From the IMG/VR virus record IMGVR_UViG_3300048672_001143, positions 11,884-75,883 of that record: a DNA stretch of 64,000 nt; one strand, written 5' to 3'. This DNA comes from a virus. Taxonomy: Duplodnaviria > Heunggongvirae > Uroviricota > Caudoviricetes. This document shows, piece after piece, positions 1 through 64,000 of the stretch. A program made the translations under genes and the position numbers. Every line of letters begins with the position of its first letter. Positions within the stretch are counted from its first letter, which is position 1. The notes under the pieces are model-generated. The model searched no databases, was not told where the DNA came from, and saw only the letters and a program-made list of their open reading frames with translations.

Positions 1-872
1 ATTGCGATACCTTCTGCAACTGTGTCCGCACCCATGAAGAAGATCCAGTCAGATTTCGCGTTGTTCCACACGTCGGCAGTGCCTGCTTGTGGGTCGAAAG
101 TCGTGGAATCCGCTGCACCGCCGGCCGGGATATGTGTTTGTTCGATAAATCGAATACCACGGTATCTGCCGATTTCGCCGTTTTTAATCTGTGCCAAACC
201 GGTTTCAGTGTACGTCTGGATACCTTCCAGGTCAGATTTCAGCTGGACGTAAGTGGATGGTCTTGCAACCGCCAAATAGTCGCCTGCTTCATAAGCCGGG
301 ATACCACGTTCTTTCATCATGGTTGCGATTGGCTCGACATGGCCTTTGCCAAAGGCAACGTTGTTGGCGATAGTTGAAACGCCATTGGTGTCCAATGCAC
401 CGATTGCTGTGGTACTGGTACCCGCGTTTGCGCCGACTCTTAAAGGAGTTTGGTTGAACTGGTTCCAAGCCGCCACGTCAAAGGTTTCTGCAACGTCGAT
501 TTTCAACAACTTGCGGATGATTTCTTTGATCGGCTGCTCAGACAAATCGTCCAATTTACCAGAGTAAGGAACCGATTGGCCGTACTCAGTCATGGTGCCT
601 GAGTATTGAGCAATTTTGAAGCCAGATTCTGGCATTCTTTCGGTTTCGTCCAACGCGCGGCCTTTGGTAGACAGCTTGTTATAAACGTTCCAATACCATT
701 TTTCGCCGCGAGATTTACCCACTAACGGTTTACCGTCAGCATCGTTTTCCCTTACGTCGCACAATTGGCGCCATTTAACGACAGGCAAGTTCTGTAAACG
801 GAGATACTCCGACAGATTGGGTGCCCACATGTATCCGCCTTCATCGGCTACTGACCAGATTTGACCGCTCAT
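1..872 (-). CDS. putative major capsid protein (HK97-fold?), C-terminus truncated by window start
   Basis: Own translation of the minus strand from ATG at 870-872 (MSGQIWSVADEGGYMWAPNLSEY...). Open frame to position 1, so it is absent from the ORF track. It lies immediately downstream of the scaffold-like gene in portal-scaffold-capsid order. Confidence 0.5.
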   Translation of the reverse strand, partial: MSGQIWSVADEGGYMWAPNLSEYLRLQNLPVVKWRQLCDVRENDADGKPLVGKSRGEKWYWNVYNKLSTKGRALDETERMPESGFKIAQYSGTMTEYGQSVPYSGKLDDLSEQPIKEIIRKLLKIDVAETFDVAAWNQFNQTPLRVGANAGTSTTAIGALDTNGVSTIANNVAFGKGHVEPIATMMKERGIPAYEAGDYLAVARPSTYVQLKSDLEGIQTYTETGLAQIKNGEIGRYRGIRFIEQTHIPAGGAADSTTFDPQAGTADVWNNAKSDWIFFMGADTVAEGIA

Positions 873-955
873 ATTTTTCTACCTACTTGTTTCGTGGAAG
901 AATTAACTTCCTGTTGGTTTATAGCCGCCGGATAGGCGGAGTTAAATAAATCTTT

Positions 956-2089
956 TTACAACTGCCCGCGTTTCGCTTTCATTTGCATAATCGCATCTGA
1001 TCGCGTTGCTTGCTTAGGTGCAGGTGCTTCTTCTTTTCTTGCGTTAGCGCTCGGCAAAGTCACTATCTTACGTTTGTTCGCCATCCTATCTTCCATCGGT
1101 GGGACAACAGGCTCTTCCGCAGGAGCTTCTTCCGCTGCCGGTTCTTCAGCAGGAGCTTCTTCAGCCATAGGCTCTTCAGCTGCAGGCTCTTCAGACGGCA
1201 TTTCTGGAGGCATTTCCGGCACCTGCATAGCCGCCCCTTCCGGATATAAATCCGCTACTGCTTTTTGAATGGCCTCCACTGCAGACAAACCTTCTTGTCG
1301 GTATACATCCGAAAGCGCTAAAACTTTATTAGCTTCCAGGCCGTCTTCGCCCAATTCCGGGTGCTTAGCAACGATGGCGTCGGTAGCATCCAGGAATGCT
1401 TGCGCTTCTTGCTCTGCTTGCGCTTCGCTTTTACCGCGGTGCTTATTTTCCTGAAACCGGTGCTCTTGCATCTGCTTATATAACTGCTTGGCCTGTTCAA
1501 GATCTCCAAAAGCCACCGCTTCGTGATACTTGTCGATCAACTCGTCGTGAGATACACCTTCTGGCGGGACGTATTCCCCAACCGGCTGCATCTTTTTTTG
1601 ATGCTGTGGTTCGGAAGCTTCTTCCTTCGCGAATTGCTCAACTGCGCCTGAGTCTTTATGTTCTGGCTCAGTCATTTCTTCTTTGGCAAATTCTTCAACT
1701 GCTGTGGTTGGCTCTTCACCTTCCGCTTTTTCCTCTTCAGGAGCGCCAGTACCGCCTTCTGCAGCTTCTTCAGCCGCTTCGCCACCGTCTTCTTTATCCG
1801 CTTGTACAGCGTCCAATTCTTTTTGGGCTTCTGCAACGATGCCTCCTTCAGCTTTAACTTCTCCGCCTTCTGCAAAACCTTCCGGTTCTTTCTCAGGGGC
1901 CACTGCTTCAGGTTCCAACATGTTGTCTTTAACGCCTTCATACAAATCGGTTTTGCCCGCATTCTTGTTTGAACTGCGTTTACCAGCACGTAACCGCGCC
2001 TGCACGTTATCGTCTTTTGAATAATCGGGTTTAGGAAGTGCTGCAGATTCGCTCTCGCCTTCGTCTTTAACTTTATCTTCTTCGTTCAT
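956..2089 (-). CDS. putative scaffolding protein (acidic, Glu/Ala/Pro-rich, coiled-coil-like)
   Basis: Track ORF 956..2128. Preferred start is MNEEDK at 2089, which has AGGA 8 nt upstream. Extreme E/A/K/P low complexity; sits between portal and capsid. Confidence 0.5.
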   Translation of the reverse strand: MNEEDKVKDEGESESAALPKPDYSKDDNVQARLRAGKRSSNKNAGKTDLYEGVKDNMLEPEAVAPEKEPEGFAEGGEVKAEGGIVAEAQKELDAVQADKEDGGEAAEEAAEGGTGAPEEEKAEGEEPTTAVEEFAKEEMTEPEHKDSGAVEQFAKEEASEPQHQKKMQPVGEYVPPEGVSHDELIDKYHEAVAFGDLEQAKQLYKQMQEHRFQENKHRGKSEAQAEQEAQAFLDATDAIVAKHPELGEDGLEANKVLALSDVYRQEGLSAVEAIQKAVADLYPEGAAMQVPEMPPEMPSEEPAAEEPMAEEAPAEEPAAEEAPAEEPVVPPMEDRMANKRKIVTLPSANARKEEAPAPKQATRSDAIMQMKAKRGQL

Positions 2090-2178
2090 ATTTCTGTCCT
2101 GATTTCGAGAAGGGTTTTTACACAACACTACGTTACCTTAATTCAATATCATGAAGTGTAGACGAGTGTCAACTTTTT

Positions 2179-2646
2179 TCAAATAAATTGTTCTTCTTCC
2201 GGTATTTTTACCGGTTGCGCGATTTGTAATTTCGCTATCCGTTCTTTTGCTATCCGTTTAGGCAGTTCGCGAATTTTATTTCGTAAAGTGCTTTCGGCCT
2301 TAAACCGTACTACACAACTGTGTGGTATTAATATCTCTTTTTTATGTAAAGGGTTATACGCCATAAAATCCGTTTTAATATCCGGTGTTAGATTGCCGAC
2401 GCCTGGAATTATTACCTTTCTGCCGTACACTAATTCGCAATGAATTACCGCGCAAAAAGCATCGAAGAAAAATCGGCTTTCGTACGGAGTGTACCCAGTC
2501 ATATCGCCTATTATCTTAACCATTTCCATGGTGGTTAATGGCCGTTTCTCATCCGGTTTCCGGTACCGCTTTGGTATAACTTCTCCCTCGCCGAAGATTC
2601 TCTTTGGCCGGCCTCGCCCCCTTTTTACTGGCGTCTCCTCAAACAT
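2179..2646 (-). CDS. HU/IHF-family DNA-binding protein with N-terminal AT-hook-like RGRGRPKR
   Basis: C-terminal ~90 aa match the HU pattern: GRKVIIPGVGNL ... YNPLHKKEILIPHSCVVRFKAESTLRNKI (compare HU GDAVQLVGFGTF ... [29 protein letters not shown]). Confidence 0.5.
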   Translation of the reverse strand: MFEETPVKRGRGRPKRIFGEGEVIPKRYRKPDEKRPLTTMEMVKIIGDMTGYTPYESRFFFDAFCAVIHCELVYGRKVIIPGVGNLTPDIKTDFMAYNPLHKKEILIPHSCVVRFKAESTLRNKIRELPKRIAKERIAKLQIAQPVKIPEEEQFI

Positions 2647-2648
2647 AC

Positions 2649-2954
2649 CTAAATCCCCAAGGATTCTTCTTGGTGTATGATCTCTTCCGCGGCACGGCCT
2701 TCACCTACTGCCTCATCCAACCACTGTAGAAACATATCAGGTATCTTAGCTTTCCACTGCAGTGCCATTATGCCCTCCGGGCTATTGGGATCCGCCAATA
2801 CCAGCGCTTCTAAGGCTTCTATCCGGCATTGGTGCGCCCGGTCTATCAAGTACTGCCCAACCTTATCGTGCGCAATGAAGTGCTCTATGTCCAAGCCTAA
2901 AGAAACTGCCCGCATGGACGGGTCGTTTTGATACTTTCCTGCTAAATCAACCAT
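2649..2954 (-). CDS. hypothetical protein
   Basis: ORF-track frame packed tightly between the portal and HU-like genes. Confidence 0.3.
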   Translation of the reverse strand: MVDLAGKYQNDPSMRAVSLGLDIEHFIAHDKVGQYLIDRAHQCRIEALEALVLADPNSPEGIMALQWKAKIPDMFLQWLDEAVGEGRAAEEIIHQEESLGI

Positions 2955-2976
2955 TTAATCTCTCCAGTTTAAATTA

Positions 2977-5358
2977 TTAGTCGCCTAAAGTTGGTGTTTC
3001 TATTCCTGATTTTGCGCCTAATACCGGAGAAACGGGTTGCGGCGGTAAATTAGGGTGCGTTCCGGTATTTTGCACAACTGGAGCCGCCTGCGGGGTAACC
3101 GCTTGCATTACCGGAGCCGCATTACGGTCGATAAACCCGACGGATTTCAAAATTTCATCTGTAACTGGCGCCATTCCTGGGTTCTGTGCAGCCACTCCCG
3201 CTGCTTGCGCGGCTTCGTAGACGGCCGTAACGTTCGTCGTCGTGGTTTGGGCCTGAATGAGCGCTATTTTTGCGTCCATTTCCAGTAAAGATTTTTGGAT
3301 TTTTGCGTTTTCCATCTCTAATCGGGTATTTTCCAGCTGTAACTTACCTTGGGCAATTTCCATTTTGCCCTGTTCTATCTGCATTTTCATTTCCATTTGC
3401 TGCTGCGCCAACTGCTGAGCTGGGTCTGGTGGTGGGCTTTGCTCCATAGCATCGACTTTAGCAAAATCGAAGAACCGGGATCCATTATCGTAACCAGCAG
3501 CTCCGAATATCTCGTTAGCAATTTCTGCTCCTCGTATCGCTGCTCCTGCTTTAGGAACTAAACTGACTGTCGTCGCGACCGCGCTCTGTATTTTCTGCAT
3601 TCTTTGTGTCGGACTTACCGCGCCCATGCCGACGTTAACCGATACCGAGAATTTATAATTGAAATATTCTGGTAAGACTTTCAACAACTTAGCTTTCTTA
3701 GCCGCTACGGTTAGTGCCGTTGCATCCGTTTCATACATTGCCACGAGTTGTACTAGCTGTCTAAGAACCGGTTCGATCCAAGTTTCGGTAAAGGTTCTTA
3801 ACTCCATTTCCCGTACTTGGTTGCCCGCCTCGTTCATCAAATTCATGCCGGTTGCGGTTTCGTGCAACTTCCGGTTTGCATTAACAGTAGACCCGGCCGT
3901 TGACCCTGACAGGTCGTCCATAGCCAACGAGAGTCTGTCCATCTCCTGGTAGCTTGAAGCCGTTACGTCTTGTACTGGTAATGGCTCTACATGGCTGGAT
4001 AGAGCTCCGGGAGCACTAACACCTATTAACCCTCCTGGTACGTTTCGGCTCAAGGCCCTAACGTCGACTTGGTTCCCTTGGCGGTATAAATACCGGCGGT
4101 TTAATACTTGCCGAACGTTATCGTAACGTTGGTTATTTAATTCGTTGACCGCTTTCTGAAGTCCTGAAGTTAGCTCAACCGGGCTGCTTGGGAATGGCCG
4201 GTCCGTTTCGACTTCCATTTTCCCGAGTACATAGTCCCGTTGTCCTCCGGCCCAAGGTATTACCTGAGTAAGAGGTACCGGTTCTGACAATAAAACATTT
4301 ACACCGGCGGTATAGTAAAGCCAATCAATCCCGTCATATCGGACAATATTCCTGTGAATCCAGACTATGCGGAATTCGTCCACGACTTCCATCATGTTGG
4401 ATTTAGGATCCAGCCGGCGTGAACCTGACCGGGCACGACGTGTGGTATCTAAGTTATCCCGGTTACCCGCGGATAAAAGCTGTCCGGCTCCCAGTTCTTT
4501 CCAGGCGGGTTCCCCGTTTTTAGAATCCCTGCCCTTACGTAATTTTATCTCTGTTAAAACATCCCCTAAGAACATCGGCATCAGTTCTATCAGGTAGGGG
4601 GAAGAATTTGCTGGGTCCAGCCAGTCGGCTGCAGGGGATATTCGGATATTTTCTATCGGTACTACTCGGACCGTTGGTTCGTCTTTTATAATCCGCGTTT
4701 CATAAAGTTCTGTAACCGCACCGGTCTCAGGATCCACTTCTCTGCCGACTAAAATCTCGGCTTCCTTAAAGTTCCACGATTGATGTGACGCAATGGTGCC
4801 AAGTACTGCGGTCTCACCGATTCCGCCTAGGACCAATTGGTACCAAGGAATCGTGTGTGTTAACCGGTAATTTAATAAGTTTTTGATCAGGTCTGCTGCA
4901 TCTCGCTGCTCCGAGTTATCCGAGTCTTCGGCTTCAATAGCGACAACGTCGGAGCTGGTAAAGTAAGCAGAAGCCGCTGCGGCCTGGATTGCCCGTACCA
5001 AAGTACGTGTTTTTGGCCAAAAATAATTTGCCCGGTGCTTATTGGCGTCCGCCAAAATAGGTGAATCCGGCGCATGCTCTGACCGGTAATGCGCAAAGTT
5101 TCTAGCCCAGATAGCCCTTTGATTAACTTGCAACCACGATTCGCTTGACTCGTAAGCGTTTCTTGCCATTCGCACCCAATCCGTTGCTTCTCCAAAAGTT
5201 GATGAGTCACCCTGACTTATCTTCGGCCTTCCAGCCGCATAATTGGGGTTATTCCCTAGCCCATCAACTGAATTGACTTGTGGGGCGGATACCGCAGAGG
5301 AGGGTCTGTAATCTCCCCCTGCTAACGAAGGCTGTGGATCAAATGGCGCAAGCAGCAT
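2977..5358 (-). CDS. putative portal protein (793 aa; C-terminal Q/A/E-rich coiled-coil like barrel-forming portals)
   Basis: Size, position downstream of terminase and upstream of scaffold/capsid; C-terminal MEMKMQIEQGKMEIAQGKLQLENTRLEMENAKIQ coiled coil. Confidence 0.55.
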   Translation of the reverse strand: MLLAPFDPQPSLAGGDYRPSSAVSAPQVNSVDGLGNNPNYAAGRPKISQGDSSTFGEATDWVRMARNAYESSESWLQVNQRAIWARNFAHYRSEHAPDSPILADANKHRANYFWPKTRTLVRAIQAAAASAYFTSSDVVAIEAEDSDNSEQRDAADLIKNLLNYRLTHTIPWYQLVLGGIGETAVLGTIASHQSWNFKEAEILVGREVDPETGAVTELYETRIIKDEPTVRVVPIENIRISPAADWLDPANSSPYLIELMPMFLGDVLTEIKLRKGRDSKNGEPAWKELGAGQLLSAGNRDNLDTTRRARSGSRRLDPKSNMMEVVDEFRIVWIHRNIVRYDGIDWLYYTAGVNVLLSEPVPLTQVIPWAGGQRDYVLGKMEVETDRPFPSSPVELTSGLQKAVNELNNQRYDNVRQVLNRRYLYRQGNQVDVRALSRNVPGGLIGVSAPGALSSHVEPLPVQDVTASSYQEMDRLSLAMDDLSGSTAGSTVNANRKLHETATGMNLMNEAGNQVREMELRTFTETWIEPVLRQLVQLVAMYETDATALTVAAKKAKLLKVLPEYFNYKFSVSVNVGMGAVSPTQRMQKIQSAVATTVSLVPKAGAAIRGAEIANEIFGAAGYDNGSRFFDFAKVDAMEQSPPPDPAQQLAQQQMEMKMQIEQGKMEIAQGKLQLENTRLEMENAKIQKSLLEMDAKIALIQAQTTTTNVTAVYEAAQAAGVAAQNPGMAPVTDEILKSVGFIDRNAAPVMQAVTPQAAPVVQNTGTHPNLPPQPVSPVLGAKSGIETPTLGD

Positions 5359-5362
5359 GGTG

Positions 5363-5809
5363 TTAACCTTTCAAAATATCAAATTGTTGCTTTATCTTAC
5401 CATACCCAGGATTTATTTCAGGCATAGCTGCGCTATCTGGAATAATAAGGCCCGCCGGGGTACGTTTAATACCGTGAATCTCATCCTGCCGGTGCCGGGT
5501 TCTGGATAGCCCGAGGGCTTCTAAAAATTCTCCCCCTGCTCGCATGATGCAGGACATTTTATCCCGATCCATATCCAGATACTTAACCAAATACACCACA
5601 TCAGTCGGGACATCCTGTAAACGGATGATCAACGCGCCTAAAACTCCCCCTACCGTTTCGGTCCACTCAAGCCCCCATTTCCAACCAGGATAGTGCCGGG
5701 TCAGTATAGCCATGGCCTCGTTCGCTATCGTTTTTTGCTCGGGTAGCCATTCGGTCGGCATCGACTCTACGACCGGGTCTCTTGCGTGTTGAAAGTTTAG
5801 GTTCGCCAT
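5363..5809 (-). CDS. hypothetical protein
   Basis: ORF track; starts 5 nt after the portal stop in the same transcriptional direction. Confidence 0.35.
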   Translation of the reverse strand: MANLNFQHARDPVVESMPTEWLPEQKTIANEAMAILTRHYPGWKWGLEWTETVGGVLGALIIRLQDVPTDVVYLVKYLDMDRDKMSCIMRAGGEFLEALGLSRTRHRQDEIHGIKRTPAGLIIPDSAAMPEINPGYGKIKQQFDILKG

Positions 5810-5833
5810 CTTATCTCCAGATTAATGTTTTTG

Positions 5834-6106
5834 TTAAAGGCACAACTGCCCAATTTCGGTAGGGCCGTCCAGTTCAGGTGGGACCATCTGCCGCCAATGC
5901 GCGGGGCTGACTATTTTTACCGGTAACCCTTCTACTTCTAAAACTTCCCCTACTACTGCGCCGATACCGTTTGCCGCCAAGTGAATTACTTTTGGCCGGC
6001 AGTCAGAGGTTTTCATGTATTCACTAATGATACTGAATGCGCAGCGCTCAACGGACAAAGGATCATCCGGTTGGTGCTCTAAATTAATTTGCCAGATAAC
6101 AGACAT
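5834..6106 (-). CDS. hypothetical protein
   Basis: ORF track, co-directional tightly packed operon. Confidence 0.3.
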   Translation of the reverse strand: MSVIWQINLEHQPDDPLSVERCAFSIISEYMKTSDCRPKVIHLAANGIGAVVGEVLEVEGLPVKIVSPAHWRQMVPPELDGPTEIGQLCL

Positions 6107-6115
6107 TTTTATTTC

Positions 6116-6349
6116 CTATGGGTTAGTTGATACAAGATCAGGATCCGGTAAATGCGTCGTATGGCCGCCGGAAATAGAAACGGGTTTGCCGTAAAAACCT
6201 TCCGGTTGTAGATTACTCCAGAACATCTTCCGGCTGTTGCCAAAAATATAGGTAGGGTACGGTTCTTCCGGCCCCATACGCGCTCCTTGTACCAAAGTTT
6301 CGTATTCGATTATTGTTTCTGTTACTTTGTTGAGTGGTATGGAGGCCAT
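6116..6349 (-). CDS. hypothetical protein
   Basis: ORF track, co-directional. Confidence 0.3.
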   Translation of the reverse strand: MASIPLNKVTETIIEYETLVQGARMGPEEPYPTYIFGNSRKMFWSNLQPEGFYGKPVSISGGHTTHLPDPDLVSTNP

Positions 6350-6386
6350 AAAAATATCCCGTTAGGCAATTCGTTTGATATTTATA

Positions 6387-6596
6387 TCACAGAATGCGTT
6401 GCATACCAAAAAGCGTTAGTCGTTTCGCTAAAATATCGGAGTATTTCCCCATTACTTCGGCCTGTTCGGTCAGTAGCAATTTCATCTCTTCAGATAAACC
6501 CAGGTAATAATTACTGATCAAAAACGCTTTCAACTTGACAAGTTTACCGTCGAGTTCTTCCTTCTCGAATTCTACCCGTTGTGCATGTGTCAGCAT
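6387..6596 (-). CDS. hypothetical protein
   Basis: ORF track, co-directional; stop abuts next gene start. Confidence 0.3.
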   Translation of the reverse strand: MLTHAQRVEFEKEELDGKLVKLKAFLISNYYLGLSEEMKLLLTEQAEVMGKYSDILAKRLTLFGMQRIL

Positions 6597-6597
6597 G

Positions 6598-7080
6598 CTA
6601 TTTCACCAGTTTTTTCCACCAGGATTCAACTTTCTCCCCGGCTTCCTCTATTTCCTCAATTACTTCGTCCAGTACTTCTTCTACTGGATTCCGGTATTGG
6701 TGTTCCTTTAACAGGTAGCCTTCCAAAGCCCAGACTTTATCCCGCGCCATGTTAAACGCCAATTTTTCCCCTATCTCCTTACTGAAATTCTCAGCGTAGG
6801 CGCAGGCGGAATATCCCACCGTGGTAAAACCGTTTTCCAATACTAGTAGGCAAACAATCGTTGTGGTGCCAGGGAATTGGTGAAAATGTATTTCAGCAAT
6901 TTTGGAATCCAACTGCTCCGCAGTAACGCGGGGTGCGGTGCTATGGGCTTTCAGTTCTTGTTCTGTTACGTGATCTTTCATGTATTTCTCCAGTATAAAC
7001 GGTAAGGTTGTTAAGTTAAAATTCTCGGCATAAAAGAGATGTCGATAAAACATTCCCCGAAAGATATGCTTATGGTCCAA
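6598..7080 (-). CDS. hypothetical protein, possibly N4 Gp49/Sf6 gp66-like family
   Basis: Segment TTIVCLLVLENGFTTVGYSACAYAENFSKEIGEKLAFNMARDKVWALEGYLL recalls that phage family from memory; weak. Start may be the internal M at ~7053. Confidence 0.3.
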   Translation of the reverse strand: MDHKHIFRGMFYRHLFYAENFNLTTLPFILEKYMKDHVTEQELKAHSTAPRVTAEQLDSKIAEIHFHQFPGTTTIVCLLVLENGFTTVGYSACAYAENFSKEIGEKLAFNMARDKVWALEGYLLKEHQYRNPVEEVLDEVIEEIEEAGEKVESWWKKLVK

Positions 7081-7331
7081 GCTTCTCTTCCATGGGCTTT
7101 TATTTCCGGTTCTCCTACCGTTCGCAGTGCAAAAGTAGTTGTTATATCACGAACTACTTTTTCCGGTTCGCTTGGCGATTCTGTCCACGGTACGCATATT
7201 AAATCAAAATCCCTAGCTAAGCTACCGTGTACCGCTAGGGCATACCCGTGCGATTTAGCTATCTCAGCTAAGCCTGGATATAAACCACAATAGATAGGAG
7301 CGAAGCTAGGGTTCGGTTTTTTACTTGCCAT
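7011..7331 (-). CDS. hypothetical protein (contains HGSLARDFDLICV, weak NTase-like motif)
   Basis: ORF track; 3' end overlaps the next gene. Confidence 0.3.
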   Translation of the reverse strand: MASKKPNPSFAPIYCGLYPGLAEIAKSHGYALAVHGSLARDFDLICVPWTESPSEPEKVVRDITTTFALRTVGEPEIKAHGREAWTISISFGECFIDISFMPRILT

Positions 7332-7333
7332 TT

Positions 7334-9037
7334 TTAAAATCCTAAATTAGGGGCCTCAAAATAACTGTCCCCATAGTCATTACCAAAGGCTCCCCCTGAG
7401 TTTCCAACAGCGGAGAAAAATCCCGCCGCTTTGGCCTGGGCGGCCTGTAGAAAAGCGTCGGCGCCGTTACTTTCTGGTCCGTGCTTCGGCGTATTTCGCC
7501 ACGTTCCGGTTCGTGGGTTCCACTCTTTCCGGTACGCTTCGAGTCTTTTTAACCCGACTGAGCAGTGCTTCTGATCAAATACGCATTGACTTAACAAAAT
7601 TCTCCCCTGCTGTATGGCCATCTGCTTGTCCGGGGTTTTCGGTACCAACCAGAATCGCCAGTGCGGGGCTACGCTTTGAAACATTTCTTCCGGAGTCATG
7701 TTTCGATCAGCCCCCTGGCGCCTGTGGTTAGCGTCGTGGGGTAAATATACATACTCGAGGACATAGTTTAACGCATCCACTTCTTTAACGAAATAAGAAA
7801 ACGGTTCGCCGCTCGCCTCCATGTAGTTGATCACCGCATAATGCGTCCGCTTCGGTTGGAAAAACCATAGCGCCGTCTCGTCGTTTTGCCCTATATCACA
7901 GAAAATGCTAACCGGAAACATCGGGTCGTATGGGCACAACCCTATTCGTTGCTCTTTCCGCATCTGACTAAATTGCTCTTTAAAGTACGCCCCTTCCATA
8001 GATACCTTAAACGCTTCATCCGGTGTCGACGGCATTTCCGCCCACATCAATTCCTGATCGCCTGAATACGTAACGTCCCGGTACTTGACGTACCATGCTC
8101 GTTGCCCGTCCGTTATCGGGCGTTTTATCTTCAATTCCAAATCGTTGAAGTACTGCTCGTCCCGAGCAGAAACAATAACGGATCCGGGTGGCATGACGTA
8201 CGCCGGGTCTTCCCACCAGCCAAAGAAGTGGAATTTGAAATCCAGTTTCCACAACGCTTCGCCGGTTTCCTGCATCTTCTGCGCGGTATCCACTAAATCG
8301 TAGAAAGCTCCCTCTTGCCCTTCCGCGGTCGACTCGACGAATACTAAACCGTCTTCCGCTACCGCAGTAATGGATCCCGTCACAATTTCCCGTGCTTTGC
8401 CTGGATCCTTTGCCGCTATCTTTCCAAATTCTGAAATGTGCAGGAAGGAAGGTGTCGTTCCCCGTGCTGAGGTTCGAACTTCTACTCGGCTGCCGTTCTT
8501 AAAAGCGATGCTACTTTTTGATGTCGAGCCTTCCAATGATACCGGGTCGGCGAACTTAAACGGTTCCGGTAAGTTATCGTATGCAAACTTAAACACGTCC
8601 CTGAAAATCGCTTCTGCAATCTCCCGGTCCTGCGCAATTACTACACAGCTTTCATTAGGGGAGAAAAGCGCCGTATCCAACATGAAAATCTGAATGAACG
8701 TCGAGAAGCCCATCTTACGAGCTTTCAGAATAACGTTCCGGGTGTGAAACGAGGATAAGAGTTTTTTCTGTGCGACGTTTGGTTTAAACGTAATAACTTT
8801 CTTTTTCTTATCGACGATCTTGTACAGGTGCGCCATCCGCCAGATTGGGTCGCCCAGATGGTGCGCTAAGTCGTCTTCCGTAAAGTCAAATGACGTCAAG
8901 TCCATAATCGGTTTCCGAGTCGGCTGACTCGGCGGTGCGCTTGCCTGCTGACTCGATTGTGCTGAGGGGTTTTTTCTAGGTCTGCCGGGAGACCGGGTTA
9001 TCTTTTTGTTTTTTGCCTTTGCTTTAGCTGCGGTCAT
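7334..9037 (-). CDS. terL: terminase large subunit
   Basis: Walker A-like ILKARKMGFST, then FIQIFMLDTALFSPNESCVVIAQDRE..., typical of Terminase_6-type large terminases. Immediately follows terS. The true start may be the internal MDLTSF. Confidence 0.85.
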   Translation of the reverse strand: MTAAKAKAKNKKITRSPGRPRKNPSAQSSQQASAPPSQPTRKPIMDLTSFDFTEDDLAHHLGDPIWRMAHLYKIVDKKKKVITFKPNVAQKKLLSSFHTRNVILKARKMGFSTFIQIFMLDTALFSPNESCVVIAQDREIAEAIFRDVFKFAYDNLPEPFKFADPVSLEGSTSKSSIAFKNGSRVEVRTSARGTTPSFLHISEFGKIAAKDPGKAREIVTGSITAVAEDGLVFVESTAEGQEGAFYDLVDTAQKMQETGEALWKLDFKFHFFGWWEDPAYVMPPGSVIVSARDEQYFNDLELKIKRPITDGQRAWYVKYRDVTYSGDQELMWAEMPSTPDEAFKVSMEGAYFKEQFSQMRKEQRIGLCPYDPMFPVSIFCDIGQNDETALWFFQPKRTHYAVINYMEASGEPFSYFVKEVDALNYVLEYVYLPHDANHRRQGADRNMTPEEMFQSVAPHWRFWLVPKTPDKQMAIQQGRILLSQCVFDQKHCSVGLKRLEAYRKEWNPRTGTWRNTPKHGPESNGADAFLQAAQAKAAGFFSAVGNSGGAFGNDYGDSYFEAPNLGF

Positions 9038-9837
9038 ATGAAGTCTTCATCGTCCGGAGTCTGCGTTAAGGGGGTTTTTGGCGCCGGTACTAACCCTTCC
9101 GCTATGGCCCAGTCATCGTCTGCAAAAAACTCTTCAAAGGTTTCTGTCTCGAGCATCGTGTGGTCTTCCCAATATTCTTCAGACTCCCCATCGTCCCCGT
9201 CCTCGTCGGTTTCCTCTTCTTCCGTAAATTCCCCGTCTTCAATCTCGTCCTCCATAGATTTTCCCTCTATCGTCGGCCGTAAAATATTCCCCTGTAGCGC
9301 GAGTAACAGACGGGATAAAGAATCTCCCGTATCTACTGTTTGTGTGGTCTGTGATTTCTCCGCCCAGCCGTGGTTGTTCTTCAAATCAAATATCACTCCG
9401 GACGATGAACCCTTAGTCTCCAACAACATGGTGTTTTTCCATTCTTCAATTCGGGTACGTGCCGTTTCCACCACGTGCGAATATTCATCCCCTTTCTCCT
9501 CGTACGACTTTAAAGCTTTTGGACTCTTAAAGCCCAGCGCCAAGGTAAGCCCTGCGATTGTCGGTGGTCGACTGCGTGTGGTTTCCCCGTCAAGGTACGT
9601 CAACTGATCGAAGTACATATTGACTGCGTGCTGCAAATGCTGTGGGGATTGGTAGAAAGGTAATGCTCCTAGGGAGGCTTTGACTTCTGGAGAATCTTGC
9701 ATACCTAATCCTAATTTTAATCTTGGTTTAAACGCTGCACCGCTGTCTTTATCCGATACTTTTTTACGGGGTGCCGGTAAAACGCGTTGCTGTGTTTTTG
9801 CTGTCTTTGCGTAGAACTCTGATCTGAAATCGCTCAT
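9034..9837 (-). CDS. terS: terminase small subunit
   Basis: PPTIAGLTLALGFKSPKALKSYEEKGDEYSHVVETARTRIEEWKNTML matches the Terminase_2 signature; acidic C-terminal tail; overlaps the terL start by 4 nt. Confidence 0.65.
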   Translation of the reverse strand: MSDFRSEFYAKTAKTQQRVLPAPRKKVSDKDSGAAFKPRLKLGLGMQDSPEVKASLGALPFYQSPQHLQHAVNMYFDQLTYLDGETTRSRPPTIAGLTLALGFKSPKALKSYEEKGDEYSHVVETARTRIEEWKNTMLLETKGSSSGVIFDLKNNHGWAEKSQTTQTVDTGDSLSRLLLALQGNILRPTIEGKSMEDEIEDGEFTEEEETDEDGDDGESEEYWEDHTMLETETFEEFFADDDWAIAEGLVPAPKTPLTQTPDDEDFI

Positions 9838-9934
9838 AAGTTTGTGGCAGGGTAAATGCTATTGGGTAATTGTGGTGGTTTGTTTAAGCATATACCAACT
9901 GCTACGAATGGTCAAGGCGAGGTATAGTCGATAG

Positions 9935-10008
9935 TGGAGCGGGTACGGGGAATCGAACCCCGTCCCTCAGTTTGGAAGACTGGCGCTCTACCTTAGAGCT
10001 GTACCCGC
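9935..10008 (-). tRNA. tRNA-Gly (anticodon UCC), CCA encoded
   Basis: Manual cloverleaf: acceptor GCGGGTA/TACCCGC, D-arm GCTC-TAAGGTA-GAGC, anticodon loop CTTCCAA, T-arm CGGGG-TTCGATT-CCCCG, 3' CCA. Confidence 0.8.
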
Positions 10009-10016
10009 GAGGTGTT

Positions 10017-10093
10017 TGGTCGGAATAGCAGGATTCGAACCTACGGCCTCACCCTCCCAAGGGGCGCGCTCTACCAAACTGAGCTACATTCCG
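10017..10093 (-). tRNA. tRNA-Pro (anticodon UGG), CCA encoded
   Basis: Manual cloverleaf: acceptor CGGAATG/TATTCCG, D-arm GCTC-AGTTTGGTA-GAGC, anticodon arm CGCCC-CTTGGGA-GGGTG, T-arm GTAGG-TTCGAAT-CCTGC, discriminator A plus CCA. Confidence 0.8.
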
Positions 10094-10387
10094 ATTCTGA
10101 AAATAATAACCCCGAAAACTTTGCACCTGGAGAAATACACAGTATCGGGGGCAGCAAGGAATGCCGGATGAGTGGCGCTGCAACGCTAGTATACTTCGAG
10201 GTGGATGTTTTCAAAAATATTTTTTAAATTTTTTATTCGCGGTTATCTGACAGAACAGGGGAGGGGTGGGTTTTTGCGTGTCGCGTGTTGGTGTTAACGG
10301 TTTCATATCAAATTACGTTGCTTATCAAAAATACGTGTTTCTGAGGGACAAACGATATCTGAGTATTAGATAACTAATCGTTTGGGT

Positions 10388-10475
10388 ATCGGTTTATTAG
10401 ATCTGATAAATCCTGCATATCGGTTTATTAGATCTGCTAAATCCTGCATATCGGTTTATTAGATCTGCTAAATCC
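10388..10475. repeat. three tandem 31-bp direct repeats ATCGGTTTATTAGATCTG(A/C)TAAATCCTGCAT
   Basis: Read directly; copies 2 and 3 identical, copy 1 has one mismatch; followed by a T6 run. Confidence 0.85.
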
Positions 10476-10721
10476 TTTTTTCTAATAGCTTGTTGCAGGT
10501 GACACGCTATTTTCTAAAAACTTTTTGCGGATATCTTTTGGGGTTGCCAGGGGTAGTCTGTGCTTCCCGCTCCCCCGATTTCCGATGGTAGTACCCAGCC
10601 TACCCCACCCCCATAAAATCAAAAAGTTGTCCGCGTTAAGCGGACTCATTATCGCTTGTTTCTTATTAGCTTGTCGCGTAGCGACTCCTTACTAGATATT
10701 ATCAATAAGCTTTAATCTTCC

Positions 10722-11345
10722 TTATTCGAGCGGAGCGAGCCGATTTTTTTCAAGCATTAAGCTCAACACATGCCATTCCCGGCCTGTTACATATCGCTCT
10801 GTAAATGCCTGCTCGTACTGTTTTAAACGTTCAGCGTATACACTAGCAGCGGCCTTTTTTCTCCACTCTTCCCGGCTCAATCTATCGCTGCGCTTGTTTC
10901 TTTCTTTCGGCCTGCGTACTTTTCTAGCCTTCTTCCGTTCATCCGATAAGCGCCAAGCGATAAACTTTAATCGATGCCCCCTTTTATCCCCCTTTGCCCT
11001 AGTTTTGGCCAGCTGATAGTTATGTTTTGTTAGCTGTATACCGACTGGCGTATCAGGAACGATAAAAGCGCAATAAAAAGCTCCGTTAGTAGCTTGTTTC
11101 AAGTGGCCGTGAGGTAAAAAGCCGTTATCTTTCAATCGGTCGCGCATTTTATACAGCAACATGTATGAATGCGTTACTATAACCGCATAACGAGCTTTTT
11201 TATACTTTTCATTATCTAATTGGTTGCTAAACAGTAGTGTAGTCATCGAATTTTTAGATTTAAGGGAGTTTGCCGGATTGGAGTTTTTAAAACTCGGGCA
11301 GAGTTTTAGCCTTAATATTACCAGAAAACCGCAAATAGCTACCAT
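10722..11345 (-). CDS. hypothetical protein, first gene of the minus-strand unit (basic C-terminal tail)
   Basis: ORF track; no clear SD at either candidate start (11345 or internal M at 11246); function unknown. Confidence 0.3.
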   Translation of the reverse strand: MVAICGFLVILRLKLCPSFKNSNPANSLKSKNSMTTLLFSNQLDNEKYKKARYAVIVTHSYMLLYKMRDRLKDNGFLPHGHLKQATNGAFYCAFIVPDTPVGIQLTKHNYQLAKTRAKGDKRGHRLKFIAWRLSDERKKARKVRRPKERNKRSDRLSREEWRKKAAASVYAERLKQYEQAFTERYVTGREWHVLSLMLEKNRLAPLE

Positions 11346-11349
11346 TCAC

Positions 11350-12165
11350 AGGTTGAAATTATCCGTTGTCTGGTAGCGTAGTCTATTGCGCTTGGCCGCT
11401 TTTTGTCCGTCCATGTCCTACGTAATCACGTTGTTTTTGTAATTTCCCCCTACGCGTATTTTTTGCGGGTACGGTTTGACCGTGTAACCCGTAAAAAATA
11501 CGCGTTGTACCGTCCGTATTTTTTACGGGTTGCTCTTCGATTGAGTTGCACTTTCGCAAGTGTCCAGGGGTAGCCGTCTTTTTGTCCTGTCGTTGTCCTG
11601 TGGTGGTGGACACAAAAAACAGCGCTAAGTTTTTGTTTTAACTCTCTTATTTTTTCTGTCCTGTCCTGTCCTGTCAAAAATAAAGATATAATAATAACAC
11701 AAAAGTATAGTAAGTATTACGTCTCTGTATAAGGATTATAAAGAAGGTATTATAAAAAAGAGTAAAGAAAATAAAAACGACTTGAGGGGGGTACCCAGGA
11801 CAGCACCCAAAAAACGCCTTTTTTCCCTTATAAATCAATAGCTTACGAGCCGTCCACCACCCAAGGACAGGAGGACAGGACAAAAAAAAGTTGTTATAAA
11901 TCAAGCACTTAAATTACCACCCCATAGCCTTCAGCGTGGCCACCCCAGGACAGAAAGGGGCTAATTTTTGCGAGTTAACTGCAAAAAAGCGAAAAACCAC
12001 AAAATAATTGCAAATAACCCGCAAAAAATACGAGTTTAGATAAAAAAGCACTTGACACACGCGCAAATTGCGCGGATAATGGAACCCGTAGACAGAGAAA
12101 CACCCAAACCGATTTTTTAACCTGCCAATTTAGGCAATTTTAACTTTTTAAAGGATACCGCAATC
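11350..12165. promoter_or_regulatory. divergent control region / candidate replication origin: inverted repeats, GTCCTGTCC/GGACAGGAC iterons, AT-rich block
   Basis: Near-perfect inverted repeat CGCGTATTTTTTGCGGG...CCCGTAAAAAATACGCG at ~11455-11515. Multiple GTCCTGTCC copies in both orientations at ~11575-11960. >80% AT block at ~11680-11790. Separates the minus-strand late unit from the plus-strand early genes. Confidence 0.55.
12052..12080 (+). promoter_or_regulatory. sigma70-type promoter TTGACA-17-GATAAT with perfect palindrome CGCGCAAATTGCGCG in the spacer
   Basis: Read directly; 85 nt upstream of the first plus-strand gene. Confidence 0.6.
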
Positions 12166-12990
12166 ATGGCCACACTTTCAGCTCGTTATAACAACAATTC
12201 AGGCCGCGCTTTAGACAATGGCACTTTGCACGCGTTAGCACCATCAATATTCGCAGAGCAGGCCGCGCACGACCGCTCGGAAAAATACACATTTATACCC
12301 ACAATTCAAGTAGTCGAAGCTTTACGTAGTGAAGGCTTTTATCCAGTGGCCGCGGCTGAATCAAAAGCCCGCAAGGAAGAAAAGCACGGTTACACGAAAC
12401 ACGTTATACGCTTCCGACAACATGACGGGTTTACAACAGTAGGCGAAACAAAGCCCGAAATTGTCTTATTGAACAGCCATGACGGCACGTCTAGTTATCA
12501 GCTAAGCGCGGGCCTTTTTCGCCTTGTTTGCTCAAACGGTTTAATTGTTGCGGATGGGGCAGCACTAGAAACTATCAAATGTCGTCATAGTGGTAATGTG
12601 GTCGATAACGTAATAGAGGGCACATATAAAATTATCGAAGAAATGCCCAACGTTTTACAAAGCGTTGAAGAAATGAAAGCGTTGATAGTACCCGAAAAAA
12701 TACAGACCGCTTTCGCTAGGCACGCGGCTGGCTTGCGATGGGATGCCGAAACAATGCCGATTGATCCAGACCGCTTAAACCGGGCAAATCGCCGGGAAGA
12801 CTTAGCGAGTGATTTGTTTACCACAATGAACCGAGTGCAAGAAAACATTATACGCGGCGGTATCCGCGGCCGTAACGCGAACGGCGGACGGTTGACCACA
12901 CGGGCAGTCAATTCCGTAACCGAAAATGTAAGATTAAACAAAGCCGTTTGGGCAATGGCGGAGGAAATAAAAACCCTATTGGCCGCTTAA
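12166..12990 (+). CDS. DUF932-like phage/plasmid protein
   Basis: LLNSHDGTSSYQLSAGLFRLVCSNGL resembles the conserved NSHDGSS core of DUF932 (from memory); first gene after the promoter; leader TAAAGGATACCGCAATCATG. Confidence 0.45.
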   Translation: MATLSARYNNNSGRALDNGTLHALAPSIFAEQAAHDRSEKYTFIPTIQVVEALRSEGFYPVAAAESKARKEEKHGYTKHVIRFRQHDGFTTVGETKPEIVLLNSHDGTSSYQLSAGLFRLVCSNGLIVADGAALETIKCRHSGNVVDNVIEGTYKIIEEMPNVLQSVEEMKALIVPEKIQTAFARHAAGLRWDAETMPIDPDRLNRANRREDLASDLFTTMNRVQENIIRGGIRGRNANGGRLTTRAVNSVTENVRLNKAVWAMAEEIKTLLAA

Positions 12991-13057
12991 ACAAACACCC
13001 GGCCATGGATGGCCAAAACTGCAAACCCTAAACGATAACTAACTAAAAGGAAATACT

Positions 13058-13222
13058 ATGTTACAGCGCGCTAAGTTTACACACGACAATAAAACCGGCT
13101 ATGTAGATAAAGAAGGCTTTGTTTTGTGGGCGGGTTTAGGCTTCCAATTTGAAGCCGCTAAAAATAACCTAAAAACAAAAATACTCGAAGCGGCCAAAAA
13201 GGCCGGTTTTTCAATCAACTAA
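13058..13222 (+). CDS. small hypothetical protein (54 aa)
   Basis: Own ORF, below track cutoff; AAAGGAAATACT-ATG leader. Confidence 0.3.
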   Translation: MLQRAKFTHDNKTGYVDKEGFVLWAGLGFQFEAAKNNLKTKILEAAKKAGFSIN

Positions 13223-13239
13223 AAACAGGATACAAAACC

Positions 13240-13431
13240 ATGAAAGCACAAATTAAAAAACCAGAACAAATTGAAAATGGCTACTTTCTAACCGATTCAG
13301 ACGAACCGCTTGATTTATTGCCGGTTCAAACATTCGAACGCGTCAACTATTCAGACTTCGACTTACCACGCCCGCGCGATCAATTCGACGAAAGCCGTGA
13401 TTGGTATTTCACCGCGTTTGATTTTCACTAA
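13240..13431 (+). CDS. hypothetical protein
   Basis: ORF track. Confidence 0.3.
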   Translation: MKAQIKKPEQIENGYFLTDSDEPLDLLPVQTFERVNYSDFDLPRPRDQFDESRDWYFTAFDFH

Positions 13432-13476
13432 CACGGGGCCGCGTTTGACCCGATACACTAACCTGGAGCCGCGCAC

Positions 13477-13647
13477 ATGGAAAACTTAACAGTAGACCAA
13501 AAAACAAAACTCGGCGCTTTAGTGATCGAATTATTAAACCTTAAAGAAAAAGGCGGGCGAATAGAAACCCGATACGGCCCAAAAACTCCGCAAGGCTTAG
13601 GTGCGACAATCGAACGCTTTATAAACGACGTGGTTAACGATGACTAA
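13477..13647 (+). CDS. small hypothetical protein (56 aa)
   Basis: Own ORF starting MENLTVDQKTKLGALVIELL. Confidence 0.3.
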   Translation: MENLTVDQKTKLGALVIELLNLKEKGGRIETRYGPKTPQGLGATIERFINDVVNDD

Positions 13648-13748
13648 ACAAAGCAATTTTTAAGCTACCCATATAGCGCCCCGGTTCAGAAAATCGCACC
13701 ACGGCGCTAAATTGGGCCTTAATTAACATTTTAAAAGGATACCTAGCC

Positions 13749-13883
13749 ATGATTTTTAACAAAGATTTAAAAAACAACGGACACCGGCACCCATTCGACG
13801 GCGGCAACGTTGTGAAAGGTTTACAGCTAGTTTTTATCGCCACAGTTTTTGCAATCGTTTTACTTGGTTGTTTAACCGCTTAA
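13749..13883 (+). CDS. small putative membrane protein (44 aa)
   Basis: Own ORF; conserved leader TTTTAAAAGGATACCTAGCCATG; hydrophobic C-terminus. Confidence 0.3.
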   Translation: MIFNKDLKNNGHRHPFDGGNVVKGLQLVFIATVFAIVLLGCLTA

Positions 13884-13897
13884 GGGGAGTTTTTAAA

Positions 13898-14050
13898 ATG
13901 GTTTTTTACGCGACACGATACCAAGCCAAAAAAGAGAATCCAAACGCTAAAATCTGCCGGATAATCGCGGGCAGTAACAAAGGGGATTTTACCGCCTTTT
14001 ATGATTGGATAACTTACAACAGTTATAAACGATCTGGATTAGTCCGCTAA
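13898..14050 (+). CDS. small hypothetical protein (50 aa)
   Basis: Start ATG at 13898 preceded by GGGGAG; inside track ORF 13868..14050. Confidence 0.3.
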   Translation: MVFYATRYQAKKENPNAKICRIIAGSNKGDFTAFYDWITYNSYKRSGLVR

Positions 14051-14076
14051 ACAACACAACACTAGGAATAAAGAAA

Positions 14077-14238
14077 ATGGCCACGATTAAAAGATATGAA
14101 TTTACTTTAACCTTATCAGGAGAAGGCGAAACAGAGTTACAAGCCTGGATAGATGTATGCGACTCGTTCAGTGTGGATTATGGGCTACCACCGAACCAAG
14201 GGGAATTAATAGAAGAGTTTGACGGGGACCTGGATTAG
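14077..14238 (+). CDS. small hypothetical protein (53 aa)
   Basis: Own ORF, AGGAATAAAGAAA-ATG; ends with the same 18-nt sequence CTGGATTAGTCCGCTAAA as the previous gene. Confidence 0.3.
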   Translation: MATIKRYEFTLTLSGEGETELQAWIDVCDSFSVDYGLPPNQGELIEEFDGDLD

Positions 14239-14298
14239 TCCGCTAAAAACCTGAAAGCCTAACAATTAACCAAAACATTTTTAAAAGGATAGCAAGCC

Positions 14299-14706
14299 AT
14301 GACCACTAAAACAGACTACAAAAGAGAAACCATAGAAGAACTGGCAAAAAATTTAATAGCGGCCGGTTATCGAGTTTTCATCAGTAAAACAGGTACGTAT
14401 GGCTTTTACACCGACAAGGAAGGGACAAAAATTATAAGTTTTCAAATGGATTTATTGAGTGTTTCGGCCAGTGGTAACTATAAGACATCAGAACCGAGCA
14501 GAACGGGAGGCGGATGGCAAATAACAGATTGCTTTAGCTGCTTTAATAGGTATCCCAGCGTAAACAAAGTAGAAGCCGATAAAGTTTTTAACGCGTACCC
14601 GCCAAGCTGGGCGCTAGGTAGCGCAACATTCAAGTACACGACACTCGAACAGCATTTAAAACAATACGGACAGTCGAGCGGGTATGTGGAATTTTTTGTT
14701 AATTGA
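14299..14706 (+). CDS. hypothetical protein
   Basis: ORF track; conserved leader TTTTTAAAAGGATAGCAAGCCATG. Confidence 0.4.
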   Translation: MTTKTDYKRETIEELAKNLIAAGYRVFISKTGTYGFYTDKEGTKIISFQMDLLSVSASGNYKTSEPSRTGGGWQITDCFSCFNRYPSVNKVEADKVFNAYPPSWALGSATFKYTTLEQHLKQYGQSSGYVEFFVN

Positions 14707-14754
14707 TACCGACTACAAAACCCTTAATCAAACATTTTTAAAAGGATAGCAAAC

Positions 14755-15528
14755 ATGGCACCGAACCAAGCCTTAAAACAAAGATTAGCAGATTATAAAA
14801 AATACGCACGCGTGGTTAACAGTGACAACTTAATAGCACGATGCATAGGCCCGGTACATGAGAAACCAATAAGCTGGCAGCAAGCGCGCCAAGAATGGCC
14901 GCTAAACAAAACCAGACCGGCAGCGCTTAAAAAAGTCGACACTACGCGCGCATTATCAGACGACAAAAGCCGATTTTTTGCCGATGCATTCGAAAAAATG
15001 CCCGGATATGTTGACCACGTTGACGCGCACGAAGTCAGCCACCGTTTACCGTTAGGCTGGTATTGTGATACTTTTCAGCACCAAACAATCAAAGCCGCGG
15101 TTATATCAATCCGGCACCCGCAAAAACTAAACACGGATAATGATAGCCACGTTTTTTATTTGGCCGGGACTTATTCAGAAGACTATGACGGCGTGACAAT
15201 TTACACTGATAAACTTTTCGAAAGTCAAAATAGCGCCGCGTATTATGCCGACAGATTGGCAGAAAAGGAAGCCGAACAATCAAGGGAAGACGATGAAAAA
15301 TTTCACGCTGAACAGAAAATTGAACAGTTAAAAGCCGATTATCACGAATTAAATATCGATGGCTTAGCCTTGATAAAAGAAATTAAACAAGCCGCGGGCA
15401 GTTTCACGCCACACATTTGCGCCACGCTGAAAAACGAAATAATGGCGACGGTTCGAGAAAAAAAGCAATTGCTAAAATCTATAAAAAAGCTAATCGAACA
15501 GCCCTGGACAATCGCAGAAAACTATTAA
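14755..15528 (+). CDS. hypothetical protein
   Basis: ORF track; conserved leader. Confidence 0.4.
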   Translation: MAPNQALKQRLADYKKYARVVNSDNLIARCIGPVHEKPISWQQARQEWPLNKTRPAALKKVDTTRALSDDKSRFFADAFEKMPGYVDHVDAHEVSHRLPLGWYCDTFQHQTIKAAVISIRHPQKLNTDNDSHVFYLAGTYSEDYDGVTIYTDKLFESQNSAAYYADRLAEKEAEQSREDDEKFHAEQKIEQLKADYHELNIDGLALIKEIKQAAGSFTPHICATLKNEIMATVREKKQLLKSIKKLIEQPWTIAENY

Positions 15529-15564
15529 TCAACACTTAACAATTCACTAAAAGGATAAAACGAA

Positions 15565-15990
15565 ATGACTACAAAAATATTTTTAGGCCGAACAGCAAGC
15601 GATTTTACAGAGTTACCAGACGAACCGCTTTTTATTGCTAAACATTCTTTTGATTGTGGTTGGTATTGGGGCTTTGGTTACATAGGTAATAAAAATTTAC
15701 ATATGCACATTGAAAGTTTGATTAATTCAAAAGTTTATAAAGCTAGTGAAATTTTTTCATCGACAAAAATAACGGATTCTGAATGGCGGATAGTTCGTGA
15801 TTTATTTATCCAAGCCTACGCCTTAAAAGCGGCCGCGGAAGTTTACCGGATAGGCGGACACCAGACAACGCGCACGGGCGTTACAGACATAATAAAAAAC
15901 CCGGATATGGCCGACAAGCTTAACGCGGATTTAAAAACGGTATTAGATACCGTATGGAATTTATTAATGGAAATTAACGCACGGAGTTAA
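15565..15990 (+). CDS. hypothetical protein
   Basis: ORF track; leader AACACTTAACAATTCACTAAAAGGATAAAACGAAATG. Confidence 0.4.
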   Translation: MTTKIFLGRTASDFTELPDEPLFIAKHSFDCGWYWGFGYIGNKNLHMHIESLINSKVYKASEIFSSTKITDSEWRIVRDLFIQAYALKAAAEVYRIGGHQTTRTGVTDIIKNPDMADKLNADLKTVLDTVWNLLMEINARS

Positions 15991-16048
15991 AACAAGGGGC
16001 CTCACGAGTTAAACAACACTTAACAATTCACTAAAAGGATAAGCGAAC

Positions 16049-16435
16049 ATGAACAAAGTAACATTACCAAAAGAAAAATACATTTCAAACGCCAAAAACT
16101 ATGACGGGGGTAAAGAACTCGTTTACAGGTTAACCGCGCTGGATTCAGAAACAGGTAAAACCTTGGTAGATATAAGGGCATGGGTATCACGTGGCAATCG
16201 CTTCGGGCCCGTTTACGCTTCAGCCTGGATAACGGATAGCGATAAAGAATTATGGTTATCGGGAAAAGGCCGCGCCGCGGGCGGTAATTACTTTAAGCGG
16301 GGCGTGGCGATACAGTTAGCAATTAAAAACGCGGGTATCCATTGCGGGGTATCCATTGAAGCGTATGGCGTCAAAGCGGCCGCGGTTGAAATTTGTAAAG
16401 CATTGGGATATCCAAAAGTATTCATTGTCGAGTAG
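16049..16435 (+). CDS. hypothetical protein
   Basis: ORF track; near-identical leader to the previous gene. Confidence 0.4.
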   Translation: MNKVTLPKEKYISNAKNYDGGKELVYRLTALDSETGKTLVDIRAWVSRGNRFGPVYASAWITDSDKELWLSGKGRAAGGNYFKRGVAIQLAIKNAGIHCGVSIEAYGVKAAAVEICKALGYPKVFIVE

Positions 16436-16444
16436 GGGGTAAAA

Positions 16445-16675
16445 ATGAGTATCGAAAACTTCACAGAGCCAACTAACATTGAACGCGCCGCGCGGATTAT
16501 AAAAGCGACAGACGAATACCTACACGAACTAGGCGAAGATATAGAAGATGCTACCGAGTACGAGTGCGCTTTCTTAGTGGCTGACATGATGCACGCGTGC
16601 AAAATCAAAAAACTCGACTTTAGCAAAGTTTTAACAATCGCTGAAAGCCATTTTCAGGAAGAGCAAGAATTTTAA
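16445..16675 (+). CDS. hypothetical acidic protein
   Basis: ORF track. Confidence 0.35.
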   Translation: MSIENFTEPTNIERAARIIKATDEYLHELGEDIEDATEYECAFLVADMMHACKIKKLDFSKVLTIAESHFQEEQEF

Positions 16676-16724
16676 AAACTAAAAACCTAACGAACCACTT
16701 TAACTTTTAAAAGGATAAAACACC

Positions 16725-17444
16725 ATGCCCGCATTTTTATTAAACATCGATAAAAACCCCAAAACAGTCAAAGGCCAGAAAAAAGGCTATTTAACCGGCA
16801 TGCTATACCTTGTCCCCGGCAATCTATCCGGGCGTAATGTTTGCCCGTCCGCGAAGCAAGCCGGATGTTTAACAGGCTGTCTGAATACCGCCGGGCGGGG
16901 GGCTTTTAATAACGTGCAAGCGGCCAGAATACGTAAAACACAGTGGCTACACAATGACCAACAAACTTTTTTAGAAAGACTTGTAAAAGATATTATTTTC
17001 TTGCAGAAAAAAGCTGAGAAACTAGGCTTAATACCTGTTGTCAGATTGAACGGGACTAGCGATATATGTTTCGAAAAAATGGGTTTTATATCGCCCCTCG
17101 ATAACAAGCACTATAAAAATATATTTGACGTATTCCCGGACATACAGTTTTATGACTACACTAAACTTCCGAACCGCCGAAATATTCCCACGAATTATGA
17201 TTTAACTTTCAGCTATTCTGGCAAGCCAGCTTATCAACGATTCATTGCGCAGGCTATAGAAAACGGTATGAGAATCGCGGCCGTATTCCGTAACGCTTCA
17301 ATGATCCCGGCGGAATTCTTAAACCGCGCAACAGTGGACGGCGACAGTTCGGACTTACGTTTTTTAGATCCGGTTAACTCAGTAGTAGCGCTATACGCAA
17401 AAGGGCGCGCTCGAAAGGATTTTAGCGGTTTTGTAGTCGGGTAA
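16725..17444 (+). CDS. conserved hypothetical phage protein with N-terminal Cys cluster (CPSAKQAGCLTGC)
   Basis: ORF track; conserved leader; family not recognised with certainty. Confidence 0.4.
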   Translation: MPAFLLNIDKNPKTVKGQKKGYLTGMLYLVPGNLSGRNVCPSAKQAGCLTGCLNTAGRGAFNNVQAARIRKTQWLHNDQQTFLERLVKDIIFLQKKAEKLGLIPVVRLNGTSDICFEKMGFISPLDNKHYKNIFDVFPDIQFYDYTKLPNRRNIPTNYDLTFSYSGKPAYQRFIAQAIENGMRIAAVFRNASMIPAEFLNRATVDGDSSDLRFLDPVNSVVALYAKGRARKDFSGFVVG

Positions 17445-17485
17445 TAAAACCTAACAACCAACCAGCGAAAAGAGGATAGGCGGAC

Positions 17486-17683
17486 ATGACTAAGAAAGAA
17501 TTAAAAAGCTTTAAGAAAGAATTAGCAATCCTACTTGAAAAATACAATGTGATGATAGGTGTTGATGTCACGGGCGACACTCACGGCGTTTCAACGAACA
17601 CCGTAATTTATGATCCAGTTAGTCAAAAAACTACAATCATAGAAGAGTATCAGTCTTACATCTGGCCGGATAGCCTGAAATGA
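17486..17683 (+). CDS. hypothetical protein
   Basis: ORF track; AAAAGAGGATAGG leader. Confidence 0.35.
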   Translation: MTKKELKSFKKELAILLEKYNVMIGVDVTGDTHGVSTNTVIYDPVSQKTTIIEEYQSYIWPDSLK

Positions 17684-17907
17684 CACAAGCCGAAAATGAA
17701 GCCCGTAGGGTAATGAAAAACATGTTTAATCGGCTAAAGTTAATTAACCGATTGCCAAAAGGTGCAACGACGGTTTATCTATTCGCAAAAAGCGTAGTCG
17801 ATGACAATGCCGCGTATTCGGTTTACGCATCAGTTTTTATAGAGTGGCACGATAATTTGGAATCGATAAAAGCCCACCGGGCTGAAAACTGGCAAGTTAA
17901 AAGCTAA
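17680..17907 (+). CDS. hypothetical protein
   Basis: ORF track; ATGA overlap with the upstream gene. Confidence 0.35.
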   Translation: MTQAENEARRVMKNMFNRLKLINRLPKGATTVYLFAKSVVDDNAAYSVYASVFIEWHDNLESIKAHRAENWQVKS

Positions 17908-17946
17908 AACAAAACCTAACAACTAACACAAAAGAGGATATCAAAA

Positions 17947-18165
17947 ATGTTTAGCCTTGAATTAACAAACGATGAAGTATACGCACTATTGAAAGCAGTC
18001 AACGAATGCAAAGCGGGTATACGAGACAAAACAAGCCGGTACGCGGTCCCGAAGCTATCTCCAATTGAGAAAAATTTCTCGATGGCATGTTATGAGCATT
18101 TAGACCGCTCACACACAAAAGCCTTAGATTTAGTGCAATCCGAAATGTTTACGGCGGGCGAATAA
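17947..18165 (+). CDS. hypothetical protein
   Basis: ORF track; AAAAGAGGATATCAAAA-ATG. Confidence 0.35.
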   Translation: MFSLELTNDEVYALLKAVNECKAGIRDKTSRYAVPKLSPIEKNFSMACYEHLDRSHTKALDLVQSEMFTAGE

Positions 18166-18404
18166 TGTCCCCCTCACAGCTTAAAAATTTACACTTACTC
18201 CATTTTCCGACTAGCACTATTTTTAACCGGGCAAATCTACGCTTTACCGGGGACAGTATGAGCAATTACGCGGTACGCAATTACGCGATAGGCTCGGGCG
18301 TAGAATGCTGGGAATTGTACCGAAAAAAGCCGGTTAAAAACGGCCAAACAGCTAGCAAGTATTTTGACAAAACAACGTATAAGCAATTGTTTTTAAATAA
18401 CTAA
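18165..18404 (+). CDS. hypothetical protein
   Basis: ORF track; translationally coupled to the upstream gene. Confidence 0.3.
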   Translation: MSPSQLKNLHLLHFPTSTIFNRANLRFTGDSMSNYAVRNYAIGSGVECWELYRKKPVKNGQTASKYFDKTTYKQLFLNN

Positions 18405-18419
18405 AAGGAATCCGAACCG

Positions 18420-18566
18420 ATGACCGTGAAAATAATTAAAAATCAACGTCAGGTTTCTAAAATACGATTGAAAAAAGTAACTATGGCAGCGCTAGGCGTT
18501 TATTTTGTTAATGGCTTTCAAGTCATTGACCGAGACGGGAACGATTTAACCGAACGTTTTAAATAA
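18420..18566 (+). CDS. small hypothetical protein (48 aa)
   Basis: Own ORF; AAAAGGAATCCGAACCG-ATG. Confidence 0.3.
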   Translation: MTVKIIKNQRQVSKIRLKKVTMAALGVYFVNGFQVIDRDGNDLTERFK

Positions 18567-18590
18567 AACCTAACACCGGGATGAAATAAA

Positions 18591-18860
18591 ATGAAAGACA
18601 ATTTACCAAAGTTAATTTTAGGAGCGGCACTAAGCTTATTTGCAGCTGGCGCCGTATGGGTTACACACAAGGCAGGAGAGGATGAAAAATACTGGAAGAA
18701 CTATAAAACAGAACACCATTGCCTCACGGTGGATAAGGAACAAGACTTCATTAGTGTGCTTCCAGTGTATACAAACGGGAATAATTTCACCATGTTCACA
18801 ACAGTACTACCGGGAAAAATCATCTATAAGTGTGATAACGAGGAAATTATTAAAAGGTAG
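18591..18860 (+). CDS. small secreted/membrane-anchored protein
   Basis: N-terminal hydrophobic segment LILGAALSLFAAGAVWV. Confidence 0.4.
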   Translation: MKDNLPKLILGAALSLFAAGAVWVTHKAGEDEKYWKNYKTEHHCLTVDKEQDFISVLPVYTNGNNFTMFTTVLPGKIIYKCDNEEIIKR

Positions 18861-18894
18861 TAAACCAAACACCACAGCAAAAGAGGTAATAGAA

Positions 18895-19005
18895 ATGGCT
18901 AAGAAAACGCTCACAATCATCGCAGTTTTAGGGATGCTTTTGTGGTACGGATTAATAGCGGGCATTAAATTTACGATAGCGCATTTTCTTCTAGCTATAC
19001 AGTAG
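18895..19005 (+). CDS. small membrane protein (36 aa)
   Basis: MAKKTLTIIAVLGMLLWYGLIAGIKF, preceded by AAAGAGG; preferred over the overlapping out-of-frame track ORF 18640..19005. Confidence 0.3.
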   Translation: MAKKTLTIIAVLGMLLWYGLIAGIKFTIAHFLLAIQ

Positions 19006-19008
19006 CAA

Positions 19009-19037
19009 TTGACACAGAGGTACCTGTGCGGTATAAT
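19009..19037 (+). promoter_or_regulatory. sigma70-type promoter TTGACA-17-TATAAT
   Basis: Perfect consensus hexamers with 17-nt spacer, read directly. Confidence 0.6.
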
Positions 19038-19065
19038 TTTATCCTGAAAATAGGAAATGCTGAAC

Positions 19066-19206
19066 ATGAAAAATATAGATGTCGCGTATTTAGTTTTGTT
19101 AATAGTTCAATTGGTAGGCCTTGTCTTTGTCAGCTACGTTACTGGAGTTAAAGACGGAATAGAAACACCACATTCTAAAATAGTTCAATACATCTCGGAG
19201 CACTAA
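19066..19206 (+). CDS. small membrane protein (46 aa)
   Basis: Own ORF MKNIDVAYLVLLIVQLVGLVFVSY, 28 nt downstream of the promoter. Confidence 0.3.
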   Translation: MKNIDVAYLVLLIVQLVGLVFVSYVTGVKDGIETPHSKIVQYISEH

Positions 19207-19210
19207 CAAT

Positions 19211-19459
19211 ATGGCTAACCTAAAACTTTATTTATTAACCCCATCCAAAGGGACGTTTAGTTATGATGTTTATCACGGGGCCGTAGTAGCGGCTAGAAAC
19301 ACCCACGATGCTAGGCACATTCACCCAAACGGGATAGAACCGTGGGAACCGTCTTCTGATTGGGCTAAAAACCGCGAGGAGATAGATGTGACTTTACTTG
19401 GAACCGCTATTGCCGGAACTGAAAGAGGCGTAATACTCGCCGATTTCTTCGGCGGTTAA
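19211..19459 (+). CDS. hypothetical protein
   Basis: ORF track. Confidence 0.35.
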   Translation: MANLKLYLLTPSKGTFSYDVYHGAVVAARNTHDARHIHPNGIEPWEPSSDWAKNREEIDVTLLGTAIAGTERGVILADFFGG

Positions 19460-19734
19460 ACAACCCGTAACGCCATAAACTTTTATTCTGGAGAATAGAA
19501 AATGCCTTTATTACCGACCGCCTTTATCGCTTTCTTTGCCTTCAAAGTGTGGCAAGCGCTTTACCAAACACCAAAGTCGAACAATTTTCTGGTAAAATTG
19601 AACGAATTGTTTTACAAAATTCATAGGTAAGCTCATGTTAAAACGAATACCAGATTTCTTTAGAGCCGTCGTTTCAATTGCAACGCTGGCGTATTTAGTT
19701 TTAAAGCTGAAAGAATACAACGAGGTTAATAGGC

Positions 19735-20037
19735 ATGAGTAAACTATCCAGACTGGTAGAAGGGCTACACCAAGCTATCAGTAATGTAGGCCCGATACTT
19801 GTTTTTATTCTGTTAGTGGCGATAGCCTGTAAGATCGCGGACAGCGGTAACCCTTGTTCGCAGTTCAGCCCCCCAGAATCATGGAGCCAGTGCGGCAAGA
19901 CAACAATAGACGGATTTGAAAAAGATGTCGAAACAAGAAGAGAAGATAATTTTGGCCCTGTGCATAAGTATGTTCTTACTGATCAGCGCGACCGCTCGAC
20001 AATTCGGCCTGTTCGACTCAGCCGGTCCCGAACGTAG
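19735..20037 (+). CDS. hypothetical membrane protein
   Basis: ORF track; TM-like segment ILVFILLVAIACKIA. Confidence 0.3.
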   Translation: MSKLSRLVEGLHQAISNVGPILVFILLVAIACKIADSGNPCSQFSPPESWSQCGKTTIDGFEKDVETRREDNFGPVHKYVLTDQRDRSTIRPVRLSRSRT

Positions 20038-20149
20038 CTGTTCCATTCGTGAGCATTAATTTAATTATAAAAGCGCTAGCCGCTTTTTTAATAACTTGCT
20101 GGTTAGTATCGTTAATCTGTACACTGTCCCATATTCTGGAGAATACCCC

Positions 20150-20416
20150 ATGTTTTCAATATCTAAATTTTTAAGGAGATTTACTAAAATGCAAAACCAC
20201 CTAACCGAAGAGTTTTTTGAGCAGTTATTGCACAAGCACCACCATCGGGATTTTATCCGGGAAGCTATCAGGCGCTACATTAAAGAGAAGCACATCGGCC
20301 CTGAGCAGCTTTACTGCCTGCAGGATATCACCGCCGCCCTTACCGATGCCGAACTTATCAACGAGTTTGAGCGCCGTAATCTGGGCTGCTGTGATGACGA
20401 CGGGATGTACTGCTAA
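20150..20416 (+). CDS. hypothetical protein
   Basis: ATG at 20150 preceded by CTGGAGAATACCCC; inside track ORF 20096..20416. Confidence 0.35.
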   Translation: MFSISKFLRRFTKMQNHLTEEFFEQLLHKHHHRDFIREAIRRYIKEKHIGPEQLYCLQDITAALTDAELINEFERRNLGCCDDDGMYC

Positions 20417-20448
20417 ATTTTAAAACTAAGTAGACTGGAGACTACGCA

Positions 20449-21120
20449 ATGGCAAATAAAAAAACCACTGAAGAAGAGGTCAAAGAACAGTTTTTAAAAG
20501 ACGTTTCAGACCACAAACTGCAGATTTATCTAAGCCATGGTGTTTACAGGCACCTGCGCTTAGCAGATCCTAAGACAAATTGCTACAGCTTTCACTTAAT
20601 TACCGGCCCTGGCTTTTTATTGTACCGGGGAGATATGGGAACTTTTGAGTTCGAAAGAGTTCACGATATGCTTCAATTCTTTGAGCCAGATGATTGTGAA
20701 AAGTTAACCGTTAATCCGGGATACTGGGCCGAAAAAATTCAGGCTACGGATAAAGACGGAGGGCACCAAGAATTTGACAGGGAGTATTTTGAAGAAGTGG
20801 TACGAGAGGAAGGTGCTAGCTACCTCGATAACAAAGAAGCTACAGACGAAGTGTACGAAGATTTCGTAACACAAGTCGAAGGTGATATCCTGAGCAGGCT
20901 TTATGACGTGGATATAAGTGAAGCCATCCAAGCAGCGATGGATTTTAGGTACAAGGGCAAAAGACCATTCGCCGATATCTACGAATATAACTTCCACAGA
21001 CCAACCTACCATTATCTGTGGGCCTGTTACGCGATTGTCTGGGGTATACAGCAGTACCGAAAGTACCAGAACGACGGAGCGGCTGCGTATACGGAAGTTA
21101 TGAACGGGGGGAGAGTGTGA
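20449..21120 (+). CDS. hypothetical acidic protein
   Basis: ORF track; CTGGAGACTACGCA-ATG. Confidence 0.4.
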   Translation: MANKKTTEEEVKEQFLKDVSDHKLQIYLSHGVYRHLRLADPKTNCYSFHLITGPGFLLYRGDMGTFEFERVHDMLQFFEPDDCEKLTVNPGYWAEKIQATDKDGGHQEFDREYFEEVVREEGASYLDNKEATDEVYEDFVTQVEGDILSRLYDVDISEAIQAAMDFRYKGKRPFADIYEYNFHRPTYHYLWACYAIVWGIQQYRKYQNDGAAAYTEVMNGGRV

Positions 21121-21275
21121 TTAAATTCTTAGTCTTAATGAACGCGCTCATAGATTCTAGCCTACTGACGATCGCTTTTTTCGAGCATCCAAAGTCGGCA
21201 ACGCTTTGGATAATCTTTTTAACAGTAAAGCTGGTAATAGAAATATTAGCTTTGTTATTAGGAGAGTAAGCAATA

Positions 21276-21697
21276 TGAAAACGGATAGAGAACTACTTAA
21301 AGAATTGTTAACTTTCGTTACTGACAACAAGTATCACTTCTTTATGGACGAAGTAAAGGCTAGACTTGCAAGTCCAGAACCGGACCCGCCTACTTTGCGC
21401 AAGATGGCCAACTTCACCACTTGGTTGGCCTTTATTTGGAACGATCATAACTTCCGGCATACGAAACTTTACGCAGAAGAACTGTGCGAGTGTTTAGGCA
21501 TACGATCTTTTGCACATGCCAAAAGTTGGGCAAATAGAGAATGGATAGATTTTTTACCCCCGTTAAATAGGGAGCCAGTTGCTTGGCTTTACAGGCAGCA
21601 CTGTGACGTATCTAATATAACCCTGGAAGCAGTTACTAGGTATAGAGATTACGCCTTGCTGAAGGACCCCTATCCGATACCGCTTTATAAGAGATAA
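21276..21697 (+). CDS. hypothetical protein
   Basis: ATG at 21276 with TAGGAGAGTAAGCAAT upstream; inside track ORF 21206..21697. Confidence 0.4.
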
Positions 21698-21699
21698 AA

Positions 21700-21891
21700 A
21701 TGAGCAACACGATTAACTTTTACCTACCCTCCCCTCGCCACCATCTTAAAATGGTACATTTCGGACCAGAACGGGAAACGGAACTTTCATATACACGACT
21801 AGTTATTTTTAAAGACGGCGGGAGTGAAATTGAACGGGTTTTTAAACCTATCGAACCCATCGGCGAGGGAGATTCGCCTCGTAACAGATAA
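21700..21891 (+). CDS. hypothetical protein
   Basis: ORF track. Confidence 0.3.
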   Translation: MSNTINFYLPSPRHHLKMVHFGPERETELSYTRLVIFKDGGSEIERVFKPIEPIGEGDSPRNR

Positions 21892-21898
21892 GTATCAC

Positions 21899-21927
21899 TT
21901 GACACAACTAGTAAGTATCTGTATAAT
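21899..21927 (+). promoter_or_regulatory. sigma70-type promoter TTGACA-17-TATAAT
   Basis: Perfect hexamers, 17-nt spacer. Confidence 0.6.
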
Positions 21928-21954
21928 AGATGGCCTAAACAGGAGAACAGAAAA

Positions 21955-22197
21955 ATGAATTGGTTTAAAAAATGGCGAGAAGCCAAAAGGAAAAAAGAAG
22001 CAGCCCGCCAATTTGATGCGGGCTTTCTTTCGGCTTGCAAACAGGTATTACTGGAGGGACGGTCCCCTAGCGTAGACTTTGTGTTTATGTATAACGGGGA
22101 CGCTAGCTGGGACTATGAGGACGGGGTAAGAATGGCGATATCGAAGCTGGCTAAGCTTTTACACAACCAGCCGGGAACCACAGGGAAATTACAATGA
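21955..22197 (+). CDS. hypothetical protein
   Basis: ORF track; first gene after the promoter. Confidence 0.35.
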   Translation: MNWFKKWREAKRKKEAARQFDAGFLSACKQVLLEGRSPSVDFVFMYNGDASWDYEDGVRMAISKLAKLLHNQPGTTGKLQ

Positions 22198-22487
22198 GTG
22201 ACGAAGCGGATTTTTCGAGCGAACAGGAAATCGTAGACAATGCCAGGGCCCTAAAAGAGTGGCAACGGCAGAAACAAGGAGGGTTTATACGGCTGGAGTA
22301 CGGAGTAGTCTGGTCGACGAACCCGGAGGAAAGTAAAAACTGGATGCCGGTAGTTGATAAAGGTACCTTGAAAGTATGCTTCGACTGCGACGAAGAAATA
22401 CTGCCGCAGGCCAGAGCCGACATACCGCACGTAATACGGTGCCTGGATTGCCAACAAGACTTTGAGAGGCGGAGCAAATGTGAATGA
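22194..22487 (+). CDS. TraR/DksA-family C4 zinc-finger protein
   Basis: C-terminal CFDCDEEILPQARADIPHVIRCLDCQ matches the TraR/DksA C4 finger (CxxC-x17-CxxC). Confidence 0.55.
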   Translation: MSDEADFSSEQEIVDNARALKEWQRQKQGGFIRLEYGVVWSTNPEESKNWMPVVDKGTLKVCFDCDEEILPQARADIPHVIRCLDCQQDFERRSKCE

Positions 22488-22872
22488 TTCAAAGCTTACC
22501 GATATAGACCTCGCGGAAGCGGGGAGTCAAATCACCGAGTCAAAACGTGCGATAGAAGAATTAGGCTGTGTTCACGTAGATAAAATATATGACGAGTCCG
22601 TATACAAGTTTAAAATCGTACCGCAAGAACCGACTCCCGCAATCAAAAAACGGGATGTCGCTATTTACCGGCGCGGAGGTAAGACTGTACAATTAGCCGC
22701 GTTACTAGCTGCCAGTTTAGGAAGTTCAGGCGCTGCGGCATTCAACCAATTATTCGATGGGGTGGTGGACACCGAATTCCCTAAGTACAAAGAGAAAACC
22801 TTGGAAGACATTGCCCGATTAGCGAAGGCAGAACAGAAAAGAGCCAGAAAAATGGCGCGGAGAAAATCATGA
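22462..22872 (+). CDS. hypothetical protein
   Basis: ORF track; real start may be the GTG at ~22480. Confidence 0.35.
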   Translation: MRGGANVNDSKLTDIDLAEAGSQITESKRAIEELGCVHVDKIYDESVYKFKIVPQEPTPAIKKRDVAIYRRGGKTVQLAALLAASLGSSGAAAFNQLFDGVVDTEFPKYKEKTLEDIARLAKAEQKRARKMARRKS

Positions 22873-23111
22873 AATCATCGGTAATCGAATTACGGAAAGA
22901 AAAAAGCGAAGCCTTACGCAGTGAAGCTTTTAACCGCTACATAGACGAAGTCGAAGGCGAGATAGATCGAGTTCATAAGCTGTATACCGGTTTCACATGG
23001 CGAGTGTTTACCGTAATGTCGGTGTTATTAAGTATTAGTATAGGGGCTAATTTATATCTTGGGTATAAGGTTCATGAGAGCAGCAAGCCGGCCTGGAGCA
23101 ACAAGAAATGA
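22869..23111 (+). CDS. hypothetical membrane protein
   Basis: ORF track; TM segment VFTVMSVLLSISIGANLYLG. Confidence 0.35.
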   Translation: MKSSVIELRKEKSEALRSEAFNRYIDEVEGEIDRVHKLYTGFTWRVFTVMSVLLSISIGANLYLGYKVHESSKPAWSNKK

Positions 23112-23238
23112 GCGAATACGCGATCTTGGGTGTTATAGTGCTGGGCCTTATTTCGTTGGGCTCATAGTGGCTATGTTCCAGGAAGGGCTCTGCGGTAAAC
23201 CCCAAAATGCAAATGAACCACCTTGTCAAGATATAGAA

Positions 23239-23472
23239 ATGAGCGAATACGCAGAAAGGGACCCCGTAGCAGAAGAGCTTGCTAGACGGGCTAGGGAGAT
23301 AGACCGCTTAACACAACAATTAAAGACGGTACCCATTGTTGAAAGATCTGCTTACCGCCAAGAAGAACTCGATGCCATTCGGGAAGACGGCCGAAAGCAG
23401 GGATATCAGGAAGCTCTTAACGACATGAAAAAGCAACTAGAAGCTTTACAGGAAAAGAGGAGAAATACATGA
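23239..23472 (+). CDS. hypothetical coiled-coil protein
   Basis: Start MSEYAERDP inside track ORF 23059..23472; the same MSEYA start sequence is duplicated 130 nt upstream. Confidence 0.35.
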   Translation: MSEYAERDPVAEELARRAREIDRLTQQLKTVPIVERSAYRQEELDAIREDGRKQGYQEALNDMKKQLEALQEKRRNT

Positions 23473-23690
23473 ACTGGAAACCTTTAGAAACAGCTCCTAC
23501 GGATACCCTTATAGCGGTCTCTGGGCACATCTTCGGGGATAAGAAATGTAGTAGGTTTTATATTTTTGCGAAGAAACGAAAGATGCCCGATAGTACCGGA
23601 ATTTACCACTTCTACGACACTTTAACAGGAGACTATCTGGACGCGGAACAACTAACCCACTTTATGTTAATAGACGAGGTGCCAGAATGA
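23469..23690 (+). CDS. hypothetical protein
   Basis: ORF track. Confidence 0.3.
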   Translation: MNWKPLETAPTDTLIAVSGHIFGDKKCSRFYIFAKKRKMPDSTGIYHFYDTLTGDYLDAEQLTHFMLIDEVPE

Positions 23691-23905
23691 AGCACCGAGT
23701 CGATTTAAGCAAAGAGTACACCACTAAAAGCGGGCTACAGGTTCGGCTTACTGGCATAGACCACACTCTTTTTTACCCCGTACAAGGGGAAGTTTTAGAG
23801 GGTGGATCCTGGCAGCGGGAATACTGGGGGGTATTTGGAAATTACTTCGGGGATAGCTCCCAGGGATTAGATTCTCTCGACTTAGTCGAGGTTAAATATG
23901 ACTGA
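23687..23905 (+). CDS. hypothetical protein
   Basis: ORF track. Confidence 0.3.
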   Translation: MKHRVDLSKEYTTKSGLQVRLTGIDHTLFYPVQGEVLEGGSWQREYWGVFGNYFGDSSQGLDSLDLVEVKYD

Positions 23906-24239
23906 TACGACAGGGTTAACCGTAGCGAAAGTACGGGAGCAGTTGTCTGTGTTACGGACCGAAAAAGTACGGCATAGCAGAGAAATCAGTAGACTAGACG
24001 CGGAGATAGAGGCGCTTCAAGCTGAATTTAATGCGATGACCAACGACTTAGCGGAAAGAGTTTCAGACCACGCGGTGATGAGATACTTTGAAAGAAAACT
24101 CGACATAAACATCGATGAGTTAAAAGTATCACTGATAAAAGAGCACATACATAAAGCCAAGACAAACATGAAATTTCAGGTAAAAACTATACACGGGACG
24201 TTAGTGTTTAAAAACGGGTTCTTAGTAACAATAATATAG
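23898..24239 (+). CDS. hypothetical coiled-coil protein
   Basis: ORF track. Confidence 0.35.
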   Translation: MTDTTGLTVAKVREQLSVLRTEKVRHSREISRLDAEIEALQAEFNAMTNDLAERVSDHAVMRYFERKLDINIDELKVSLIKEHIHKAKTNMKFQVKTIHGTLVFKNGFLVTII

Positions 24240-24254
24240 ATTCGGGTGTGAAAA

Positions 24255-24458
24255 ATGGCGGATATACTTACTGGTACCCCGGAAGGGGAGTTGCAACCTT
24301 TTATGGCCATGGCGCAAGGAGAGGTAGATTACGCTGTAAAAGTAATCCCTATGAAGTCCGAGCAGTACGGCGATCTTATGGTTGTAATGGCTACTGAAGA
24401 AGCGGTATACGTAACGAAAGATCAAGCCAAACGGTTTTTTAACTTAGTGGAGAAATAA
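24255..24458 (+). CDS. hypothetical protein
   Basis: ORF track. Confidence 0.3.
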   Translation: MADILTGTPEGELQPFMAMAQGEVDYAVKVIPMKSEQYGDLMVVMATEEAVYVTKDQAKRFFNLVEK

Positions 24459-24461
24459 CAA

Positions 24462-24848
24462 ATGAGTATTTTTAAAGACCAAGCCGATTTCATGGCGGCG
24501 GGTAAGCAAACTGTAAAACCTGGATGCAGACCACAAATTAAGCTATACGAAAATTTAGTTGGGGAGGAATCGGGTGAATTTTTACTAGCGACTAACGAAG
24601 TCGAAAGGATAAAAGAGTGCGTCGACACAATGGTCACTTGCGCGGGGTACTTAATCAGTACCCTAGGGGTAGAAGGCGCCCAAAAAGCTTGGAACTTAGT
24701 GCACGAAGGGAACTTGTCAAAAGTATCTGGTATCGTAGAGCACCGGGAGGATGGAAAGGTTTTAAAAAGTGCTAAATATAAAAAGTTATCAAGACTTAGG
24801 ATCCTGGCAGGGCTAGAAGCGTTGTTAATCGAAGCGGGAAAGCAATGA
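24462..24848 (+). CDS. MazG-like nucleotide pyrophosphohydrolase (putative)
   Basis: LVGEESGEFLLATNEVE resembles the EExxE/D metal-binding helix of MazG-family all-alpha NTP-PPases; size is typical. Confidence 0.4.
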   Translation: MSIFKDQADFMAAGKQTVKPGCRPQIKLYENLVGEESGEFLLATNEVERIKECVDTMVTCAGYLISTLGVEGAQKAWNLVHEGNLSKVSGIVEHREDGKVLKSAKYKKLSRLRILAGLEALLIEAGKQ

Positions 24849-25027
24849 AAATTCCTGGTATAACAGCGGAAAAATTACGAAAAGTAGCACAAGAGCGCTG
24901 CATGGGGATTACCGACGCCAAAAGATACCTGATGAATGAGTATTGCGAAAGCGTACTTAGCCGGGAAAAGAATGTTTCCGAGGAGTTAAAATTTGTTATA
25001 CGAGTGCTTTTGCACAGAGGAGATTAG
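24845..25027 (+). CDS. hypothetical protein
   Basis: ORF track. Confidence 0.3.
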   Translation: MKIPGITAEKLRKVAQERCMGITDAKRYLMNEYCESVLSREKNVSEELKFVIRVLLHRGD

Positions 25028-25028
25028 T

Positions 25029-25349
25029 ATGACCGCTAACATGAGCATAAGTCTAGAAGATCAAGCGCGGGCTGTATTAGCACGAGCTGGAGTTCGGTAT
25101 TCTGAAGAGTATTCAGCGGGCGCTTTAGCAGAGATAGTCGCATTACTGAAATCTGAAGGCCAACAATTAGACCCGAGGATCAATGAGCTGGCTAAAAGTA
25201 ATAATGCAGTCTACGGCAGCCTACATGTTTTACTATCACAGGGGGCAACGACTCTAGAGATGACCGTACAGGTAGCTTTAATTTTAAATGCGCAGTGTGA
25301 AGCATACCGTAAACTCTGTATGGATATGGCCGCTGGGATACCGAAGTAA
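25029..25349 (+). CDS. hypothetical protein
   Basis: ATG at 25029 inside track ORF 24993..25349. Confidence 0.35.
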   Translation: MTANMSISLEDQARAVLARAGVRYSEEYSAGALAEIVALLKSEGQQLDPRINELAKSNNAVYGSLHVLLSQGATTLEMTVQVALILNAQCEAYRKLCMDMAAGIPK

Positions 25350-25367
25350 AGTATCCCACACACCGAT

Positions 25368-25402
25368 AAAAGCGCTTCAGCCTCCCGCTAAGCGCTTTTT
25401 TA
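25368..25402 (+). terminator. rho-independent terminator hairpin (AAAGCGCTT...AAGCGCTTTTTT), partly bidirectional
   Basis: GC-rich stem followed by T6 on the plus strand; overlaps the 3' end of the convergent minus-strand gene. Confidence 0.55.
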
Positions 25403-25592
25403 ATGCCTTCAGATCCCGTCGTTTGCAGTTACGAGCGTGAATAATTCGTGTCAGCCAATTCTGGCGAGCAGGAGTTAAAGCCTTTACCTTTTTATCTTCC
25501 AAAGTATCATCTATCCTGGCACACATATCCAGAATAATCTCTTCCAGTTCTTTGATTTCATCTACTAGATTTAAACGATCTTCAGAATTCAT
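25377..25592 (-). CDS. hypothetical protein
   Basis: ORF track; overlaps primase-helicase stop/start by 4 nt. Confidence 0.35.
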   Translation of the reverse strand: MNSEDRLNLVDEIKELEEIILDMCARIDDTLEDKKVKALTPARQNWLTRIIHARNCKRRDLKALKKRLAGG

Positions 25593-28177
25593 ATCAAGCC
25601 CTCCCTGGCATCGTACTCGCCCAATCGGTTTAGCACCGTTTGTTTAGCCTCTTCAAGGGACATAACGGTATCCGCAGAACGTTTGGCCCACAGGCAATGC
25701 CGGTCACCTTGTATACGAACGCGGTCTAGCTTGACGTATCCCAAAGAGAGCAAAGCACTGGTTAGGCGATAAGTATTTTTAGCTTCGAGAGTTCTATTTG
25801 ACTGCGCCACGATGCGATCCCATAGCGGCGTGAAAGAAACTACGTCACCCATAAATAACGGGTTTTTATCGTCCTCTATTATCTCTGAGACAACTTCTGC
25901 CAGTTCGTCTTTGCAAACCTTAATGATATTCTTTTTAGCGTCCGTAGTAGGAGCATGGCCATTTGGGTTGAAATCCGGATGCTTAGGGATATCCAACACC
26001 CAACGCAGCATGTCGCCGCACTGATCCGAAACAATAGCCTCGTGCAGGATGTCAAAGTAATCCGGCTCTTCTAAGTGAATTCGTTTCAATGGGAAAGAAG
26101 ATTTTAAGACAAAATACCGGCGGTCTTTATCGCCTAGGGGTATGGCGTCTTCAAAGTTAGTTGTGAGAATATAGTTTGCCGTATTAGCGACAGTTCGGGT
26201 TTCTTTGCCTTTTTCATGACATTCAATCACATCATTCGTCAGAACATCTTTGATAGAGTTAGTGATCTCATGCCGATTGTGGCCGTGCCACTTAATTTCC
26301 TCGATGAAACCCAGGCAATGCCCCTCTACCCATCCGCTGAAAGAAGTTTTCGCGCTGTTTGCGATCGTAGAGCCTTTTATGGCTTTAGTGTTACTCGGAC
26401 CCAGTGCACGCATCAGCAGCTTAAAGAATAAGCTTTTTCCGTCCCCTTCATCACCGAGTAAGAGTAAAGCCCAGCGGATCTTGATTGGTGGTCGACCAAC
26501 ACAGGAAGCTAAAAAATTACAAAGCAGCTGCGCTTCTCGATTCCAGCCACCACAGACTAACTCGATGTGGCGACGCAAAATATTAGCTGCCTTTTCTCCG
26601 GCAGGAGTTTCAATAGCTTCAGGTATAGGGCAACGGAATCTATCGGTGTACGTATTAACGCACGTAACACCACGATCGACAAAAAACATATCGCAAGCGG
26701 GCATATATTTCTTGGCCATGACTTTTTGTACAAAATAGCTATCACGTACAAAATCAGCGGAAGATGTCGGGCTGCCTTCTCCCCGTGGTAAACGAGAATC
26801 GAAATACCCGTTAAACCCGCGAGTTGTAAGTTTTACGCCAGTAATAACGTTGAAAAATATTTCTTCTGATGAAACCCAAACCCAATTCCTAGCCCAGTCC
26901 GGGGCATTACCGTTGACGAATTCTGGAGCATCTGGAACTTCAGTATGGTCCCGAGTATCTTGGCGAACCCGCATTGCTCGTCTGGCATTGGCTACAGATA
27001 AAACATGCCCTTCGCGCAATGCGGCGTAGCGTGTTCTGAGGCCTTCCAAAAAATCTTGTTCTAACGATACGTTCTCGTTAGCTAATCGCCATAAACGGGG
27101 GGCGACGTCCCGTATTAATACTAAATGGTCCGTACAGCTTTCCAAGAGAGCGCCTGCTTGCTCAATAGCCTCGGCATCACGAGTTTTTTTTACTTCGACT
27201 TGTAAAGCTTTGTGCTCTTTGATCAGTGTTCTAAAGGTGACTTCCGGTCCAGAGGTTCGTTTACCAAAACTTGCCCAAGACTTTGATACATCCTCGAATC
27301 CTTGGTATTCCCGGACGTTTTGGGACCATTTATCGAACATCAGTAAGGCTTCATAGCTGCCTTGAAACTGGTGGTGTAGAATCATGCCTATATCACGCCA
27401 CTGCGCGTAGGACTGATTTCCTGGTTCGGGTAGGTACTGTTCAGCGTTATCGAGGGTAATATCCGGTAGCGGCGCGTATTTAGTATCCTCTTCAGATAAT
27501 GGGATATAATCGCCTTCTATCGTTTCTTGCGCAGCAGGTGGGGGTAGAACCGCCTGTTTGACTAGTACGGGGAATTTTTCTGTGGGAAAAATTTCGGACA
27601 ACTGCTCAGCAGTGTACGGTTCTGCACCAGATTCGTGGATGAGCTTTACTAAAAAAGGAGCTCCTTTACAATGATAAAAACCCGGCACGCGTAAAACGCG
27701 AGCCAGATCTTTTGCGTTAGGGTCAGATCCAAAATGATCTACTAAAACTTGCTGTAAACGTTGATGCTCTTCGTTTGAAATACCAGATACCAAGATAATC
27801 TTGTGAAACTTTCCGGGACTGGTTTCGGTAATTATGTGAGGCTCTACGGGCAATTGTATGCCCAAACCCTCGTCATCTTCAACCCAAATAGCACGAGCCC
27901 GAACGATATTTTTGAGTGTAGCGCCTTGCATATCGGTTTCGTTAATCGTCACGAAAACCCCGGCACGTTTTTTATTTTTCTCCCAGAGCGCCGCTGAAAG
28001 CTGATCGAAAGTCCCGTGTCTAGTCATAGCTAAATCACGGTCTTTTCTGGTCTTTATGTCATCAAATGTTCTGAAAGAAAAGCCATCAGAGGTACCATCT
28101 AACAGGGACCGGTATTCTGCGGAAGGGTCTAATATCTGTAAAAATCTAGCTGCTTGTAAAAAATCAGGTTGAGCCAT
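25589..28177 (-). CDS. primase-polymerase (prim-pol) fused to SF3 (D5/P4-alpha-like) helicase
   Basis: N-terminal VFVTINETD ... ARAIWVEDDEG prim-pol motifs; C-terminal Walker A GDEGDGKSLF and Walker B-like RYFVL, typical of the SF3 helicase layout. Confidence 0.7.
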   Translation of the reverse strand: MAQPDFLQAARFLQILDPSAEYRSLLDGTSDGFSFRTFDDIKTRKDRDLAMTRHGTFDQLSAALWEKNKKRAGVFVTINETDMQGATLKNIVRARAIWVEDDEGLGIQLPVEPHIITETSPGKFHKIILVSGISNEEHQRLQQVLVDHFGSDPNAKDLARVLRVPGFYHCKGAPFLVKLIHESGAEPYTAEQLSEIFPTEKFPVLVKQAVLPPPAAQETIEGDYIPLSEEDTKYAPLPDITLDNAEQYLPEPGNQSYAQWRDIGMILHHQFQGSYEALLMFDKWSQNVREYQGFEDVSKSWASFGKRTSGPEVTFRTLIKEHKALQVEVKKTRDAEAIEQAGALLESCTDHLVLIRDVAPRLWRLANENVSLEQDFLEGLRTRYAALREGHVLSVANARRAMRVRQDTRDHTEVPDAPEFVNGNAPDWARNWVWVSSEEIFFNVITGVKLTTRGFNGYFDSRLPRGEGSPTSSADFVRDSYFVQKVMAKKYMPACDMFFVDRGVTCVNTYTDRFRCPIPEAIETPAGEKAANILRRHIELVCGGWNREAQLLCNFLASCVGRPPIKIRWALLLLGDEGDGKSLFFKLLMRALGPSNTKAIKGSTIANSAKTSFSGWVEGHCLGFIEEIKWHGHNRHEITNSIKDVLTNDVIECHEKGKETRTVANTANYILTTNFEDAIPLGDKDRRYFVLKSSFPLKRIHLEEPDYFDILHEAIVSDQCGDMLRWVLDIPKHPDFNPNGHAPTTDAKKNIIKVCKDELAEVVSEIIEDDKNPLFMGDVVSFTPLWDRIVAQSNRTLEAKNTYRLTSALLSLGYVKLDRVRIQGDRHCLWAKRSADTVMSLEEAKQTVLNRLGEYDAREGLI

Positions 28178-28259
28178 ATAGACAAGTTCTTCGTATTGTG
28201 TGACAAAAAACCCCGCGGATAGCGAGGTGGCCTCCCCATTACGGGGTGTAAAGTACTGC

Positions 28260-28553
28260 CTAAATCGTAGTTATATCGGTATAAAACGGACATTTGCGGC
28301 AAGCTTCGCAGAGATCGCCCCTCAATAAAGGTTCCGGTGCTTCTGGATATTGCTGCTTTATTTCGGCCATAGCTACTTCCAAGGCCCCTGCTTTATCGGC
28401 AGATATACCTCGACGACCAGCTACCCATTGGCGATACATAGCCTCAGAGGTTCCAGCTGTTTTACTAAGCAGCTGCTTCAGAGCAGGAGTCGCTTCTTTC
28501 AGCCAACCTTGCAGCTTAGTAACTGGAGTGTATTTATTTTTCACAGATTGCAT
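28260..28553 (-). CDS. small regulatory-like protein (C-terminal CEACRKC)
   Basis: Track ORF 28260..28640; its GTG start overlaps the -35 of the divergent promoter, so the internal ATG (MQSVKNKY) at 28553 is preferred. Confidence 0.35.
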   Translation of the reverse strand: MQSVKNKYTPVTKLQGWLKEATPALKQLLSKTAGTSEAMYRQWVAGRRGISADKAGALEVAMAEIKQQYPEAPEPLLRGDLCEACRKCPFYTDITTI

Positions 28554-28633
28554 ATCGAAAAGTATCAAGTTAAAGTAGTGGTGCAGCAAATGATAACACG
28601 TCTGTAAAACTGCTGCAAGTAGAAATTTAGCAC

Positions 28634-28662
28634 TTGACACAATAAAAACAAACCTGTAGAAT
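28634..28662 (+). promoter_or_regulatory. sigma70-type promoter TTGACA-17-TAGAAT
   Basis: Read directly; preceded by the conserved GCAC. Confidence 0.55.
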
Positions 28663-28725
28663 ATCTCACATCGAGTCGGGTAACTGATCTCGGTTTTTTA
28701 ATCTTTAAATCCTGGAGAATAATAA

Positions 28726-29223
28726 ATGGCCCTAGAAAATGAAGTCTCGGAATTACGAAATTCTATAAATCTTTTAACCAGCGCAATCAATAAGCTGATC
28801 AATTCTGCGCCGGTAAGCGGTACATCTACGGCTGCGGCAGCCGCTAAAGAACCGGCGGCAAAGCCGGAAGCTGTTAAAGAAGAACCGGCCAAGAAAGCAG
28901 CGCCGGCAAAAGCGAAGACCGCAGAAAGCGAACAGCTTGACGCGATGAAGGAAGTCATCGAAGAAGCTGGCGAACCGGAATTCCCGGAATTACCCGCCGG
29001 AACGCGCGATGAAGCGTATTGTAAAAAGCATGTTACCCCGGTATTCCTCCAATTGGTGGCCGCCGCGGATAAAGATACCGCTGTAGCATTGATAAAGAGT
29101 TTCAAGAAATCTGACGGCACCTCAGCTGCCAACACTCTGGAAATACCCACTAAAGAGTGGGATAAAGCGGTAGACATGGCCAAGAAAGCCATCGAAAAAG
29201 CAAAATCGGCCGAAGTAATCTAG
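28726..29223 (+). CDS. hypothetical protein (A/K/E/P-rich centre)
   Basis: ORF track; CTGGAGAATAATAA-ATG. Preferred over the antisense track ORF 28698..29192, which is pure Ala/Ser low complexity. Confidence 0.45.
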   Translation: MALENEVSELRNSINLLTSAINKLINSAPVSGTSTAAAAAKEPAAKPEAVKEEPAKKAAPAKAKTAESEQLDAMKEVIEEAGEPEFPELPAGTRDEAYCKKHVTPVFLQLVAAADKDTAVALIKSFKKSDGTSAANTLEIPTKEWDKAVDMAKKAIEKAKSAEVI

Positions 29224-29224
29224 T

Positions 29225-29521
29225 ATGGCCGAAGACGCACAGCATCACCAATATGGGGCCTCAGGCGCCGAAAAATGGGTGACTTGCGCGGGAGCCCTTG
29301 CTATGGAGCAGGGGCAGCCTGATACGTATAGCCCGTACGCGGATGAAGGTAGCGCAGCGCATTTTTTAGGGGCGGAGTGTTTAATTAACGGCACGAACCC
29401 GAAAGATTACAAAGGCCGTACCATTGTTTGCTGGGAAAAAGAAGGCGAACGTGACGGGCAAGTTTTCTTAGACGTGAACTGGCCAACCGACGAGGAGGAG
29501 GTAAGCGATGATTTCATCTGA
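29225..29521 (+). CDS. Cas4/DUF2800-like PD-(D/E)XK nuclease, N-terminal fragment
   Basis: YGASGAEKWVTCAG (N-terminal Cys of the Fe-S cluster) and EGSAAH motif. Frame ends at 29521; continuation is in the +1 frame. Confidence 0.45.
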   Translation: MAEDAQHHQYGASGAEKWVTCAGALAMEQGQPDTYSPYADEGSAAHFLGAECLINGTNPKDYKGRTIVCWEKEGERDGQVFLDVNWPTDEEEVSDDFI

Positions 29522-30848
29522 GAAAGCCATACCACCCGGTTCTAAGGAAAGAAGCCGTTGGGAAGTTACGGATGAGATGATCTACGAGGTAGAGAAGTAC
29601 GTTGAGGGCATACGAAATAAAGCTAAAGGCGGTACGCTTTTTGTCGAAAAGCGAGTCGAATTTGGACATGCTATTGGCTTAGAAGGTGCTTTTGGGACTA
29701 CAGATGCTGCGATACTGTCGGCAAACGGGGAAGAAATCAGCGTAGACGATCTAAAGTATGGCTATACCCCCGTCGGCGCCGAGTTGAATCCACAGCTGAT
29801 GCATTACGCAATCGGTACTATTTCCGATTTAGCTAAGCAGGGCTTTGATTTATCAAAGCTAAAGACGCTGAAGTTGAGTATATGGCAGCCTCGTATTAAT
29901 AATTTTCCAGAGTGGGAAGTTAGCCTTACCGAAAAGAACGAAGACGGTGAGACCATTCTCGAATGGTTTGCTAAAAAATCTCAGGAAGCAGTCGCCCGAT
30001 CTGAGGAAGCATTCTCGGCTTTGGACGTTATTAACGCACTGCCTTCCTCTGAAATAATGGGCGCGCAACGCGTCTGGATAAAAAAGTATCTGACACCCAG
30101 TTATAAAGGTTGCCAATGGTGCAAAGCCAAAGGTTTCTGTGCAGCACGTACGGAAGATGCTTTGAAAAGCATAATCGCCGTTCCAGAGGCTAATTTGGAC
30201 GGTTTGGAAGACTTAGATACTCCTGTCTTAGGGGCGGATACGGATTTAGTGAAAGGCGTTGAGGATGCTATTGCCAGAATACCGACGCTAGCTTTTAGCG
30301 ATCTGGAAAAAGCGTACATGGCTTTGGGTAAAATCAAAGACTGGAGCGCCGGGATAGCCGAGCAGATGCACGCGGAAATGATGGCCGGGGAAAGAAGTAA
30401 GCAGTATAAACTGGTTATGGGCCGAGAGGGTGACCGCAAATGGTCGAGCGAAGTGGAAGCAGAAGAACTTATGAAAAGCATGCGTCTAAAAGTAGACGAA
30501 ATGTACAATAAAAAAGTAATTACTGCCCCACAGGCCGAAAAGGTACTCGCGAAGAGCCGACCTAAACTATGGGCTAAACTAACGCCGTTAATCGGTAGAA
30601 CCCCAGGAAAACCGGTAATAGCGGACATTTCTGATAAACGCCCTTCGATAGACCCTTATCGAGATGCTTTAGATGACCTTACCAACCTTGACGATGGTTC
30701 TAGGATGGTACAAACCCTAGAGGATTTAGATCCTTCTTTGAATGTCCCTGGAATTTCAGGGAAAGAGAGTACCGCGAATATGCGGGCACGGAAAAAAACC
30801 AAACCTAAAACGGAACCAGTAACGGTTTCTGAAATAGATTTTATTTGA
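29508..30848 (+). CDS. Cas4/DUF2800-like PD-(D/E)XK nuclease, main part (motifs II-III, QxxxY, CxxCx5C)
   Basis: TTDAAIL ... EISVDDLKYGY (D ... D-x-K) and CQWCKAKGFC C-terminal cysteines. +1 frame relative to the upstream fragment, open only from 29505. Confidence 0.5.
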   Translation: MISSEKAIPPGSKERSRWEVTDEMIYEVEKYVEGIRNKAKGGTLFVEKRVEFGHAIGLEGAFGTTDAAILSANGEEISVDDLKYGYTPVGAELNPQLMHYAIGTISDLAKQGFDLSKLKTLKLSIWQPRINNFPEWEVSLTEKNEDGETILEWFAKKSQEAVARSEEAFSALDVINALPSSEIMGAQRVWIKKYLTPSYKGCQWCKAKGFCAARTEDALKSIIAVPEANLDGLEDLDTPVLGADTDLVKGVEDAIARIPTLAFSDLEKAYMALGKIKDWSAGIAEQMHAEMMAGERSKQYKLVMGREGDRKWSSEVEAEELMKSMRLKVDEMYNKKVITAPQAEKVLAKSRPKLWAKLTPLIGRTPGKPVIADISDKRPSIDPYRDALDDLTNLDDGSRMVQTLEDLDPSLNVPGISGKESTANMRARKKTKPKTEPVTVSEIDFI

Positions 30849-30868
30849 CCAACCGGAGTAAAAATAAC

Positions 30869-31453
30869 ATGGCAATAGTAACCATTAGAAACGCAAGATT
30901 GGCTTTCCCGGATCTTTTTGAACCGGTACAATTTCAAGGTTCGGGCCCGTTTAATTGGCGGTGCACCTTCTTAATAGACCCAGAAAACCCTGCAAAAGCG
31001 GCCATAGAAGCAGCTTTTAAACAAGTAGCTGCAGAAAAATGGGGGGCTAAAGCACAACAATTTCTGCCATCTATTTTATCGGCCCCGAATAAATGTTGCT
31101 TATCTGACGGCAATCTGAAAGCCTACAACGGCTTCGCTGGAAATTGGGCCGTTACCGCGACTCGCGCCCAAGATTTTACAAAAAAGAACGCCAATGCTCC
31201 TGAGATAGTCGACCGGAACCGCTCCATTTTGACGGGGATCGAAGGTAAAATTTATGCGGGCGCTTTTGTGAACGGCACCGTAGACGTCTGGGCGCAAGAC
31301 AATTCCTATGGTAAAGGGCTACGCGCGACATTAATAAACGTCCAATACGTAAAGAACGGGGATTCTTTCGGTGGCTCTGCACCGGCCACGTCCTTGAACT
31401 TGGAAGATTTATCATTCGAAGACGATGACGAAGGGGATATCGACAGTATATGA
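30869..31453 (+). CDS. DUF2815-like ssDNA-binding protein (acidic C-terminal tail)
   Basis: ATG at 30869 with CCGGAG SD (track TTG start at 30845). Start pattern MAIVTIRNARLAFPDLFEP and SSB-like tail LEDLSFEDDDEGDIDSI. Known to travel with DUF2800 and PolA in phage replication modules. Confidence 0.5.
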   Translation: MAIVTIRNARLAFPDLFEPVQFQGSGPFNWRCTFLIDPENPAKAAIEAAFKQVAAEKWGAKAQQFLPSILSAPNKCCLSDGNLKAYNGFAGNWAVTATRAQDFTKKNANAPEIVDRNRSILTGIEGKIYAGAFVNGTVDVWAQDNSYGKGLRATLINVQYVKNGDSFGGSAPATSLNLEDLSFEDDDEGDIDSI

Positions 31454-31613
31454 AAAAAGGGCTCCGATATTACATAGGGGCCTTGGGTTTAGCGGTACTA
31501 CTGGGGGTTATTTTACCCGCATTAGTATCCGCTAGGTCTTACGAGGCCGTAGCCTTAGGGGTACTTATTATCCTAAGTATCCCTCCCTTTTTATACCATC
31601 TCTGGAGGAAAAA

Positions 31614-32468
31614 ATGAAACGATGCTTAATAGGCTTGTCCACAATTCTACTCGGCGCCTGCTCGTATGTCGAGCCGGGATATGTCGGAATAAAAGTAAAT
31701 CTACTTGGCGGGGATAAGGGGGTTGATACTACTGAATTATCAGTAGGTCGGTATTGGATAGGGATGAACGAAAAGTTGTACACTTTCCCAACATTCGCGC
31801 AGTCTATGGTATGGACAAAAGATAAGACCGAGGGTAGCGTTAACGACGACTCGATGACTTTTCAGACCAAAGAGGGCCTGAGCGTTAATACTGACATAGG
31901 TATTACTTACTCGCTTGACCCTAAAAAAGTATCCGTAATCTTCCAAAAATACCGAAAAGGCGTTGAAGAAATTACTGCTGTCTACCTACGCAGTATGGTG
32001 CGGGATGCCTTAGTACAAGAAGCATCCAGCCGAGCGATTGAAAGCGTGTATGGGGAAGGTAAAGCAGACCTAATAACCAGAGTGCAGAATCGGGTACAGG
32101 AGCAAACAAAAGATATCGGGATAATAATTGAAAAGATATATTTCGTCGGGGATTTACGCCTCCCTGAAGTAGTCACAACGGCTATAAACGCTAAAATAAC
32201 GGCTACGCAAATGGCCGCGCAACGAGAGAATGAAGTCGCGCAGTCAAAAGCTGAAGCAGATAAATTAGTGGCCGAAGCTAGAGGTAGAGCAGATTCTCGT
32301 TTATTGGAAGCAAAAGCGGAAGCTGAAGCCATTAAAATTAAAGGCGACGCCCTTAGTCAAAATCCAAAATTGGTGGAGCTAAGCGCTGTAGAAAAGTGGG
32401 ATGGTAAGTTACCAACGTACATGTTGGGAAGCTCTACCCCGTTTATTCAGGTGCCGAGCACAAAGTAA
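31614..32468 (+). CDS. SPFH/Band-7 (prohibitin/HflC-like) lipoprotein
   Basis: Lipoprotein signal MKRCLIGLSTILLGAC; SPFH core GYVGIKVNLLGG ... and a long Ala/Glu coiled coil AEADKLVAEARGRADSRLLEAKAEAEAIKIKGDAL. Confidence 0.6.
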   Translation: MKRCLIGLSTILLGACSYVEPGYVGIKVNLLGGDKGVDTTELSVGRYWIGMNEKLYTFPTFAQSMVWTKDKTEGSVNDDSMTFQTKEGLSVNTDIGITYSLDPKKVSVIFQKYRKGVEEITAVYLRSMVRDALVQEASSRAIESVYGEGKADLITRVQNRVQEQTKDIGIIIEKIYFVGDLRLPEVVTTAINAKITATQMAAQRENEVAQSKAEADKLVAEARGRADSRLLEAKAEAEAIKIKGDALSQNPKLVELSAVEKWDGKLPTYMLGSSTPFIQVPSTK

Positions 32469-32520
32469 AGTTTCAAACCGCTAACAGACCGGGATATAGT
32501 CTGCAATCCTCCCTCACTAT

Positions 32521-32544
32521 CCCGGAGAAATCCGGGGGTTTTTT
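32521..32544 (+). terminator. rho-independent terminator CCCGGAGAAATCCGGGGGTTTTTT
   Basis: 6-bp GC stem, GAAA loop, T6 tail, 53 nt after the SPFH stop. Confidence 0.65.
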
Positions 32545-32740
32545 GAATGGCTCTGGGCACTGGGGATTCCCGGTGCAAGCAAACAGAACCATTCACAAAG
32601 CAGAAGCCTGTTAGTCAGGCAGGGTAACGCAAAAGCAAGATAGGCGGTTGTGATCTTGTGCCCGGTACGGTTAATGCGATAGTGCGGCGAGCAGAGTCCT
32701 CTTCCGTCGGGATGACCGCAAACATCTTTCAGGGGTTAAA

Positions 32741-33049
32741 ATGACGACTCTGATCCGTACCAATAGCCGGAGTAACGCCCGGCCTACTTTATCCAACCTT
32801 TTACGGAGAAATATTTTGAGCACTGCACAAACAGACAAAATAATCGAAGCACTATTAGAAAACAGACGCGAAACCCCAGAAGCTTTACAGACTCTTAACG
32901 AGAGGCTCCAGTCGCTAGGTGAAGTTTCCCTAGAGTATGAAAAGCTGGGGAAAAACGTAGTACGCTTGACGAACGTTATGGGGCTGATGGCAGATAGAAT
33001 AGTTACGTTGGAAAATAAAGTACGCGAACTTGAATTCCCCTTGGAGTAG
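32741..33049 (+). CDS. hypothetical protein
   Basis: ORF track. Its 5' region carries a 25-nt motif repeated at 49217 and may overlap a noncoding element. Confidence 0.3.
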   Translation: MTTLIRTNSRSNARPTLSNLLRRNILSTAQTDKIIEALLENRRETPEALQTLNERLQSLGEVSLEYEKLGKNVVRLTNVMGLMADRIVTLENKVRELEFPLE

Positions 33050-33051
33050 CC

Positions 33052-33375
33052 ATGTCCGACATTTTCGACCACGAACTCGACGCTTGGGAATCCTACGATA
33101 GAGTCTACGATGACCGAGAATATAGTGGGCTGGCCTATAACCCAGACTACTACCATTCCTGGATACGCGTACACGAAATACTTTCGGATACCGCTACTGG
33201 ATTATCGGTATCTGTGGTTCCAGGGTTTCAAGTGTTTATACCCAATAAACTAATTCGCGGGAAACGGAAAGTAACCCGTGGGTGGGAGATCTTCGTACAC
33301 CCGGGGACTCTCTTTAAAATTTTAAAAAGGGAACGCGCAAGTTTGGTTTGCGAATTACCGGTTTATGAGGATTGA
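33052..33375 (+). CDS. hypothetical protein
   Basis: ORF track. Confidence 0.35.
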   Translation: MSDIFDHELDAWESYDRVYDDREYSGLAYNPDYYHSWIRVHEILSDTATGLSVSVVPGFQVFIPNKLIRGKRKVTRGWEIFVHPGTLFKILKRERASLVCELPVYED

Positions 33376-33377
33376 TT

Positions 33378-33830
33378 ATGGAACTTGATGGAAAACAGTA
33401 TTATTTTACTCATGGGCGAAATCCGGGAAGTTGTACGGGGTGCGCTTTTTTTTTGGATGTCAGAACCTGTGCGCGGGCCAGGGAATTGCAAAATTGCGCG
33501 CAGGAAGGAATAATCTGGAAACGAGATAACGGCACAGTAGAAAACGATGCTGTTTCCAGTGACGTCAGAGCTTTATCCGAGCAAGAAAAGAAGTGCCTGG
33601 AAAAATATCCGCACTATTTTAAAGACGTGCGTCACCTGAATATCCTGGACGTATACCGAGTTTTAGATTTATTCTCGACGGGCGATGCAGCTCTAGATCA
33701 CGCTGCGAAGAAGATCCTGGCAGCTGGCAAACGCGGCGCCAAGGATAAAACAAAAGACATCAAAGAAGCCATCGATGCGCTTCAACGTAGATTATCAATG
33801 TTAGAGGAGGATGAAAAATGTGGCCAATGA
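33378..33830 (+). CDS. hypothetical protein
   Basis: ATG at 33378 (track TTG at 33372). Confidence 0.35.
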   Translation: MELDGKQYYFTHGRNPGSCTGCAFFLDVRTCARARELQNCAQEGIIWKRDNGTVENDAVSSDVRALSEQEKKCLEKYPHYFKDVRHLNILDVYRVLDLFSTGDAALDHAAKKILAAGKRGAKDKTKDIKEAIDALQRRLSMLEEDEKCGQ

Positions 33831-34021
33831 TTTGCTTAGCGCTTTATGTTTGGGCCGGATTTACAACCGCGATAAGTGTGTACAACAGCGCAGAATTTTG
33901 GGAATTTAACGCCTCCTCCAGGCGACCTTTTATCGAAAATCTCTTCCCTTTAAGTCTCTGTTTTATTCTGTGGCCGCTGGTAGGCTTAGGCGAACTAATA
34001 GGAATGCGAAATGACCCCTAA
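33818..34021 (+). CDS. small membrane protein
   Basis: ORF track; two hydrophobic segments. Confidence 0.3.
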   Translation: MWPMICLALYVWAGFTTAISVYNSAEFWEFNASSRRPFIENLFPLSLCFILWPLVGLGELIGMRNDP

Positions 34022-34256
34022 AAAGATTCTATTTCCAGAAGACCCAGAAACCGCGCGTTTCGATTCACCATCTAGTTTGTGGATTAGCCGACATGGACGA
34101 AAGTATATTCGCGAACATCTGGCCAGATATGCTGGAGCTACGCATGTCCGATGTAAAAGCTGTCTTAAGATAATACCCAAAGATAGAGTTTTGGATTATG
34201 GGAACAACGGGAATTGCTTTGAATGTACGGAACGTGAGGAACATAGCCATGGCTAG
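34011..34256 (+). CDS. zinc-ribbon-like protein (CKSC ... CFEC)
   Basis: ORF track. Confidence 0.3.
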   Translation: MTPKKILFPEDPETARFDSPSSLWISRHGRKYIREHLARYAGATHVRCKSCLKIIPKDRVLDYGNNGNCFECTEREEHSHG

Positions 34257-34467
34257 TAAAGAATTAGTTATGCTTGCAAGGAAAGCCGCGGGGTTACATT
34301 CGAAAGCCGCAGCCGCTAATATGGTATGGGTCGAAGCGTTTAAGCGAGAATACGGACACGATGATATCGATGATGCTTTGGTCGAGCTAATTGACTATTC
34401 GACAGGTGATTTATCTTTGGTTACGAGCGATTTTATTGAGGAGCACTCTGGGCGTGGAAAATCGTAA
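34249..34467 (+). CDS. hypothetical protein
   Basis: Internal ATG (MASKEL) of track ORF 34198..34467. Confidence 0.3.
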   Translation: MASKELVMLARKAAGLHSKAAAANMVWVEAFKREYGHDDIDDALVELIDYSTGDLSLVTSDFIEEHSGRGKS

Positions 34468-34576
34468 CGATAACTCCCTTCTGTGGTTAATTATTTATCT
34501 GTTGATTTGGAAAGTTCTAGGCCCTCCTATTGCCATACTGTTATTTCTAGCAAGGGTGTTCCTATAGAAGTAGCAC

Positions 34577-34605
34577 TTGACTCACAGGCGTGTACCTGAT
34601 AAAAT
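34577..34605 (+). promoter_or_regulatory. sigma70-type promoter TTGACT-17-TAAAAT
   Basis: Read directly; preceded by GCAC. Confidence 0.55.
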
Positions 34606-34633
34606 AGAGGCTCTTAAAAATTAGGGGACGTAA

Positions 34634-34810
34634 ATGAATAAGGTGTATTTAGTAGAAGATACTGGCAACAGCCCTGGAAAAATATACGCGATATTTGCTA
34701 ACGAAGACGATGCAATATCCTTTAAAGAAAGTCTACAACCGCGAAGAGTAGAAGTAGTGGAAAGGTCTCTTTTTTATGGGCAACCGGATTATAGGGGGAT
34801 TAACTGGTGA
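34634..34810 (+). CDS. small hypothetical protein (58 aa)
   Basis: Own ORF MNKVYLVEDTGNSPGKIYAIF after AAATTAGGGGACGTAA. Confidence 0.3.
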   Translation: MNKVYLVEDTGNSPGKIYAIFANEDDAISFKESLQPRRVEVVERSLFYGQPDYRGINW

Positions 34811-35055
34811 AAACTACAGTAAATATAATGCCAGCTTCAATTGGTAGGCCGGTTGAGGTACGAGGTCCGTCGTATGCCATTAACGGGAAAGAACAAGCAA
34901 CGTCCGTTAGAGTAGGCACGTTCCACACGTTCACTACGGATTATGAGCAACTTGAGGGCGGCGTAGGCCAATATCCGGCGGCAGTAGTCGAATTCGGAGA
35001 CGGAACAGTAGAAATTTTCCCGGTGTGGAGAATCAAATTTTTGGATCGGGTATGA
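34807..35055 (+). CDS. hypothetical protein
   Basis: ORF track (GTG start). Confidence 0.3.
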   Translation: MKTTVNIMPASIGRPVEVRGPSYAINGKEQATSVRVGTFHTFTTDYEQLEGGVGQYPAAVVEFGDGTVEIFPVWRIKFLDRV

Positions 35056-35387
35056 GCGAACGCGGGTCCTTTGTGACAGAATTTATTTACTGCGAGGATT
35101 GTTTCGAAGCAGCCAAAAAAGTACTCCTGAGCGCTGAAAAATATTTTTGTAGCCAAGTGTTAATAGGTTGGGATTTTACGCATCCTGAGCTTCCTATAAT
35201 AGCAGGAAAAATAGGTGGTATGTACCCAGGGGAAGAAATAGATCAATTCCGCAATAACCTAATTCCTAAATTAGAAAAAGCCATTTGCTGCGATATGCGA
35301 ATAGTTGTTTTGGCGGAAAAAGGGGAGGCTATATTCCTTATAAAACCAGATGATGACCGCGAAGAGGTAGCTAATGACCCCGCATGA
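35052..35387 (+). CDS. hypothetical protein
   Basis: Internal ATG (MSERGS) of track ORF 35025..35387. Confidence 0.35.
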   Translation: MSERGSFVTEFIYCEDCFEAAKKVLLSAEKYFCSQVLIGWDFTHPELPIIAGKIGGMYPGEEIDQFRNNLIPKLEKAICCDMRIVVLAEKGEAIFLIKPDDDREEVANDPA

Positions 35388-35601
35388 GTTACTTAAGAAG
35401 CTGCAGGCGGATTTCAGCATAGACGTAAAGCAGTACGAATACACATCACCGCCCGGGGTGATTTATTTTTCTCCGATTAAAAAGCAATGGGCCGCTATTT
35501 TAGAGGCTAAAGACGGTATACGGCACATAGGTTTTTTCCCTACGCGGCGAGAAGCACGGGAAGCGCATAAAGAAGCAGTAGAACAATTTAGAGGGTATTA
35601 A
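35374..35601 (+). CDS. hypothetical protein
   Basis: ORF track. Confidence 0.3.
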   Translation: MTPHELLKKLQADFSIDVKQYEYTSPPGVIYFSPIKKQWAAILEAKDGIRHIGFFPTRREAREAHKEAVEQFRGY

Positions 35602-35602
35602 A

Positions 35603-35842
35603 ATGGCTTATGTACGTTATGAATGGCGGGAATTAACTGAACAGGGTCTTCTCGTGAAGATTCCTTCGCTTTTATCCTATGCATCCGGTGATGGGGAATC
35701 GGTAGTAGACGAAACACTATGCTTCAGCTTTTGTACGGAAGAAGAAGCCTTGGAAGCTTTATTTAATGTGTCCGGCAACCAGCACAATTACGTGGAGAGG
35801 GTGCCAGATAATTTAACTCTGGTTAAATTAGTAGATGCGTAA
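35603..35842 (+). CDS. hypothetical protein
   Basis: ORF track. Confidence 0.3.
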   Translation: MAYVRYEWRELTEQGLLVKIPSLLSYASGDGESVVDETLCFSFCTEEEALEALFNVSGNQHNYVERVPDNLTLVKLVDA

Positions 35843-36047
35843 GCTTATGAAAAAGCTCCGGGCCATTAGTTTAAACCTTATTTATTACCCCGTAGCCGCT
35901 TTATGTGGAATTATTTGCGCCATCCTGATTTTAGTGGCGATTATAAGCGCCCAGTATAGCTGGGTATGCTCAGAAGATACGAAGAGCTGCTTTGATTTTT
36001 TGGCTACCCTTAATCTAAATTTACCGGATTTTAGGAAACTTTTATGA
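35835..36047 (+). CDS. small membrane protein
   Basis: ORF track; TM segment YYPVAALCGIICAILILVAIISA. Confidence 0.3.
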   Translation: MRKLMKKLRAISLNLIYYPVAALCGIICAILILVAIISAQYSWVCSEDTKSCFDFLATLNLNLPDFRKLL

Positions 36048-36439
36048 CAGACATAGAAATAATGCAAGAGATGGTCGAGAGCCGTGGCATAGGCCTTTTG
36101 ACGTATCCATGCGGCAGCAACGTTACCTGTTCTGGACCCAACAAAGGTCGGGATATTGATTTGTTGGTCCATGTTTTTGATCCGGACAGTTGCACATCTT
36201 TAATAGATTCTCTGGTATTGGAGCGGAGCGGTATCGTAGGTGGTGCTATGCACGATGCTTATGATAGCAAATATTTTACAAACGTAAAGGTTCCGCCAAA
36301 CTATGATTTTATCATCACTACGGACTGGTCCTTTTACCAAAACTTTGTGCTGGCAACAGAAGTCGCTAAAGAGCTCGACATCGCTGATAAAGCAAAACGG
36401 ATAACTTTGTTCAAAGCTATTCTTTACGGGAGATTATAA
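36044..36439 (+). CDS. minimal nucleotidyltransferase (Pol-beta superfamily MNT domain)
   Basis: hG[GS]-x9-13-DhD motif: YPCGSNVTCSGPNKGRDIDLLVHVFD. Confidence 0.55.
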   Translation: MTDIEIMQEMVESRGIGLLTYPCGSNVTCSGPNKGRDIDLLVHVFDPDSCTSLIDSLVLERSGIVGGAMHDAYDSKYFTNVKVPPNYDFIITTDWSFYQNFVLATEVAKELDIADKAKRITLFKAILYGRL

Positions 36440-36696
36440 TGCCTCTGATGCACAAAGCCACCAAAATATTGCCGTTTTTCGTAGTCGAATGGCTAGCTAA
36501 ACGTAATCCAAATTTATGGGTATATTTCCCTGCCAATGGTCTTACATATTCATGCCCCTACCCAGGGGTATTATTATACGTACGCTTCCCTTGGCACAGC
36601 TTCGGATTAAAATTTGAAATACAAAACGCGTGGGCCGGGTATAAGTGCAAGATTCTGGATAGGATACAAAACCGGAGGTTTCCGTGGCAAAAATAA
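36439..36696 (+). CDS. hypothetical protein
   Basis: ORF track; translationally coupled to the MNT gene. Confidence 0.3.
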   Translation: MPLMHKATKILPFFVVEWLAKRNPNLWVYFPANGLTYSCPYPGVLLYVRFPWHSFGLKFEIQNAWAGYKCKILDRIQNRRFPWQK

Positions 36697-37070
36697 ATTT
36701 AAAATCTCCTCTCGTAGAGCGGTTCAATGCCGTTCCGACAGGGGTTCGGTATCCTACAGCGTTTGAAAGTTTCTCTAGAAATAGCAGATACGGTGTAGAA
36801 GAGAGTACGGGCCTCACCAGTTTGTATGAAACAGAATACGCCTTAGAATTAGTACTCCGGCAGACTTTTACAGTTCCTAATAGCTGCCGGATTGGAACAA
36901 TTGAGTTCGATAGCGCTTTGCGTACCGCTAGGATTTGCACGGCTAGAAAATTATATGCGGATCTGGTAGTTGAGCTTAATAAAGTTCTAGAAGTAATAAA
37001 CCATGGGGAAAGAGGATCGGCCACAGACTTGATCCTGGGCTTAATCCAAGCTATCGACAGGAGTGTATGA
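36684..37070 (+). CDS. hypothetical protein
   Basis: ORF track. Confidence 0.3.
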   Translation: MAKINLKSPLVERFNAVPTGVRYPTAFESFSRNSRYGVEESTGLTSLYETEYALELVLRQTFTVPNSCRIGTIEFDSALRTARICTARKLYADLVVELNKVLEVINHGERGSATDLILGLIQAIDRSV

Positions 37071-37270
37071 TGGAGAAAAGAACAACCACCAAAACGATCG
37101 TAGAAAAAACGATGGTATTTGGAGATTCAGAATTAGAAATTATTTTGCGCCAGCATTTTAATATGCCCAAAGGCAAGTTAGAAGTGGAACACGGCGAGGG
37201 AAATTACCTAACTGAATACACTTTTACAGAAACGCACACTACTGCAGAAACCGTCCCTGATGACATCTGA
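37067..37270 (+). CDS. hypothetical protein
   Basis: ORF track. Confidence 0.3.
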   Translation: MMEKRTTTKTIVEKTMVFGDSELEIILRQHFNMPKGKLEVEHGEGNYLTEYTFTETHTTAETVPDDI

Positions 37271-39671
37271 AACTATTCTCTGGTCCGATACGGAAACTAA
37301 ATCGGAATGCGATCTTAGGTCTGCGGGAACGGCCAAGTACGCAGAACATCCCTCTACCCGGATTCAACTGTACTCGTTCGCGTTTAACGAAGACCTAGTT
37401 AAGATCTGGAGTCCCGAAGAACGCGAGATTATTCCGATAGAACTGGAAGAAGCTTTCGAGGATCCTGAGGTTATCCTGCAGTTCCACAATACTTGGTTTG
37501 ATAGATCGGTGATGCTCAAAACAAAGCGCCACCTGCAAGCTTTATCGCGCCGTAAAAGGGACTGGGATTTCCGTATAGAGCGCTTCCGTTGCTCTATGGC
37601 GCAAGCTTTGTCACACGGCCTGCCGGGCGGCCTCGATCATCTCGGAGAGATTTTAGGAATCCGGGAGGAAGCTAAAAAAGTCCGTGATGGTAAACGTCTG
37701 GTACAGAAATTTTGCAAACCTTGTGGTTTTGAACGGGACGGCACTACGTATAAGTGGAATACCCCGGAAAACGCCCCTGAGGATTGGGCCGCTTATAAAG
37801 TATACGCTATGGGCGATACAACGGCCATGCGTGAAATTGTCAAAAAGATACCCAGATATAATTACCCAGGAAATGCCACAGAACGTAAACTTTGGTTCAT
37901 GGATCAAACGGTAAATAGCCGGGGGATGGCTATAGACCTGGAATTGGCAAATGCCGCTATGGATACAATAGTTCTTACGCAGGCGCAATTATCGGTAAAA
38001 ACGAAAGAAATGACTGACGGTGCTGTTGGGTCTGCGTCGCAAAGGGACGAGCTGTTAAAGCACATCCTGGAGGAGTACGGCATCGAGTTACCGAACATGC
38101 AAAAAGCTACGTTGACTCGGTTGGTAGACAATGACGATACTCCGCCAGCTTTGCGCGAATTGCTGGAAGTTAGGCTGAGTACTAGCACCACGTCTACGGC
38201 CAAGTATAAACGGATAGTCCAGTCCACCTGTGAAGATGGCCGCTTGCGCGGGACTATCCAATTTTCAGGAGCGCAACGAACTCAGAGGGATGCCGGACGT
38301 ATTACCCAGGTTCAGAATTACCCGTCTAAAGGACTACTGCCGGTAGATGAAACGAAAATGGGGATAGAAGCGTTAAAACTAAACGCCGCAGATATCCTGG
38401 GTTTCGATATCATGCACTTAACCAAGTCAACTTTGCGTTATACGATAAAAGCTGAACCGGGTAAAAAACTCTTGGTAGCGGATTTATCAAATATTGAGGG
38501 GAGGTGTTTGGCATGGCTTGCGGGAGAAAAATGGAAGCTCCAGGCTTTTAGAGAATTCGATGCTGGCACGGGGCCGGACCTCTATAAACTAGCGTATGCA
38601 AAAGCCTTTGGCGTGCATCATTCTGAAGTAACTAAAGAGCAGCGTAACTATATTGGGAAAATTTTGGAACTCGCCCTAGGTTACCAGGGAGGAGCTTCTG
38701 CTATCGTTACTTTTGCCCTATCGTTCGGTTTAGAACTGCAGGTTCTAGCGGAACAGGTTATGCCAACACTACCTGAATGGGCCATAGAAAAATCAGAAAG
38801 TCTGTACGACTGGTTTAACGATATGGACATAGCGGAGGCCAAGAAACGAGCTAAAAAAGAGACCGAATCTGAGGCCACCTGGGAAGAATATTACGTACCG
38901 AAGAGAACAAAACACCTTAGTAAATTTGTGTTTACTGCGCTTGATAGCTTGAAACGGTTGTGGCGGAAAGAACATCCGCAAACTGAAAAATTGTGGGCTG
39001 ACGCTGAAAACGCTTGTAAAAATGCGGTTGAAATACCTAACAAGGAATTCTACTTCGGAAATGGTTGCTCTGCAAAAAGACTGGGCAAATGGGTACGTAT
39101 TAAGCTGCCGAGTGGGCACAGTCTATGCTACCCAAATATGGAGATCTGCGGGGAAGATACCACCCTCGTTGAAATTCGAAAAGTGGCTAATTCCGATAAT
39201 GTGAGCATTTGGCGTAACAGTAAAGAAGCGGCCCCGAAAGAAATATTCGAATCCGTAGACTTGGCCAGAGCCAAGATATTCAAGGATTGCGCTAATGCGG
39301 AAAAGTTAGTATCTTCAGCGGATGCCGTCTTAGAAGCTTACCAGACTCGAAGTGATAAAAGCGGCCTTCGCTTCAAGGGGGTTAACCAGTTCACGAAAAA
39401 ATGGGGCTGGATTTGGACTCACGGAGGAAAAATAATCGAAAACTGTACGCAAGGCCTAGCCCGCGACGTGTTTAAACACGGACAGCTCTTAGCGGAAGAA
39501 AACGGCTACCCGGTTATCCTACCGGTGCATGATGAATTGGTTTGCGAAGTGCCGGACTCTGAAGAGTATACCGTACATGGTTTAGAAGAGATGATGGCCA
39601 CAGTACCGGTATGCACTCCAGGATTACCCCTGGCCGCAGAAGGCTTCGAGGATTACGTTTACCATAAATAG
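37260..39671 (+). CDS. family A DNA polymerase with 3'-5' exonuclease domain
   Basis: Exo I WSDTETK; motif A LVADLSNIEGRCLAWLAG; motif B QRNYIGKILELALGYQGG; motif C ILPVHDELVCEV. Confidence 0.9.
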   Translation: MTSETILWSDTETKSECDLRSAGTAKYAEHPSTRIQLYSFAFNEDLVKIWSPEEREIIPIELEEAFEDPEVILQFHNTWFDRSVMLKTKRHLQALSRRKRDWDFRIERFRCSMAQALSHGLPGGLDHLGEILGIREEAKKVRDGKRLVQKFCKPCGFERDGTTYKWNTPENAPEDWAAYKVYAMGDTTAMREIVKKIPRYNYPGNATERKLWFMDQTVNSRGMAIDLELANAAMDTIVLTQAQLSVKTKEMTDGAVGSASQRDELLKHILEEYGIELPNMQKATLTRLVDNDDTPPALRELLEVRLSTSTTSTAKYKRIVQSTCEDGRLRGTIQFSGAQRTQRDAGRITQVQNYPSKGLLPVDETKMGIEALKLNAADILGFDIMHLTKSTLRYTIKAEPGKKLLVADLSNIEGRCLAWLAGEKWKLQAFREFDAGTGPDLYKLAYAKAFGVHHSEVTKEQRNYIGKILELALGYQGGASAIVTFALSFGLELQVLAEQVMPTLPEWAIEKSESLYDWFNDMDIAEAKKRAKKETESEATWEEYYVPKRTKHLSKFVFTALDSLKRLWRKEHPQTEKLWADAENACKNAVEIPNKEFYFGNGCSAKRLGKWVRIKLPSGHSLCYPNMEICGEDTTLVEIRKVANSDNVSIWRNSKEAAPKEIFESVDLARAKIFKDCANAEKLVSSADAVLEAYQTRSDKSGLRFKGVNQFTKKWGWIWTHGGKIIENCTQGLARDVFKHGQLLAEENGYPVILPVHDELVCEVPDSEEYTVHGLEEMMATVPVCTPGLPLAAEGFEDYVYHK

Positions 39672-39729
39672 GTTGATCCTTATAGTAGCACATGCTATAA
39701 TATTTGTTCAGCGTAGGGAAAAAATACGA

Positions 39730-39879
39730 ATGAAAACAACTAAAACAAAACAACGACATCCTTGGATGCGACTGTTTACTTTGGAAGGGCCTAAAAGCGA
39801 TGATGCCAGAAAAGCCCGTTTAGAAACTATCCGTGGAATTATGGATTACCGAAATACTTTAAAATTTAGGGGGAGATAG
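39730..39879 (+). CDS. small basic protein
   Basis: Internal ATG (MKTTKTKQR) of track ORF 39673..39879. Confidence 0.25.
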   Translation: MKTTKTKQRHPWMRLFTLEGPKSDDARKARLETIRGIMDYRNTLKFRGR

Positions 39880-40592
39880 TGACACAGCTAGTAACAAAAC
39901 TTTTGGATCACGGCTTCGTCAGGTTAAGTAATTTAGCTGGCCCAATTCGCAGACCAGACGCACCATTCGATGCCGACGATACTGATCCTGCACGTACCGC
40001 CAGGATATCCTTTGACAACCTGGATCTGGAAAGGACTCGGGAACAGGATTTAAAACTTTATGAATACCTTATGGCGCATCTTCACAATACGCCAATTGAG
40101 ATGATCGAGACGTGGTGGGAAATGAAGCTGCCTATATTTTTAGCCCGGCAATTCGTAAGACACAGAACCGCTACGATAAACGAAGTTTCTGGCCGCTATG
40201 CTATTTTACCGGCTGAATGGTATATTCCAGAAGTAATAGGTGGTAAACCTACAAATGGCGCGAAGCAAGGGCAAGAAGATAACCTTTCTGCGGAAGACCA
40301 GGAATGGTTTCGGACTAAACTGGATGTTGCCTGCGCTTCCAATTATGAAGATTACCTCGAATCAGTAAATAGGGGAGTGGCGCCAGAGCACGCCAGGATG
40401 TTCCTGCATGTTAACCACTACACTCACTGGATCTGGAAGCAGGATTTATCTAACCTGATGCATTTTTTGTCGCTTCGCCTTGACGCGCACGCGCAGATAG
40501 AAGCACGGGCTTTTTCAAAAGCCATGTACGACTGGCTAAAGGTATACCTTCCAGTATCTATGCAACTATTTGACGAATACAGGCGGAAATAA
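39879..40592 (+). CDS. thyX: flavin-dependent thymidylate synthase ThyX
   Basis: ThyX signature RHRTATINEVSGRY (RHR-x7-S-x-RY); GTG start preceded by GGGGGAGATA. Confidence 0.8.
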   Translation: MTQLVTKLLDHGFVRLSNLAGPIRRPDAPFDADDTDPARTARISFDNLDLERTREQDLKLYEYLMAHLHNTPIEMIETWWEMKLPIFLARQFVRHRTATINEVSGRYAILPAEWYIPEVIGGKPTNGAKQGQEDNLSAEDQEWFRTKLDVACASNYEDYLESVNRGVAPEHARMFLHVNHYTHWIWKQDLSNLMHFLSLRLDAHAQIEARAFSKAMYDWLKVYLPVSMQLFDEYRRK

Positions 40593-40594
40593 CC

Positions 40595-40870
40595 GTGGCC
40601 AGTCACGTAAGAAAACCGAAACGGTTAATACCCATTACCACTAGGGAAATAGATGTATATGCCCTGATACGCAAGCTTAAACGTACGACTCGATGCACTA
40701 ACCAAGACCTCGTTGACGCGACCGGTTTTTCTCCGAGTTTTATCGATGGAGTTTTGTGCGATCGACTAGACGCTAAGGATTTACATAAAGCTATGCGCCT
40801 AGTACAAGCGTACCAAGCTAATGTCGCTGGCCCTTTACCTCTACAAGGAGATTTTGACCCTGATGATTAG
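40595..40870 (+). CDS. hypothetical protein
   Basis: ORF track. Confidence 0.3.
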   Translation: MASHVRKPKRLIPITTREIDVYALIRKLKRTTRCTNQDLVDATGFSPSFIDGVLCDRLDAKDLHKAMRLVQAYQANVAGPLPLQGDFDPDD

Positions 40871-41054
40871 TTTATTACCAAACGACGTTTCCCGATGCTA
40901 TGGTAAAGACTGCGGTCAGAAAGAAACGCGTAAGCGTTTCGTAGCCATAGCGCAAGACGACCCTTTAAGATCTTATTGGTACATGGTCGCTTTTAATGTT
41001 CCCGGAAATCCGGATTGTATACACAGAATACCCCTGGAGAAAGAAAATGCTTGA
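40863..41054 (+). CDS. hypothetical protein
   Basis: Internal ATG (MISLLPN) of track ORF 40821..41054. Confidence 0.3.
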   Translation: MISLLPNDVSRCYGKDCGQKETRKRFVAIAQDDPLRSYWYMVAFNVPGNPDCIHRIPLEKENA

Positions 41055-41144
41055 AATATTCCATATGATCAAACACGGCGTAGAAGTTTTTGCTCTCGTA
41101 TTTTTTGTCTGCCACGCTGCGGCCTTTTGGAAAGGCCGGTCTAG

Positions 41145-41435
41145 ATGAAAGAACTTTCGGTAGAAAAGTATTTCGTAAATAAAATAGCGGAAGCTTTTCC
41201 GACAGCCGAAGTTCGAAAATATGAGTGCCAGATGCACGATCCGGATCGGATTCTGTTACTTCCAGGTAATCGATGCGTATTTGTAGAAGTGAAACGGCCC
41301 GGTAAAGACTTACGACCAGGGCAAGAGCGTGCCTTCAGGCGGTTACACAACTTAGGCTTTGAAGCCTATGTCGCGAACACGAAAGAAAAAGTTGACTTGC
41401 TTATAAGGCACCTTAAGATAGGCTACAACGTGTGA
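41145..41435 (+). CDS. VRR-NUC domain nuclease
   Basis: DRILLLPGNRCVFVEVKRPGKDLRPGQERAFRRLHNLGFEAYV fits the D..E.K core of the VRR-NUC (PD-(D/E)XK) family; size typical. Confidence 0.55.
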   Translation: MKELSVEKYFVNKIAEAFPTAEVRKYECQMHDPDRILLLPGNRCVFVEVKRPGKDLRPGQERAFRRLHNLGFEAYVANTKEKVDLLIRHLKIGYNV

Positions 41436-41518
41436 TAATCTTTGACGTAGCCTTTAGCCATCCTAAAGATGTTCTGTTAACTGTTCTCATACTAGGCGGA
41501 CTGCTATTTTGGAGCACA

Positions 41519-41695
41519 AGTGGAAGAAAAGAAAAAGAGACCCGAAAAAATAAGCACTAAAACTTGCCCGAAATGTGGTAATGAAAATCTGGGGCTTTTC
41601 ACATCTCTGAATAAAAAATATTGCGCTTCTAAAGAGTGCCATTTTTATTTCGATTGGTACCTGGATCCTGGGCAAGAAAAGATTTTTAAGTAGCA
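41519..41695 (+). CDS. small zinc-ribbon protein (CPKCG ... CASKEC), approximate coordinates
   Basis: Own GTG-start ORF, 58 aa; preferred over antisense track ORF 41487..41714, which is hydrophobic low complexity. Confidence 0.3.
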
Positions 41696-41764
41696 CGTGT
41701 AACGCAAAAGACATAAAAATGTTGTATACTAAGACTTTCTAATATTACTTATCCGGAGTACCCA

Positions 41765-42820
41765 ATGCTGTCCGCGCATTACGATTTACCTAGAGCCCTG
41801 TTCATCACTAAATTGCGTCACGAATACAGCGCCACACCACCTGCTGAGGGCTACGCAAAAGAATTAACTTCAGGTTTATATAACTCAGCACAATTCGTAG
41901 CTAATATGCTTATGCGTTCAGGGATAGAAGCTGAGACCGTAGCTGTCGTAGATAACAACAGTATTGAACGGGAAGTTGTCCGGTTTAAGCCTACTCACGT
42001 ATTCGTGGAGGCTTTGTGGGTAGTACCAGAAAAAATAGAGTTGCTGGCAAAAATGTACCCTAGGATTATCTGGGTCGTAAGGATACACAGCAATACGCCT
42101 TTTTTAGCTAACGAAGGTGTCGCTATGGCTTGGTTGAAAGGGTACTACAAAATAGCAACCCCGAACGTGGTTGTAGCCCCCAATTCGCCTAATTTGGTTG
42201 GAGATTTGATGGCATTGCCGGAATCCGAAGGAAAAACTGAATTGCTACCTAATTTTTACGAGTTTACCAGTGAAAGGGTTAGTAAAGCAGTATCTGAAAC
42301 GGAAGTACACATTGGCTGCTTCGGCGCTGTCCGCCCACTAAAGAACCAGCTTATCCAAGCGATGGCCGCTATGCGATTTGCTAATAAAATCGGTAAAACG
42401 TTATTTTTCCACATCAATAGCGGACGAGTTGAACAACGCGGGAATAACGTATTGAAGAATCTCCAGGCGTTATTTGTGGATAGCGGGCATGTTTTAGTAG
42501 AGCACGGCTGGCTAGTTCGTAAAGATTTCTTGGCCCTTATCCGTCAGATGGACGTCTGCCTCCAGGTTTCCTTAACTGAGACTTTCAATATCACCGCTGC
42601 AGATTCCGTCAACGAACTTGTCCCCATCGTAGCGGGTAAAGATATCAACTGGTTGCAGTCAGCGGCACACGCAGATACTTCTTCTTCGGATGATATTCTG
42701 GCCAAGCTGATGGATATCTACGAGGGTGGAAAGTTGAGTATGGTTAAACGCAATTGGTTGGATTTACATCGCAGTAATATCCAGGCGATGGGCAAATGGC
42801 TTAATTTTTTACTGAAATAG
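41765..42820 (+). CDS. hypothetical protein, possibly GT-B-like glycosyltransferase fold
   Basis: C-terminal HIGCFGAVRPLKN ... ETFNITAADSVNELVPIVAG loosely resembles the GT4 E-x7-E region; weak. Confidence 0.3.
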   Translation: MLSAHYDLPRALFITKLRHEYSATPPAEGYAKELTSGLYNSAQFVANMLMRSGIEAETVAVVDNNSIEREVVRFKPTHVFVEALWVVPEKIELLAKMYPRIIWVVRIHSNTPFLANEGVAMAWLKGYYKIATPNVVVAPNSPNLVGDLMALPESEGKTELLPNFYEFTSERVSKAVSETEVHIGCFGAVRPLKNQLIQAMAAMRFANKIGKTLFFHINSGRVEQRGNNVLKNLQALFVDSGHVLVEHGWLVRKDFLALIRQMDVCLQVSLTETFNITAADSVNELVPIVAGKDINWLQSAAHADTSSSDDILAKLMDIYEGGKLSMVKRNWLDLHRSNIQAMGKWLNFLLK

Positions 42821-42838
42821 TCGCACGACATTTTGCTT

Positions 42839-42866
42839 AAGCCGTACTTTTGTGCGGCTTTTTTAT
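42839..42866 (+). terminator. putative terminator AGCCGTACTTTTGTGCGGCTTTTTTATC
   Basis: 5-bp stem plus T6, just after the stop of 41765..42820. Confidence 0.4.
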
Positions 42867-42889
42867 CTTTAAAATCCGATAAAAGAGAT

Positions 42890-44305
42890 ATGCAACGTAA
42901 ACTCTACATTCCTCGTCCTTATGGGCGTAGCGGAACCAATTTCATCCTGGATACTCCTCGTTGTAATCTCCACGTCGACATGGGTCTTGGAAAAACCGTA
43001 ATGGCCTTGACTGCCCTGGACATTCTGTACTTGTGCGGCGAAACGCACCCCACTTTAATCTTGGCACCTAAGAGAGTGGCCACTTCAACCTGGGGTACTG
43101 AAGCGGCTAAATGGTCGCATTTATCGTCTTTGGAAATATCCCCCATCGTTGGTACACCGGAGCAGCGCATGGCCGCTTTGAAACGGGACGTACCTATCTA
43201 TACAATAAATTATGAAAATATCGTGTGGCTTATCAAATATCTGAAGATATGGCCGTTTCGGACGATAATAGCAGACGAGTCTACGAAGTTAAAAAGTCAC
43301 CGCGTCCACTGGCAGACTAACGATAAAGGTACGACTTTTCTAGTTAGAACCGGAGGGGAAAGGACCAATGCCCTCACGCATCTAGCCTGGAAAAAAACTT
43401 TACGCTGGATAAATTTATCCGGGACACCAGCTCCTAATTCTTTGGGCGATCTTTGGGGTCCGCAATGGTACGTGGACCAAGGTAAATCCCTCGGGCTTAA
43501 TTACACAGCCTTTGAAGATCGTTGGTATAAAAGGGGGTATAACAAATACGATCTCGTAATGTTGCCACACGCCGAGAGGGAGATCCGAGAAGCTATCGCC
43601 CCAACTACGTTCACTTTGCGCGCGGAAGATTATTTAACCCTCGGAGAAGAAGTAGTAAACACCATTTATGTGGATTTGCCCGAAAAAGCGCGTAAGCATT
43701 ACCGGGAAATGGAGCGGGACCTTTATACCGTCATAAACGCCGGGGAAGTAGAAGCGTTTACCGCGGCTACTAAGAGCATGAAATGCCACCAGTTGGCGAA
43801 CGGCGCCCTATACCATGACGATAAGGGGTCTTGGGAACCTATACACAATGAAAAGCTGGAAGCTTTGCAGGAAGTACTCGAAGAGTCCGGTGGCCTACCC
43901 GTTCTTGTCTGCTATAAATTTAAAAGCGATCTAGCACGGTTACTAAAAGCATTCCCTAGTGGAATACCACTTGACACGGTACTAAAAAACAAAGATAATA
44001 GTAGCCTTGGAAATGTTCCAATATTCATACATCCTGATAGCGCTGGCCACGGCGTAGATGGCCTACAAAAGGTAACCAATATCATATGTTTCTATTCCAT
44101 TGACTGGAATGCGGAAACGAGATTACAGGTAATTGCCCGGATAGGAAAAGTCCGGCAATTTCAGGCCGGGTTAGATAGACCCGTTTTTATTCACCAGATA
44201 GTGGCTCGAAATACGGTAGATGAAGATATTCTTCGTAGGATAGACTCCAAAATGACGGTACAAGACGCCTTAAAAGAAGGCTTAGCGAGGAGGAATTTGA
44301 AATGA
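42890..44305 (+). CDS. SNF2-family ATPase/helicase
   Basis: Motif I DMGLGKT; motif II IIADESTKLKS; motif III LSGTPAPNSLGDLWGPQ. ATG at 42890 after AAAAGAGAT (track TTG at 42833). Confidence 0.7.
   Translation: MQRKLYIPRPYGRSGTNFILDTPRCNLHVDMGLGKTVMALTALDILYLCGETHPTLILAPKRVATSTWGTEAAKWSHLSSLEISPIVGTPEQRMAALKRDVPIYTINYENIVWLIKYLKIWPFRTIIADESTKLKSHRVHWQTNDKGTTFLVRTGGERTNALTHLAWKKTLRWINLSGTPAPNSLGDLWGPQWYVDQGKSLGLNYTAFEDRWYKRGYNKYDLVMLPHAEREIREAIAPTTFTLRAEDYLTLGEEVVNTIYVDLPEKARKHYREMERDLYTVINAGEVEAFTAATKSMKCHQLANGALYHDDKGSWEPIHNEKLEALQEVLEESGGLPVLVCYKFKSDLARLLKAFPSGIPLDTVLKNKDNSSLGNVPIFIHPDSAGHGVDGLQKVTNIICFYSIDWNAETRLQVIARIGKVRQFQAGLDRPVFIHQIVARNTVDEDILRRIDSKMTVQDALKEGLARRNLK
43971..43999 (+). 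promoter_or_regulatory. internal sigma70-type promoter TTGACA-17-GATAAT inside the SNF2 gene
   Basis: Full extended motif CCACTTGACAC and 17-nt spacer. Confidence 0.4.
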
Positions 44306-44417
44306 AAATAGGTTGGCTAGTTTGGAATTACGAGGATACGGATTTTCCTACATTATTTCCGGAAGAACCGGATTGGCATTTCTTTAAAAGCGTTAAGATA
44401 GTGTACGCTGAGGTTAT

Positions 44418-44663
44418 CGAATGAAACAAACCCCGCAGATAATTTTAGCCAGGGATTTGGCTGACCGTATAGATCCTTGGCCAGAGACTTCTTACGTACC
44501 GGAAAAAGACGAAAACAACAACAACAACAACGTAGCGTTAACTTTTTCAGAAAATTGGTTCCCGGTACGCCCGAAACCGAAAGGCGGATTTTTTACGCGC
44601 TTGGAACTGGCCTGGGGCGTTTTTACCGGTAAGTACGACGCTTTGAAATGGGATAACCAATGA
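44418..44663 (+). CDS. hypothetical protein (contains N7 run)
   Basis: ORF track. Confidence 0.3.
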   Translation, partial: RMKQTPQIILARDLADRIDPWPETSYVPEKDENNNNNNVALTFSENWFPVRPKPKGGFFTRLELAWGVFTGKYDALKWDNQ

Positions 44664-44929
44664 ACGACACTAAAGAAATCCGTAAACTTTTCCATGAGTT
44701 ACGTTGTGGCAGACCGCTAGATCTTAACGGGGACGCGCTACCGCGCGGTAAAACGCTATTCACCCCCGTATTGATACGCGCGGTATTAGTACGAGCGCAG
44801 CACGAGGGCTTATCTGGGGAGGATTCTATGACGGTATTGGCGTATTCTGCACTTCAAGAGTTGGAAAAGCTCAAACAAGAAAAATACGATGTCTTTTTCA
44901 ACGCCCATTGGGAGAGCAGAAATGAATAA
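44660..44929 (+). CDS. hypothetical protein
   Basis: ORF track. Confidence 0.3.
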   Translation: MNDTKEIRKLFHELRCGRPLDLNGDALPRGKTLFTPVLIRAVLVRAQHEGLSGEDSMTVLAYSALQELEKLKQEKYDVFFNAHWESRNE

Positions 44930-45107
44930 AAAACTTCTTGAACTGATCCGTAGCAAATTTGAAGACCGTTTATCGTGTAAAACAGGATGGCGCTATTAAG
45001 TGGTCGGTATTGGCAACAGTCGCTGAGCATTCCGTCCCAGGAGCTACTTTACTTGAGGCCGCTATGCGAGCCTATGTATTATCAAAATTCAGAGAAGAGG
45101 TTCAAAA

Positions 45108-45917
45108 ATGCAAGACACGATAGTAATTTATCACGATGACTGTTTAGATGGGTATGGGGCAGCCTATGCGGCTTGGAAAAAATTTGGCGATTCTGCTGAG
45201 TATATTCCAGCGCATTATGGAAATCCTCCGCCAGACGTTACGGGCAAAGACGTGTACATTCTGGATTTCAGCTATCCTAGAGAGATATTGCTAAAGATAC
45301 GTATGCGGGCCAGGAATCTGTTAGTTATTGATCACCATAAGACCGCTCAAGCCGATCTTATAGAGCTGCCTTTTGCTAAGTTTGATATGTCCAAATCTGG
45401 CTGCATCTTAGCATGGGAGCATTTTCACCCGGAGGACAAGGCACCTTTCGGGCTAGAGCTTATCCAAGATAGAGATTTGTGGCAGTTTCACATACCCGAA
45501 ACTAAAGCTTACTGCGAAGGTCTGCGGAATCTAATAATCCGATCCTTTATCGCTTGGGATTTCCATCTGGCTACTGAAAATTGCTTTGAACTGGCTGAAA
45601 GAGGAGAAGATCTGCTAGCTGTGTTCAGTGCTGATATCACTTCACTGGCAAAGCGGGCGCATACTGCAAAATTCGTGGGAACTGAGTTCATGGCTTGTAA
45701 TGCTACTCCGAAATATGCTTCCGAATTGGGCAATTTATTGGCAAAAACTACCGGAAAGCCTGCCGCGATTTACTCCTATAACGGCGCTACTCAGCGTTGG
45801 GATTATTCACTGCGCTCGGTAGGTGACTTCGATGTTTCAGAAATTGCCAAAAACTTCGGTGGCGGAGGGCATAAAAACGCTGCTGGATTTTCAATATCAG
45901 GTACCCTAGACATATGA
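45108..45917 (+). CDS. DHH/DHHA1 phosphoesterase (NrnA/RecJ-core-like)
   Basis: Motif I IVIYHDDCLDGYGAAYAA; motif III LVIDHHKT; DHHA1 motif NFGGGGHKNAAGFSI. Confidence 0.8.
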   Translation: MQDTIVIYHDDCLDGYGAAYAAWKKFGDSAEYIPAHYGNPPPDVTGKDVYILDFSYPREILLKIRMRARNLLVIDHHKTAQADLIELPFAKFDMSKSGCILAWEHFHPEDKAPFGLELIQDRDLWQFHIPETKAYCEGLRNLIIRSFIAWDFHLATENCFELAERGEDLLAVFSADITSLAKRAHTAKFVGTEFMACNATPKYASELGNLLAKTTGKPAAIYSYNGATQRWDYSLRSVGDFDVSEIAKNFGGGGHKNAAGFSISGTLDI

Positions 45918-46369
45918 ACAAAATAGATAAAAAAATAACCGGATATAAAGTCGCTTCCGGCCAAGAAACAGCGCCGGATCCGATTACGCCAACGGGTATG
46001 CATGAAAGCATAGGCCGAGATGAGGTACTGGAAGGCGCTACGTATAAATTAAAAATCCCGTTGTCTGAGCATGCACTTTACATAACGATTAACGATATCG
46101 TTTTGAATGCCGGCACTGATCACGAATCCCGCCACATTTACGAGATATTTTTTAACTCGAAAAATATGGAGCATTTTCAGTGGGCAACGGCGTTAACAAG
46201 AGTGGTGTCCGCAGTTTTCCGCAAGGGTGGGGACGTCAGCTTCCTGGCGGATGAGCTAAAAGCCATTGAGGACCCGAAGGGTGGTTTCTGGCATAAGGGT
46301 AAGTTTATTCCTTCGCTGGTAGCCCTGATTGGGGAAACAATTGAAACACATTTGAAGAAAGGTGCATAA
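45914..46369 (+). CDS. hypothetical protein resembling the C-terminal region of class II ribonucleotide reductase, without the cysteines
   Basis: TYKLKIP ... LYITIN ... EIFFN ... FQWATALTRVVSAVFRKGG recalls the NrdJ C-terminal TYK.K..CG.LYVTIN ... EVF.N ... ALGRLISLALRSG. From memory, unverified. Confidence 0.3.
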   Translation: MNKIDKKITGYKVASGQETAPDPITPTGMHESIGRDEVLEGATYKLKIPLSEHALYITINDIVLNAGTDHESRHIYEIFFNSKNMEHFQWATALTRVVSAVFRKGGDVSFLADELKAIEDPKGGFWHKGKFIPSLVALIGETIETHLKKGA

Positions 46370-46747
46370 ATGTACGCCTTTGAAGCGGTTAAACGAGACC
46401 TAGATGCCAGCCTGCACCCAGGCTATCGCCCATCTTACCATAATCAAGAGAAACCAGTAGTCCACATAACAGCGTCAACGCTAATCACCTTGCTGGAAGA
46501 ATACGAAAAAATGGACGCAGAATTACGGAGCCTGCACTCAGCTAATCCCGATATTTCGGAGCCCGCAGGAAAGCGTCTGTTTGATAACATAATGGCTTGT
46601 TATTTTAATTGTGGAAAGAATTTCGAACAGACTTTCTTAGTGATAATGGACGCTCTGTACCCTCTGCTGCAAGATAAAATAAAGTCCGATATCGTGCGGC
46701 AACATGCCCCCTTTAACAGCCCTTATCCACCTGGGAGGAGTATCTAA
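46370..46747 (+). CDS. hypothetical protein
   Basis: ORF track. Confidence 0.3.
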   Translation: MYAFEAVKRDLDASLHPGYRPSYHNQEKPVVHITASTLITLLEEYEKMDAELRSLHSANPDISEPAGKRLFDNIMACYFNCGKNFEQTFLVIMDALYPLLQDKIKSDIVRQHAPFNSPYPPGRSI

Positions 46748-46998
46748 TGATCCACAACCTTAAAACTTTACCCTGCTTTTTTCGTGCTACCCTGGCAGGG
46801 GATAAATTATTCGAGATACGCGACAACCGGGACCGTGGATTTCAAAAAGGGGATACTGTTATTTTAAAAGAGTGGGTTCCCGGCGTTATGCAGGGCTCCT
46901 TTACCGGATGCGAAATCGCTGGCAAAATCACCTACGTGTGCGATTACGCGCAAAAAGAAGGATATGTAGTCTTTGGATTTGAGGTTGATGAAAGCTAA
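46747..46998 (+). CDS. ASCH/DUF3850-like (PUA-fold) small protein
   Basis: LPCFFRATLAGDKLFEIRDNRDRGFQKGDTVILKEW matches the DUF3850/ASCH pattern. Confidence 0.5.
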   Translation: MIHNLKTLPCFFRATLAGDKLFEIRDNRDRGFQKGDTVILKEWVPGVMQGSFTGCEIAGKITYVCDYAQKEGYVVFGFEVDES

Positions 46999-47288
46999 TG
47001 CGCTTCGATAACAAACACTACTCGCTGGCTACTATAGTTAAAAACGCAGAGGATATGCCCGTACCGGAAGGAATAACCAGAGCTCCCAGGCGTTTTTTGT
47101 GGGATGTAGCACGAGAACACCGACGGTGGGCGAAAATGGAGCGCAGAAAATGAGATTTCAGGGCAAACATTACTCCTGCAGCTCAATAGTTAAGATAGGA
47201 GAGAAAAACCCAGCTAACAGATCCCGCCGAAAGGCATTATGGGAGTTTGCTAGGGCGCACCGGTACTGGAGTAAATTGGAGAAACTAG

Positions 47289-47627
47289 ATGAAAAAACTT
47301 AAATTGTATATGGGCTATGACAGAACCGCTGGATCTAATTCTGGCGCTTTTCTGATATTCGCCAAGGATTATAAAGAAGCTAGAAAAGAAGGTCGACGAG
47401 TTCCACCGGCCATAAGCGGAGTACCCAGAAATACTTTGGAGGCCCGTTGGCTACGTAAAAACTTAGAAGCTTTGTCAAAAAACGCGGACCCGAAAAAGCT
47501 GGCCGCCGGAGAAGCGCACTGCGTTGTAGACGTAGCAGTTTGCCCAGTTTGCGAGCTGTGGGGTGAAGAAGGGCCGAGAGAAGATGGCTCTTGTGGGTAT
47601 TGTGCGCTGGAGGAGTGGTCGTTATGA
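47289..47627 (+). CDS. hypothetical zinc-binding protein (CPVC ... CGYC)
   Basis: ORF track. Confidence 0.3.
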   Translation: MKKLKLYMGYDRTAGSNSGAFLIFAKDYKEARKEGRRVPPAISGVPRNTLEARWLRKNLEALSKNADPKKLAAGEAHCVVDVAVCPVCELWGEEGPREDGSCGYCALEEWSL

Positions 47628-47920
47628 AGAACACGCCTTTAGAACTACAGGAGGCTGTTGATAAAGTAGTAAAAGCTCGGCATATTTGGTTTATGAACAA
47701 TAGGCCACCAAAAGAACCTGAGATTTATATCTACGTACGAGAGGACATTTGGAGAAAGATACTACAGCAAGCGGTTGGGTGCATATCGCCACCACTATTC
47801 GAGGCTTATGAGAATAAAACGATCTTAGGGCATCCCGTACACATTGTTCGGATGCCCGATTCGCGAGACGCAGGTAAAGCCGAATACGGAATAAAAGTCT
47901 TTGTCGGAGGGGGCGTTTAA
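47624..47920 (+). CDS. hypothetical protein
   Basis: Internal ATG (MKNTPLEL) of track ORF 47591..47920. Confidence 0.3.
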   Translation: MKNTPLELQEAVDKVVKARHIWFMNNRPPKEPEIYIYVREDIWRKILQQAVGCISPPLFEAYENKTILGHPVHIVRMPDSRDAGKAEYGIKVFVGGGV

Positions 47921-48019
47921 TGCCTAAATCTTTCTTTGACGGTTTTGTAATCGGTATATCATTGGGAGTTCTAGTAGCTTTTACGGTCTGGACAATTACC
48001 CTTCTTTTAAAGTACTTTT

Positions 48020-48253
48020 ATGTCGTTGCCTGATCAGATACTGAAGCTACCTCCGGCTAAGCTGCTGGAATTGCAGGATTCTTTAGTAGAAATAGGCCTT
48101 GTTTTAGAAATGGGTGGGGATTATAAAGCCTTGATACGTAAGAAGCTTTTACGACATCCAGTAGGTATATTGCGCAAGGTGCACAAAGCACTTCTGAAAG
48201 TAGAGCCAAAGGAATTGGACAAAATACTGGCCGAGATAGTAATTAGCACTTGA
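48020..48253 (+). CDS. hypothetical protein
   Basis: ORF track; stop overlaps the -35 of the next promoter. Confidence 0.3.
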   Translation: MSLPDQILKLPPAKLLELQDSLVEIGLVLEMGGDYKALIRKKLLRHPVGILRKVHKALLKVEPKELDKILAEIVIST

Positions 48254-48278
48254 CACACTATACGATAACCTGTAAAAT
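48250..48278 (+). promoter_or_regulatory. sigma70-type promoter TTGACA-17-TAAAAT
   Basis: Read directly; TAGCACTTGACAC. Confidence 0.55.
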
Positions 48279-48468
48279 AGTTGCATAGTTTAAGAAAACG
48301 AGCTGGGCGTATCCCGGACCCCGATGTCAGGTAGAGGTGTGGGGACATTGAAAAACACTACCAATAGCCGCCGGGTTTACTTTCCTTATGGATTCCTTTT
48401 ACCGGTGAGGTTATCGAGTGGTTCACGAGACGAACCCTAATTTTAAAGCGTAGACTGAACAGATACAC

Positions 48469-48861
48469 ATGTCGATTATTTTAGGGCAAAAACTAGGGAG
48501 AGAAGACAAGCCGTATTTGCAGCGGTGGGTAGTTGGAAATGCCAATTTTTCTATTCGGTTACACCATTGGTTTTACGGGGATGATCCGAGAGCTTTTCAC
48601 GACCATGCCTGGGATTTTATTTGCTTTGTAATAAAAGGCTCGTACTACGATGTTACAGAGTCGGGCGAGGAGTTCATGCCGAGAGGAACTATTCGGTTCC
48701 GAAAAGCAGGGCATAAACACACAGTAAAAACGGACGGATGTTGGACGATAGTTATAACAGGAAAAACTAAGCGTAAATGGGGATTCTGGGTTAAGAATAC
48801 CACAGGAAACCCAATTTGGCTTCGTGCCCGGCGGTATTTCTTTAAATACGGGCACCATTAA
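48469..48861 (+). CDS. hypothetical protein
   Basis: ORF track; about 190 nt of untranslated leader upstream. Confidence 0.35.
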   Translation: MSIILGQKLGREDKPYLQRWVVGNANFSIRLHHWFYGDDPRAFHDHAWDFICFVIKGSYYDVTESGEEFMPRGTIRFRKAGHKHTVKTDGCWTIVITGKTKRKWGFWVKNTTGNPIWLRARRYFFKYGHH

Positions 48862-48868
48862 AAGTTTT

Positions 48869-49001
48869 ACGGGGGTAGCTCAACGGGTTAGAGCGCTGTT
48901 AGGGGAAATAGTCATGAATAAAGTACCCGCGAGGTTCCGGCAGATCACCAGGACACGTAACGAAACAGAGGTTGGCGGTTCGAATCCCTCCCCTCGTACC
49001 A
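48869..49001 (+). tRNA. tRNA-like element with a ~57-nt insertion in the anticodon loop; ends in ACCA
   Basis: Acceptor ACGGGGG/CCCTCGT; D-arm GCTC-AACGGGTTA-GAGC; anticodon stem CTGTT ... AACAG separated by ~62 nt; T-arm GGCGG-TTCGAAT-CCCTC with one mismatch. Overlapping track ORF 48824..49051 judged noncoding. Confidence 0.4.
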
Positions 49002-49023
49002 ATTTCCTAAAGGGGAAAACACT

Positions 49024-49049
49024 CAAGCCCTTGCATGAGGGCTCTTTTT
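49024..49049 (+). terminator. rho-independent terminator AGCCCTTGCATGAGGGCTCTTTTT
   Basis: 6-bp stem plus T5. Confidence 0.55.
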
Positions 49050-49105
49050 AAATCGCTGGGACGGCTGCAAGCTAACGATTACTACAGCCCCAGCGATTTA
49101 AAAAG
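49046..49105. repeat. long inverted repeat TTTAAATCGCTGGG - 25 nt - CCCAGCGATTTAAA
   Basis: 14-bp perfect stem, read directly. Confidence 0.6.
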
Positions 49106-49460
49106 CAGCGATGTGGAAAGTAGACACATTCTTGAAGTCGCGTTGGCGCCTGTCTGTTGAGTCGCGATAAAACGCAGGTATAAACTCGGGTAATTGAAAC
49201 TGGAACGCGATTGAATCCCGAATAGCTGGAGTAACGCCCAGCCTGCTTTACAATCTAGCTTCCTGAACGCCCTTAACAGGGTTATTAGCTTCTCCGGCCT
49301 GAAATACGAAACAGGATAACTGCCGGACGCGAACTTAGCCGCGTGATGAAAGGTGAACGCCTCACCGGGAGACCGCTAAGAAAAAAGACTAAATTAGGAG
49401 GCCGAGGTAACTCTAAACTTGATTTAGCCGGTAGCGTGACAGCTCGGAGAGACGGCAAAC

Positions 49461-49538
49461 GCCACTTTAGCTTAGTCGGTTAAAGCAGGCCGCTCATAAC
49501 GGCAAGTGTGCTGGGTTCGAATCCCCCAAGTGGCACCA
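49461..49538 (+). tRNA. tRNA-Met/Ile2-like (anticodon CAU), CCA encoded; imperfect T-stem
   Basis: Acceptor GCCACTT/AAGTGGC perfect; D-arm GCTT-AGTCGGTTA-AAGC; anticodon arm GGCCG-CTCATAA-CGGCA; T-arm CTGGG-TTCGAAT-CCCCC has only 3 clean pairs. Confidence 0.55.
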
Positions 49539-49585
49539 ATTATTACTGAGCCCGCCAGTTGCGGGTATTTTTATCTGGAGAAACC

Positions 49586-50473
49586 ATGAAAAAACTGCTT
49601 ATCCTGGCCATTTTCTTATCGACGAGTGTTTTTGCGGACGATACGACGACGAATTCAAACAATACTAATACCTCGACGCAGACAAACACCATCGACCAGC
49701 ACGACACTGTGACCAATCAAACTACGGATACTTCTACACACGATTCGCATGCCGTAGATAATTCCGTTGACTCCGGCATTCACACAACTGAAGGCTCGTA
49801 TAATCAGGCGAACCAGTCTACTCAAACGATCAACAATACCAATACCGAAGGCGACTTAAGCCAATCTAAAAATACCGATTCGTTCAACACAAATTCTGGC
49901 AACAGTAACGGTTCAAATGTGCAACAAAGTGCGACCGGCGGTCAAAGTACTTCAGATGCGAAAGCGGGTGCAGCAGCGGTAGCTTTAGTAGGCGCTACAC
50001 AAGTCGGTGTAAGGACAGGGGCTACCCAGGTAAATACTGGCGGTACGAATGTTGCGTATACAAATAATCAAGTCCGCCAAACACCAATGGCTTGGGCACC
50101 CGCTATTGCTATGTCGCAGTCTCAAGAACTGTGTAATGTATCCGCTTCTCTTGGCTTAGCATTTGCGGGCGCAGCAGGTTCGGGCGGTATTCCTATCAAG
50201 GATGCGGATTGTAATCGACGCCGAGATGCTATTTTTTGGATGAACGTCGGCATGGCCGAGACAGCTTGCCAACGAATGATCCAGGATGACGCGAACAGAA
50301 AAGCGATGGAAGCTTCCGGCCAAAATTGCCATAGTGTGGCCCAAGCGCAAATTCGGCAAGTAATGGCCATCCCAAGCAATCTTAATGTCCCCAAGAACTC
50401 CTACTGGGATAAGATGGACCAAATCGCGGATGCGCAAATATCAGCGATACACACAAAATCGCTGACTAAATAA
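49586..50473 (+). CDS. secreted T/N/S-rich low-complexity protein with a Cys-containing C-terminal domain
   Basis: Signal peptide MKKLLILAIFLSTSVFA; ATG at 49586 after TCTGGAGAAACC (track TTG at 49559). Confidence 0.5.
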   Translation: MKKLLILAIFLSTSVFADDTTTNSNNTNTSTQTNTIDQHDTVTNQTTDTSTHDSHAVDNSVDSGIHTTEGSYNQANQSTQTINNTNTEGDLSQSKNTDSFNTNSGNSNGSNVQQSATGGQSTSDAKAGAAAVALVGATQVGVRTGATQVNTGGTNVAYTNNQVRQTPMAWAPAIAMSQSQELCNVSASLGLAFAGAAGSGGIPIKDADCNRRRDAIFWMNVGMAETACQRMIQDDANRKAMEASGQNCHSVAQAQIRQVMAIPSNLNVPKNSYWDKMDQIADAQISAIHTKSLTK

Positions 50474-50547
50474 AGCCTGTTTAAGCTATAAATATCCAGT
50501 ATCTCTTGTGATATACTAGATATTCTTTAAAACTGCCGAGAAAACAA

Positions 50548-52302
50548 ATGAAGAATTTTTTTATAACATCGATGCTATTTTCATTGGCATTTTCTGCAAA
50601 TGCAACTACCTACGGGCCGGTTGAAAACTTTGATACAACCAATACTACCGGGCATGACGCTCACGGCTTCGAAATCGAAGCTTGCGACGTACTGCCGTCT
50701 GATATTTCAAGTATTTTTGGTGATGTAAGCCGGTTTGGAACTGATCAGGTTGAGCGTTACGATGCGCCAACCGTTACCGAATACACTGACGCAGTTTGTC
50801 ACGGTACGCGTGTCAGCTACCGGGCAAAATTTGACGGCGTTAACTGGTCTGCAACCACGCCAAGCGGCGAACTACCTTATGCGCCTACGGATTCATGCTG
50901 GAAGTACGGCGATCCTAACTACAACACAACTACATATCCGTGTGATCATTTTGGTGTAAGCTTTAACAAAGCGCCGACTAAGCTTAAATACGCGTGGTTG
51001 ATCGAGTCAACACCGGGTAACTTAATTCAAACTGATGTTTACGTACCAAGCCCTATTTTCGACATTGTAACGCCTGCAGTCGTTGTACCTCCTGCCGCAC
51101 CTGGGGATGCGCCGATAATCATTAATCCGCCGGTTATCAATGTTCAGTTGGAAGCGGCTGAATTGCAGGCCGGTCAAGACTTTGGTACTCCATACTGGGT
51201 TAAAGTTAAAGCAACTTGCTTGAATGATAATGTTGCTGTTGAGCATCTTGTAAAAGACGGCGCAGTAATGGCTAACATGGAAACTGAGACAGAATGGCAG
51301 ATATTCCAGATCGACGCTGGCAATCCGGCCTCTGCGTTTCTTGATATGACGGCTACAAAAATCAGTAATTGTGCTGCCGGTGAAGCTTACACGATTGACG
51401 TATTTGAATATGCTGGCCCAGCCAAAGCGGGCGGAGAAATTGACTTGCAAGGTGCAAGCGATACGCCCGTTCTTGAACCTCCTACTTTAGGCAAATGGTT
51501 AGGCGCAAATAACGTTGGCGTTAACTACGTCGGTGATGTTCCAGTCGCTGCAATTGGCGGCCCTGCCGTTGTTCCTTCACCTACTCCAGCGCCTACTCCG
51601 TTGCCAACACCGGCTCCAGTCGCCTGCTCTGGTACTGATGTTGCAATTACAAGCATATCGGGAGCGTACCGGAATAGTAATATAGCCTTATTTGATGGCA
51701 CGATAATCCAGGCGCCTTACATAGGTACGGTGGACGGACTTGTGGCTATCCCGCAATTCGGACCTAATTATATACTTAACGGCGGGTTTGCAGTCGGTAA
51801 TACCGTAACTTTTACGGGTACTTTCGGCTCTGCAGTAGACGCTAATGGCGTGCCTGTGTTCTGTATCCCAGATACGGGATCTGATTTTACAGTTAATCCG
51901 GTAGCTACTCCAACCCCCGTGCCTACGCCAGTGCCTACGCCAGTGCCTACGCCAGTACCTACGCCAGTGCCTACGCCAGTACCTACGCCAGTACCTACGC
52001 CAGTACCTACGCCAGTACCTACGCCAGTACCTACGCCAGTACCTACACCAGTGCCTACGCCAGTGCCTACGCCAGTGCCTACGCCAGCCCCGGTATCCTG
52101 TGTAATAGCCGGTGCAAAAGTTGAAGGTAAAGGTGCTATTACTGCCGTTTCTGGAAACGTTGTAACGGTAAACGGAAAAACGATCACTGTTTTAGACTGC
52201 GCTGCAGTCGAATGGAATCGTGCAAACCACGCCTTCAAAGTCGGCGATAAGTTTGAATGGAAGGGCTTCGCAAATTCAGCAGTAAAAGTAACGCTTAACT
52301 AA
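50548..52302 (+). CDS. secreted protein with Pro/Thr linkers and a (PTPV)n tandem repeat
   Basis: Signal peptide [19 protein letters not shown]; [13 protein letters not shown] linker and about 20 PTPV repeats. Confidence 0.55.
51915..52088 (+). repeat. ~14 copies of a 12-nt tandem repeat CCTACGCCAGT(G/A) encoding (PTPV)n, approximate bounds
   Basis: Read directly; in-frame within CDS 50548..52302. Confidence 0.8.
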
Positions 52303-52305
52303 TCT

Positions 52306-52340
52306 TACCAAGCTAGGTCTACGGGCCTAGCTTTTTTTAG
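52306..52340 (+). terminator. rho-independent terminator AGCTAGGTCTACGGGCCTAGCTTTTTTT
   Basis: 7-bp stem plus T7, immediately after the stop. Confidence 0.6.
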
Positions 52341-52349
52341 GAGATAACG

Positions 52350-52499
52350 ATGGAAAAGACGGTAGAAGAACGATTAACGATGGTGGAAAATGCCCTGGCG
52401 CAATATTTTGCTTTTGGATGGACTAATTTCGGTGATCTGCCTTTAGCTGTACAAGAACTTGTCGAGTACGTGGAGTTAAGGAACGCACCCGACGAATAA
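52350..52499 (+). CDS. small hypothetical protein (49 aa)
   Basis: Own ORF MEKTVEERLTMVENALAQYFAFGW after TAGGAGATAACG. Confidence 0.3.
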   Translation: MEKTVEERLTMVENALAQYFAFGWTNFGDLPLAVQELVEYVELRNAPDE

Positions 52500-52519
52500 C
52501 CGAAGTACCTTATACATTC

Positions 52520-52548
52520 TAAGCGGGCTTAACGGCCCGCTTTTTTAC
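52520..52548 (+). terminator. rho-independent terminator AAGCGGGCTTAACGGCCCGCTTTTTT
   Basis: GC-rich stem plus T6. Confidence 0.6.
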
Positions 52549-52588
52549 CGCCGCTAGTCGGATACTAGTATCTTTCTGGAGAAATAAA

Positions 52589-54439
52589 ATGAAGAAAACC
52601 TTATTCCTAACCGCAGTAGCGCTTTTTACTGCCTTCCCCAATGCCTATGCCGTACAATGCTACGGAAATTCTAATTATCCAGGATGCCAATACGTCCCAG
52701 AAACTATTCCTACACCAGCCCCCGGTTCTCCTCCTATCCTACAAAGGGCTGTAATACCACTTCCGCCAGTTGTACCTAAGCCGCTACAGAACAAAATTTT
52801 ACGCCCGGATATAAGCGCCTTTAATAACGCTACTGTGGCTACTAACAATTTGCTTCCTAACGGCATACTATTCAAAGTTACGGCGGCGGATTGTAACAAT
52901 TCTATGGTGAACGAGGATATCGCCTCTATTAAGGCAACGCTAATAGCAGGACGTGAAATAGGTAGTTTTACCGATACAACAGTGGCTACCGTAAACAAAA
53001 CTGGCCTATTAGACAGGGTAAGTATTACTGCCGGTGCCGGAAGTTGGCAAGAAATCGTCCGAACGTACAATAATAGAATACTTACTGGAACCCCTATTCC
53101 ACCGGCTGTTACCGCAGCGTATGTAAATTTTTTGGCCGCAGTAAAGACTCTCGTAAATTCTACGTCGTGTTTAGAATATATGGGTCCTACTTCATACCAG
53201 ACAGAGACTTTATCCTCGCAGGGATTAGTAGACGTCGGCGCACTAACTAAGAATTTACGACTTGCTTCGTTTAGTTCAATCGTCAACTCTTTACGGGCCG
53301 ATCCCAATTATAAAGCCTTTGTTTCTACTGTGGCCACAATCGACGGCAAAAGAACGTATGCCAATACTTCAGCTGCTTATGTCGGGCGTTTACGCAAGGA
53401 ATTCAGCTTGATAAATGCGGAACCCGCAGTGGTTACAGGAACATCTTTTTTACATATGGATCTTTTAACGTCCATTTCCGGCATACTAGCGGATAGAAAT
53501 TGGCAGGTGCATTACGCCGTTCCTGGAGCTGCTGGTGACCATTTATACGGCGTAGCCGCAGGTATTTTTGACGCCGTTAATTGGCTCTATAAGGACGCCA
53601 TAGCTAGAAAGGTTCCGCAGAATAGCGTTATCGCCATACCAAGCGCTATGGATTATGTAGAGAGTAGAGCAGACGCGAACGTCGATGAATATGCAGCTTC
53701 AAGGGATATTGTTATTGTCCGATCTAGCAGTAATGTCAATCAAAAGAACGACGAGGCTTCTGTTAACAGTGCACAATCTATATCCGTCGGCTCATCGGTA
53801 AAAGGTATAGTTAGGGGAACAGTAGGACAAAATGGCCCCGACGTAGTAGTCCCATTGGATAGCGATTTACCCGCTTCAGCTAATGGGGGAAAAGTCCCTA
53901 AGATTTTCAATGGTGCTGCAGGAACTTTAATTTATACCGCTCCAGAAAACGTATCTAATAGCTATTCTACCGTGGTAGTAGCGCAATTACTTGGTACTAT
54001 ACGCGAAGTATGTCCGACAGCTTCTGCACAAGAGATAATTAATACTGCATGCGCCGCGGCTACAAAATTACCGCCCCTTGTTGGAAATACTGTTTCAACA
54101 AGGAATAATTTCGTCAAATGCGGTACTTTTAATCCCACATCTACCTTGCTGCAAGTAGTGCTTAAGAATTGCTCTGATAACATTACTAAAAAATGGACTC
54201 CATTAGTGATTGGCTTACGCTGGAATAACACATCGGTATCAAATGCTGTATTCGAAGCTATTAGCGCGGTCTGTGTAAACGCTGGGGGTTATGTGAAGAC
54301 CGAAGCCGGGAATATCGGTTCTTGTGTAAAACTGGTTGACCAATCTGTAAATATCCCAATAACTATCTACCAAACGCAAGCATTAGGATACTACGGGTAT
54401 TCGGCGTACCCAACTGGAAAATTCGCCAGATTCTTTTAA
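52589..54439 (+). CDS. secreted protein (616 aa)
   Basis: Signal peptide MKKTLFLTAVALFTAFPNAYA; leader TTTCTGGAGAAATAAA-ATG shared with neighbours. Confidence 0.5.
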   Translation: MKKTLFLTAVALFTAFPNAYAVQCYGNSNYPGCQYVPETIPTPAPGSPPILQRAVIPLPPVVPKPLQNKILRPDISAFNNATVATNNLLPNGILFKVTAADCNNSMVNEDIASIKATLIAGREIGSFTDTTVATVNKTGLLDRVSITAGAGSWQEIVRTYNNRILTGTPIPPAVTAAYVNFLAAVKTLVNSTSCLEYMGPTSYQTETLSSQGLVDVGALTKNLRLASFSSIVNSLRADPNYKAFVSTVATIDGKRTYANTSAAYVGRLRKEFSLINAEPAVVTGTSFLHMDLLTSISGILADRNWQVHYAVPGAAGDHLYGVAAGIFDAVNWLYKDAIARKVPQNSVIAIPSAMDYVESRADANVDEYAASRDIVIVRSSSNVNQKNDEASVNSAQSISVGSSVKGIVRGTVGQNGPDVVVPLDSDLPASANGGKVPKIFNGAAGTLIYTAPENVSNSYSTVVVAQLLGTIREVCPTASAQEIINTACAAATKLPPLVGNTVSTRNNFVKCGTFNPTSTLLQVVLKNCSDNITKKWTPLVIGLRWNNTSVSNAVFEAISAVCVNAGGYVKTEAGNIGSCVKLVDQSVNIPITIYQTQALGYYGYSAYPTGKFARFF

Positions 54440-54482
54440 TTTTATTGGGCCAAGGACGGCCTTCCTATCTGGAGAAATAAAA

Positions 54483-54698
54483 ATGCCCAACTCAAACAAC
54501 GACGCTTTTTTCGAAGAGCTACGCGAAAGAAACCGGTTTAAAAACGATACCTACTCAAACGAAGACCTGCAAAAGTTAATCGATGGTATGTATGAGCGCT
54601 ACGCTTCTCTTGGGGCTAACCAAGACAAGCACGCGTTGTTTAGAAAGATTTTAGAATTAATCGATGTGCAGATAGCGAGAGCAAAATCCGCTACCTAA
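54483..54698 (+). CDS. hypothetical protein
   Basis: ORF track; same CTGGAGAAATAAAA-ATG leader; stop overlaps the convergent giant ORF's stop. Confidence 0.35.
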   Translation: MPNSNNDAFFEELRERNRFKNDTYSNEDLQKLIDGMYERYASLGANQDKHALFRKILELIDVQIARAKSAT

Positions 54699-57600
54699 TC
54701 CCCATTTTCTTCCCGCAATCTGTTTTGTTCATAGAGGTACGCCAGTCTTGGATTTACGGCGTACCCTCTAATTCCTCTGGCCTGCTCGTTCTTAGCTGTT
54801 CTTACTGCCGATTTATGAATGCTTTCGTAAGTAATTGGCCACGATGGGTGATCTTTCTGCCACTTGCTCAACTCTTCCTGTGGAATCGGTTCGCCTTTTG
54901 TTACCGCTTTCTGGATCTTATTTACCAGTTTAGCGCGAGCATCGGATATCGCAGCTTCTGCGGCTTTATTATACCCGCGTTCAGCGTACAGCACTTCCAT
55001 ATTGGAACTACCCAACCCGATAGCCTGGAACAGTACTTCCATTGCAGAAGCGTCTTTCAATTGCTCCCCGTTCATACTTTCGTACCCAGACTGAGCTAAG
55101 CGGATAGCTTTCATTCCGTCGCCAATCGCTTTGGGCGTAGCGCTTTCTACCCCACGCCATATTTCCCCATCGCCTAGCATTTTTGCGCCATCAGCGATCT
55201 TCTTAACCATGCCACCGAATGGTCCTGCGACTTGTGAGAGATACTCAGTCGCAGCATCTTTCCCTTCCAGGTCTTTCAAAGGCTCTTGGAAGAAGATATT
55301 GCTCAAATTCATACGGGAGGCTAAGTTGACCGGGGTCAACGCATTGCCCAACCCTTTAATAACCGCCGTAGCGAAGGTTTCACCCCCGAGGGAAGTCAAT
55401 CCTACACGAACTTCCTTTTCTACGTCCCACGGCTCATCATCGTCGGATACGGCGTTGCCAAGAGCGTTTAGCACCATGGTTATCGCGCCCATCAAAGGCA
55501 TTCCAAATAAACCGGCAGCCGCACCCTGCATAACAAACAGCGCTGATAGCGATCTAGCTGCTTCTTTCGCTTCTGCTTTTCTGGCGTCGGCCAAAGCTAT
55601 TTCTTCCGGGGTATTTCTCGGCATTTTTTTCCAATACCCAAGCGTATCGACTGCGGTACGACCCCACAAATAAAGCATGGCCTGTGGATATTTTTTATAC
55701 TGCATAACCACGCCAGCTACAGGCCCGCGGAATATGCGAGCCGCGTTTTCAGTCGAGTAATCGCCGTGCGCATCATTGTTTAGCTTACGGGCATACTCCA
55801 AGGCTTCGTAGTGATTTTCTGGATCCCCGTTCAACGCTAAATCATAAGCCGCCAAGAGGGTAATTTCTCGGTTCATCCGCTCACCGTGGTGAAACATCCA
55901 ACCCATCTTTTTGTTGAATTCTTGCAGGCGACCGCCGTAATCTTCCCCTTCACGGCCGATGCCCAAAACATCGAAGAAGTTGGTCCTGGAAACATCACCC
56001 TCTTCTTTAAAATCGCGTAAAGCAGCTAAGCGCCTGGAGATGCGGAGCATTTCTCTAGGATCGCCGTTGTGCGCCCGGAGATAAGCTAATTTTTCTTCCA
56101 TTACCACTGAGATAGATACGTTCCCGTCTTCATCCCGGTAAATGTAATTTCCATTGGCGTCTTTCTTGTTGAAGTTGATAACCGCTTTAAGGAATTCATT
56201 TCTGGTATTTCCAAAAGCTTTTCGGGTTGCATTAACCCCGTATTTACCTACCGCAATGGGCATAGCCACAACGGGTGTTTGAAATAAGTTGACTAAACCA
56301 CTTGATAAACCGAAACCCATAGTCATAACGAAGTCGAATTGGCGAATAGCCGCAGCCACCTGATCCATGCCTGTACTAGAAGTGTTCACCATCGCATTGT
56401 AGGTCTTATTCAACTCTTCGATGGTGTATGCGGCTTTGTGGCTGTTCTCAGTGTTTATGTGGCTAGCAGCTTCTAAAGCTTCCTTATTGCGTACCGCTAC
56501 TCTTTCCAAAGATTCTTCCGGGGAACCTACGGATACCGTATTTTCCCACAACGTTTGCACTTTTCTAAAGCGTTTTACCTGCTCTGGAATTCCAGTAGCT
56601 ATAATATCTGCTATGGCTGCTTCCACTCGCTGTGGGTCTTGGTATTGAGCCCAAAAGCTGGCTATTTTTTCAGCGGTTTTAAGCGCGTCGGAAGCTTCTG
56701 CGCGTTCCCGTGCAGTAGTCGCTTCCGATAGGTTTTTCTGCGCTATGAATAAAGCTTTTGGAACTTTGTTAGCGATATCTAGATGGCTGAATTTATTGCG
56801 TAGCTTAATCGCTTCATCGTACAGATTCTGTTCTTCCGCCGGCGCGTTATCCCTGAGCTCCTCTAAGGCACCTTCTTGTTTCAACTCGTCCCAATTCGCC
56901 CCCAACATTTCAGCCGCTTGCATTTCAGTACGCTTTGCTTCACGAGCAGAAGTTTTAGTCGCTATGTCCAGTGCCAGCTTAGCATCTCGGAGAGATTCGC
57001 CCATGTTACGACCTTCCACCATATTGGCTAATTGGGAAGCTCCGTGGTGGATAGTGTTGGCAAAAGCCCGCATAGCATCTTCATCGAAGCCTTTTGTGCC
57101 TTTGCGGTGCATAGCGTTGTGCCGGACCGAAATATCTGGCAACGTTGCCAAATACATTTGGTGGATCTCATCTTGCAACTCTTTAGAAACCTCGATTGGG
57201 ATATCCGCCGCATCGATTTTCTCGTGAATATTTTTCAAGAAGTTGTCCGATACAGCATCCCCAATCTGCGCGTTTTGCATTTCGCTTAATGAAGTTCCCT
57301 GATCTCTTACCGTTCCACCTTCAGCTTCGAAGTTCTTTACCGCCCGTTTTCTAGCGGCTAAAGACTCATAAGTCATGAACCAGTTTTCGCCTTGGGCATC
57401 TTTTCCGTAAAACCAATGATCCCCGTAACGCTTCAACGGTGCGTAGTACCAGGATAGTGACTGGGATTCAAATTTTATCCGGAGTTGCGCGATCAATCCT
57501 GCCGCAGTTTGAGCATCGATCATCGACTCTTCGATCCGGTGTTCGAGTGCTTCCAGGCGGGCGTTGAATATCTCCTGGTGGAGTTCGTATGTGCCTGAAT

Positions 57601-60600
57601 AAATTTTAGCGGCTTCTGGATTGGTAGATACTAAGGTATCGTAAGCCGGTTTCAAGTTAGCATAAGACTGCCGGCGTAAAATGTTAGAATCTTTCCAGCC
57701 GTTTTTAGCGCGTTTTTCAGTTTGTTTTTGGTCAATCTCGTGCAGTTTGGTCAAGAACTGCTGGGCCTCTTCTTGCGTAGCGAAAGTCGCTGAATTCTTA
57801 TCTGATAAGATAGCACCGGCCTGATCAGCGGCTTCTGACAGCGCAGTTCGGCTTTCCCCGTTGAATTCTGTCATCGAGTACGCTTTAAATTGCCCGCGCA
57901 GTGTTCTCTCTACACCAAGCCAATCTTTGGAGACGTTAATGTCCCGAAGCGTCGACTGTTGCATTATACGACCAGTTTCTTTACGAGCTGGAATCGGTAA
58001 ACCCTTCCACTTGATCGTGGTAATCTGATTCGCTTTATGTAAGTACGGGTCCACCATCGCACGGCGACGCTGCATACCTTCTTCGTAAGTTTTTAGCCCC
58101 GGCAGATAGGATTTAGCGGACTCGATAATCTGGCGAACGGACAAGAACGCTAATTTTTCTTTAGAAAGCGTTTCGAGGAGATTGTCTTTTTTATCCTGTA
58201 ACTCACTTGCGGCTACTCTTAACCCTTCCGGCAGATATTCGGCTACTGCTTCACGCGTGCTGCGGGACGGCCTGCTGAACATCGGCATGCCTTCTGAAAG
58301 AATTTTCTCTTTCATTTCTGGCGTGATGATCAAAGCGGGTTGGTCCTTCAATCGCCCGCCGGCTTTCATTCGTTTTTGGTCTTCTGGGGTTAGGGATTTC
58401 CCTTGCAATGAATCTCGGTAAGGAATACCAATAACAACAGGAACCGATTCAATTTTCCCGCCCCTTTTACGCGCGATTTCCATAGCCGCTTGGGTAATCA
58501 GCGCTGGTTTTCCCTGCGCATTTAAACCGTTTCCGTCGCCGTACATGGCTTGCGTCCAAGCCCCGCCTATTTTAAGATCAAGGCCCGATAATTCTCTAGC
58601 TACGGGAGAAACTTCATCTTCCGGCTCAAAACCTACAGACCCCTGTGATTTAGTGCCTTCCATTCCGATTATCTTGCCCGCTAGGTCTTTCCCAACGTAC
58701 TCTTCAAGTTGCTCCGGGGACTGATCAAATCGGGTATCTACACTATCACCACCCATATCGAAAATGTTTATATCGAATTTTCCGTTGCGCTTTACGTACC
58801 TAATCTTACTAACTTGAGCGCTAAGATCATACCGATCTGCTTGTTGATCACCCGTTGTCCAGGCCACAGAATTGCTATCGCTGTCTATCGCTTGGCTGAT
58901 CGCTTTTTTCATCAGTAAAGAAATATAAGCGTTTGTTGCTTTAGTATTGGAATCGGTAACGAATGGCGCCGCTGGTATTCCTAGTTCTGGCATCCTTTCT
59001 AATTTTCGTATTTCATCTAGAATATCTTGCCTTTTAGACTGAAGACTGACGAATTCTTCGTCAAATTCCTCATCCATACCCGCCTTTAAAGCTAATTCAT
59101 GCATTCGCCCACGTAACTTCACATTTTGATCTTTTAATTCCAGAAGATGCCGTTCTTCGGCATCCGTTAAGGGCCTGTTAAATCCCAGTTTTCTGCCCGC
59201 TTGACTACGTTGGCTTTGTACTTCTTCCAAGAATAAAACTTTATTGCCGTTCGCGTCGATTCGGGTATTGTGTCGAATCCAGCCAATTTGCTTACCTTCT
59301 CCTGTATCACCAAAATGCGTGTGATCGTTCCGGTTGTAAGGCTCCGTAGTTGGTATGGTAACTACAAGTTCGCGGTAATCTACTCCGCCGGGAAGTGTTA
59401 ACTGTGCGTTATCGTGTTTAGGTTGTTGCTTCCGCTGCTGTTCTAAAATATTAACTGTATCCGATAAGTTCTGGTATCTGTCTTTTTCGCTTCTAGATAA
59501 ATCATCAAACTTTATTCTGCCGTATTTAGAATGCTGCTCTGCTCTAAAGTGGTTCATTTCTTCTAACGTAGAACGCAATTTATTTTCGAGCTGCGTATCG
59601 GTACCTAACACCTTATCCTCAACTTTCACGCCGTTAGCGTCCAGAAAATCGCTAACCTGTGCCCGAGACACTTTTCCGGAAAGAGAATCCAACCAATCCG
59701 TAATCCCTGACCAATAAATTTCGTCTTTCTTAACGTCAAATTTAGGCGCGTTGGCCACTAACCAGACTTTCACTTGCTGCGCGTTGCCAAAAACTTTCTC
59801 CGGTGCTTTTTCAACCGCTTTGCTTAGAGCCGAATAAAATCTTGGCGCAGGTTCAGAAGGTCGGCTAAACATTGGCGCTTCAATATCTGATTCGCTAAAC
59901 GGACTCGATTGCACATTCCTTCCGGTCCGTAATTGCGCCTCTGTTTCTGTGCGTTTTCCAGACCATACTGGAACCCCACCCCAGCGATTAGTGTTCGGCG
60001 CTGGGATGATAGAAACGACAGAGTAAACCTGCCCGCCGTTCTGCCTATCCGCTTGCTTACTGACAACCAAAGCCTGCTGCAGCCTAGAAGACCGAAATAT
60101 TAAATGTCCTTTGTCTCGGAATATCTGATCAAAGCCTTTGGCAATCGAACTGACGTGCCGGGCGTAATTTTCAGCGACTTCACTGGTATATCCCGGCACT
60201 GTTCTGCGATCTTTTTCACGAATCGCGTTATCGTGGATGTGCGTAATACCAAAACCTCTATGCTCGGCTGTGGCCACGCCTACCCGTAATTTGATCGGTA
60301 GTTGCTCTACCCCTTTAGAAACCGCTTCACGAGGCGTCATCGCAATAACGCCGTTCATATTACCTTCAAACTGCGGAGTTTCTGGCACAATGAAATCTTC
60401 TACCGATTTCCGAATCCCGTGTAACCGGCGAGATTGTTGCGCTTCTGAATTAAATACCCTTAGCGAAGTAGAATCTCGGTTAGCCGCGGAAGCTAGACTA
60501 GCGCGAAGTAAATCGTGGATATCTTTTTCGCCCATTTTACCGGTGATAAACCCCCGGCCAATACCGTGGGTTACCAAAAAGGATTTGATTTGAGAAATAA

Positions 60601-63600
60601 GGCGTTTAAACCAGCCAGCGTTGGGCGCGTACTCTCCCATCTTGGCGATAACTTCGGCAACGAAAGGTTCCCCGCCGACTTCTAAATGGTCGTAACTTTG
60701 CGCGACTTCGTTCCATATACGTTGCGCGTAGGACCCATCAATCTTGGCCAGATTAGTGATCTGTTTTTGCAGTGAGGAATACCCGTCAGTTCCGAGTATT
60801 CTGCGGAGGTTATAATGCTCCCCAATTTCGTGGAGTACGACTGCTGCCAATCGGTGCGCCGGAGTAGCCGCTAAGTCGATGTGCGCTTTACCCTTAAAAT
60901 AGATAGCCTCATCGTCCGATTGTAAGCTTTCCCCACCCGGCCAATCTTCTTTGCCCTGCGTAAAATTCAAAGTACCGTTGGCAACCAAGGTGTTTATGCC
61001 CGGTCCAAATTTATTTACGAGGTGCGCAATAGCCTCTTCCTGAGTAGCGAATCTCGATTTAAGGTACTCATGGACTTCAGGCTGCTGTAATAACGCTTCG
61101 GTTATCCCTGCTGGTTTTGCCTCAGTAGCCCCTTCGCTAGGAGTTGCTGCACCAGCTCGGCCTCTTTTTCCGCCTGTTGGGCTTTTAACTCTTTTAGCCT
61201 TTTTCGATGGTCCCCCATTATCCGTGCTGGGTGATCCGCTAGATGCGATATCCCCAGTCGTTCCAGTCTGGTTTCGTCTGACATACTCTTCTCCACGTTT
61301 ACCCGCATCTAATTCACGGCTAGATAATTCAAAAATCGATGATAAATCCGTTCCCGGAATAATCGGGCTTTGCCCAAGATAAAGGCCAACCCCATTAGGT
61401 TTTTCAGCCCCAGGCTTAGATTTCGGATGTGGAATGTGGCTTAAGCTAACGGTATTTATGTATTTAGATACCCGCTGTTTAGCGTTTTCCATCGCTTGCT
61501 TAATGGTCGCGTCAGTTCCACCTGTAACAACGGCGCTTAGTTCATCCCCGCCGTGACGGATTAAAACAGCATGCCCTGCTTTACGCATAGAATCCGCAAA
61601 AATATCGCTTATGTTTCGAAATGTGACATTCGCCAAGTGTGCGTTATTTCCAAATTCGGTATTCAATCCGCCTAGGTTTGCGATATCCGCCTCTATGAAA
61701 TGCGCGGGCTCGCCAGTTTCTGCGACATGCTCCATCGCAGCCTTGACAGTTGGCTCCTTATCATGTGGCATGTGAAAACCGGTAACCGCATCCATACTCT
61801 CATCAGGAACTATCTTCTCAATGGTAGCCTCGTCCTTTAATCCGGCCTCTCTGGCCAACTGCCGGCGTTCGGCTATCCGTCGTTCGCTAGGCGATAGAAA
61901 ATCTACCCGCCGCCGATCTTGTGATACTCGTTGCCCTACACTAGCTAAAGCGGCTTCGATATCGCTTGGGTGTTGCGCTTTTACTTTCTGAACGATATCC
62001 TGATTTGCTCTTGGTTTTATGCCTAGACTCTTCGCCACGCGAAGGATCGCTTCATTCGGGAGCGTGTCTATTTTAGCATCGAGTACCGCGTGTTTATCTT
62101 CTAAGCTTACTTCTTGCCCTTTTTCTGGTGATTCTTCTTGCGGGGCTGTGTTCTGGCTTTGGTCATTTAGTTGCTCTGTGGGTTGTGAAATGGGTGCTTC
62201 GGATGTTGCCGGTTCTGTATTCCCGATCCCTTGTCCGCTCGGTTGAAATCCTCCGCCACTGACTGCGGTATCCCCACCTTCTTGGCGAATTTCGGATTGT
62301 GCGCTGCTGCCGCCATCAGGCGTGCTTGGGCTGGACTCTTGGATGGCATTTTGGCTCTCCTGCGACTGGGATCTGCGCTGTATCTCTTCTAAAATAATCT
62401 GTTTTTGGATAGGGGACGTGCCATTTAATACATAATTTTTCAATAGGCTTTTCTTATCCATTCCGCGTATAGCCGTTTGATAAGCCGCATTGTCCGCATC
62501 GATAACCGATTGTTTTACATTTTCTACAGCTTCTATTTGCGGCTGCGCCACTTGATTATCTAAGGCAACAGAAGCCGCGCGATTAAAAATACCATCCGGG
62601 GCCGTTGCCAAATGCTCCTTTAAAGGCTCCGTTACGGCGCTTACTGCTTCAGAAGTTCTTTCTTCCGGTGTTGGTATTTTGTTAGCCGCAATGTGTGCTT
62701 CCATTGCGTCAAGGACTGATTGTGCGGAATCTCCGCGATTGGCCTGGATCCCTAGCTTAGAAGCGGCGTCCGCCAAACGTTTAGTAACTTGCTGCGTTCG
62801 TCCTGCAGGCGTATACGCTTTCTTATAAGCGTCAACGAAATCTTGACTCTCCCGTAGGATAGTCTGATCATCCGTATTTTCAGGTTCTTCTGCTTGCTCG
62901 GCTTCTACTACTTGTTCAGATGGCGTATTTTCTACAGTACCCGCTGGCAAGTAATCCGCTAATAAACTATCTACCTCTGGGGTACTGGGCTCTCCCGCAG
63001 TATTTTCAGGCTCCGCCAGTAACCCTTGTTGTTGATCAATTACCGCTTGTTCTTCAGGAGAAATATTACTCGGCTGCTCCGTCGCGTGCGTTAGCGCACC
63101 CGTAGGAGCGCCCATACCAAAACCGGCTACTGCTCCTAAAGCTGCGGCATTTCCTACACCTTCACCGATATCTTTTCCTAAAGCTAAATTAGAAGCCGCC
63201 TGCTCTTGCCCGGATTGCGCTGTTTCTTGTCCAGCTTCCACCAAGCCACTTTCAAGCCCACGTCTTACCGCATTTTTAGCGGTTGGCTCAATAGCATTCT
63301 GCCCGCCTATAAGCGCAGTGTTAACATCCCCAACGCCTAATTTATTGGCTAATCTTCCCGCACCACCGGTAATCGCACCAGTTAATGCGCCGCTACCGGC
63401 TAAGACCGCTGTTTGCTCCGGAGTTAATAATCCGTTTTCAGTCTGTTGGCGAACCTGCTCGACGTTTTGACCCGCAGTTACACCACCTTCTCCAATGGCG
63501 CCTGCCGCCGAGGGAGATAATTTAGGAGCTACACTCATAGCACCTTTAGCGAGGCCCGCCCCTCCCAGCATAGAAGGCGCAGATTCTAGGATAGTGTGTG

Positions 63601-63994
63601 CAGCAACGGAGGGATTCTCTGCGACGGCTTTTAGAGTGGGTACAAAGCCTTCCGCTTCTTGTACATTTTGAAAAGCTTTTTTCTGCGCCGGAGAATATTC
63701 TTCGGATAAAATATCTTTGGCGCGTTTGAAATCGACGCCGTTTTCTTGAAGGGTTTTACCTATCCGGCCACCTGTTGGTATGTCGGCTAATCCGACTGCA
63801 GTTTCCGGAACCGCGATAATACCTTTTAAAGCGGTGATCCCCGCATCTTTCGCCCTATCGCTGAGGGTTGTTTCGGGTTCTGGCTCCGGAGTCTTCGGCA
63901 TGTAATCTGCCAGTAGTGAGTCTACGTCCGGAGTCTGAGATTTAGGCAGGTAATCTGCCAGCAATGAATCTACGCCTGGTGCGGTAGCCGCCAT
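54695..63994 (-). CDS. giant multidomain (polyvalent) protein of at least 3099 aa with GGDEF-like palm domain and HExxH zincin motif; N-terminus may lie beyond the window
   Basis: Single uninterrupted frame. RHGGDEL preceded by EADIANLGGLNTEFGN (aa ~766-820). VVLHEIGEHYNL (aa ~1052-1063). N-terminal VDSLLADYLP x3; PMFSRPS x2. Antisense track ORFs inside it are artefacts. Confidence 0.7.
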   Translation of the reverse strand: MAATAPGVDSLLADYLPKSQTPDVDSLLADYMPKTPEPEPETTLSDRAKDAGITALKGIIAVPETAVGLADIPTGGRIGKTLQENGVDFKRAKDILSEEYSPAQKKAFQNVQEAEGFVPTLKAVAENPSVAAHTILESAPSMLGGAGLAKGAMSVAPKLSPSAAGAIGEGGVTAGQNVEQVRQQTENGLLTPEQTAVLAGSGALTGAITGGAGRLANKLGVGDVNTALIGGQNAIEPTAKNAVRRGLESGLVEAGQETAQSGQEQAASNLALGKDIGEGVGNAAALGAVAGFGMGAPTGALTHATEQPSNISPEEQAVIDQQQGLLAEPENTAGEPSTPEVDSLLADYLPAGTVENTPSEQVVEAEQAEEPENTDDQTILRESQDFVDAYKKAYTPAGRTQQVTKRLADAASKLGIQANRGDSAQSVLDAMEAHIAANKIPTPEERTSEAVSAVTEPLKEHLATAPDGIFNRAASVALDNQVAQPQIEAVENVKQSVIDADNAAYQTAIRGMDKKSLLKNYVLNGTSPIQKQIILEEIQRRSQSQESQNAIQESSPSTPDGGSSAQSEIRQEGGDTAVSGGGFQPSGQGIGNTEPATSEAPISQPTEQLNDQSQNTAPQEESPEKGQEVSLEDKHAVLDAKIDTLPNEAILRVAKSLGIKPRANQDIVQKVKAQHPSDIEAALASVGQRVSQDRRRVDFLSPSERRIAERRQLAREAGLKDEATIEKIVPDESMDAVTGFHMPHDKEPTVKAAMEHVAETGEPAHFIEADIANLGGLNTEFGNNAHLANVTFRNISDIFADSMRKAGHAVLIRHGGDELSAVVTGGTDATIKQAMENAKQRVSKYINTVSLSHIPHPKSKPGAEKPNGVGLYLGQSPIIPGTDLSSIFELSSRELDAGKRGEEYVRRNQTGTTGDIASSGSPSTDNGGPSKKAKRVKSPTGGKRGRAGAATPSEGATEAKPAGITEALLQQPEVHEYLKSRFATQEEAIAHLVNKFGPGINTLVANGTLNFTQGKEDWPGGESLQSDDEAIYFKGKAHIDLAATPAHRLAAVVLHEIGEHYNLRRILGTDGYSSLQKQITNLAKIDGSYAQRIWNEVAQSYDHLEVGGEPFVAEVIAKMGEYAPNAGWFKRLISQIKSFLVTHGIGRGFITGKMGEKDIHDLLRASLASAANRDSTSLRVFNSEAQQSRRLHGIRKSVEDFIVPETPQFEGNMNGVIAMTPREAVSKGVEQLPIKLRVGVATAEHRGFGITHIHDNAIREKDRRTVPGYTSEVAENYARHVSSIAKGFDQIFRDKGHLIFRSSRLQQALVVSKQADRQNGGQVYSVVSIIPAPNTNRWGGVPVWSGKRTETEAQLRTGRNVQSSPFSESDIEAPMFSRPSEPAPRFYSALSKAVEKAPEKVFGNAQQVKVWLVANAPKFDVKKDEIYWSGITDWLDSLSGKVSRAQVSDFLDANGVKVEDKVLGTDTQLENKLRSTLEEMNHFRAEQHSKYGRIKFDDLSRSEKDRYQNLSDTVNILEQQRKQQPKHDNAQLTLPGGVDYRELVVTIPTTEPYNRNDHTHFGDTGEGKQIGWIRHNTRIDANGNKVLFLEEVQSQRSQAGRKLGFNRPLTDAEERHLLELKDQNVKLRGRMHELALKAGMDEEFDEEFVSLQSKRQDILDEIRKLERMPELGIPAAPFVTDSNTKATNAYISLLMKKAISQAIDSDSNSVAWTTGDQQADRYDLSAQVSKIRYVKRNGKFDINIFDMGGDSVDTRFDQSPEQLEEYVGKDLAGKIIGMEGTKSQGSVGFEPEDEVSPVARELSGLDLKIGGAWTQAMYGDGNGLNAQGKPALITQAAMEIARKRGGKIESVPVVIGIPYRDSLQGKSLTPEDQKRMKAGGRLKDQPALIITPEMKEKILSEGMPMFSRPSRSTREAVAEYLPEGLRVAASELQDKKDNLLETLSKEKLAFLSVRQIIESAKSYLPGLKTYEEGMQRRRAMVDPYLHKANQITTIKWKGLPIPARKETGRIMQQSTLRDINVSKDWLGVERTLRGQFKAYSMTEFNGESRTALSEAADQAGAILSDKNSATFATQEEAQQFLTKLHEIDQKQTEKRAKNGWKDSNILRRQSYANLKPAYDTLVSTNPEAAKIYSGTYELHQEIFNARLEALEHRIEESMIDAQTAAGLIAQLRIKFESQSLSWYYAPLKRYGDHWFYGKDAQGENWFMTYESLAARKRAVKNFEAEGGTVRDQGTSLSEMQNAQIGDAVSDNFLKNIHEKIDAADIPIEVSKELQDEIHQMYLATLPDISVRHNAMHRKGTKGFDEDAMRAFANTIHHGASQLANMVEGRNMGESLRDAKLALDIATKTSAREAKRTEMQAAEMLGANWDELKQEGALEELRDNAPAEEQNLYDEAIKLRNKFSHLDIANKVPKALFIAQKNLSEATTARERAEASDALKTAEKIASFWAQYQDPQRVEAAIADIIATGIPEQVKRFRKVQTLWENTVSVGSPEESLERVAVRNKEALEAASHINTENSHKAAYTIEELNKTYNAMVNTSSTGMDQVAAAIRQFDFVMTMGFGLSSGLVNLFQTPVVAMPIAVGKYGVNATRKAFGNTRNEFLKAVINFNKKDANGNYIYRDEDGNVSISVVMEEKLAYLRAHNGDPREMLRISRRLAALRDFKEEGDVSRTNFFDVLGIGREGEDYGGRLQEFNKKMGWMFHHGERMNREITLLAAYDLALNGDPENHYEALEYARKLNNDAHGDYSTENAARIFRGPVAGVVMQYKKYPQAMLYLWGRTAVDTLGYWKKMPRNTPEEIALADARKAEAKEAARSLSALFVMQGAAAGLFGMPLMGAITMVLNALGNAVSDDDEPWDVEKEVRVGLTSLGGETFATAVIKGLGNALTPVNLASRMNLSNIFFQEPLKDLEGKDAATEYLSQVAGPFGGMVKKIADGAKMLGDGEIWRGVESATPKAIGDGMKAIRLAQSGYESMNGEQLKDASAMEVLFQAIGLGSSNMEVLYAERGYNKAAEAAISDARAKLVNKIQKAVTKGEPIPQEELSKWQKDHPSWPITYESIHKSAVRTAKNEQARGIRGYAVNPRLAYLYEQNRLREENGD

Positions 63995-64000
63995 GTACTG

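Follow-up and report, generated by a model that had tools for sequence, protein, structure and literature searches.

A variable cassette of genes with export signals, one encoding a divergent subtilase-like protein, at the border of the giant virion-protein gene of a phage

Morons and other accessory cassettes, a concept established with the lambdoid phages, are non-core genes lodged between functional modules and flanked by terminators, which are present, absent or swapped among close relatives and show a divergence unlike that of their flanks. Some phage proteins that act in superinfection exclusion, such as the T5 lipoprotein Llp and the Imm and Spackle proteins of T4, are exported to the envelope. 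Like the morons, the locus described here, in a 64,000-nucleotide stretch of phage DNA (the window), is a non-core block between functional modules, with terminators around it and a gene content that changes among close relatives out of step with the flanks. It differs from them in an apparently lytic type of backbone, and also in that export signals are found on all large cassette genes of three related phages, which argues for a dedicated 'secretome' slot and not for a mixed bag. As with Llp, Imm and Spackle, the genes lie outside the structural modules, encode envelope-exported products and vary between relatives; on the other hand, those proteins have no sequence similarity to the ones studied here (g1, g2 and g3), and they bind or block, whereas the candidate effector of the cassette is a protease. 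The C-terminal half of the neighbouring giant gene product is 26-27% identical to that of the PLxRFG/DarB-like podophages Erwinia PEp14, Klebsiella SopranoGao, Serratia Parlo and Vibrio 1F273_PE002, whose genomes have about 60 kb compared with about 88 kb for the contig analysed. The genome of Vibrio 1F273_PE002 ends just past the giant gene. Altogether, the block is probably a recombining cassette, specific to this lineage, of accessory 'moron-like' genes for Sec-exported proteins with a presumed role at the envelope. That the products are exported, non-core accessory proteins had been proposed in an earlier note on this DNA, and is supported by their signal peptides, by cassette turnover and by the non-structural contexts of the homologues.

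The cassette occupies the 3' end of a plus-strand early/replication array that converges on the late giant virion-protein gene, whose product contains GGDEF and LPD39 domains (Table 1). The three plus-strand reading frames lie where they had been reported, except that the 304 residues given for g1 correspond to a TTG start that falls within the terminator upstream, the ATG at 49586 being the most likely start. They are neighbours, as described, but not strictly consecutive, since a 49-aa ORF splits g2 from g3; a similar ORF of 44 aa is found 5' of the g3 orthologue in the close relative L052. Alignment to L052 also showed the tRNA-Met of the left border to be a clean insertion of about 78 bp. 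A strong terminator of its own had been attributed to each gene, and among the three only g2 has one on its 3' side (hairpin at 52310-52333, -18.5 kcal/mol, z = -3.98): g1 is followed by a weak AT-rich hairpin only, and no canonical terminator was found 3' of g3. Terminators do stand directly upstream of both g1 and g3, with hairpins at 49550-49566 and 52524-52545, the former terminator being kept in L052. Clear autonomous promoters were not found in the cassette. The last plus-strand ORF, of 71 aa, is missing from a second close relative, L008.

An identical initiation motif before all three genes had also been put forward. The exact 10-mer TCTGGAGAAA has three occurrences in the window (0.24 expected) and precedes g1, g3 and the 71-aa ORF, but the sequence upstream of g2 is CTGCCGAGAAAACAA-ATG. 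Moreover, versions with one mismatch stand before other genes throughout the genome (17, with 4.2 expected), so the motif is the preferred Shine-Dalgarno context of the phage and not a mark of the cassette. The case for a coordinated cassette made from this motif together with individual terminators thus fails in that form.

Table 1. Coordinates of the cassette, its borders and its sequence elements in the window
Feature	Position	Strand	Details
tRNA-Met (CAT), left border	49461..49538	+	ARAGORN; Rfam 50.6 bits
Intrinsic terminator hairpin (GCCCGC...GCGGGT) and T-run, directly 5' of g1	49550..49573	+	
TCTGGAGAAA, Shine-Dalgarno context of g1	49574..49583	+	
g1	49586-50473	+	295 aa
g2	50548-52302	+	584 aa
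Tandem 12-nt repeat encoding (PTPV)n inside g2	51922..52087	+	13.8 copies, 96% matches
Strong intrinsic terminator after g2	52310..52340	+	10-bp stem, T7 tail
49-aa ORF without signal peptide, between g2 and g3	52350..52499	+	
Strong terminator hairpin (GCGGGCC...GGCCCGC) and T6, between 49-aa ORF and g3	52524..52551	+	
TCTGGAGAAA before g3	52575-52584	+	
g3	52589-54439	+	616 aa
g3 predicted catalytic codon D252	53342-53344	+	
g3 predicted catalytic codon H289	53453-53455	+	
g3 predicted catalytic codon N382 (oxyanion Asn)	53732-53734	+	
g3 predicted catalytic codon S458	53960-53962	+	
TCTGGAGAAA before 71-aa ORF	54468-54477	+	
71-aa ORF without signal peptide, final plus-strand gene before the convergent giant gene	54483..54698	+	
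Giant PLxRFG/DarB-like polyvalent virion-protein gene, right border, convergent	54695..63994	-	at least 3099 aa

All three proteins begin with a Sec type I signal peptide, comprising residues 1-17 in g1 (MKKLLILAIFLSTSVFA, cleaved before DD), 1-19 in g2 (cleaved before TT) and 1-21 in g3 (MKKTLFLTAVALFTAFPNAYA, cleaved before VQ). In each, a basic n-region leads into a hydrophobic core (12-13 residues), and the cleavage site reads A/V-x-A. The signals reported in the earlier note are therefore canonical, and they are also clustered and kept in the homologues, bacterial ones included. A simple heuristic made signal-peptide-like calls for 5 of the 88 genes in the window, namely g1, g2 and g3, a Band-7 lipoprotein and an ORF that is probably a shadow; three such matches side by side would arise by chance with an estimated probability of roughly 0.003. 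It is highly improbable that the genes encode parts of the virion, for example tail fibres or decoration proteins that contain Ig-like domains, and have signal peptides only as start-codon artefacts. The cassette does adjoin the giant virion-protein gene, and phage fibres and decoration proteins do have PT linkers and Ig-like domains, but the starts have good Shine-Dalgarno sequences, the hydrophobic N-termini and A-x-A sites are conserved in all homologues, structural PHROG matches were absent, no tblastn match was obtained in 50,697 phage genomes, and the cassette lies on the strand opposite to the structural genes. In this regard, neither of the two doubts raised beforehand, wrong start choice and homologues that are virion tail components, is borne out: none of the homologues sits in a structural module, and their locations are early or replication regions in other phages, or else chromosomes of bacteria.

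Searches of Pfam, NCBIfam and PHROGs gave nothing informative for g1, g2 or g3, and g3 itself has no match to the Pfam S8 model. Fold and residue comparisons nevertheless identify g3 as a predicted, highly divergent subtilase-like protease of the subtilisin family (MEROPS S8, PF00082). An exhaustive HMMER search retrieved only 7 relatives, 4 of which pass the Pfam Peptidase_S8 threshold, and the family accounts for 8 of 1.84 billion cluster representatives, most of these 8 on phage-like contigs; homologues sit in early-gene regions. The family profile matches PDB subtilisins (E 2e-7), and the AF2 model, with pLDDT of about 80-90 for residues 214-616, finds subtilisins as its best PDB matches in Foldseek (E 2.5e-10, TM 0.70-0.74) and annotated subtilases as its best viral ones. 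A low-confidence N-region (residues 22-213) with a Cys-loop and a Pro-rich stretch precedes the subtilisin-fold domain (about 214-500), which is followed by a Cys-containing, beta-rich C-terminal domain (about 500-616). Within the fold, D252, H289, N382 and S458 align with D32, H64, N155 and S221 of subtilisin BPN'. Compared with BPN', Savinase or the 'Subtilisin DY' of Bacillus phage vB_BcoS-136, g3 thus shares the alpha/beta fold and the D-H-(N)-S residues in canonical order, and has a Sec signal peptide like bacterial subtilisin exoenzymes; it differs in an identity of only about 17%, in having no recognisable I9 propeptide, and in the added N-region (about 190 aa) and C-domain (about 115 aa). 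The residues lie in the motifs DGK, HMD, SSNVN and NSYST(VV), the canonical D-[ST]-G, H-G-T-H and G-T-S-x-A-x-P being absent, and because of this and of the failure of the Pfam S8 model g3 may be a pseudo-protease or an enzyme of unusual activity.

Our best guess for the function of the cassette is the cleavage or masking of envelope proteins, for instance in superinfection exclusion. During infection, the exported proteins would pass into the periplasm or arrive at the cell surface and remodel the host envelope, with g3 cutting envelope or receptor proteins that are exposed there and g1 and g2 binding surface structures or masking them. The outcome would be a block to superinfecting phages, whether identical or competing, and a smaller loss of progeny on cell debris. 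Such a combination of envelope remodelling and superinfection block is put forward tentatively. No known exclusion, defence or receptor-modifying protein resembles g1, g2 or g3, PADLOC returning a low-complexity artefact only. Surface modification, superinfection exclusion, adhesion and biofilm roles, all suggested in the earlier note, are plausible candidates for g1-g3.

As judged from its homologues, g2 derives from a family of bacterial secreted Ig-domain proteins. Its homologues lie in bacterial chromosomes and include proteins of Methylococcales-type bacteria, whose 40% identity may hint at a Methylococcales-like host. Like the He_PIG (PF05345) proteins of Methylobacter/Methylococcales, Thiodictyon and Moraxellaceae MAGs, it has a signal peptide, an N-terminal domain of about 320 aa (residues 20-335; 38-42% identity, with invariant GPVENFD and YPCDHFGVS) and a DUF5666-like C-terminus (about 517-584; a match of 16.1 bits, below the cut-off of 27). 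In the phage versions, the 3-4 He_PIG repeats are missing, and PT/PTPV linkers and a domain of about 90 aa take their place: in g2, a first PT linker (about 339-357), the middle domain (about 358-445) and a PTPV array (about 452-516). Pro/Thr linkers had been recognised from the start, with about 20 PTPV units; the count is about 14-16, with degenerate ends. The repeat also occurs in the g2 orthologue of L008. One bacterial homologue adjoins a two-partner-secretion giant exoprotein and another a curli operon, contexts that, together with the family of g2, would suit host-benefit factors of the lysogenic-conversion type, serving extracellular nutrient acquisition, adhesion or biofilm-matrix remodelling, from which an infected or lysogenised host would profit, and not defence against phages. 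Secreted subtilases are typically extracellular degradative enzymes, and a weak integrase match exists in L002, a contig with a g1 homologue. Such a role is unlikely here, however, as no integrase or repressor was found among the scanned ORFs of the window, the backbone resembles that of lytic PLxRFG-type podophages, and high turnover on near-identical backbones suits conflict-driven genes better than metabolic ones.

The T/N/S-rich protein of the earlier note is g1 (T 11.9%, S 10.2%, N 10.2%), in which a conserved N/T/S/Q-rich region (about 18-150), predicted to be disordered, precedes a C-terminal domain (about 150-295) with four invariant cysteines (183, 209, 228 and 248), probably holding two disulfides, and an invariant C-terminal lysine. 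This domain is predicted, with low confidence, to be helical, the AF2 model being poor (pLDDT 38). The family is phage-borne: g1 matches phrog_20531 (E 4e-5) and has 14 homologues, about 17 members being known from searches of billions of proteins, and in other phage contigs they adjoin RecT/SSB, helicase/primase or DNA polymerase/endolysin genes. A dN/dS of 0.05 with respect to L052 indicates purifying selection, also on the low-complexity half. Its dS reaches 1.5, compared with 0.25 in the flanking gene, which points to a mosaic history.

Comparison with related genomes, which had been proposed as a check for a variable cassette, revealed that the two close relatives carry other combinations of signal-peptide genes at this junction, where the replication genes meet the giant gene. 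L052 retains g1 and g3 and has a 201-aa signal-peptide protein in place of g2, while L008 has four different or rearranged signal-peptide genes, sharing only g2, and carries a lipoprotein at the locus. This pattern marks the block as a mosaic cassette for accessory proteins that are exported. Of the distant metagenomic relatives of the giant gene, 29 were compared, all of them IMG/VR records, and in none does a signal-peptide gene adjoin it. In the very distant phage contig L039, a g3-like gene is directly followed by a g1-family gene (hhalign 96.7%, E 4.5e-10; hmmsearch 4.5e-14). This co-occurrence, the intact tetrad of g3 and the bacterial Ig family of g2 had been missed in the first reading. 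The adjacency in L039 and the joint retention in L052, along with the great rarity of both families (8 and about 17 members) and the selection on the low-complexity half of g1, would fit a two-component module in which g1 is a dedicated substrate, pro-protein or periplasmic inhibitor of g3; the effect on the envelope would then be due either to the g1 C-domain, once processed, or to the protease, released at a set time. This remains doubtful: the pairing is not obligatory, since three contigs (L001, L002 and L054) have a g1-family gene with no g3-like gene within 10 kb, and L038 has a g3-like gene but no g1; in addition, there is no likeness to known subtilisin inhibitors or propeptides. Moreover, L039 has TSCPD and ThyX genes in common with the present phage, and inheritance, not independent selection, may therefore explain part of the linkage.

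Lysis or release functions fit this turnover poorly, as lysis genes are normally conserved between close relatives. Periplasmic proteins helping to degrade the envelope or outer layers (S-layer, capsule proteins) at the end of infection are quite improbable, given that the genes end the early/replication array and are not beside holin or endolysin genes, and that the nearby part of the window yielded no holin, endolysin or spanin. What speaks for such a role is the export of the proteins, the ability that a protease could have to attack a proteinaceous outer layer, and the g1-family gene of L054, which lies directly 5' of an M15/VanY-type peptidoglycan peptidase-like gene, from its sequence alone a possible endolysin.

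The contig of the uncultured phage that holds the window is ~88 kb long (the lineage is put at about 90 kb), with packaging and portal genes on the minus strand followed by a plus-strand array of early, replication and nucleotide-metabolism genes, which contains an exonuclease, DNA polymerase I, ThyX, an SNF2 helicase, TSCPD and a DHH phosphoesterase. At the end of this array, after a tRNA-Met, stands the block g1-g2-orf49-g3-orf71, which converges on a giant minus-strand gene. The three large ORFs that an earlier note had announced there (g1, g2 and g3) are indeed present and in the order described, with an intervening 49-aa ORF (orf49) that had been missed. The C-terminal half of the giant protein shows ~26% identity to the PLxRFG/DarB-like polyvalent proteins of PEp14/SopranoGao/Parlo-type podophages, and the protein also carries GGDEF and LPD39 domains (aa 734-854 and 1930-2164; GGDEF E 5.7e-6, above the Pfam cut-off). 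In Vibrio phage 1F273_PE002 the genome end falls directly after this gene. A second tRNA upstream of the tRNA-Met reached 39.4 bits with Rfam, above gathering, and was not called by ARAGORN; 65 nt are inserted in its anticodon-loop region, and it could be intron-containing or disrupted. Its region is 96.6% identical in L052, a contig of a close relative, and the 75-aa ORF called there is probably spurious.

Coordinates of the features of the window and of the related contigs
Feature	Sequence	Position	Strand	Remark
Packaging and portal genes	window	~1-10 kb	minus	
Portal	window	2977-5358	minus	
Large terminase	window	7334-9037	minus	
Small terminase	window	9034-9837	minus	
Early/replication/nucleotide-metabolism array	window	~12 to 49 kb	plus	
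Early genes preceded by TTTAAAAGGATA	window	12146-16717	plus	five genes
SPFH/Band-7 lipoprotein	window	31614-32468	plus	replication region
DNA polymerase I	window	37260-39671	plus	
75-aa ORF	window	48824-49051		probably spurious
Second tRNA	window	48869-48998	plus	
tRNA-Met	window	49461-49538	plus	
g1	window	49586-50473	plus	295 aa
g2	window	50548-52302	plus	584 aa
orf49	window	52350-52499		49 aa
Palindrome GATACTAGTATC	window	52561-52572	plus	12 bp
g3	window	52589-54439	plus	616 aa
orf71	window	54483		71 aa
Giant gene	window	54695-63994	minus	at least 3099 aa
Site of the tRNA-Met indel	L052	2427-2430		
650-aa protein	L008	13936-15888	minus	
g2 N-domain paralogue	L041	3584-5119	minus	
g2 homologue and the curli operon 3' of it	L046	11107-16211	plus	Methylococcales MAG

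The assignment of Sec signal peptides to the three proteins has stood up well, since their N-termini read as textbook SPase I substrates (a basic n-region, an uncharged hydrophobic h-region of 10-15 residues and small residues at -3/-1, as judged by direct reading of the sequence and a heuristic scan) and these features are kept in every homologue found, bacterial ones included. The crude heuristic was positive for five of the 88 gene calls in the window, namely the three of the block, a Band-7 lipoprotein and a probable shadow ORF; with three of the five positives falling in the block, the clustering of signal-peptide genes is real. The Band-7 lipoprotein (LLGAC lipobox; phrog_200, Pfam Band_7) is the sole other credible exported protein within the window. 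Other details of the earlier description had to be amended. The TTG start that would make g1 a 304-aa protein sits inside the upstream terminator, and its start is best read at the ATG at 49586, with GGAG 8 nt upstream. The proposed initiation motif TCTGGAGAAA does precede g1 and g3, as well as orf71, and is missing before g2; it occurs exactly three times against 0.24 expected, and variants with one mismatch stand ahead of many other genes, which makes it the preferred ribosome-binding context of the genome, so that a cassette-specific regulatory signal was rejected in favour of a genome-wide Shine-Dalgarno context. As for the strong terminator claimed for each gene, g2 has one, g1 only a weak AT-rich hairpin and g3 no canonical terminator; strong intrinsic terminators were found 5' of g1, 3' of g2 and 3' of orf49. 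Likewise, the PTPV array of g2 comprises 13.8 copies of 12 nt, about 15-16 units instead of ~20. No promoter with at least 9/12 matches was detected in the intergenic regions of the block. Between a terminator and the Shine-Dalgarno of g3 stands GATACTAGTATC, a perfect palindrome of 12 bp; being unique in the window and not enriched, it was rejected as an operator common to the upstream regions of g2 and g3. A different motif, TTTAAAAGGATA, stands ~8-10 nt 5' of the ATG of five early genes (six matches against 1.8 expected) and is a translation or promoter context distinct from the GGAGAAA one used elsewhere in the genome.

Comparison with related phages revealed that gene content differs at this fixed position, in the way expected of a moron-like cassette between closely related genomes. 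In L052 g1 is followed by the gene of a 201-aa signal-peptide protein, a 44-aa ORF similar to orf49, and g3; g2 is missing. The flanking 130-aa gene (annotated in PHROGs as 'cysteine dioxygenase') is 96.6% identical in DNA between the two phages, g1 is 82% identical in nucleotides and the g3 orthologue 48% in amino acids. Synonymous divergence is 0.25 for the flanking gene and reaches 1.5 or saturation within the cassette, a jump that indicates a recombination mosaic. The tRNA-Met is a clean ~78-bp indel, absent from L052 in otherwise near-identical phages, with conserved flanks that include the terminator and Shine-Dalgarno of g1. In L008, the contig of another close relative, whose giant-gene C-terminus has 84% protein identity to that of the window, the interval from the same conserved 77-aa gene to the giant gene contains four genes: those of two signal-peptide proteins (185 and 650 aa), a 176-aa lipoprotein (LLNAC lipobox, G/S/N-rich) and, last, a g2 orthologue with 69% identity and its own PTPV array; g1, g3, the tRNA-Met and the 71-aa ORF are all absent from this locus. 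The 650-aa protein was tried as a g3 homologue: BLASTP gave nothing and hhalign only a weak match local to the Ser motif (E 0.003, probability 10%). It has a subtilase-like serine-region motif (GSFSASSSSLCAGAVGALATVIVKENPSWTA) and no Pfam match, and may be another divergent protease. Among 29 distant relatives of the giant gene, none has signal-peptide genes alongside: 4 of the 394 gene calls in their loci were positive, all apparently spurious.

A word-indexed search with g3 returned only the protein itself, and it was through an exhaustive HMMER search of 1.84 billion representatives that seven relatives emerged, the four most distant of which (proteins P0139-P0142) pass Pfam Peptidase_S8 with 23-31 bits against a cut-off of 21.8. 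For g3 itself no Pfam match was obtained at E<=1, the gathering score of PF00082 not being reached. A profile of the eight family sequences, on the other hand, matches dozens of PDB subtilisins (best E 2.3e-7), and when BPN' was added to the family alignment D252, H289, N382 and S458 of g3 fell on its D32, H64, N155 and S221, so that the catalytic Asp-His-Ser order and the oxyanion-hole Asn are present, with S458 invariant across the family. An AF2 model built on the same alignment covers residues 214-616 with a pLDDT of about 80-90, and the best 50 PDB matches found for it by Foldseek are all subtilases (E 2.5e-10, target TM 0.70-0.74); its best viral structural matches are annotated phage and giant-virus subtilases. 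In place of the canonical D-[ST]-G, H-G-T-H and G-T-S-x-A-x-P motifs, g3 has TIDGK, LHMD and NSYSTVV. With a modelled subtilase fold and aligned catalytic residues, yet a failed Pfam model and non-canonical motifs, g3 is classed as a new, very divergent S8 subfamily whose active site is probably intact. The protein further comprises an extra N-region, with a Cys-x8-Cys loop, a Pro-rich stretch and a low-confidence helical segment, and a beta-rich C-terminal domain with Cys. Two relatives lie in phage-like early-gene regions (L038 and L039) and one on a bacterial chromosome (L051); a single-protein scan of IMG/VR with g3 gave nothing, and no publication on secreted subtilases of phages, or on related phages of methanotrophs, was found to bear on the locus.

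The g1 family is also rare. Its 14 homologues, all metagenomic, have a single common architecture, in which the signal peptide is followed by an N/S/T/Q-rich region and a ~140-aa domain whose four cysteines and C-terminal lysine are invariant. No relative was found in the PDB (family profile search), Pfam or NCBIfam, and the match of phrog_20531 is weak; the AF2 model from 15 sequences (pLDDT 38, with a low-confidence helical C-domain) was unusable for fold search. A single-protein scan of IMG/VR gave nothing and one metagenome scan a single short additional contig. Between g1 and its L052 orthologue dN/dS is 0.05, with an equally low value for the low-complexity half, so the whole protein is under purifying selection and its N/T/S-rich part is not a mere spacer. 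On the contigs inspected, family members adjoin RecT/SSB (L001) or helicase/primase genes (L002) or close a DNA polymerase/helicase array (L054), and none lies in a structural module. The gene that follows in L054 presumably encodes an M15/VanY-type peptidoglycan peptidase, to judge from its sequence. Moreover, in the very distant phage L039 the gene of an S8-like protein ~23-26% identical to g3 is directly followed by one of the g1 family, whose product has all four cysteines (hhalign 96.7%, E 4.5e-10; hmmsearch 4.5e-14), and L052 keeps both orthologues around an exchanged gene. Since both families are very rare, an accidental linkage is unlikely; each is also found alone (g1 family in L001, L002 and L054, g3 family in L038). 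L039 has TSCPD and ThyX in common with the window phage and may thus be a remote relative. The pairing could also reflect a self-contained protease-substrate or protease-inhibitor module, an explanation which overlaps with the one that we prefer and which we consider possible, if on the improbable side.

In the case of g2, almost all of 1323 matches in the big database are low-complexity artefacts of the PT repeats, as are PADLOC 'REase_II' and phrog_15511, both of which were discarded. The sole real match, protein P0002, is 40% identical over aa 1-335 and matches again at the C-terminus. Ten chromosomal homologues came from a genome scan, in MAGs of Methylobacter/Methylococcales, Thiodictyon, Moraxellaceae and further Gammaproteobacteria. 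They are secreted, 750-850 aa long, share the ~320-aa N-terminal domain with g2 (38-42% identity over aa 1-336) and continue with 3-4 Ig-like He_PIG repeats up to a C-terminus that resembles the one of g2. He_PIG repeats (PF05345) occur in all bacterial homologues scanned, whereas the Pfam scan found none in g2 or its L008 orthologue, where PT linkers and a ~90-aa domain replace them. The C-terminus resembles DUF5666 below threshold (16.1 bits in g2 and 19.5 in the L008 orthologue; cut-off 27), and the N-domain profile has no match in the PDB. This architecture suggests that the g2 family comprises extracellular or surface proteins. One bacterial homologue adjoins a two-partner-secretion giant exoprotein, and these chromosomal relatives bring to mind exoproteins that would benefit the host, which we regard as an unlikely account of the block. 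In the Methylococcales MAG contig L046 a g2 homologue lies directly 5' of a curli operon with Curlin_rpt proteins, one product of which looks CsgG-like by its sequence. L041, from a gammaproteobacterial MAG, encodes a paralogue of the N-domain ('YGALSNFD') in fusion with He_PIG and a dockerin domain; its gene stands ~3 kb away from that of the main g2 homologue.

Searches for known families with g1-g3 in Pfam, PHROGs, NCBIfam and PADLOC gave nothing significant, and blastn and tblastn of the block and of each protein against 50,697 phage genomes (INPHARED) no real match. Virion parts, which the earlier note had held against its own proposal, are extremely improbable: g1-g3 have no structural PHROG matches of the tail fibre or decoration kind and no INPHARED tblastn matches, and their homologues reside in early regions or on bacterial chromosomes. 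A role as lysis accessories is very unlikely too. No homology to a described superinfection-exclusion or defence family was found, PADLOC having returned the PT-repeat artefact alone. We consider the block probably a mosaic cassette of exported accessory proteins, whose products would act in the periplasm or at the surface of a Gram-negative host, possibly Methylococcales-like. Its position at the end of the early array, its exclusively exported products and their fast turnover among near-identical backbones fit best with an envelope-level conflict, be it superinfection exclusion or receptor destruction and masking; that specific function, in which g3 would be the enzymatic effector and g1 a partner or substrate of it, is put forward tentatively. 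Rather doubtful, in turn, is the fuller proposal of an undescribed phage-borne exported protease module, formed by a g3-type secreted subtilase and a g1-type four-cysteine protein, that would clear the host surface of receptors or process them (candidate targets being pili, S-layer or outer-membrane proteins), with protease-based superinfection exclusion or receptor destruction as the outcome, from a dedicated 'secretome slot' refilled by recombination in phages of this lineage.

Accessory cassettes and phage-annotated subtilases are kinds already known; what is new is how extremely this predicted S8 subfamily has diverged, how it recurs in company with the g1 family, and that one slot holds exported proteins only. 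To our knowledge, virulent-type phages have few exported proteins, most of which await study. A slot that takes signal-peptide genes only, and whose contents are exchanged from one near-identical phage to the next, points to conflict at the cell envelope, and g3, as an extremely divergent secreted subtilase with predicted intact catalytic residues recurrently linked to a small disulfide protein, offers a tractable experimental entry point. Should g3 cleave phage receptors or surface layers, a proteolytic mechanism would join the known superinfection-exclusion repertoire. For this uncultured ~90-kb phage lineage, the locus also hints weakly at a host among Methylococcales-like Gammaproteobacteria. 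As a separate observation, the GGDEF domain (diguanylate-cyclase, c-di-GMP-making) of the giant virion protein, which is probably injected, adjoins the exported-protein cassette.

Follow-up and report, generated by a model that had tools for sequence, protein, structure and literature searches.

What is the giant protein encoded at the right-hand end of this phage sequence, and how might the phage use it? The window, by which we mean the whole 64,000-nt stretch of DNA that was analysed, is of phage origin: it encodes a portal, TerL, primase, PolA and SNF2. Its TerL is 45% identical to those of Itty13, Bcep22 and Ralstonia podophages, its portal is of the SU10 type, and the source is a lineage of ~93-96-kb phages known from metagenomes only. 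For the giant, the initial annotation had offered two identities, a large polyvalent protein or an N4-type virion RNA polymerase.

The giant gene and its locus

The frame runs uninterrupted on the minus strand from 54695 to 63994, with 3,099 codons followed by a TAG stop, so the original description of one continuous 9.3-kb frame stands. Its ATG lies at 63992-63994, just two sense codons precede it within the window, and the length had been given as at least 3,099 aa. P0078, a metagenomic orthologue of 3,004 aa, is collinear with the giant and 64-74% identical to it. We regard the start as secure because the alignment of the two proteins begins residue 1 to residue 1, and because the P0078 contig has an AAGGA ribosome-binding site followed by the same AGTAC-ATG-GCG context, 46 nt past the preceding gene. 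Most probably, then, 3,099 aa is the full length of the protein.

The gene had also been placed at the end of a minus-strand late unit. This is not visible in the window, since the genes directly downstream are convergent plus-strand ORFs, but L004 and L006, the orthologous loci, bear it out: their same-strand genes upstream match PHROG virion structural proteins. The giant gene stands at the end of the structural module in L004, L006, F116 and JC1. The upstream part of its own operon lies beyond the window.

Two fixed ends enclose exchangeable modules

Judged from its sequence, the giant consists of two fixed ends with exchangeable modules between them, joined by low-complexity linkers (Table 1). 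An exhaustive search found each internal module again, shuffled, in thousands of proteins of 2,000-7,800 aa. In P0078 the GGDEF module is 77% identical, against 31-58% for linkers.

Table 1. Features of the giant protein and their positions in the window
Feature	Residues	Position	Strand	Basis
Whole giant ORF, 3,099 aa plus TAG stop (54695-54697)		54695..63994	-	collinear orthologue P0078
Module A, Gly/Ala-rich, hydrophobic, conserved	1-330	63005..63994	-	81% identical in P0078
DSLLADY copy 1	9-15	63950..63970	-	sequence motif
DSLLADY copy 2	25-31	63902-63922	-	sequence motif
DSLLADY copy 3	342-348	62951-62971	-	sequence motif
Module B1, helical	385-545	62360..62842	-	47% identical in P0078
Module B2, poorly conserved	630-725	61820..62107	-	59% gapped in P0078
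Module C, GGDEF-family nucleotide cyclase	726-905	61280..61819	-	Pfam GGDEF; 77% identical in P0078
Basic low-complexity linker, including KKAKRVKSPTGGKRGRAG	906-964	61103..61279	-	41% identical in P0078
Module D, HExxxH zincin-like putative metallopeptidase	965-1200	60395..61102	-	motif conservation
Module E, 160 aa	1205-1365	59900..60382	-	79% identical in P0078
PMFSRPS motif, exact	1374-1380	59855-59875	-	flanks Module F
Module F, ~530-aa widespread polyvalent-protein module	1378-1908	58271..59863	-	recurrence
PMFSRPS motif, exact	1904-1910	58265-58285	-	flanks Module F
Module G, LPD39	1915-2200	57395..58252	-	Pfam LPD39
Module G2, helical middle part of scaffold	2201-2499	56498..57394	-	module comparison, AF2 model
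Module H, 'tail-700' PLxRFG main body	2500-3099	54698..56497	-	NF032893; 81% identical in P0078

Module A forms the N-terminal end, and most homologues with this module have it at or close to their own N-terminus. It has glycine-zipper-like hydrophobic segments at residues 51-70, 195-213 and 283-302 (by hydropathy), a search for a solved structural relative found none, and we propose it as a putative ejection or membrane anchor. The low-complexity Gly/Ala linkers of the initial annotation are partly upheld: Gly/Ala/Ser/Pro/Gln stretches are present, but residues ~100-300 are mostly not linker, as they are conserved in P0078 (81% identity) and in the F116-group and Pseudoalteromonas Y7 giants, whose N-termini match Module A at 45% identity. 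The basic linker that it had reported, KKAKRVKSPTGGKRGRAG, is found as described. P0078 keeps all three DSLLADY copies, as DSMLADY, DTILADY and DTMLADY, and relatives more distant than P0078 lack them; the repeat is possibly a docking peptide. Module B1 has five homologues among 225 proteins and no Pfam match.

The other end is a scaffold of ~1,180 aa composed of LPD39, a middle segment and PLxRFG, and it identifies the giant as a real and intact member of the PLxRFG ('tail-700') family by profile matching. NCBIfam NF032893 gives 422.2 bits (E = 3.9e-126; cut-off 100); residues 2510-3084 align with positions 163-679 of the 681-position profile, and a second stretch matches as well. LPD39 scores 29.5 bits on the whole protein and 36.8 bits on the segment against a Pfam cut-off of 27. 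It ends in a version of the PLxRFG motif, PLKRYG (2186-2191, at 57422-57439), with Tyr in place of Phe; its Y, P, L, R and G do not vary across 33 aligned sequences. The C-terminus also matches PHROGs 30335, 11358 and 10089, which represent phage giants of 2,400-4,650 aa (E = 1e-47 to 1e-96), and tblastn returned the giants of PEp14, SopranoGao, LASTA, Parlo, PBC5, POI1126, Atu_ph08, Skulduggery and Itty13, with 25-27% identity over the last third. In 46 of 46 homologues the C-terminal domain of the scaffold ends within 13 aa of the C-terminus, and in the giant it ends at 3099. Module H contains hydrophobic helices (2565-2583, 2824-2842 and 2874-2892) and an HHGERxNRE motif. We found no solved structural relative of the scaffold; modelled with AF2, its final 1,200 aa are nearly all alpha, in agreement with the long helical stretches noted earlier. 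LPD39 has been suggested to be enzymatic (PMC5512222).

These above-cut-off matches to LPD39 and NF032893, the PHROG giants and the shuffled modules support the first of the two identities offered, the large polyvalent protein. Such proteins combine at least two unrelated effector or enzymatic domains, and in the giant these are the GGDEF module, the HExxxH module, Module F with its candidate GNAT-like fold, and LPD39.

The GGDEF module retains its catalytic residues

What had been described as a GGDEF-like palm domain is, at the level of sequence, a bona fide GGDEF domain with its catalytic residues intact. Pfam GGDEF (PF00990) scores 26.6-30.4 bits on the giant, above its cut-off of 23.8, and the stricter TIGR00254 model is below threshold (20.5 vs 37.4). 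A profile of the module (A4) matches 34 solved (PDB) diguanylate cyclases, with a best E of 1.6e-8. The module has DxVTGF (735-740), the metal-binding Asp770, Asn773, Asn778, GGDEL (815-819, at 61538-61552) and Lys899. Asp770 and GGDE (815-818) are invariant in a 14-row family alignment, and the catalytic residues are kept in nearly all of 36 modules viewed. In relatives P0080 and L009 an inorganic pyrophosphatase adjoins the GGDEF modules, which argues for genuine catalysis. We would expect cyclase activity from the giant's module.

There is no RxxD inhibitory site at the equivalent position, where RKAGHAVLIRH precedes GGDEL. This allosteric site upstream of GGDEF, whose position follows PleD numbering, is not obligatory for the family. 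Asn789 occupies the place of the guanine-reading Asp (D344 in PleD), so the product may be other than c-di-GMP. GGDEF enzymes function as dimers; the giant has a single copy, and tandem copies are common among its relatives (36 modules viewed). P0150, whose surroundings appear bacterial, has this module in tandem as a stand-alone protein.

The HExxxH module and its neighbors

An HExxH zincin motif had been reported, however, a regular-expression search found no HExxH anywhere in the protein. The actual motif is HExxxH, H1055-E-I-G-E-H1060 at 60815-60832, with E1114 as the candidate third ligand. Across 97 homologues of Module D, the pattern LHE.G.H plus a downstream E is conserved (H1055, E1056 and E1114 in at least 90%, H1060 in at least 70%), and alignment A3 shows no variation in the motif's H and E. 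A PDB profile search gave no significant match, and family members have weak Pfam matches to DUF6647 (0.0021), DUF6782 'putative metallopeptidase' (0.014) and MPTase-PolyVal (0.042). On this motif and these weak HMM matches (E = 0.002-0.04), we consider Module D a putative zincin-like metallopeptidase. Polyvalent proteins are known to include an HEXXXH peptidase clade (PMC5512222).

Module E gave no PDB or Pfam match, and its invariant residues are His1245, His1252, Arg1264, Glu1275, Arg1279 and Asp1316. Module F, also with no Pfam or PDB sequence match, contains a candidate GNAT-like fold and a coiled-coil insert. Inspection of the sequence of this core found no obvious canonical Q/RxxGxG/A CoA-binding motif; the invariant residues of the equivalent strand-helix region (E1591, Q1593, S1594, Q1598, G1600 and G1604) differ from it.

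Evidence for packaging and the competing explanations

The giant has no cysteine where ~34 are expected (P ~ 1.6e-15), and the family-wide cysteine frequency is 0.04%; a cysteine-free protein fits passage through the tail channel. By hydropathy, its hydrophobic segments are almost confined to the two conserved ends. Among its relatives, JC1 gp69 is virion-associated, with 51 unique peptides detected by mass spectrometry of CsCl-purified virions (PMC9144972), and in others these modules are joined to DarA_N, a head-associated domain. We conclude that the giant is probably a virion-packaged, host-injected polyvalent effector of the PLxRFG family. That it is itself packaged and injected is extrapolated from relatives with ~25% identity in the C-terminal third; its termini would act in packaging or ejection, and the protein may counter host defences.

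Much of this would also suit a mainly structural ejection or internal-core protein, a counterpart of T7 gp16 or of the N4 gp50 N-terminal domain, that helps build a trans-envelope conduit and whose 'enzymatic' modules are degenerate or structural passengers. The best-conserved and positionally fixed parts of the giant are its non-enzymatic termini, hydrophobic helices lie at the termini only, cysteine is lacking and the gene ends the structural operon of a podophage. This explanation is compatible with an effector role, however, we consider it unlikely, as the GGDEF catalytic residues are invariant in sampled copies of a domain as conserved as the termini (77%), the HE..xH and E of Module D are kept in 97 copies, and the pyrophosphatase neighbor in relatives implies catalysis. 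Less probable still is a multi-enzyme made late that stays unpackaged in the cytoplasm and works in the producing cell, for example on c-di-GMP-dependent surface physiology or superinfection exclusion. The stand-alone GGDEF protein P0150 would be in keeping with such a role, however, homologous giants are present in purified virions (JC1 gp69), relatives join the same modules to DarA_N, and a purely cytoplasmic enzyme would not readily account for the fixed terminal modules or for so strong an avoidance of cysteine.

PLxRFG giants of Bcep22-, F116-, PEp14- and PBC5-type podophages are often loosely annotated 'DarB-like'; many of the tblastn relatives carry this annotation and the giant's own C-terminus matches PHROG 10089, 'DarB-like antirestriction'. 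A DarB-type protein would be packaged and injected so as to shield the entering DNA from type I restriction by methylating or remodelling it. The region shared with the DarB-like giants is, however, the PLxRFG scaffold and not the DarB dyad. The family's antirestriction label derives from the DarB methylase-helicase pair, and searches of the giant with Pfam, NCBIfam, PHROGs and regular expressions found no methyltransferase, SF2 helicase, Walker A or DEAD/H motif, while the same scan detected Eco57I methylase, ResIII and Helicase_C in the Pseudoalteromonas Y7 giant as a positive control. The missing N6-adenine methyltransferase-SF2 helicase fusion makes a DarB-type function highly improbable. 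We find it harder yet to credit an N4-type virion RNA polymerase that transcribes the early genes of the injected genome, the second identity initially offered. The size, podophage context and beads-on-a-string layout are suggestive, and the relative in phiC725A is annotated 'putative internal virion polymerase'. Against this, Pfam, PHROGs, NCBIfam and PDB sequences, including the N4 mini-vRNAP entries, gave no RNA-polymerase match, tblastn gave no schitovirus match, and all segments of at least 160 aa belong to other module families, with none of a size to contain the ~1,100-aa RNAP core. Regular expressions for the RNAP motifs returned isolated, scattered T/DxxGR and RxxxK...Y matches and no HD motif (motif C). 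The lack of RNAP matches, together with the lack of ordered motifs, argues against this identity.

A proposed path from operon to host cell

Returning to an injected effector, we propose that the giant gene is expressed last in the structural operon, and that a few copies of the protein would enter the capsid via the conserved termini. At infection, the cysteine-free, beads-on-a-string protein may thread the portal and tail channel before or with the DNA, as envisaged for N4 gp50, with its hydrophobic termini contacting the envelope. The modules would then refold in the cytoplasm, where the zincin module may separate them by cutting. The GGDEF module, without a feedback-inhibition site, could produce c-di-GMP or a related cyclic nucleotide ahead of phage gene expression, and the remaining modules might modify host proteins.

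An idea that we hold tentatively, as possible rather than probable, is a cyclic-nucleotide 'first strike' pre-loaded in the virion and, in parallel, a new protein-ejection vehicle. A feedback-insensitive GGDEF cyclase would make c-di-GMP seconds after DNA entry, before phage transcription, or possibly a non-canonical cyclic di- or oligonucleotide, given the Asn in place of the guanine-reading Asp. Its purpose could be to reprogram surface and motility physiology in the host, or else to block or divert immune systems that rely on cyclic nucleotides. The vehicle would be Module A plus the ~1,180-aa LPD39-PLxRFG scaffold, a generic carrier to which podophages attach arbitrary effectors.

To our knowledge, function has been shown for no giant PLxRFG protein. 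If the cyclase is delivered and active, the phage would manipulate host signalling before expressing its genes. In place of a methylase and helicase, the cargo here comprises a synthase for nucleotide second messengers, what may be a self-processing peptidase, and two uncharacterised modules. The 'DarB-like antirestriction' label goes back to what a few members carry as cargo, and with a conserved two-ended scaffold and entirely swappable cargo it is misleading. The family-wide near-absence of cysteine offers a simple, testable mark of translocated phage proteins, and the scaffold could serve as a carrier for protein delivery into bacteria. In many podophages these giants take up 10-20% of the genome, and in JC1 22% (PMC9144972).

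Comparison with known systems

The GGDEF module resembles those of PleD, WspR, DosC and DgcZ in its DxLTG-like start, metal-binding Asp, Asn, GG(D/E)E(F/L) and C-terminal Lys. Unlike these bacterial proteins, it lacks RxxD, has Asn for the guanine-reading Asp and an extra IPHPK insert, and sits in a phage giant without a sensory partner domain.

The polyvalent class was defined, with GGDEF members, by Iyer, Burroughs, Anand, de Souza and Aravind in 2017; an Acetonema longum prophage giant, for example, has GGDEF, SNF2, methylase, zincin and ART domains (PMC5512222). The giant has the same design of unrelated effector domains in one late-region polypeptide and shares LPD39, GGDEF and the HEXXXH variant, whereas its domain combination and order are not described there. 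Nor does that work define the PLxRFG scaffold as a unit, the ~530-aa Module F or Module E, the latter two being without a Pfam model (PMC5512222).

The scaffold is shared with Bcep22 gp75, JC1 gp69 (4,515 aa), PEp14, Parlo (3,764 aa), Atu_ph08 gp21 (4,877 aa) and F116 p59/p60, and the F116-group and Y7 giants share Module A as well. Like the giant, those of Bcep22-like podophages are modular, come last in the virion module and accompany a related TerL. They carry an adenine methylase and an SF2 helicase, often with a transglycosylase, peptidase, ParB or ART, whereas none of these occurs in the giant, where GGDEF, HExxxH, Module E and Module F take their place; identity is 25-27% and limited to the last third.

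Phage P1 DarB, the historical source of the 'DarB-like' label, is a methylase-helicase of 2,255 aa that is carried in the phage head and acts at entry. The giant has neither activity's domain, and P1 is a myovirus with DarA-dependent loading.

N4 gp50 differs from the giant in that no sequence similarity or RNA polymerase domain was detected in the latter, whose cargo is effector enzymes and not a transcriptase. The two are alike in size (~3,100-3,500 aa), podophage origin, flexibly linked subdomains and a hydrophobic N-terminal region. In gp50 the N-terminus has been implicated in injection and the C-terminus in encapsidation, and a beads-on-a-string ejection model has been put forward for a 3,500-aa protein (PMC13434306). 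By this analogy, N4 gp50 would be the best mechanistic model for how the giant leaves the capsid.

The giant open reading frame is complete and belongs to the PLxRFG family

The giant gene is one uninterrupted frame, with 3,099 sense codons before a TAG stop. Just two sense codons (cag tac) lie between its ATG, at 63992-63994, and the window edge, so the window by itself cannot prove the start. Alignment and start context settle it: residue 1 of P0078, a 3,004-aa metagenomic orthologue, pairs with residue 1 of the giant protein, the two are collinear through the last residue at 64-74% identity, and the P0078 gene, located in a 95.6-kb contig, has an AAGGA ribosome-binding site ahead of the same AGTAC-ATG-GCG context, 46 nt past the preceding gene. 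A second copy of this orthologue, with the same neighbours, is present in a 93.5-kb IMG/VR contig. Because P0078 is collinear from end to end and the second copy has the same neighbours, we judge the ORF to be real, intact and complete, and neither a gene-call nor an assembly fusion. No tandem DNA repeats were found within the ORF and no internal duplications in the protein, and at the DNA level megablast matched the ORF to nothing in the phage and plasmid collections.

Family searches supported the initial annotation in its reading of a polyvalent virion protein. NCBIfam NF032893 ("tail-700", PLxRFG domain) matches the C-terminal ~600 residues with 422 bits against a cut-off of 100, and these residues also match PHROG families of 2,400-4,650-aa phage proteins, one of which is labelled "DarB-like antirestriction". 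Residues 1930-2164 match the polyvalent-protein domain LPD39 of Pfam above cut-off, and the eponymous PLxRFG motif reads PLKRYG (residues 2186-2191). By tblastn against 50,697 phage genomes, the last third is 25-27% identical to the giants of PEp14, Pavtok, Stean, Parlo, SopranoGao, LASTA, SJM3, ZX1, PBC5, POI1126, Atu_ph08, Skulduggery, Itty13, Vibrio phage douglas and Microcystis phages, and residues ~105-276 show 45% identity with the N-terminal ends of the giants of the F116 group and Pseudoalteromonas Y7. The Gly/Ala-rich stretch at ~100-300, previously described as a linker, is instead a conserved module. Most features listed in the initial annotation hold up, and apart from its HExxH detail it is right in essence: the protein does have a GGDEF-like domain, low-complexity stretches, a KKAKRVKSPTGGKRGRAG linker and long helices. 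The claimed HExxH motif occurs nowhere in the protein; the actual motif is HEIGEH (HExxxH, residues 1055-1060).

A further motif, D-S-L-L-A-D-Y-(L/M)-P, occurs in three copies starting at residues 9, 25 and 342. P0078 retains them as DSMLADY, DTILADY and DTMLADY, more distant relatives lack them, and the motif is possibly a docking peptide.

Coordinates of the giant ORF, its short motifs and other features of the window
Feature	Position	Strand	Remark
Giant ORF	54695-63994	-	
D-S-L-L-A-D-Y-(L/M)-P, copy	63950-63970	-	
D-S-L-L-A-D-Y-(L/M)-P, copy	63902-63922	-	
D-S-L-L-A-D-Y-(L/M)-P, copy	62951-62971	-	
PMFSRPS heptapeptide	59855-59875	-	flanks module F
PMFSRPS heptapeptide	58265-58285	-	flanks module F
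71-aa convergent ORF	54483-54698	+	TAA 54696-54698 overlaps the TAG at 54695-54697
616-aa convergent ORF	52589-54439	+	10 Cys
584-aa convergent ORF	50548-52302	+	10 Cys
Portal	2977-5358	-	793 aa
tRNA-Gly(UCC)	9935-10008	-	
tRNA-Pro(UGG)	10017-10093	-	
tRNA-Met(CAU)	49461-49538	+	

A two-ended scaffold carries exchangeable cargo

Residues 701-1900 served as query for an exhaustive HMMER search of 1.84 billion representatives, which matched 7,633 proteins at E <= 1e-3. Each of four sub-segments of the query was matched independently, and in differing orders, in proteins of 2,000-7,800 aa. A word-index protein search with residues 700-1390, or with the GGDEF module alone, gave no match and the index returned only proteins shorter than 2,000 aa; given the 7,633 relatives, these nulls reflect limits of the tool for very large proteins and not novelty.

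Local iterative searches over 225 fetched homologues defined ten modules in the giant protein. Three of them, G (LPD39), G2 and H (PLxRFG), make up a C-terminal triad (residues 1915-3099) whose members are always found together, with module H ending at most 13 residues from the C-terminus in 46 of 46 cases. Most homologues that possess module A (1-330) have it at the N-terminus or close to it, and modules C, D, E and F form a movable middle that is shuffled, duplicated or replaced. P0080, a relative 53% identical to the giant from module D to the end, has an inorganic pyrophosphatase and a different GGDEF subtype at the place of module B2 and the GGDEF module. The Y7 giant has the N-terminal module in common with this protein and carries ddrB-ParB, Eco57I methylase, ResIII/Helicase_C and ART as cargo. 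These sequence comparisons clearly demonstrate that the scaffold, with its two ends, is the unit that is conserved and that its cargo can be exchanged freely; the scaffold is without a structural relative. Identity between the giant and P0078 is 74-81% in modules A, C, E, G and H, compared with 31-58% in the linkers, so the GGDEF module (C) is as constrained as the scaffold.

The GGDEF module retains catalytic-site residues

Residues 726-905 match Pfam GGDEF above the gathering score, and a 14-sequence profile of the module matched solely diguanylate cyclases in the PDB (34 matches; DosC best, 1.6e-8). The 14-row family alignment shows no variation at Asp770, Asn773, Asn778, the Gly-Gly-Asp-Glu at 815-818 or Lys899, and nearly all 36 modules viewed keep the same catalytic-site residues. 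The RxxD inhibitory site is absent upstream of GGDEL in the giant. In alignments to cyclases, Asn789 falls at the position that we take, from established PleD biochemistry, to be that of the guanine-reading Asp. Judged by these residues, the domain looks active and unregulated, with an uncertain product. Many relatives have two tandem GGDEF copies, which fits a dimeric mechanism; this giant has one.

In P0080 (residues 868-1230) and at locus L009 of another relative (2388-6714), a polyvalent-type inorganic pyrophosphatase (PF18823) lies directly upstream of a GGDEF-type module, and that of L009 is fused to a head-associated DarA_N domain. The recurrence suggests a pyrophosphatase-cyclase pair in these relatives, which would make sense only if pyrophosphate were being produced. 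A pyrophosphatase upstream of the GGDEF module, as in P0080, was looked for in the window's protein and not found. At a separate locus (L007, 5321-6712), the stand-alone 463-aa protein P0150 consists of two tandem copies of this GGDEF-like module and lies among apparently bacterial genes (HxlR, AraC-type, PIN), so the phage module family also exists outside the giants.

Modules D, E and F

Across 97 homologues, module D (965-1200) keeps LHE.G.H and, further downstream, a Glu (E1114), and Pfam matches to metallopeptidase-like families are weak. Just such a clade of zincin peptidases with HEXXXH was described in polyvalent proteins by Iyer et al., who proposed that it cuts the polyprotein into units (PMC5512222); our own tests are only suggestive of module D as a putative peptidase like this clade. 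Module E (1205-1365) has invariant His, Arg, Glu and Asp residues and no match in PDB or Pfam searches. Module F (1378-1908) is the most widespread, with 243 copies in 179 of 225 proteins, often beside ART-PolyVal, and its AF2 model is confident (pLDDT 86, pTM 0.80). Profile-versus-PDB searches of F, D and E gave no significant match, matches to CarD (E = 0.05) and CENP-S (E = 0.24) being rejected as chance. E and F are sizeable modules without a curated family.

Two exact PMFSRPS motifs bracket module F in the giant; P0078 has none. Across the family, PLFSR occurs at ~3.5 times the chance frequency and is the conserved C-terminal end of module F in 56 of 95 copies. These motifs could be recombination scars at module junctions or protease sites.

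Genomic setting

The window is a phage genome with an SU10-type portal, large terminase, primase, DUF2800 exonuclease, family A DNA polymerase and SNF2 helicase, of a lineage known only from metagenomes. Three tRNA genes include Gly and Pro, residues abundant in the giant's linkers and N-terminal module. PADLOC returned only sub-threshold noise (Cas3 HD, E = 0.013; CARF, E = 0.017). The terminase shares ~45% identity with its counterparts in Pseudomonas phage Itty13, Burkholderia phages Bcep22/DC1/CSP3 and many Ralstonia podophages, in all of which a giant "DarB-like" gene ends the virion module.

The giant ORF is followed directly by three convergent ORFs (71, 616 and 584 aa); stop codons overlap at the junction, and no intrinsic terminator was found between the giant and these genes. 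The convergent layout recurs in orthologous loci. The 71-aa ORF is not conserved, the small ORF at the orthologous place being an unrelated 47-aa hydrophobic peptide. The two larger ORFs have essentially no family match (a single weak one, to a PHROG without known function), and their synteny is kept, with 650- and 607-aa ORFs adjoining the giant in orthologous loci L004 and L006. Upstream of the giant in the orthologous loci, genes on its own strand have matches among the PHROG "virion structural protein" families, and in F116 the giant closes the structural block, followed by the lysis cassette. Its proposed place as last gene of the late unit is thus upheld by comparison and is not visible inside the window. 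The F116 giant is annotated as two adjacent CDS (L010, 11590-22951), p59 "methyltransferase" (2,129 aa) and p60 (1,649 aa), which may be a real split, a frameshift or an annotation artefact.

Alternative readings and signatures of translocation

The other reading of the initial annotation, an N4-type virion RNA polymerase, is excluded: searches of polymerase families, the PDB and schitoviruses gave no match, and the unassigned segments are all too small. Despite the family label, a true DarB antirestriction protein is excluded at the domain level, as the giant contains no methylase, helicase or Walker A, whereas the same scan detects methylase and helicase in the Y7 giant. A purely structural ejection protein is possible and compatible with an effector role, although it leaves the conserved catalytic residues unexplained.

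An unpackaged cytoplasmic enzyme is possible but disfavoured, given the fixed termini, the avoidance of Cys and the virion proteomics of relatives. JC1 is one such relative: CsCl-purified virions of this Bcep22-like phage yielded 51 unique peptides of its homologous 4,515-aa gp69 (PMC9144972). The giant contains no Cys in 3,099 aa, where ~34 would be expected from the 1.09% Cys of the other 23 ORFs of the window (P about 1.6e-15), and the 225 homologues (534,000 residues) average 0.04%. The portal also has 0 Cys, and Cys absence may be a general signature of proteins crossing the tail channel or periplasm. Low-complexity linkers separate the folded modules (160-530 aa), and hydrophobic, glycine-zipper-like segments occur almost only in modules A and H.

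Relation to known systems

The polyvalent class, its HEXXXH peptidase variant and members with GGDEF domains were already described (PMC5512222), and the PLxRFG domain is in NCBIfam. Besides the two-ended scaffold with its swappable cargo, the giant adds a cargo set without the domains behind the "DarB-like" label, modules E and F, and the family-wide Cys avoidance. The proposed activities are putative in every family member. The giant ORF is well defined and open to experiment, and it exemplifies a class of proteins that is poorly understood, not a new kind of system. N4 gp50, the virion RNA polymerase of coliphage N4, threads through a channel of ~35 A and regains its fold inside the cell (PMC13434306). 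We infer, rather than observe, that the giant would be threaded and refold by the same route, as its Cys-free, linker-joined modules resemble this recent picture of gp50.

What the first reader, a model, noticed from the sequence alone, without database searches (positions are those of the whole stretch)
61440..61700. GGDEF-like (diguanylate-cyclase-type palm) domain inside the giant protein
Residues ~766-850 read HFIEADIANLGGLNTEFGNNAHLANVTFRNISDIFADSMRKAGHAVLIRHGGDELSAVV. This aligns motif by motif with GGDEF domains: DIDxFKxINDTxGH ... RYGGEEFvvhh. Both the metal-binding Asp (EAD) and the GG(D/E)E(L/F) active-site acids are retained. A GGDEF-like cyclase in an injectable phage protein would imply delivery of a nucleotide-second-messenger synthase or mimic into the host. 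I do not know of this being described for phage ejection proteins.
Basis: seen in the sequence. Interest (0 to 1): 0.85.

Follow-up and report, generated by a model that had tools for sequence, protein, structure and literature searches.

The report
GGDEF cyclase module in giant phage protein
A 3,099-residue phage protein really does contain an intact GGDEF-type nucleotide cyclase domain, but such domains in giant "polyvalent" phage and plasmid proteins were already predicted in 2017, so this is a new member of a known, still untested kind.

Summary

The domain belongs to a divergent clade of about 600 clusters at 50% identity. Members sit almost only inside giant multidomain proteins of phages and bacterial genomes. 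The metal-binding Asp, GGDE and a Lys (PleD K442) are near-invariant, so catalysis is likely.

The clade differs from canonical cyclases in five ways:
- The guanine-reading Asp is mostly Asn.
- The motif is always GGDE, never GGEE.
- The phosphate loop reads NLGG.
- There is no RxxD feedback site.
- 37% of members carry two tandem copies, usually one intact and one catalytically dead.

The product may therefore not be c-di-GMP.

The novelty claim fails. Iyer et al. 2017 described GGDEF domains in polyvalent proteins and predicted their injection, and IMG already labels the closest relative "GGDEF domain-containing protein". Delivery into the host is inferred from homology and gene context. No activity has been shown.

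The parts
54695..63994 (-). Giant ORF of 3,099 aa, a polyvalent-type phage protein.
   Evidence: ORF list and translation. The only recognisable domains are GGDEF, LPD39 and PLxRFG. The IMG/VR relative L007 has a syntenic 3,004-aa orthologue, with overall dN/dS about 0.08.
61280..61903 (-). Complete GGDEF-type module, aa 698-905. It comprises an N-terminal helical extension plus the palm domain.
   Evidence: The family HMM envelope is 697-920. The AF2 model has pLDDT 81.5, and secondary structure follows the GGDEF topology. All 208 codons align without gaps to L007 at 77% aa identity, dN 0.16 with dS saturated. The flanking linkers are only 52% and 45% identical.
61796..61903 (-). N-terminal helical extension, aa 698-733 (consensus P-x-E...F...A...G-L...P).
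   Evidence: It is moderately conserved in the family: P702 84/134, A714 82/134, G718 90/134. The model predicts helices at model residues 3-17 and 23-29, which is aa 702-716 and 722-728. The best Foldseek hits include stalk/coiled-coil plus GGDEF constructs aligned over about 200 columns. A dimerising stalk role is inference.
61433..61795 (-). Stretch matched by Pfam PF00990 GGDEF, aa 734-854, profile positions 3-119 of 161.
61685..61687 (-). D770 codon, the metal-binding Asp, equivalent to PleD D327.
   Evidence: D in 133/134 family domains. It aligns to the first Asp of DosC 'DvD'.
61661..61678 (-). N773-L-G-G-L-N778. This clade-specific loop replaces the canonical FFKxIN. N778 is equivalent to PleD N335.
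   Evidence: N773 134/134, L774 128, G776 131, N778 129 of 134. A phosphate-loop role is inferred from the position in GGDEF structures.
61628..61630 (-). N789 codon, at the position of the guanine-specifying Asp (PleD D344, GacA S348).
   Evidence: It aligns to the 'gD' Asp of DosC in both the single-sequence and the profile alignment. In the family it is N 96 and D 35 of 134.
61538..61558 (-). R813-H-G-G-D-E-L819, the A-site (GGDEF) motif.
   Evidence: R 127, G 134, G 133, D 133, E 134 of 134. The fifth position varies between L, F, I and V. No RxxD lies upstream; the sequence is RKAGHAVLIRHGGDE.
61421..61435 (-). I854-P-H-P-K858, a clade-specific conserved loop after helix alpha3.
   Evidence: H856 120/134 and K858 127/134. 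These are retained even in catalytically degenerate tandem copies. Function unknown.
61298..61300 (-). K899 codon, equivalent to PleD K442 (phosphate and transition-state Lys).
   Evidence: K in 131/134. It lies in the last helix of the model.
61100..61279 (-). Gly/Ser/Lys-rich disordered linker after the module, aa 906-965.
   Evidence: pLDDT is below 50 from model residue 209. It is 45% identical to L007 with dN/dS about 0.7. Many relatives share a tail motif NVxRxxxxTxGxxxPxGQ directly after the domain.
62075..62377 (-). Ser/Gln/Glu/Gly-rich low-complexity linker before the module, aa about 540-640.
   Evidence: Sequence.
57503..58207 (-). LPD39 (large polyvalent protein associated domain 39), aa 1930-2164.
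   Evidence: PF18858 at E 6.9e-7 in the whole protein and 3.2e-9 on the segment. The orthologue P0003 has it too.
54743..56467 (-). C-terminal PLxRFG / 'tail-700' module, aa 2510-3084, with one hydrophobic stretch at aa 2816-2846.
   Evidence: NF032893 at E 3.9e-126. phrog_10089 'DarB-like antirestriction' at E 2e-65. tblastn finds giant proteins in 31 phage records.

Best explanation
Residues about 698-905 of the giant phage protein are a catalytically competent GGDEF-superfamily nucleotidyltransferase module.

The module belongs to a divergent clade found almost only inside giant multidomain ('polyvalent') proteins of phages and bacterial genomes. One standalone copy lies among plasmid-type entry and addiction genes.

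Proposed mechanism, by analogy with GGDEF enzymes:
- Two palm domains pair. In this single-copy protein that means two polypeptides.
- Each domain holds one purine NTP through N778, N789 and the NLGG loop.
- D770 and D817 hold Mg2+ on the triphosphate.
- E818 acts across the dimer as the general base on the partner's 3'-OH.
- The result is a dinucleotide, cyclic if both half-sites fire.
- There is no sensor domain and no RxxD feedback site, so output would be unregulated.

The protein carries the C-terminal module of virion-associated DarB-like giant proteins. In its relative L007 the gene follows virion-protein genes. The enzyme is therefore most likely packaged and released into the cell with the DNA. 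There it would flood or distort host purine-dinucleotide signalling at the start of infection.

The product is not settled. c-di-GMP is the default, but the Asn at the guanine-reading position and the strict GGDE motif leave A-containing or linear products open.

Shown: domain identity, fold, conservation of catalytic residues, clade distribution. Inferred: activity, dimerisation, product, packaging and injection, biological effect.

For: **Likely catalysis.**
- Among 134 domains with a median 35% identity to the window, D770 is kept in 133, GGDE in 133-134, R813 in 127 and K899 in 131.
- 92 of 94 single-copy members keep D770 plus GGDE.
- Against the orthologue in L007 the module has 77% aa identity, no gaps, dN 0.16 and saturated dS. 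Its flanking linkers drift.

**Clade distribution.**
- An exhaustive profile search of 1.84 billion representatives finds only 597 hits at E<=1e-3. The canonical GGDEF proteins, which should be far more numerous, are not among them.
- The best 150 have a median length of 1,274 aa and reach 7,849 aa.
- Only aa about 650-1000 of the giant protein is shared with them.

**Dimer logic.** 56 of the 150 carry two tandem copies.

**Packaging and injection.**
- The C-terminus is the PLxRFG/DarB-like module.
- JC1 gp69, described in that paper as a DarB-like protein, was detected in purified virions (PMC9144972).
- The same-strand genes upstream of the orthologues in L007 and L008 hit virion-structural and baseplate PHROGs.
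- Iyer et al. 2017 made the same functional prediction.

**Catalytic roles.** The roles of the third-position D/E and the fourth-position E are taken from PMC6456294.
Against: - No activity, product or virion proteomics exists for this protein or for any member of its clade.
- The TIGR00254 GGDEF model scores 20.5 bits, below its cut-off of 37.4.
- The orthologue P0003 and the tandem proteins P0004 and P0009 do not reach PF00990 at E<=0.001 when scanned whole.
- Canonical features are missing: the guanine-specific Asp (Asn here), the FK of DxDxFK, the NRR cross-dimer Arg, and a clearly conserved equivalent of PleD R446.
- The window protein has one copy and no recognisable dimerisation domain.
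- The gene's upstream context lies outside the window, so its placement in a late or structural operon is known only from L007.
Confidence: 0.6

Rival explanations
1. It is an ordinary diguanylate cyclase. A homodimer makes c-di-GMP from two GTP. The effect is the classical one of high c-di-GMP: motility off, matrix and surface polysaccharide on, which would for example change receptors or exclude superinfecting phages.
For: All top sequence and structure matches are diguanylate cyclases. The metal Asp, N778 (PleD N335), GGDE and K899 are kept. 35 of 134 clade members have the canonical Asp at the specificity position. Iyer et al. name c-di-GMP as the expected type of product.
Against: - The window has Asn789, as do 72% of the clade, where canonical enzymes have the guanine-pairing Asp.
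- The motif is GGDE in 133/134. Canonical Asp-type enzymes split 57% D to 43% E, and a strict GGDE is the signature of the non-canonical Ser/Thr (Hypr) enzymes (PMC6456294).
- The cross-dimer Arg that favours guanine is absent.
- 41 of 56 tandem proteins have one dead half-site, which cannot make both bonds by the canonical symmetric mechanism.
Confidence: 0.3
2. It is a non-canonical nucleotidyltransferase of the GGDEF fold. One intact site suffices. It makes an A-containing or mixed cyclic dinucleotide or a linear pppNpN, or adds an NMP to another 3'-OH acceptor held by the partner or degenerate domain. The product jams or spoofs host nucleotide-based immunity.
For: - The specificity position is Asn, which can pair with either purine face (inference).
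- The GGDE motif is invariant, the NLGG loop is altered, and the H856 and K858 residues are clade-specific.
- Among tandem proteins, 41 of 56 are intact plus degenerate. The degenerate copies keep N773, N778, H856 and K858 but lose D770, D817 and E818.
- In GGDEF enzymes one monomer supplies both the metal for its own NTP and the general base for the partner's 3'-OH (PMC6456294). An intact/dead pair can therefore form exactly one bond (inference).
- The module is fused with NUDIX in P0004 and P0009.
- A standalone homologue sits among ArdC, HipA, zeta-toxin and AbiEii genes.
Against: - This rests on sequence inference only.
- The window's own domain is single-copy and fully intact, so it could still act as a symmetric cyclase.
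- Degenerate copies might be purely regulatory or structural.
- There is no PADLOC or defence-related hit for the module.
Confidence: 0.3
3. It is a non-catalytic GGDEF domain. It would act as a nucleotide-binding receptor, an NTPase like the GdpP/YybT GGDEF domain, or a structural spacer in an internal virion protein.
For: Degenerate GGDEF domains with binding or scaffolding roles are common; LapD, FimX and PelD are among the structural hits. [quoted passage not shown] Half of the tandem copies in the clade are degenerate.
Against: The window copy keeps every catalytic residue. 92 of 94 single-copy relatives do so at 25-45% identity. There is no RxxD I-site that would make it a c-di-GMP receptor.
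Confidence: 0.08
4. It is a chance resemblance or a generic palm domain (adenylyl cyclase, Cas10/mCpol or polymerase-like) rather than GGDEF.
For: The Pfam score is only about 3-6 bits above the cut-off, and the TIGRFAM model is below its cut-off.
Confidence: 0.02

Closest known systems
GGDEF domains of polyvalent proteins (Iyer, Burroughs, Anand, de Souza, Aravind 2017, J Bacteriol; example Acetonema longum WP_004096050.1)
   Same: A GGDEF domain embedded in a giant multidomain protein of a phage or mobile element. It sits with LPD-type domains and is predicted to be delivered with the invading DNA and to act on nucleotide signalling. The window protein carries LPD39 and a DarB-like C-terminal module.
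   Different: I could not retrieve the Acetonema protein, so I did not test whether it belongs to the same GGDEF clade. The window protein lacks the SNF2, methylase, zincin and ART domains listed for that example. The clade features found here are not in the passages of that paper that I read: Asn at the specificity site, the NLGG loop, and tandem live/dead pairs.
Canonical diguanylate cyclases (PleD, WspR, DosC, DgcZ; PF00990)
   Different: There is no sensor or receiver domain and no RxxD I-site. Asn replaces the guanine-pairing Asp. NLGG replaces FK. There is no NRR, and extra conserved H856 and K858 residues are present. The domain sits inside a 3,099-aa virion-type protein.
Hypr GGDEF enzymes (GacA, Bd0367), which make 3',3'-cGAMP
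   Same: A non-Asp residue sits at the Watson-Crick specificity position, combined with a strict GGDE rather than GGEE motif and loss of the cross-dimer Arg. This is the combination PMC6456294 links to relaxed purine choice.
   Different: The residue here is Asn, not Ser or Thr. No biochemical data exist for Asn variants in what I read. Overall the sequence is no closer to GacA (6d9m, profile E 1.6e-5) than to ordinary cyclases.
DarB-like / PLxRFG giant virion proteins of podophages (Bcep22 gp75, JC1 gp69, PEp14, LASTA, Itty13)
   Same: The C-terminal module of about 575 aa is homologous (NF032893 E 3.9e-126; phrog_10089 E 2e-65; tblastn 23-27% identity over more than 90% of the query). JC1 gp69 is in purified virions.
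   Different: A tblastn of the window's GGDEF module against 50,697 phage records found nothing, so the deposited relatives do not carry a close copy of this module. Their N-terminal cargo is annotated as methylase, helicase or transglycosylase.
Small standalone phage GGDEF proteins (Bacillus phage G Gp350, SP-15, Bordetella phage CN1)
   Same: They are phage-encoded proteins with a GGDEF fold. Foldseek against BFVD gives E 4e-10 to 1e-5.
   Different: They are 146-460 aa single proteins, not modules of a virion-type giant protein. Sequence identity is 11-16%.

Membership tests
GGDEF domain superfamily (PF00990) | Profile match above the curated threshold | tested here: met
   PF00990 scores 26.6 bits in the whole protein and 30.2 bits for the excised domain, against a gathering score of 23.8. 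31 of 38 diverse clade members also match. The stricter TIGR00254 model is not met: 20.5 bits against 37.4.
GGDEF domain superfamily (PF00990) | GGDEF palm fold | tested here: met
Active diguanylate cyclase | GG(D/E)EF A-site with both acidic residues | tested here: met
   The window has RHGGDEL. GGDE is kept in 133-134 of 134 relatives. The fifth position is L instead of F and varies in the clade.
Active diguanylate cyclase | Metal-binding Asp at the end of strand beta1 (PleD D327) | tested here: met
   D770 is kept in 133/134 and aligns to the DosC Asp.
Active diguanylate cyclase | Guanine recognition pair Asn (PleD N335) plus Asp (PleD D344) | tested here: not met
   N778 is present. The Asp position is Asn789 in the window, and N 96 / D 35 of 134 in the clade.
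Active diguanylate cyclase | Phosphate-binding Lys and Arg in the last helix (PleD K442, R446) | tested here: inconclusive
   K899 is kept in 131/134. No single Arg column is conserved. A 'NVxR' Arg follows at variable spacing.
Active diguanylate cyclase | Homodimerisation and synthesis of c-di-GMP from 2 GTP | not testable with these tools
   This needs biochemistry. The only indirect hints are the tandem copies in 56 of 150 relatives and an N-terminal helix aligned to stalk helices.
Feedback-inhibited diguanylate cyclase | RxxD I-site five residues upstream of GGDEF | tested here: not met
   The upstream sequence is RKAGHAVLIRHGGDE, with no RxxD. This feature is optional for the family.
Polyvalent proteins (Iyer et al. 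2017) | Several unrelated domains in one very large polypeptide of a phage or conjugative element, including LPD-type domains | tested here: met
   The 3,099-aa protein has GGDEF, LPD39 (PF18858) and PLxRFG modules separated by low-complexity linkers. The window is a phage, with terminase, an SU10-type portal, primase and PolA.
Polyvalent proteins (Iyer et al. 2017) | Gene lies among late or virion genes | tested here: inconclusive
   The upstream side lies beyond the window end. In the syntenic L007 and in L008, the same-strand upstream genes hit virion-structural and baseplate PHROGs.
Polyvalent proteins (Iyer et al. 2017) | Packaged in the virion and injected with the DNA | not testable with these tools
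   The only support is by homology of the C-terminal module to DarB-like proteins. JC1 gp69 is in virions by mass spectrometry.
Minimal CRISPR polymerase (mCpol) / Cas10 palm | Closest fold and sequence relatives are Cas10 or mCpol palms | tested here: not met

The most novel reading that the evidence does not exclude
This polyvalent-protein clade may not be a diguanylate cyclase at all. It may be an asymmetric, single-active-site GGDEF-fold nucleotidyltransferase, with the second domain or partner only presenting an acceptor. Phages and other mobile elements would deliver it at entry to make a non-c-di-GMP product: an A-containing cyclic dinucleotide or a linear pppNpN. That product would act as a decoy or jammer of host nucleotide-based immunity, for example by keeping a Panoptes-type guard silent or by pre-empting CBASS or type III CRISPR signalling.
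Probability: 0.2. Interest if true: 0.8.

Novelty: new member of a known kind. Interest (0 to 1): 0.4.

Why it matters
Virion-delivered enzymes act before any phage gene is expressed, so they show what a phage must neutralise first. A GGDEF-type synthase delivered this way was predicted in 2017 but, in the literature I could search, has never been tested.

This protein and its clade of about 600 clusters give concrete constructs and mutants for that test:
- the excised module (aa about 690-920);
- the catalytic residues D770, D817 and E818;
- the specificity residue N789;
- natural tandem pairs with one intact and one dead copy.

If the product is c-di-GMP, phages can directly rewrite the host's lifestyle switch at injection. 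If it is something else, this would be a new route of interference with cyclic-nucleotide immunity. The live/dead tandem pairs would also give the GGDEF fold an asymmetric catalytic mode like that of heterodimeric class III cyclases.

Tried and rejected
**Searches that found nothing or little**
- Megablast of window 60500-62500 against 50,697 phage records: no match.
- tblastn of the module against phages and against 72,556 plasmids: no match. No deposited phage or plasmid carries a close copy.
- The word-indexed protein search found only 2 relatives with the single sequence and 5 with the profile. The exhaustive profile search was needed to find the family.
- A genome contigs pattern scan found no confirmed relative.
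- The search for related loci with the 38-sequence alignment failed because no stretch was conserved enough. The first tblastn attempt used the wrong frame.
- A literature search for PLxRFG and for Hypr GGDEF Asn variants gave nothing usable.

**Domain scans**
- PADLOC: no hit for the module, and only sub-threshold noise for the whole protein.
- Segment-wise Pfam scans and a PDB search of the whole giant protein showed no domains beyond GGDEF, LPD39 and PLxRFG.

**Ideas considered and dropped**
- A zincin processing protease next to the module. The motif is HEIGEH, which is HExxxH rather than HExxH, and has no profile support.
- An mCpol, Cas10 or adenylyl-cyclase identity.
- A second, degenerate copy in the window protein. 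hmmsearch with all filters off finds one copy only.
- The bacterial microcompartment shell protein hits (E 7.5e-4 to 0.4). They are short matches over aa about 800-868 with no support from profile or fold searches.
Full report
**1. What is at the coordinates**

The interval 61440-61700 lies inside a single 3,099-codon ORF on the minus strand (54695-63994). The quoted peptide is present at aa 765-823. I checked three codons by hand against the plus-strand read:
- D770 at 61685-61687
- N789 at 61628-61630
- RHGGDEL at 61538-61558

The plus strand has no ORF of 80 aa or more overlapping the interval.

The window is phage DNA. It encodes:
- small and large terminase
- an SU10-type portal, a RepB/PriCT primase, DUF2800, family A DNA polymerase and an SNF2 helicase
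- ThyX

The portal is only about 32% identical to those of Vibrio phages. The giant gene has no nucleotide match among 50,697 deposited phages.

**2. Is it a GGDEF domain?**

Yes. Sequence evidence:
- Pfam PF00990 matches aa 734-854, with E 5.7e-6 and 26.6 bits in the whole protein. For the excised domain it gives E 4.4e-7 and 30.2 bits. The gathering score is 23.8.
- The best PDB sequence match is the GGDEF domain of E. coli DosC, E 8.4e-5.
- A profile of 38 diverse relatives finds 31 PDB sequences, every one a GGDEF protein, best E 3.5e-9.

Structure evidence:
- An AlphaFold2 model of aa 700-920 has mean pLDDT 81.5.
- The Foldseek top 50 PDB hits are all GGDEF domains, E down to 1e-10.

The stricter TIGR00254 model is below its cut-off, 20.5 bits against 37.4. 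So this is a divergent member, not a typical one.

**3. The family it belongs to**

An exhaustive profile search of 1.84 billion representatives returned only 597 proteins at E<=1e-3, 400 at E<=1e-10 and 152 at E<=1e-30. The ordinary GGDEF proteins, which should be far more numerous, are not retrieved. The module therefore defines a separate clade.

Features of the best 150:
- The median length is 1,274 aa; 54 are 2,000 aa or longer, and the longest is 7,849 aa.
- Only aa about 650-1000 of the window protein is shared with most of them. The rest is shared with 8 or fewer. The module is therefore shuffled among otherwise different giant proteins.
- Named carriers include proteins labelled NUDIX domain-containing (Sinorhizobium fredii, Trinickia), SAM-dependent methyltransferase (Inquilinus) and Fic family protein (Nocardia).
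- The closest relative, P0003 (3,004 aa, IMG), is already named 'GGDEF domain-containing protein'.

Other contexts:
- A standalone 327-aa homologue lies among genes for ArdC-N/MPTase-PolyVal, HipA, zeta toxin and AbiEii.
- A 237-aa homologue lies between an InPase/DarA_N protein and another large ORF.
- IMG/VR holds a syntenic relative of the window phage, L007, a 93.5-kb contig with 67-77% nucleotide identity along the giant gene. It also holds two contigs with a 4,169-aa carrier.

**4. Residue-level anatomy**

Counts come from an alignment of 134 domains with a median 35% identity to the window.

| Position | Count of 134 | Equivalent or comment |
|---|---|---|
| D735 / T738 / G739 | 128 / 131 / 123 | canonical DxLTG start |
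| D770 | 133 | PleD D327, metal binding |
| N773 | 134 | clade-specific |
| L774 | 128 | clade-specific |
| G776 | 131 | clade-specific |
| N778 | 129 | PleD N335 |
| R813 | 127 | |
| G815 G816 D817 E818 | 134, 133, 133, 134 | A-site motif |
| H856 / K858 | 120 / 127 | clade-specific |
| G868 | 134 | |
| K899 | 131 | PleD K442 |

Differences from canonical cyclases:
- The position aligned to the guanine-pairing Asp (PleD D344, the 'GD' of DosC) is Asn789 in the window. In the clade it is N 96 and D 35.
- The third motif residue is always Asp. Canonical Asp-type enzymes are 57% D and 43% E. Strict GGDE is the hallmark of the Ser/Thr 'Hypr' enzymes (PMC6456294).
- The FK of DxDxFK is replaced by NLGG.
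- The NRR after TGL, which contains the cross-dimer Arg that favours guanine according to PMC6456294, is absent. The window has DAVTGFHMPHDK.
- There is no RxxD I-site upstream of GGDE.

Against the L007 orthologue the module aligns without gaps: 208 codons, 77% aa identity, dN 0.16 with saturated dS. The flanking low-complexity linkers are 52% and 45% identical.

**5. Tandem copies**

Fifty-six of the 150 best relatives carry two copies 50-90 residues apart.
- 41 have exactly one copy with D770 plus GGDE intact and one degenerate copy. In 27 the N-terminal copy is dead, and in 14 the C-terminal copy is dead.
- 14 have both copies intact, and one has neither.
- Degenerate copies keep N773, N778, H856 and K858 but lose D770, D817 and E818.
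- Single-copy proteins, like the window's, are intact in 92 of 94 cases.
- The window protein has one copy only, confirmed by hmmsearch with filters off.

In GGDEF enzymes each monomer supplies the metal site for its own NTP. According to PMC6456294, the fourth-position Glu acts as general base on the 3'-OH of the NTP held by the partner. An intact/dead pair could therefore form one phosphodiester bond but not two by the symmetric route. This is my inference. It suggests that the clade works as a pair of palms, and that for many members a single catalytic centre is enough.

**6. The rest of the protein, and delivery**

Besides GGDEF, the only recognisable parts are:
- LPD39, a 'large polyvalent protein associated domain', at aa 1930-2164.
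- The C-terminal PLxRFG/'tail-700' module at aa 2510-3084. NF032893 scores E 3.9e-126 and phrog_10089 'DarB-like antirestriction' scores E 2e-65.

That C-terminal module is found in giant proteins in 31 deposited phage records, including PEp14, LASTA, SopranoGao, Parlo and Itty13. A giant protein annotated as DarB-like, JC1 gp69 (4,515 aa), was detected in CsCl-purified virions with 51 unique peptides (PMC9144972).

The window ends six bases upstream of the start codon, so the upstream context is not visible here. In L007 and L008 the preceding same-strand genes match virion-structural and baseplate PHROGs. Packaging and injection are thus plausible by homology and context, but they are not shown.

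**7. Comparison with what is known**

Iyer et al. 2017 (PMC5512222) defined polyvalent proteins. They list GGDEF among the catalytic domains, with the Acetonema longum protein WP_004096050.1 as an example. They propose that such cyclases either interfere with host responses that use similar nucleotides or activate responses against rival elements.

Small standalone GGDEF proteins are also known in phages.

I found no paper reporting an activity for a polyvalent-protein GGDEF. The finding is therefore a new member of a known, computationally described kind.

The clade-specific features are refinements I did not see in the passages I read: Asn at the specificity site, strict GGDE, the NLGG loop, no I-site, and live/dead tandem pairs. 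I could not test whether the Acetonema domain belongs to this clade.

**8. Verdict**

| Claim | Probability |
|---|---|
| The domain is real and of the GGDEF fold | about 0.97 |
| It is catalytically active | about 0.7 |
| The product is c-di-GMP | about 0.3 |
| The product is something other than c-di-GMP | about 0.3 |
| The protein is virion-delivered | about 0.55 |

Interest is moderate at 0.4. The class was predicted nine years ago, so the finding is not surprising, but it offers a well-defined, testable enzyme. The family data hint at non-canonical chemistry.

Noticed in passing
window 63941-63973, 63893-63925 and 62942-62974 (minus strand; aa 8-18, 24-34, 341-351 of the giant ORF): The peptide VDSLLADY[LM]P occurs three times in the N-terminal third of the giant protein. 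The N-terminal 340 aa are among the most conserved parts against the L007 orthologue: 81% identity, dN/dS 0.075. It may be a docking or packaging signal. Unexplained.
   Followed up: partly
window 45108-45917 (+), with 45914-46369 (+) and 39879-40592 (+): A 269-aa DHH/DHHA1 phosphoesterase (phrog_4771 E 4.4e-75; PF02272 E 3.3e-10) sits next to a TSCPD-domain ORF and near ThyX. DHH/DHHA1 enzymes include c-di-AMP and pApA/pGpG phosphodiesterases. The same phage therefore carries a putative dinucleotide synthase and a possible dinucleotide hydrolase.
   Followed up: no
relatives P0016, P0019, P0033, P0036 and others (family of the module; not in the window): In 41 of 56 proteins with two tandem GGDEF-type copies, exactly one copy has lost the metal Asp and the GGDE acids. 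That copy keeps N773, N778, H856 and K858. The pattern resembles the pseudo-heterodimeric class III cyclases.
   Followed up: yes
window 61220-61279 (minus; aa 906-925) and the equivalent tails of relatives: A loosely conserved tail motif, NVxRxxxxTxGxxxPxGQ, follows the last helix of the module in many relatives. It is predicted to be disordered. It could be a processing site or a flexible arm. Not analysed statistically.
   Followed up: partly
window 52589-54439 (+): A 616-aa ORF with no Pfam or PHROG match lies between the end of the giant gene and the 584-aa ORF at 50548-52302. In the syntenic contig L007 the homologue of the 584-aa ORF directly follows the giant gene. This may be a variable, receptor-binding-type insertion.
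   Followed up: no
window about 60700-60730 (minus; aa about 1090 of the giant ORF): The motif LHEIGEHYNL looks like a zincin site but is HExxxH, not HExxH. It has no profile support.
   Followed up: yes
window 31614-32468 (+), 12166-12990 (+), 16725-17444 (+): The early/middle region encodes an SPFH/Band 7 protein, a DUF932 protein and a GP88-family protein.
   Followed up: no
L002 1687-7130: The standalone 327-aa homologue of the module (P0002) lies 3-8 kb downstream of genes for ArdC-N+MPTase-PolyVal, an HTH protein, HipA, zeta toxin and AbiEii. This looks like a plasmid or ICE entry and addiction region.
   Followed up: no
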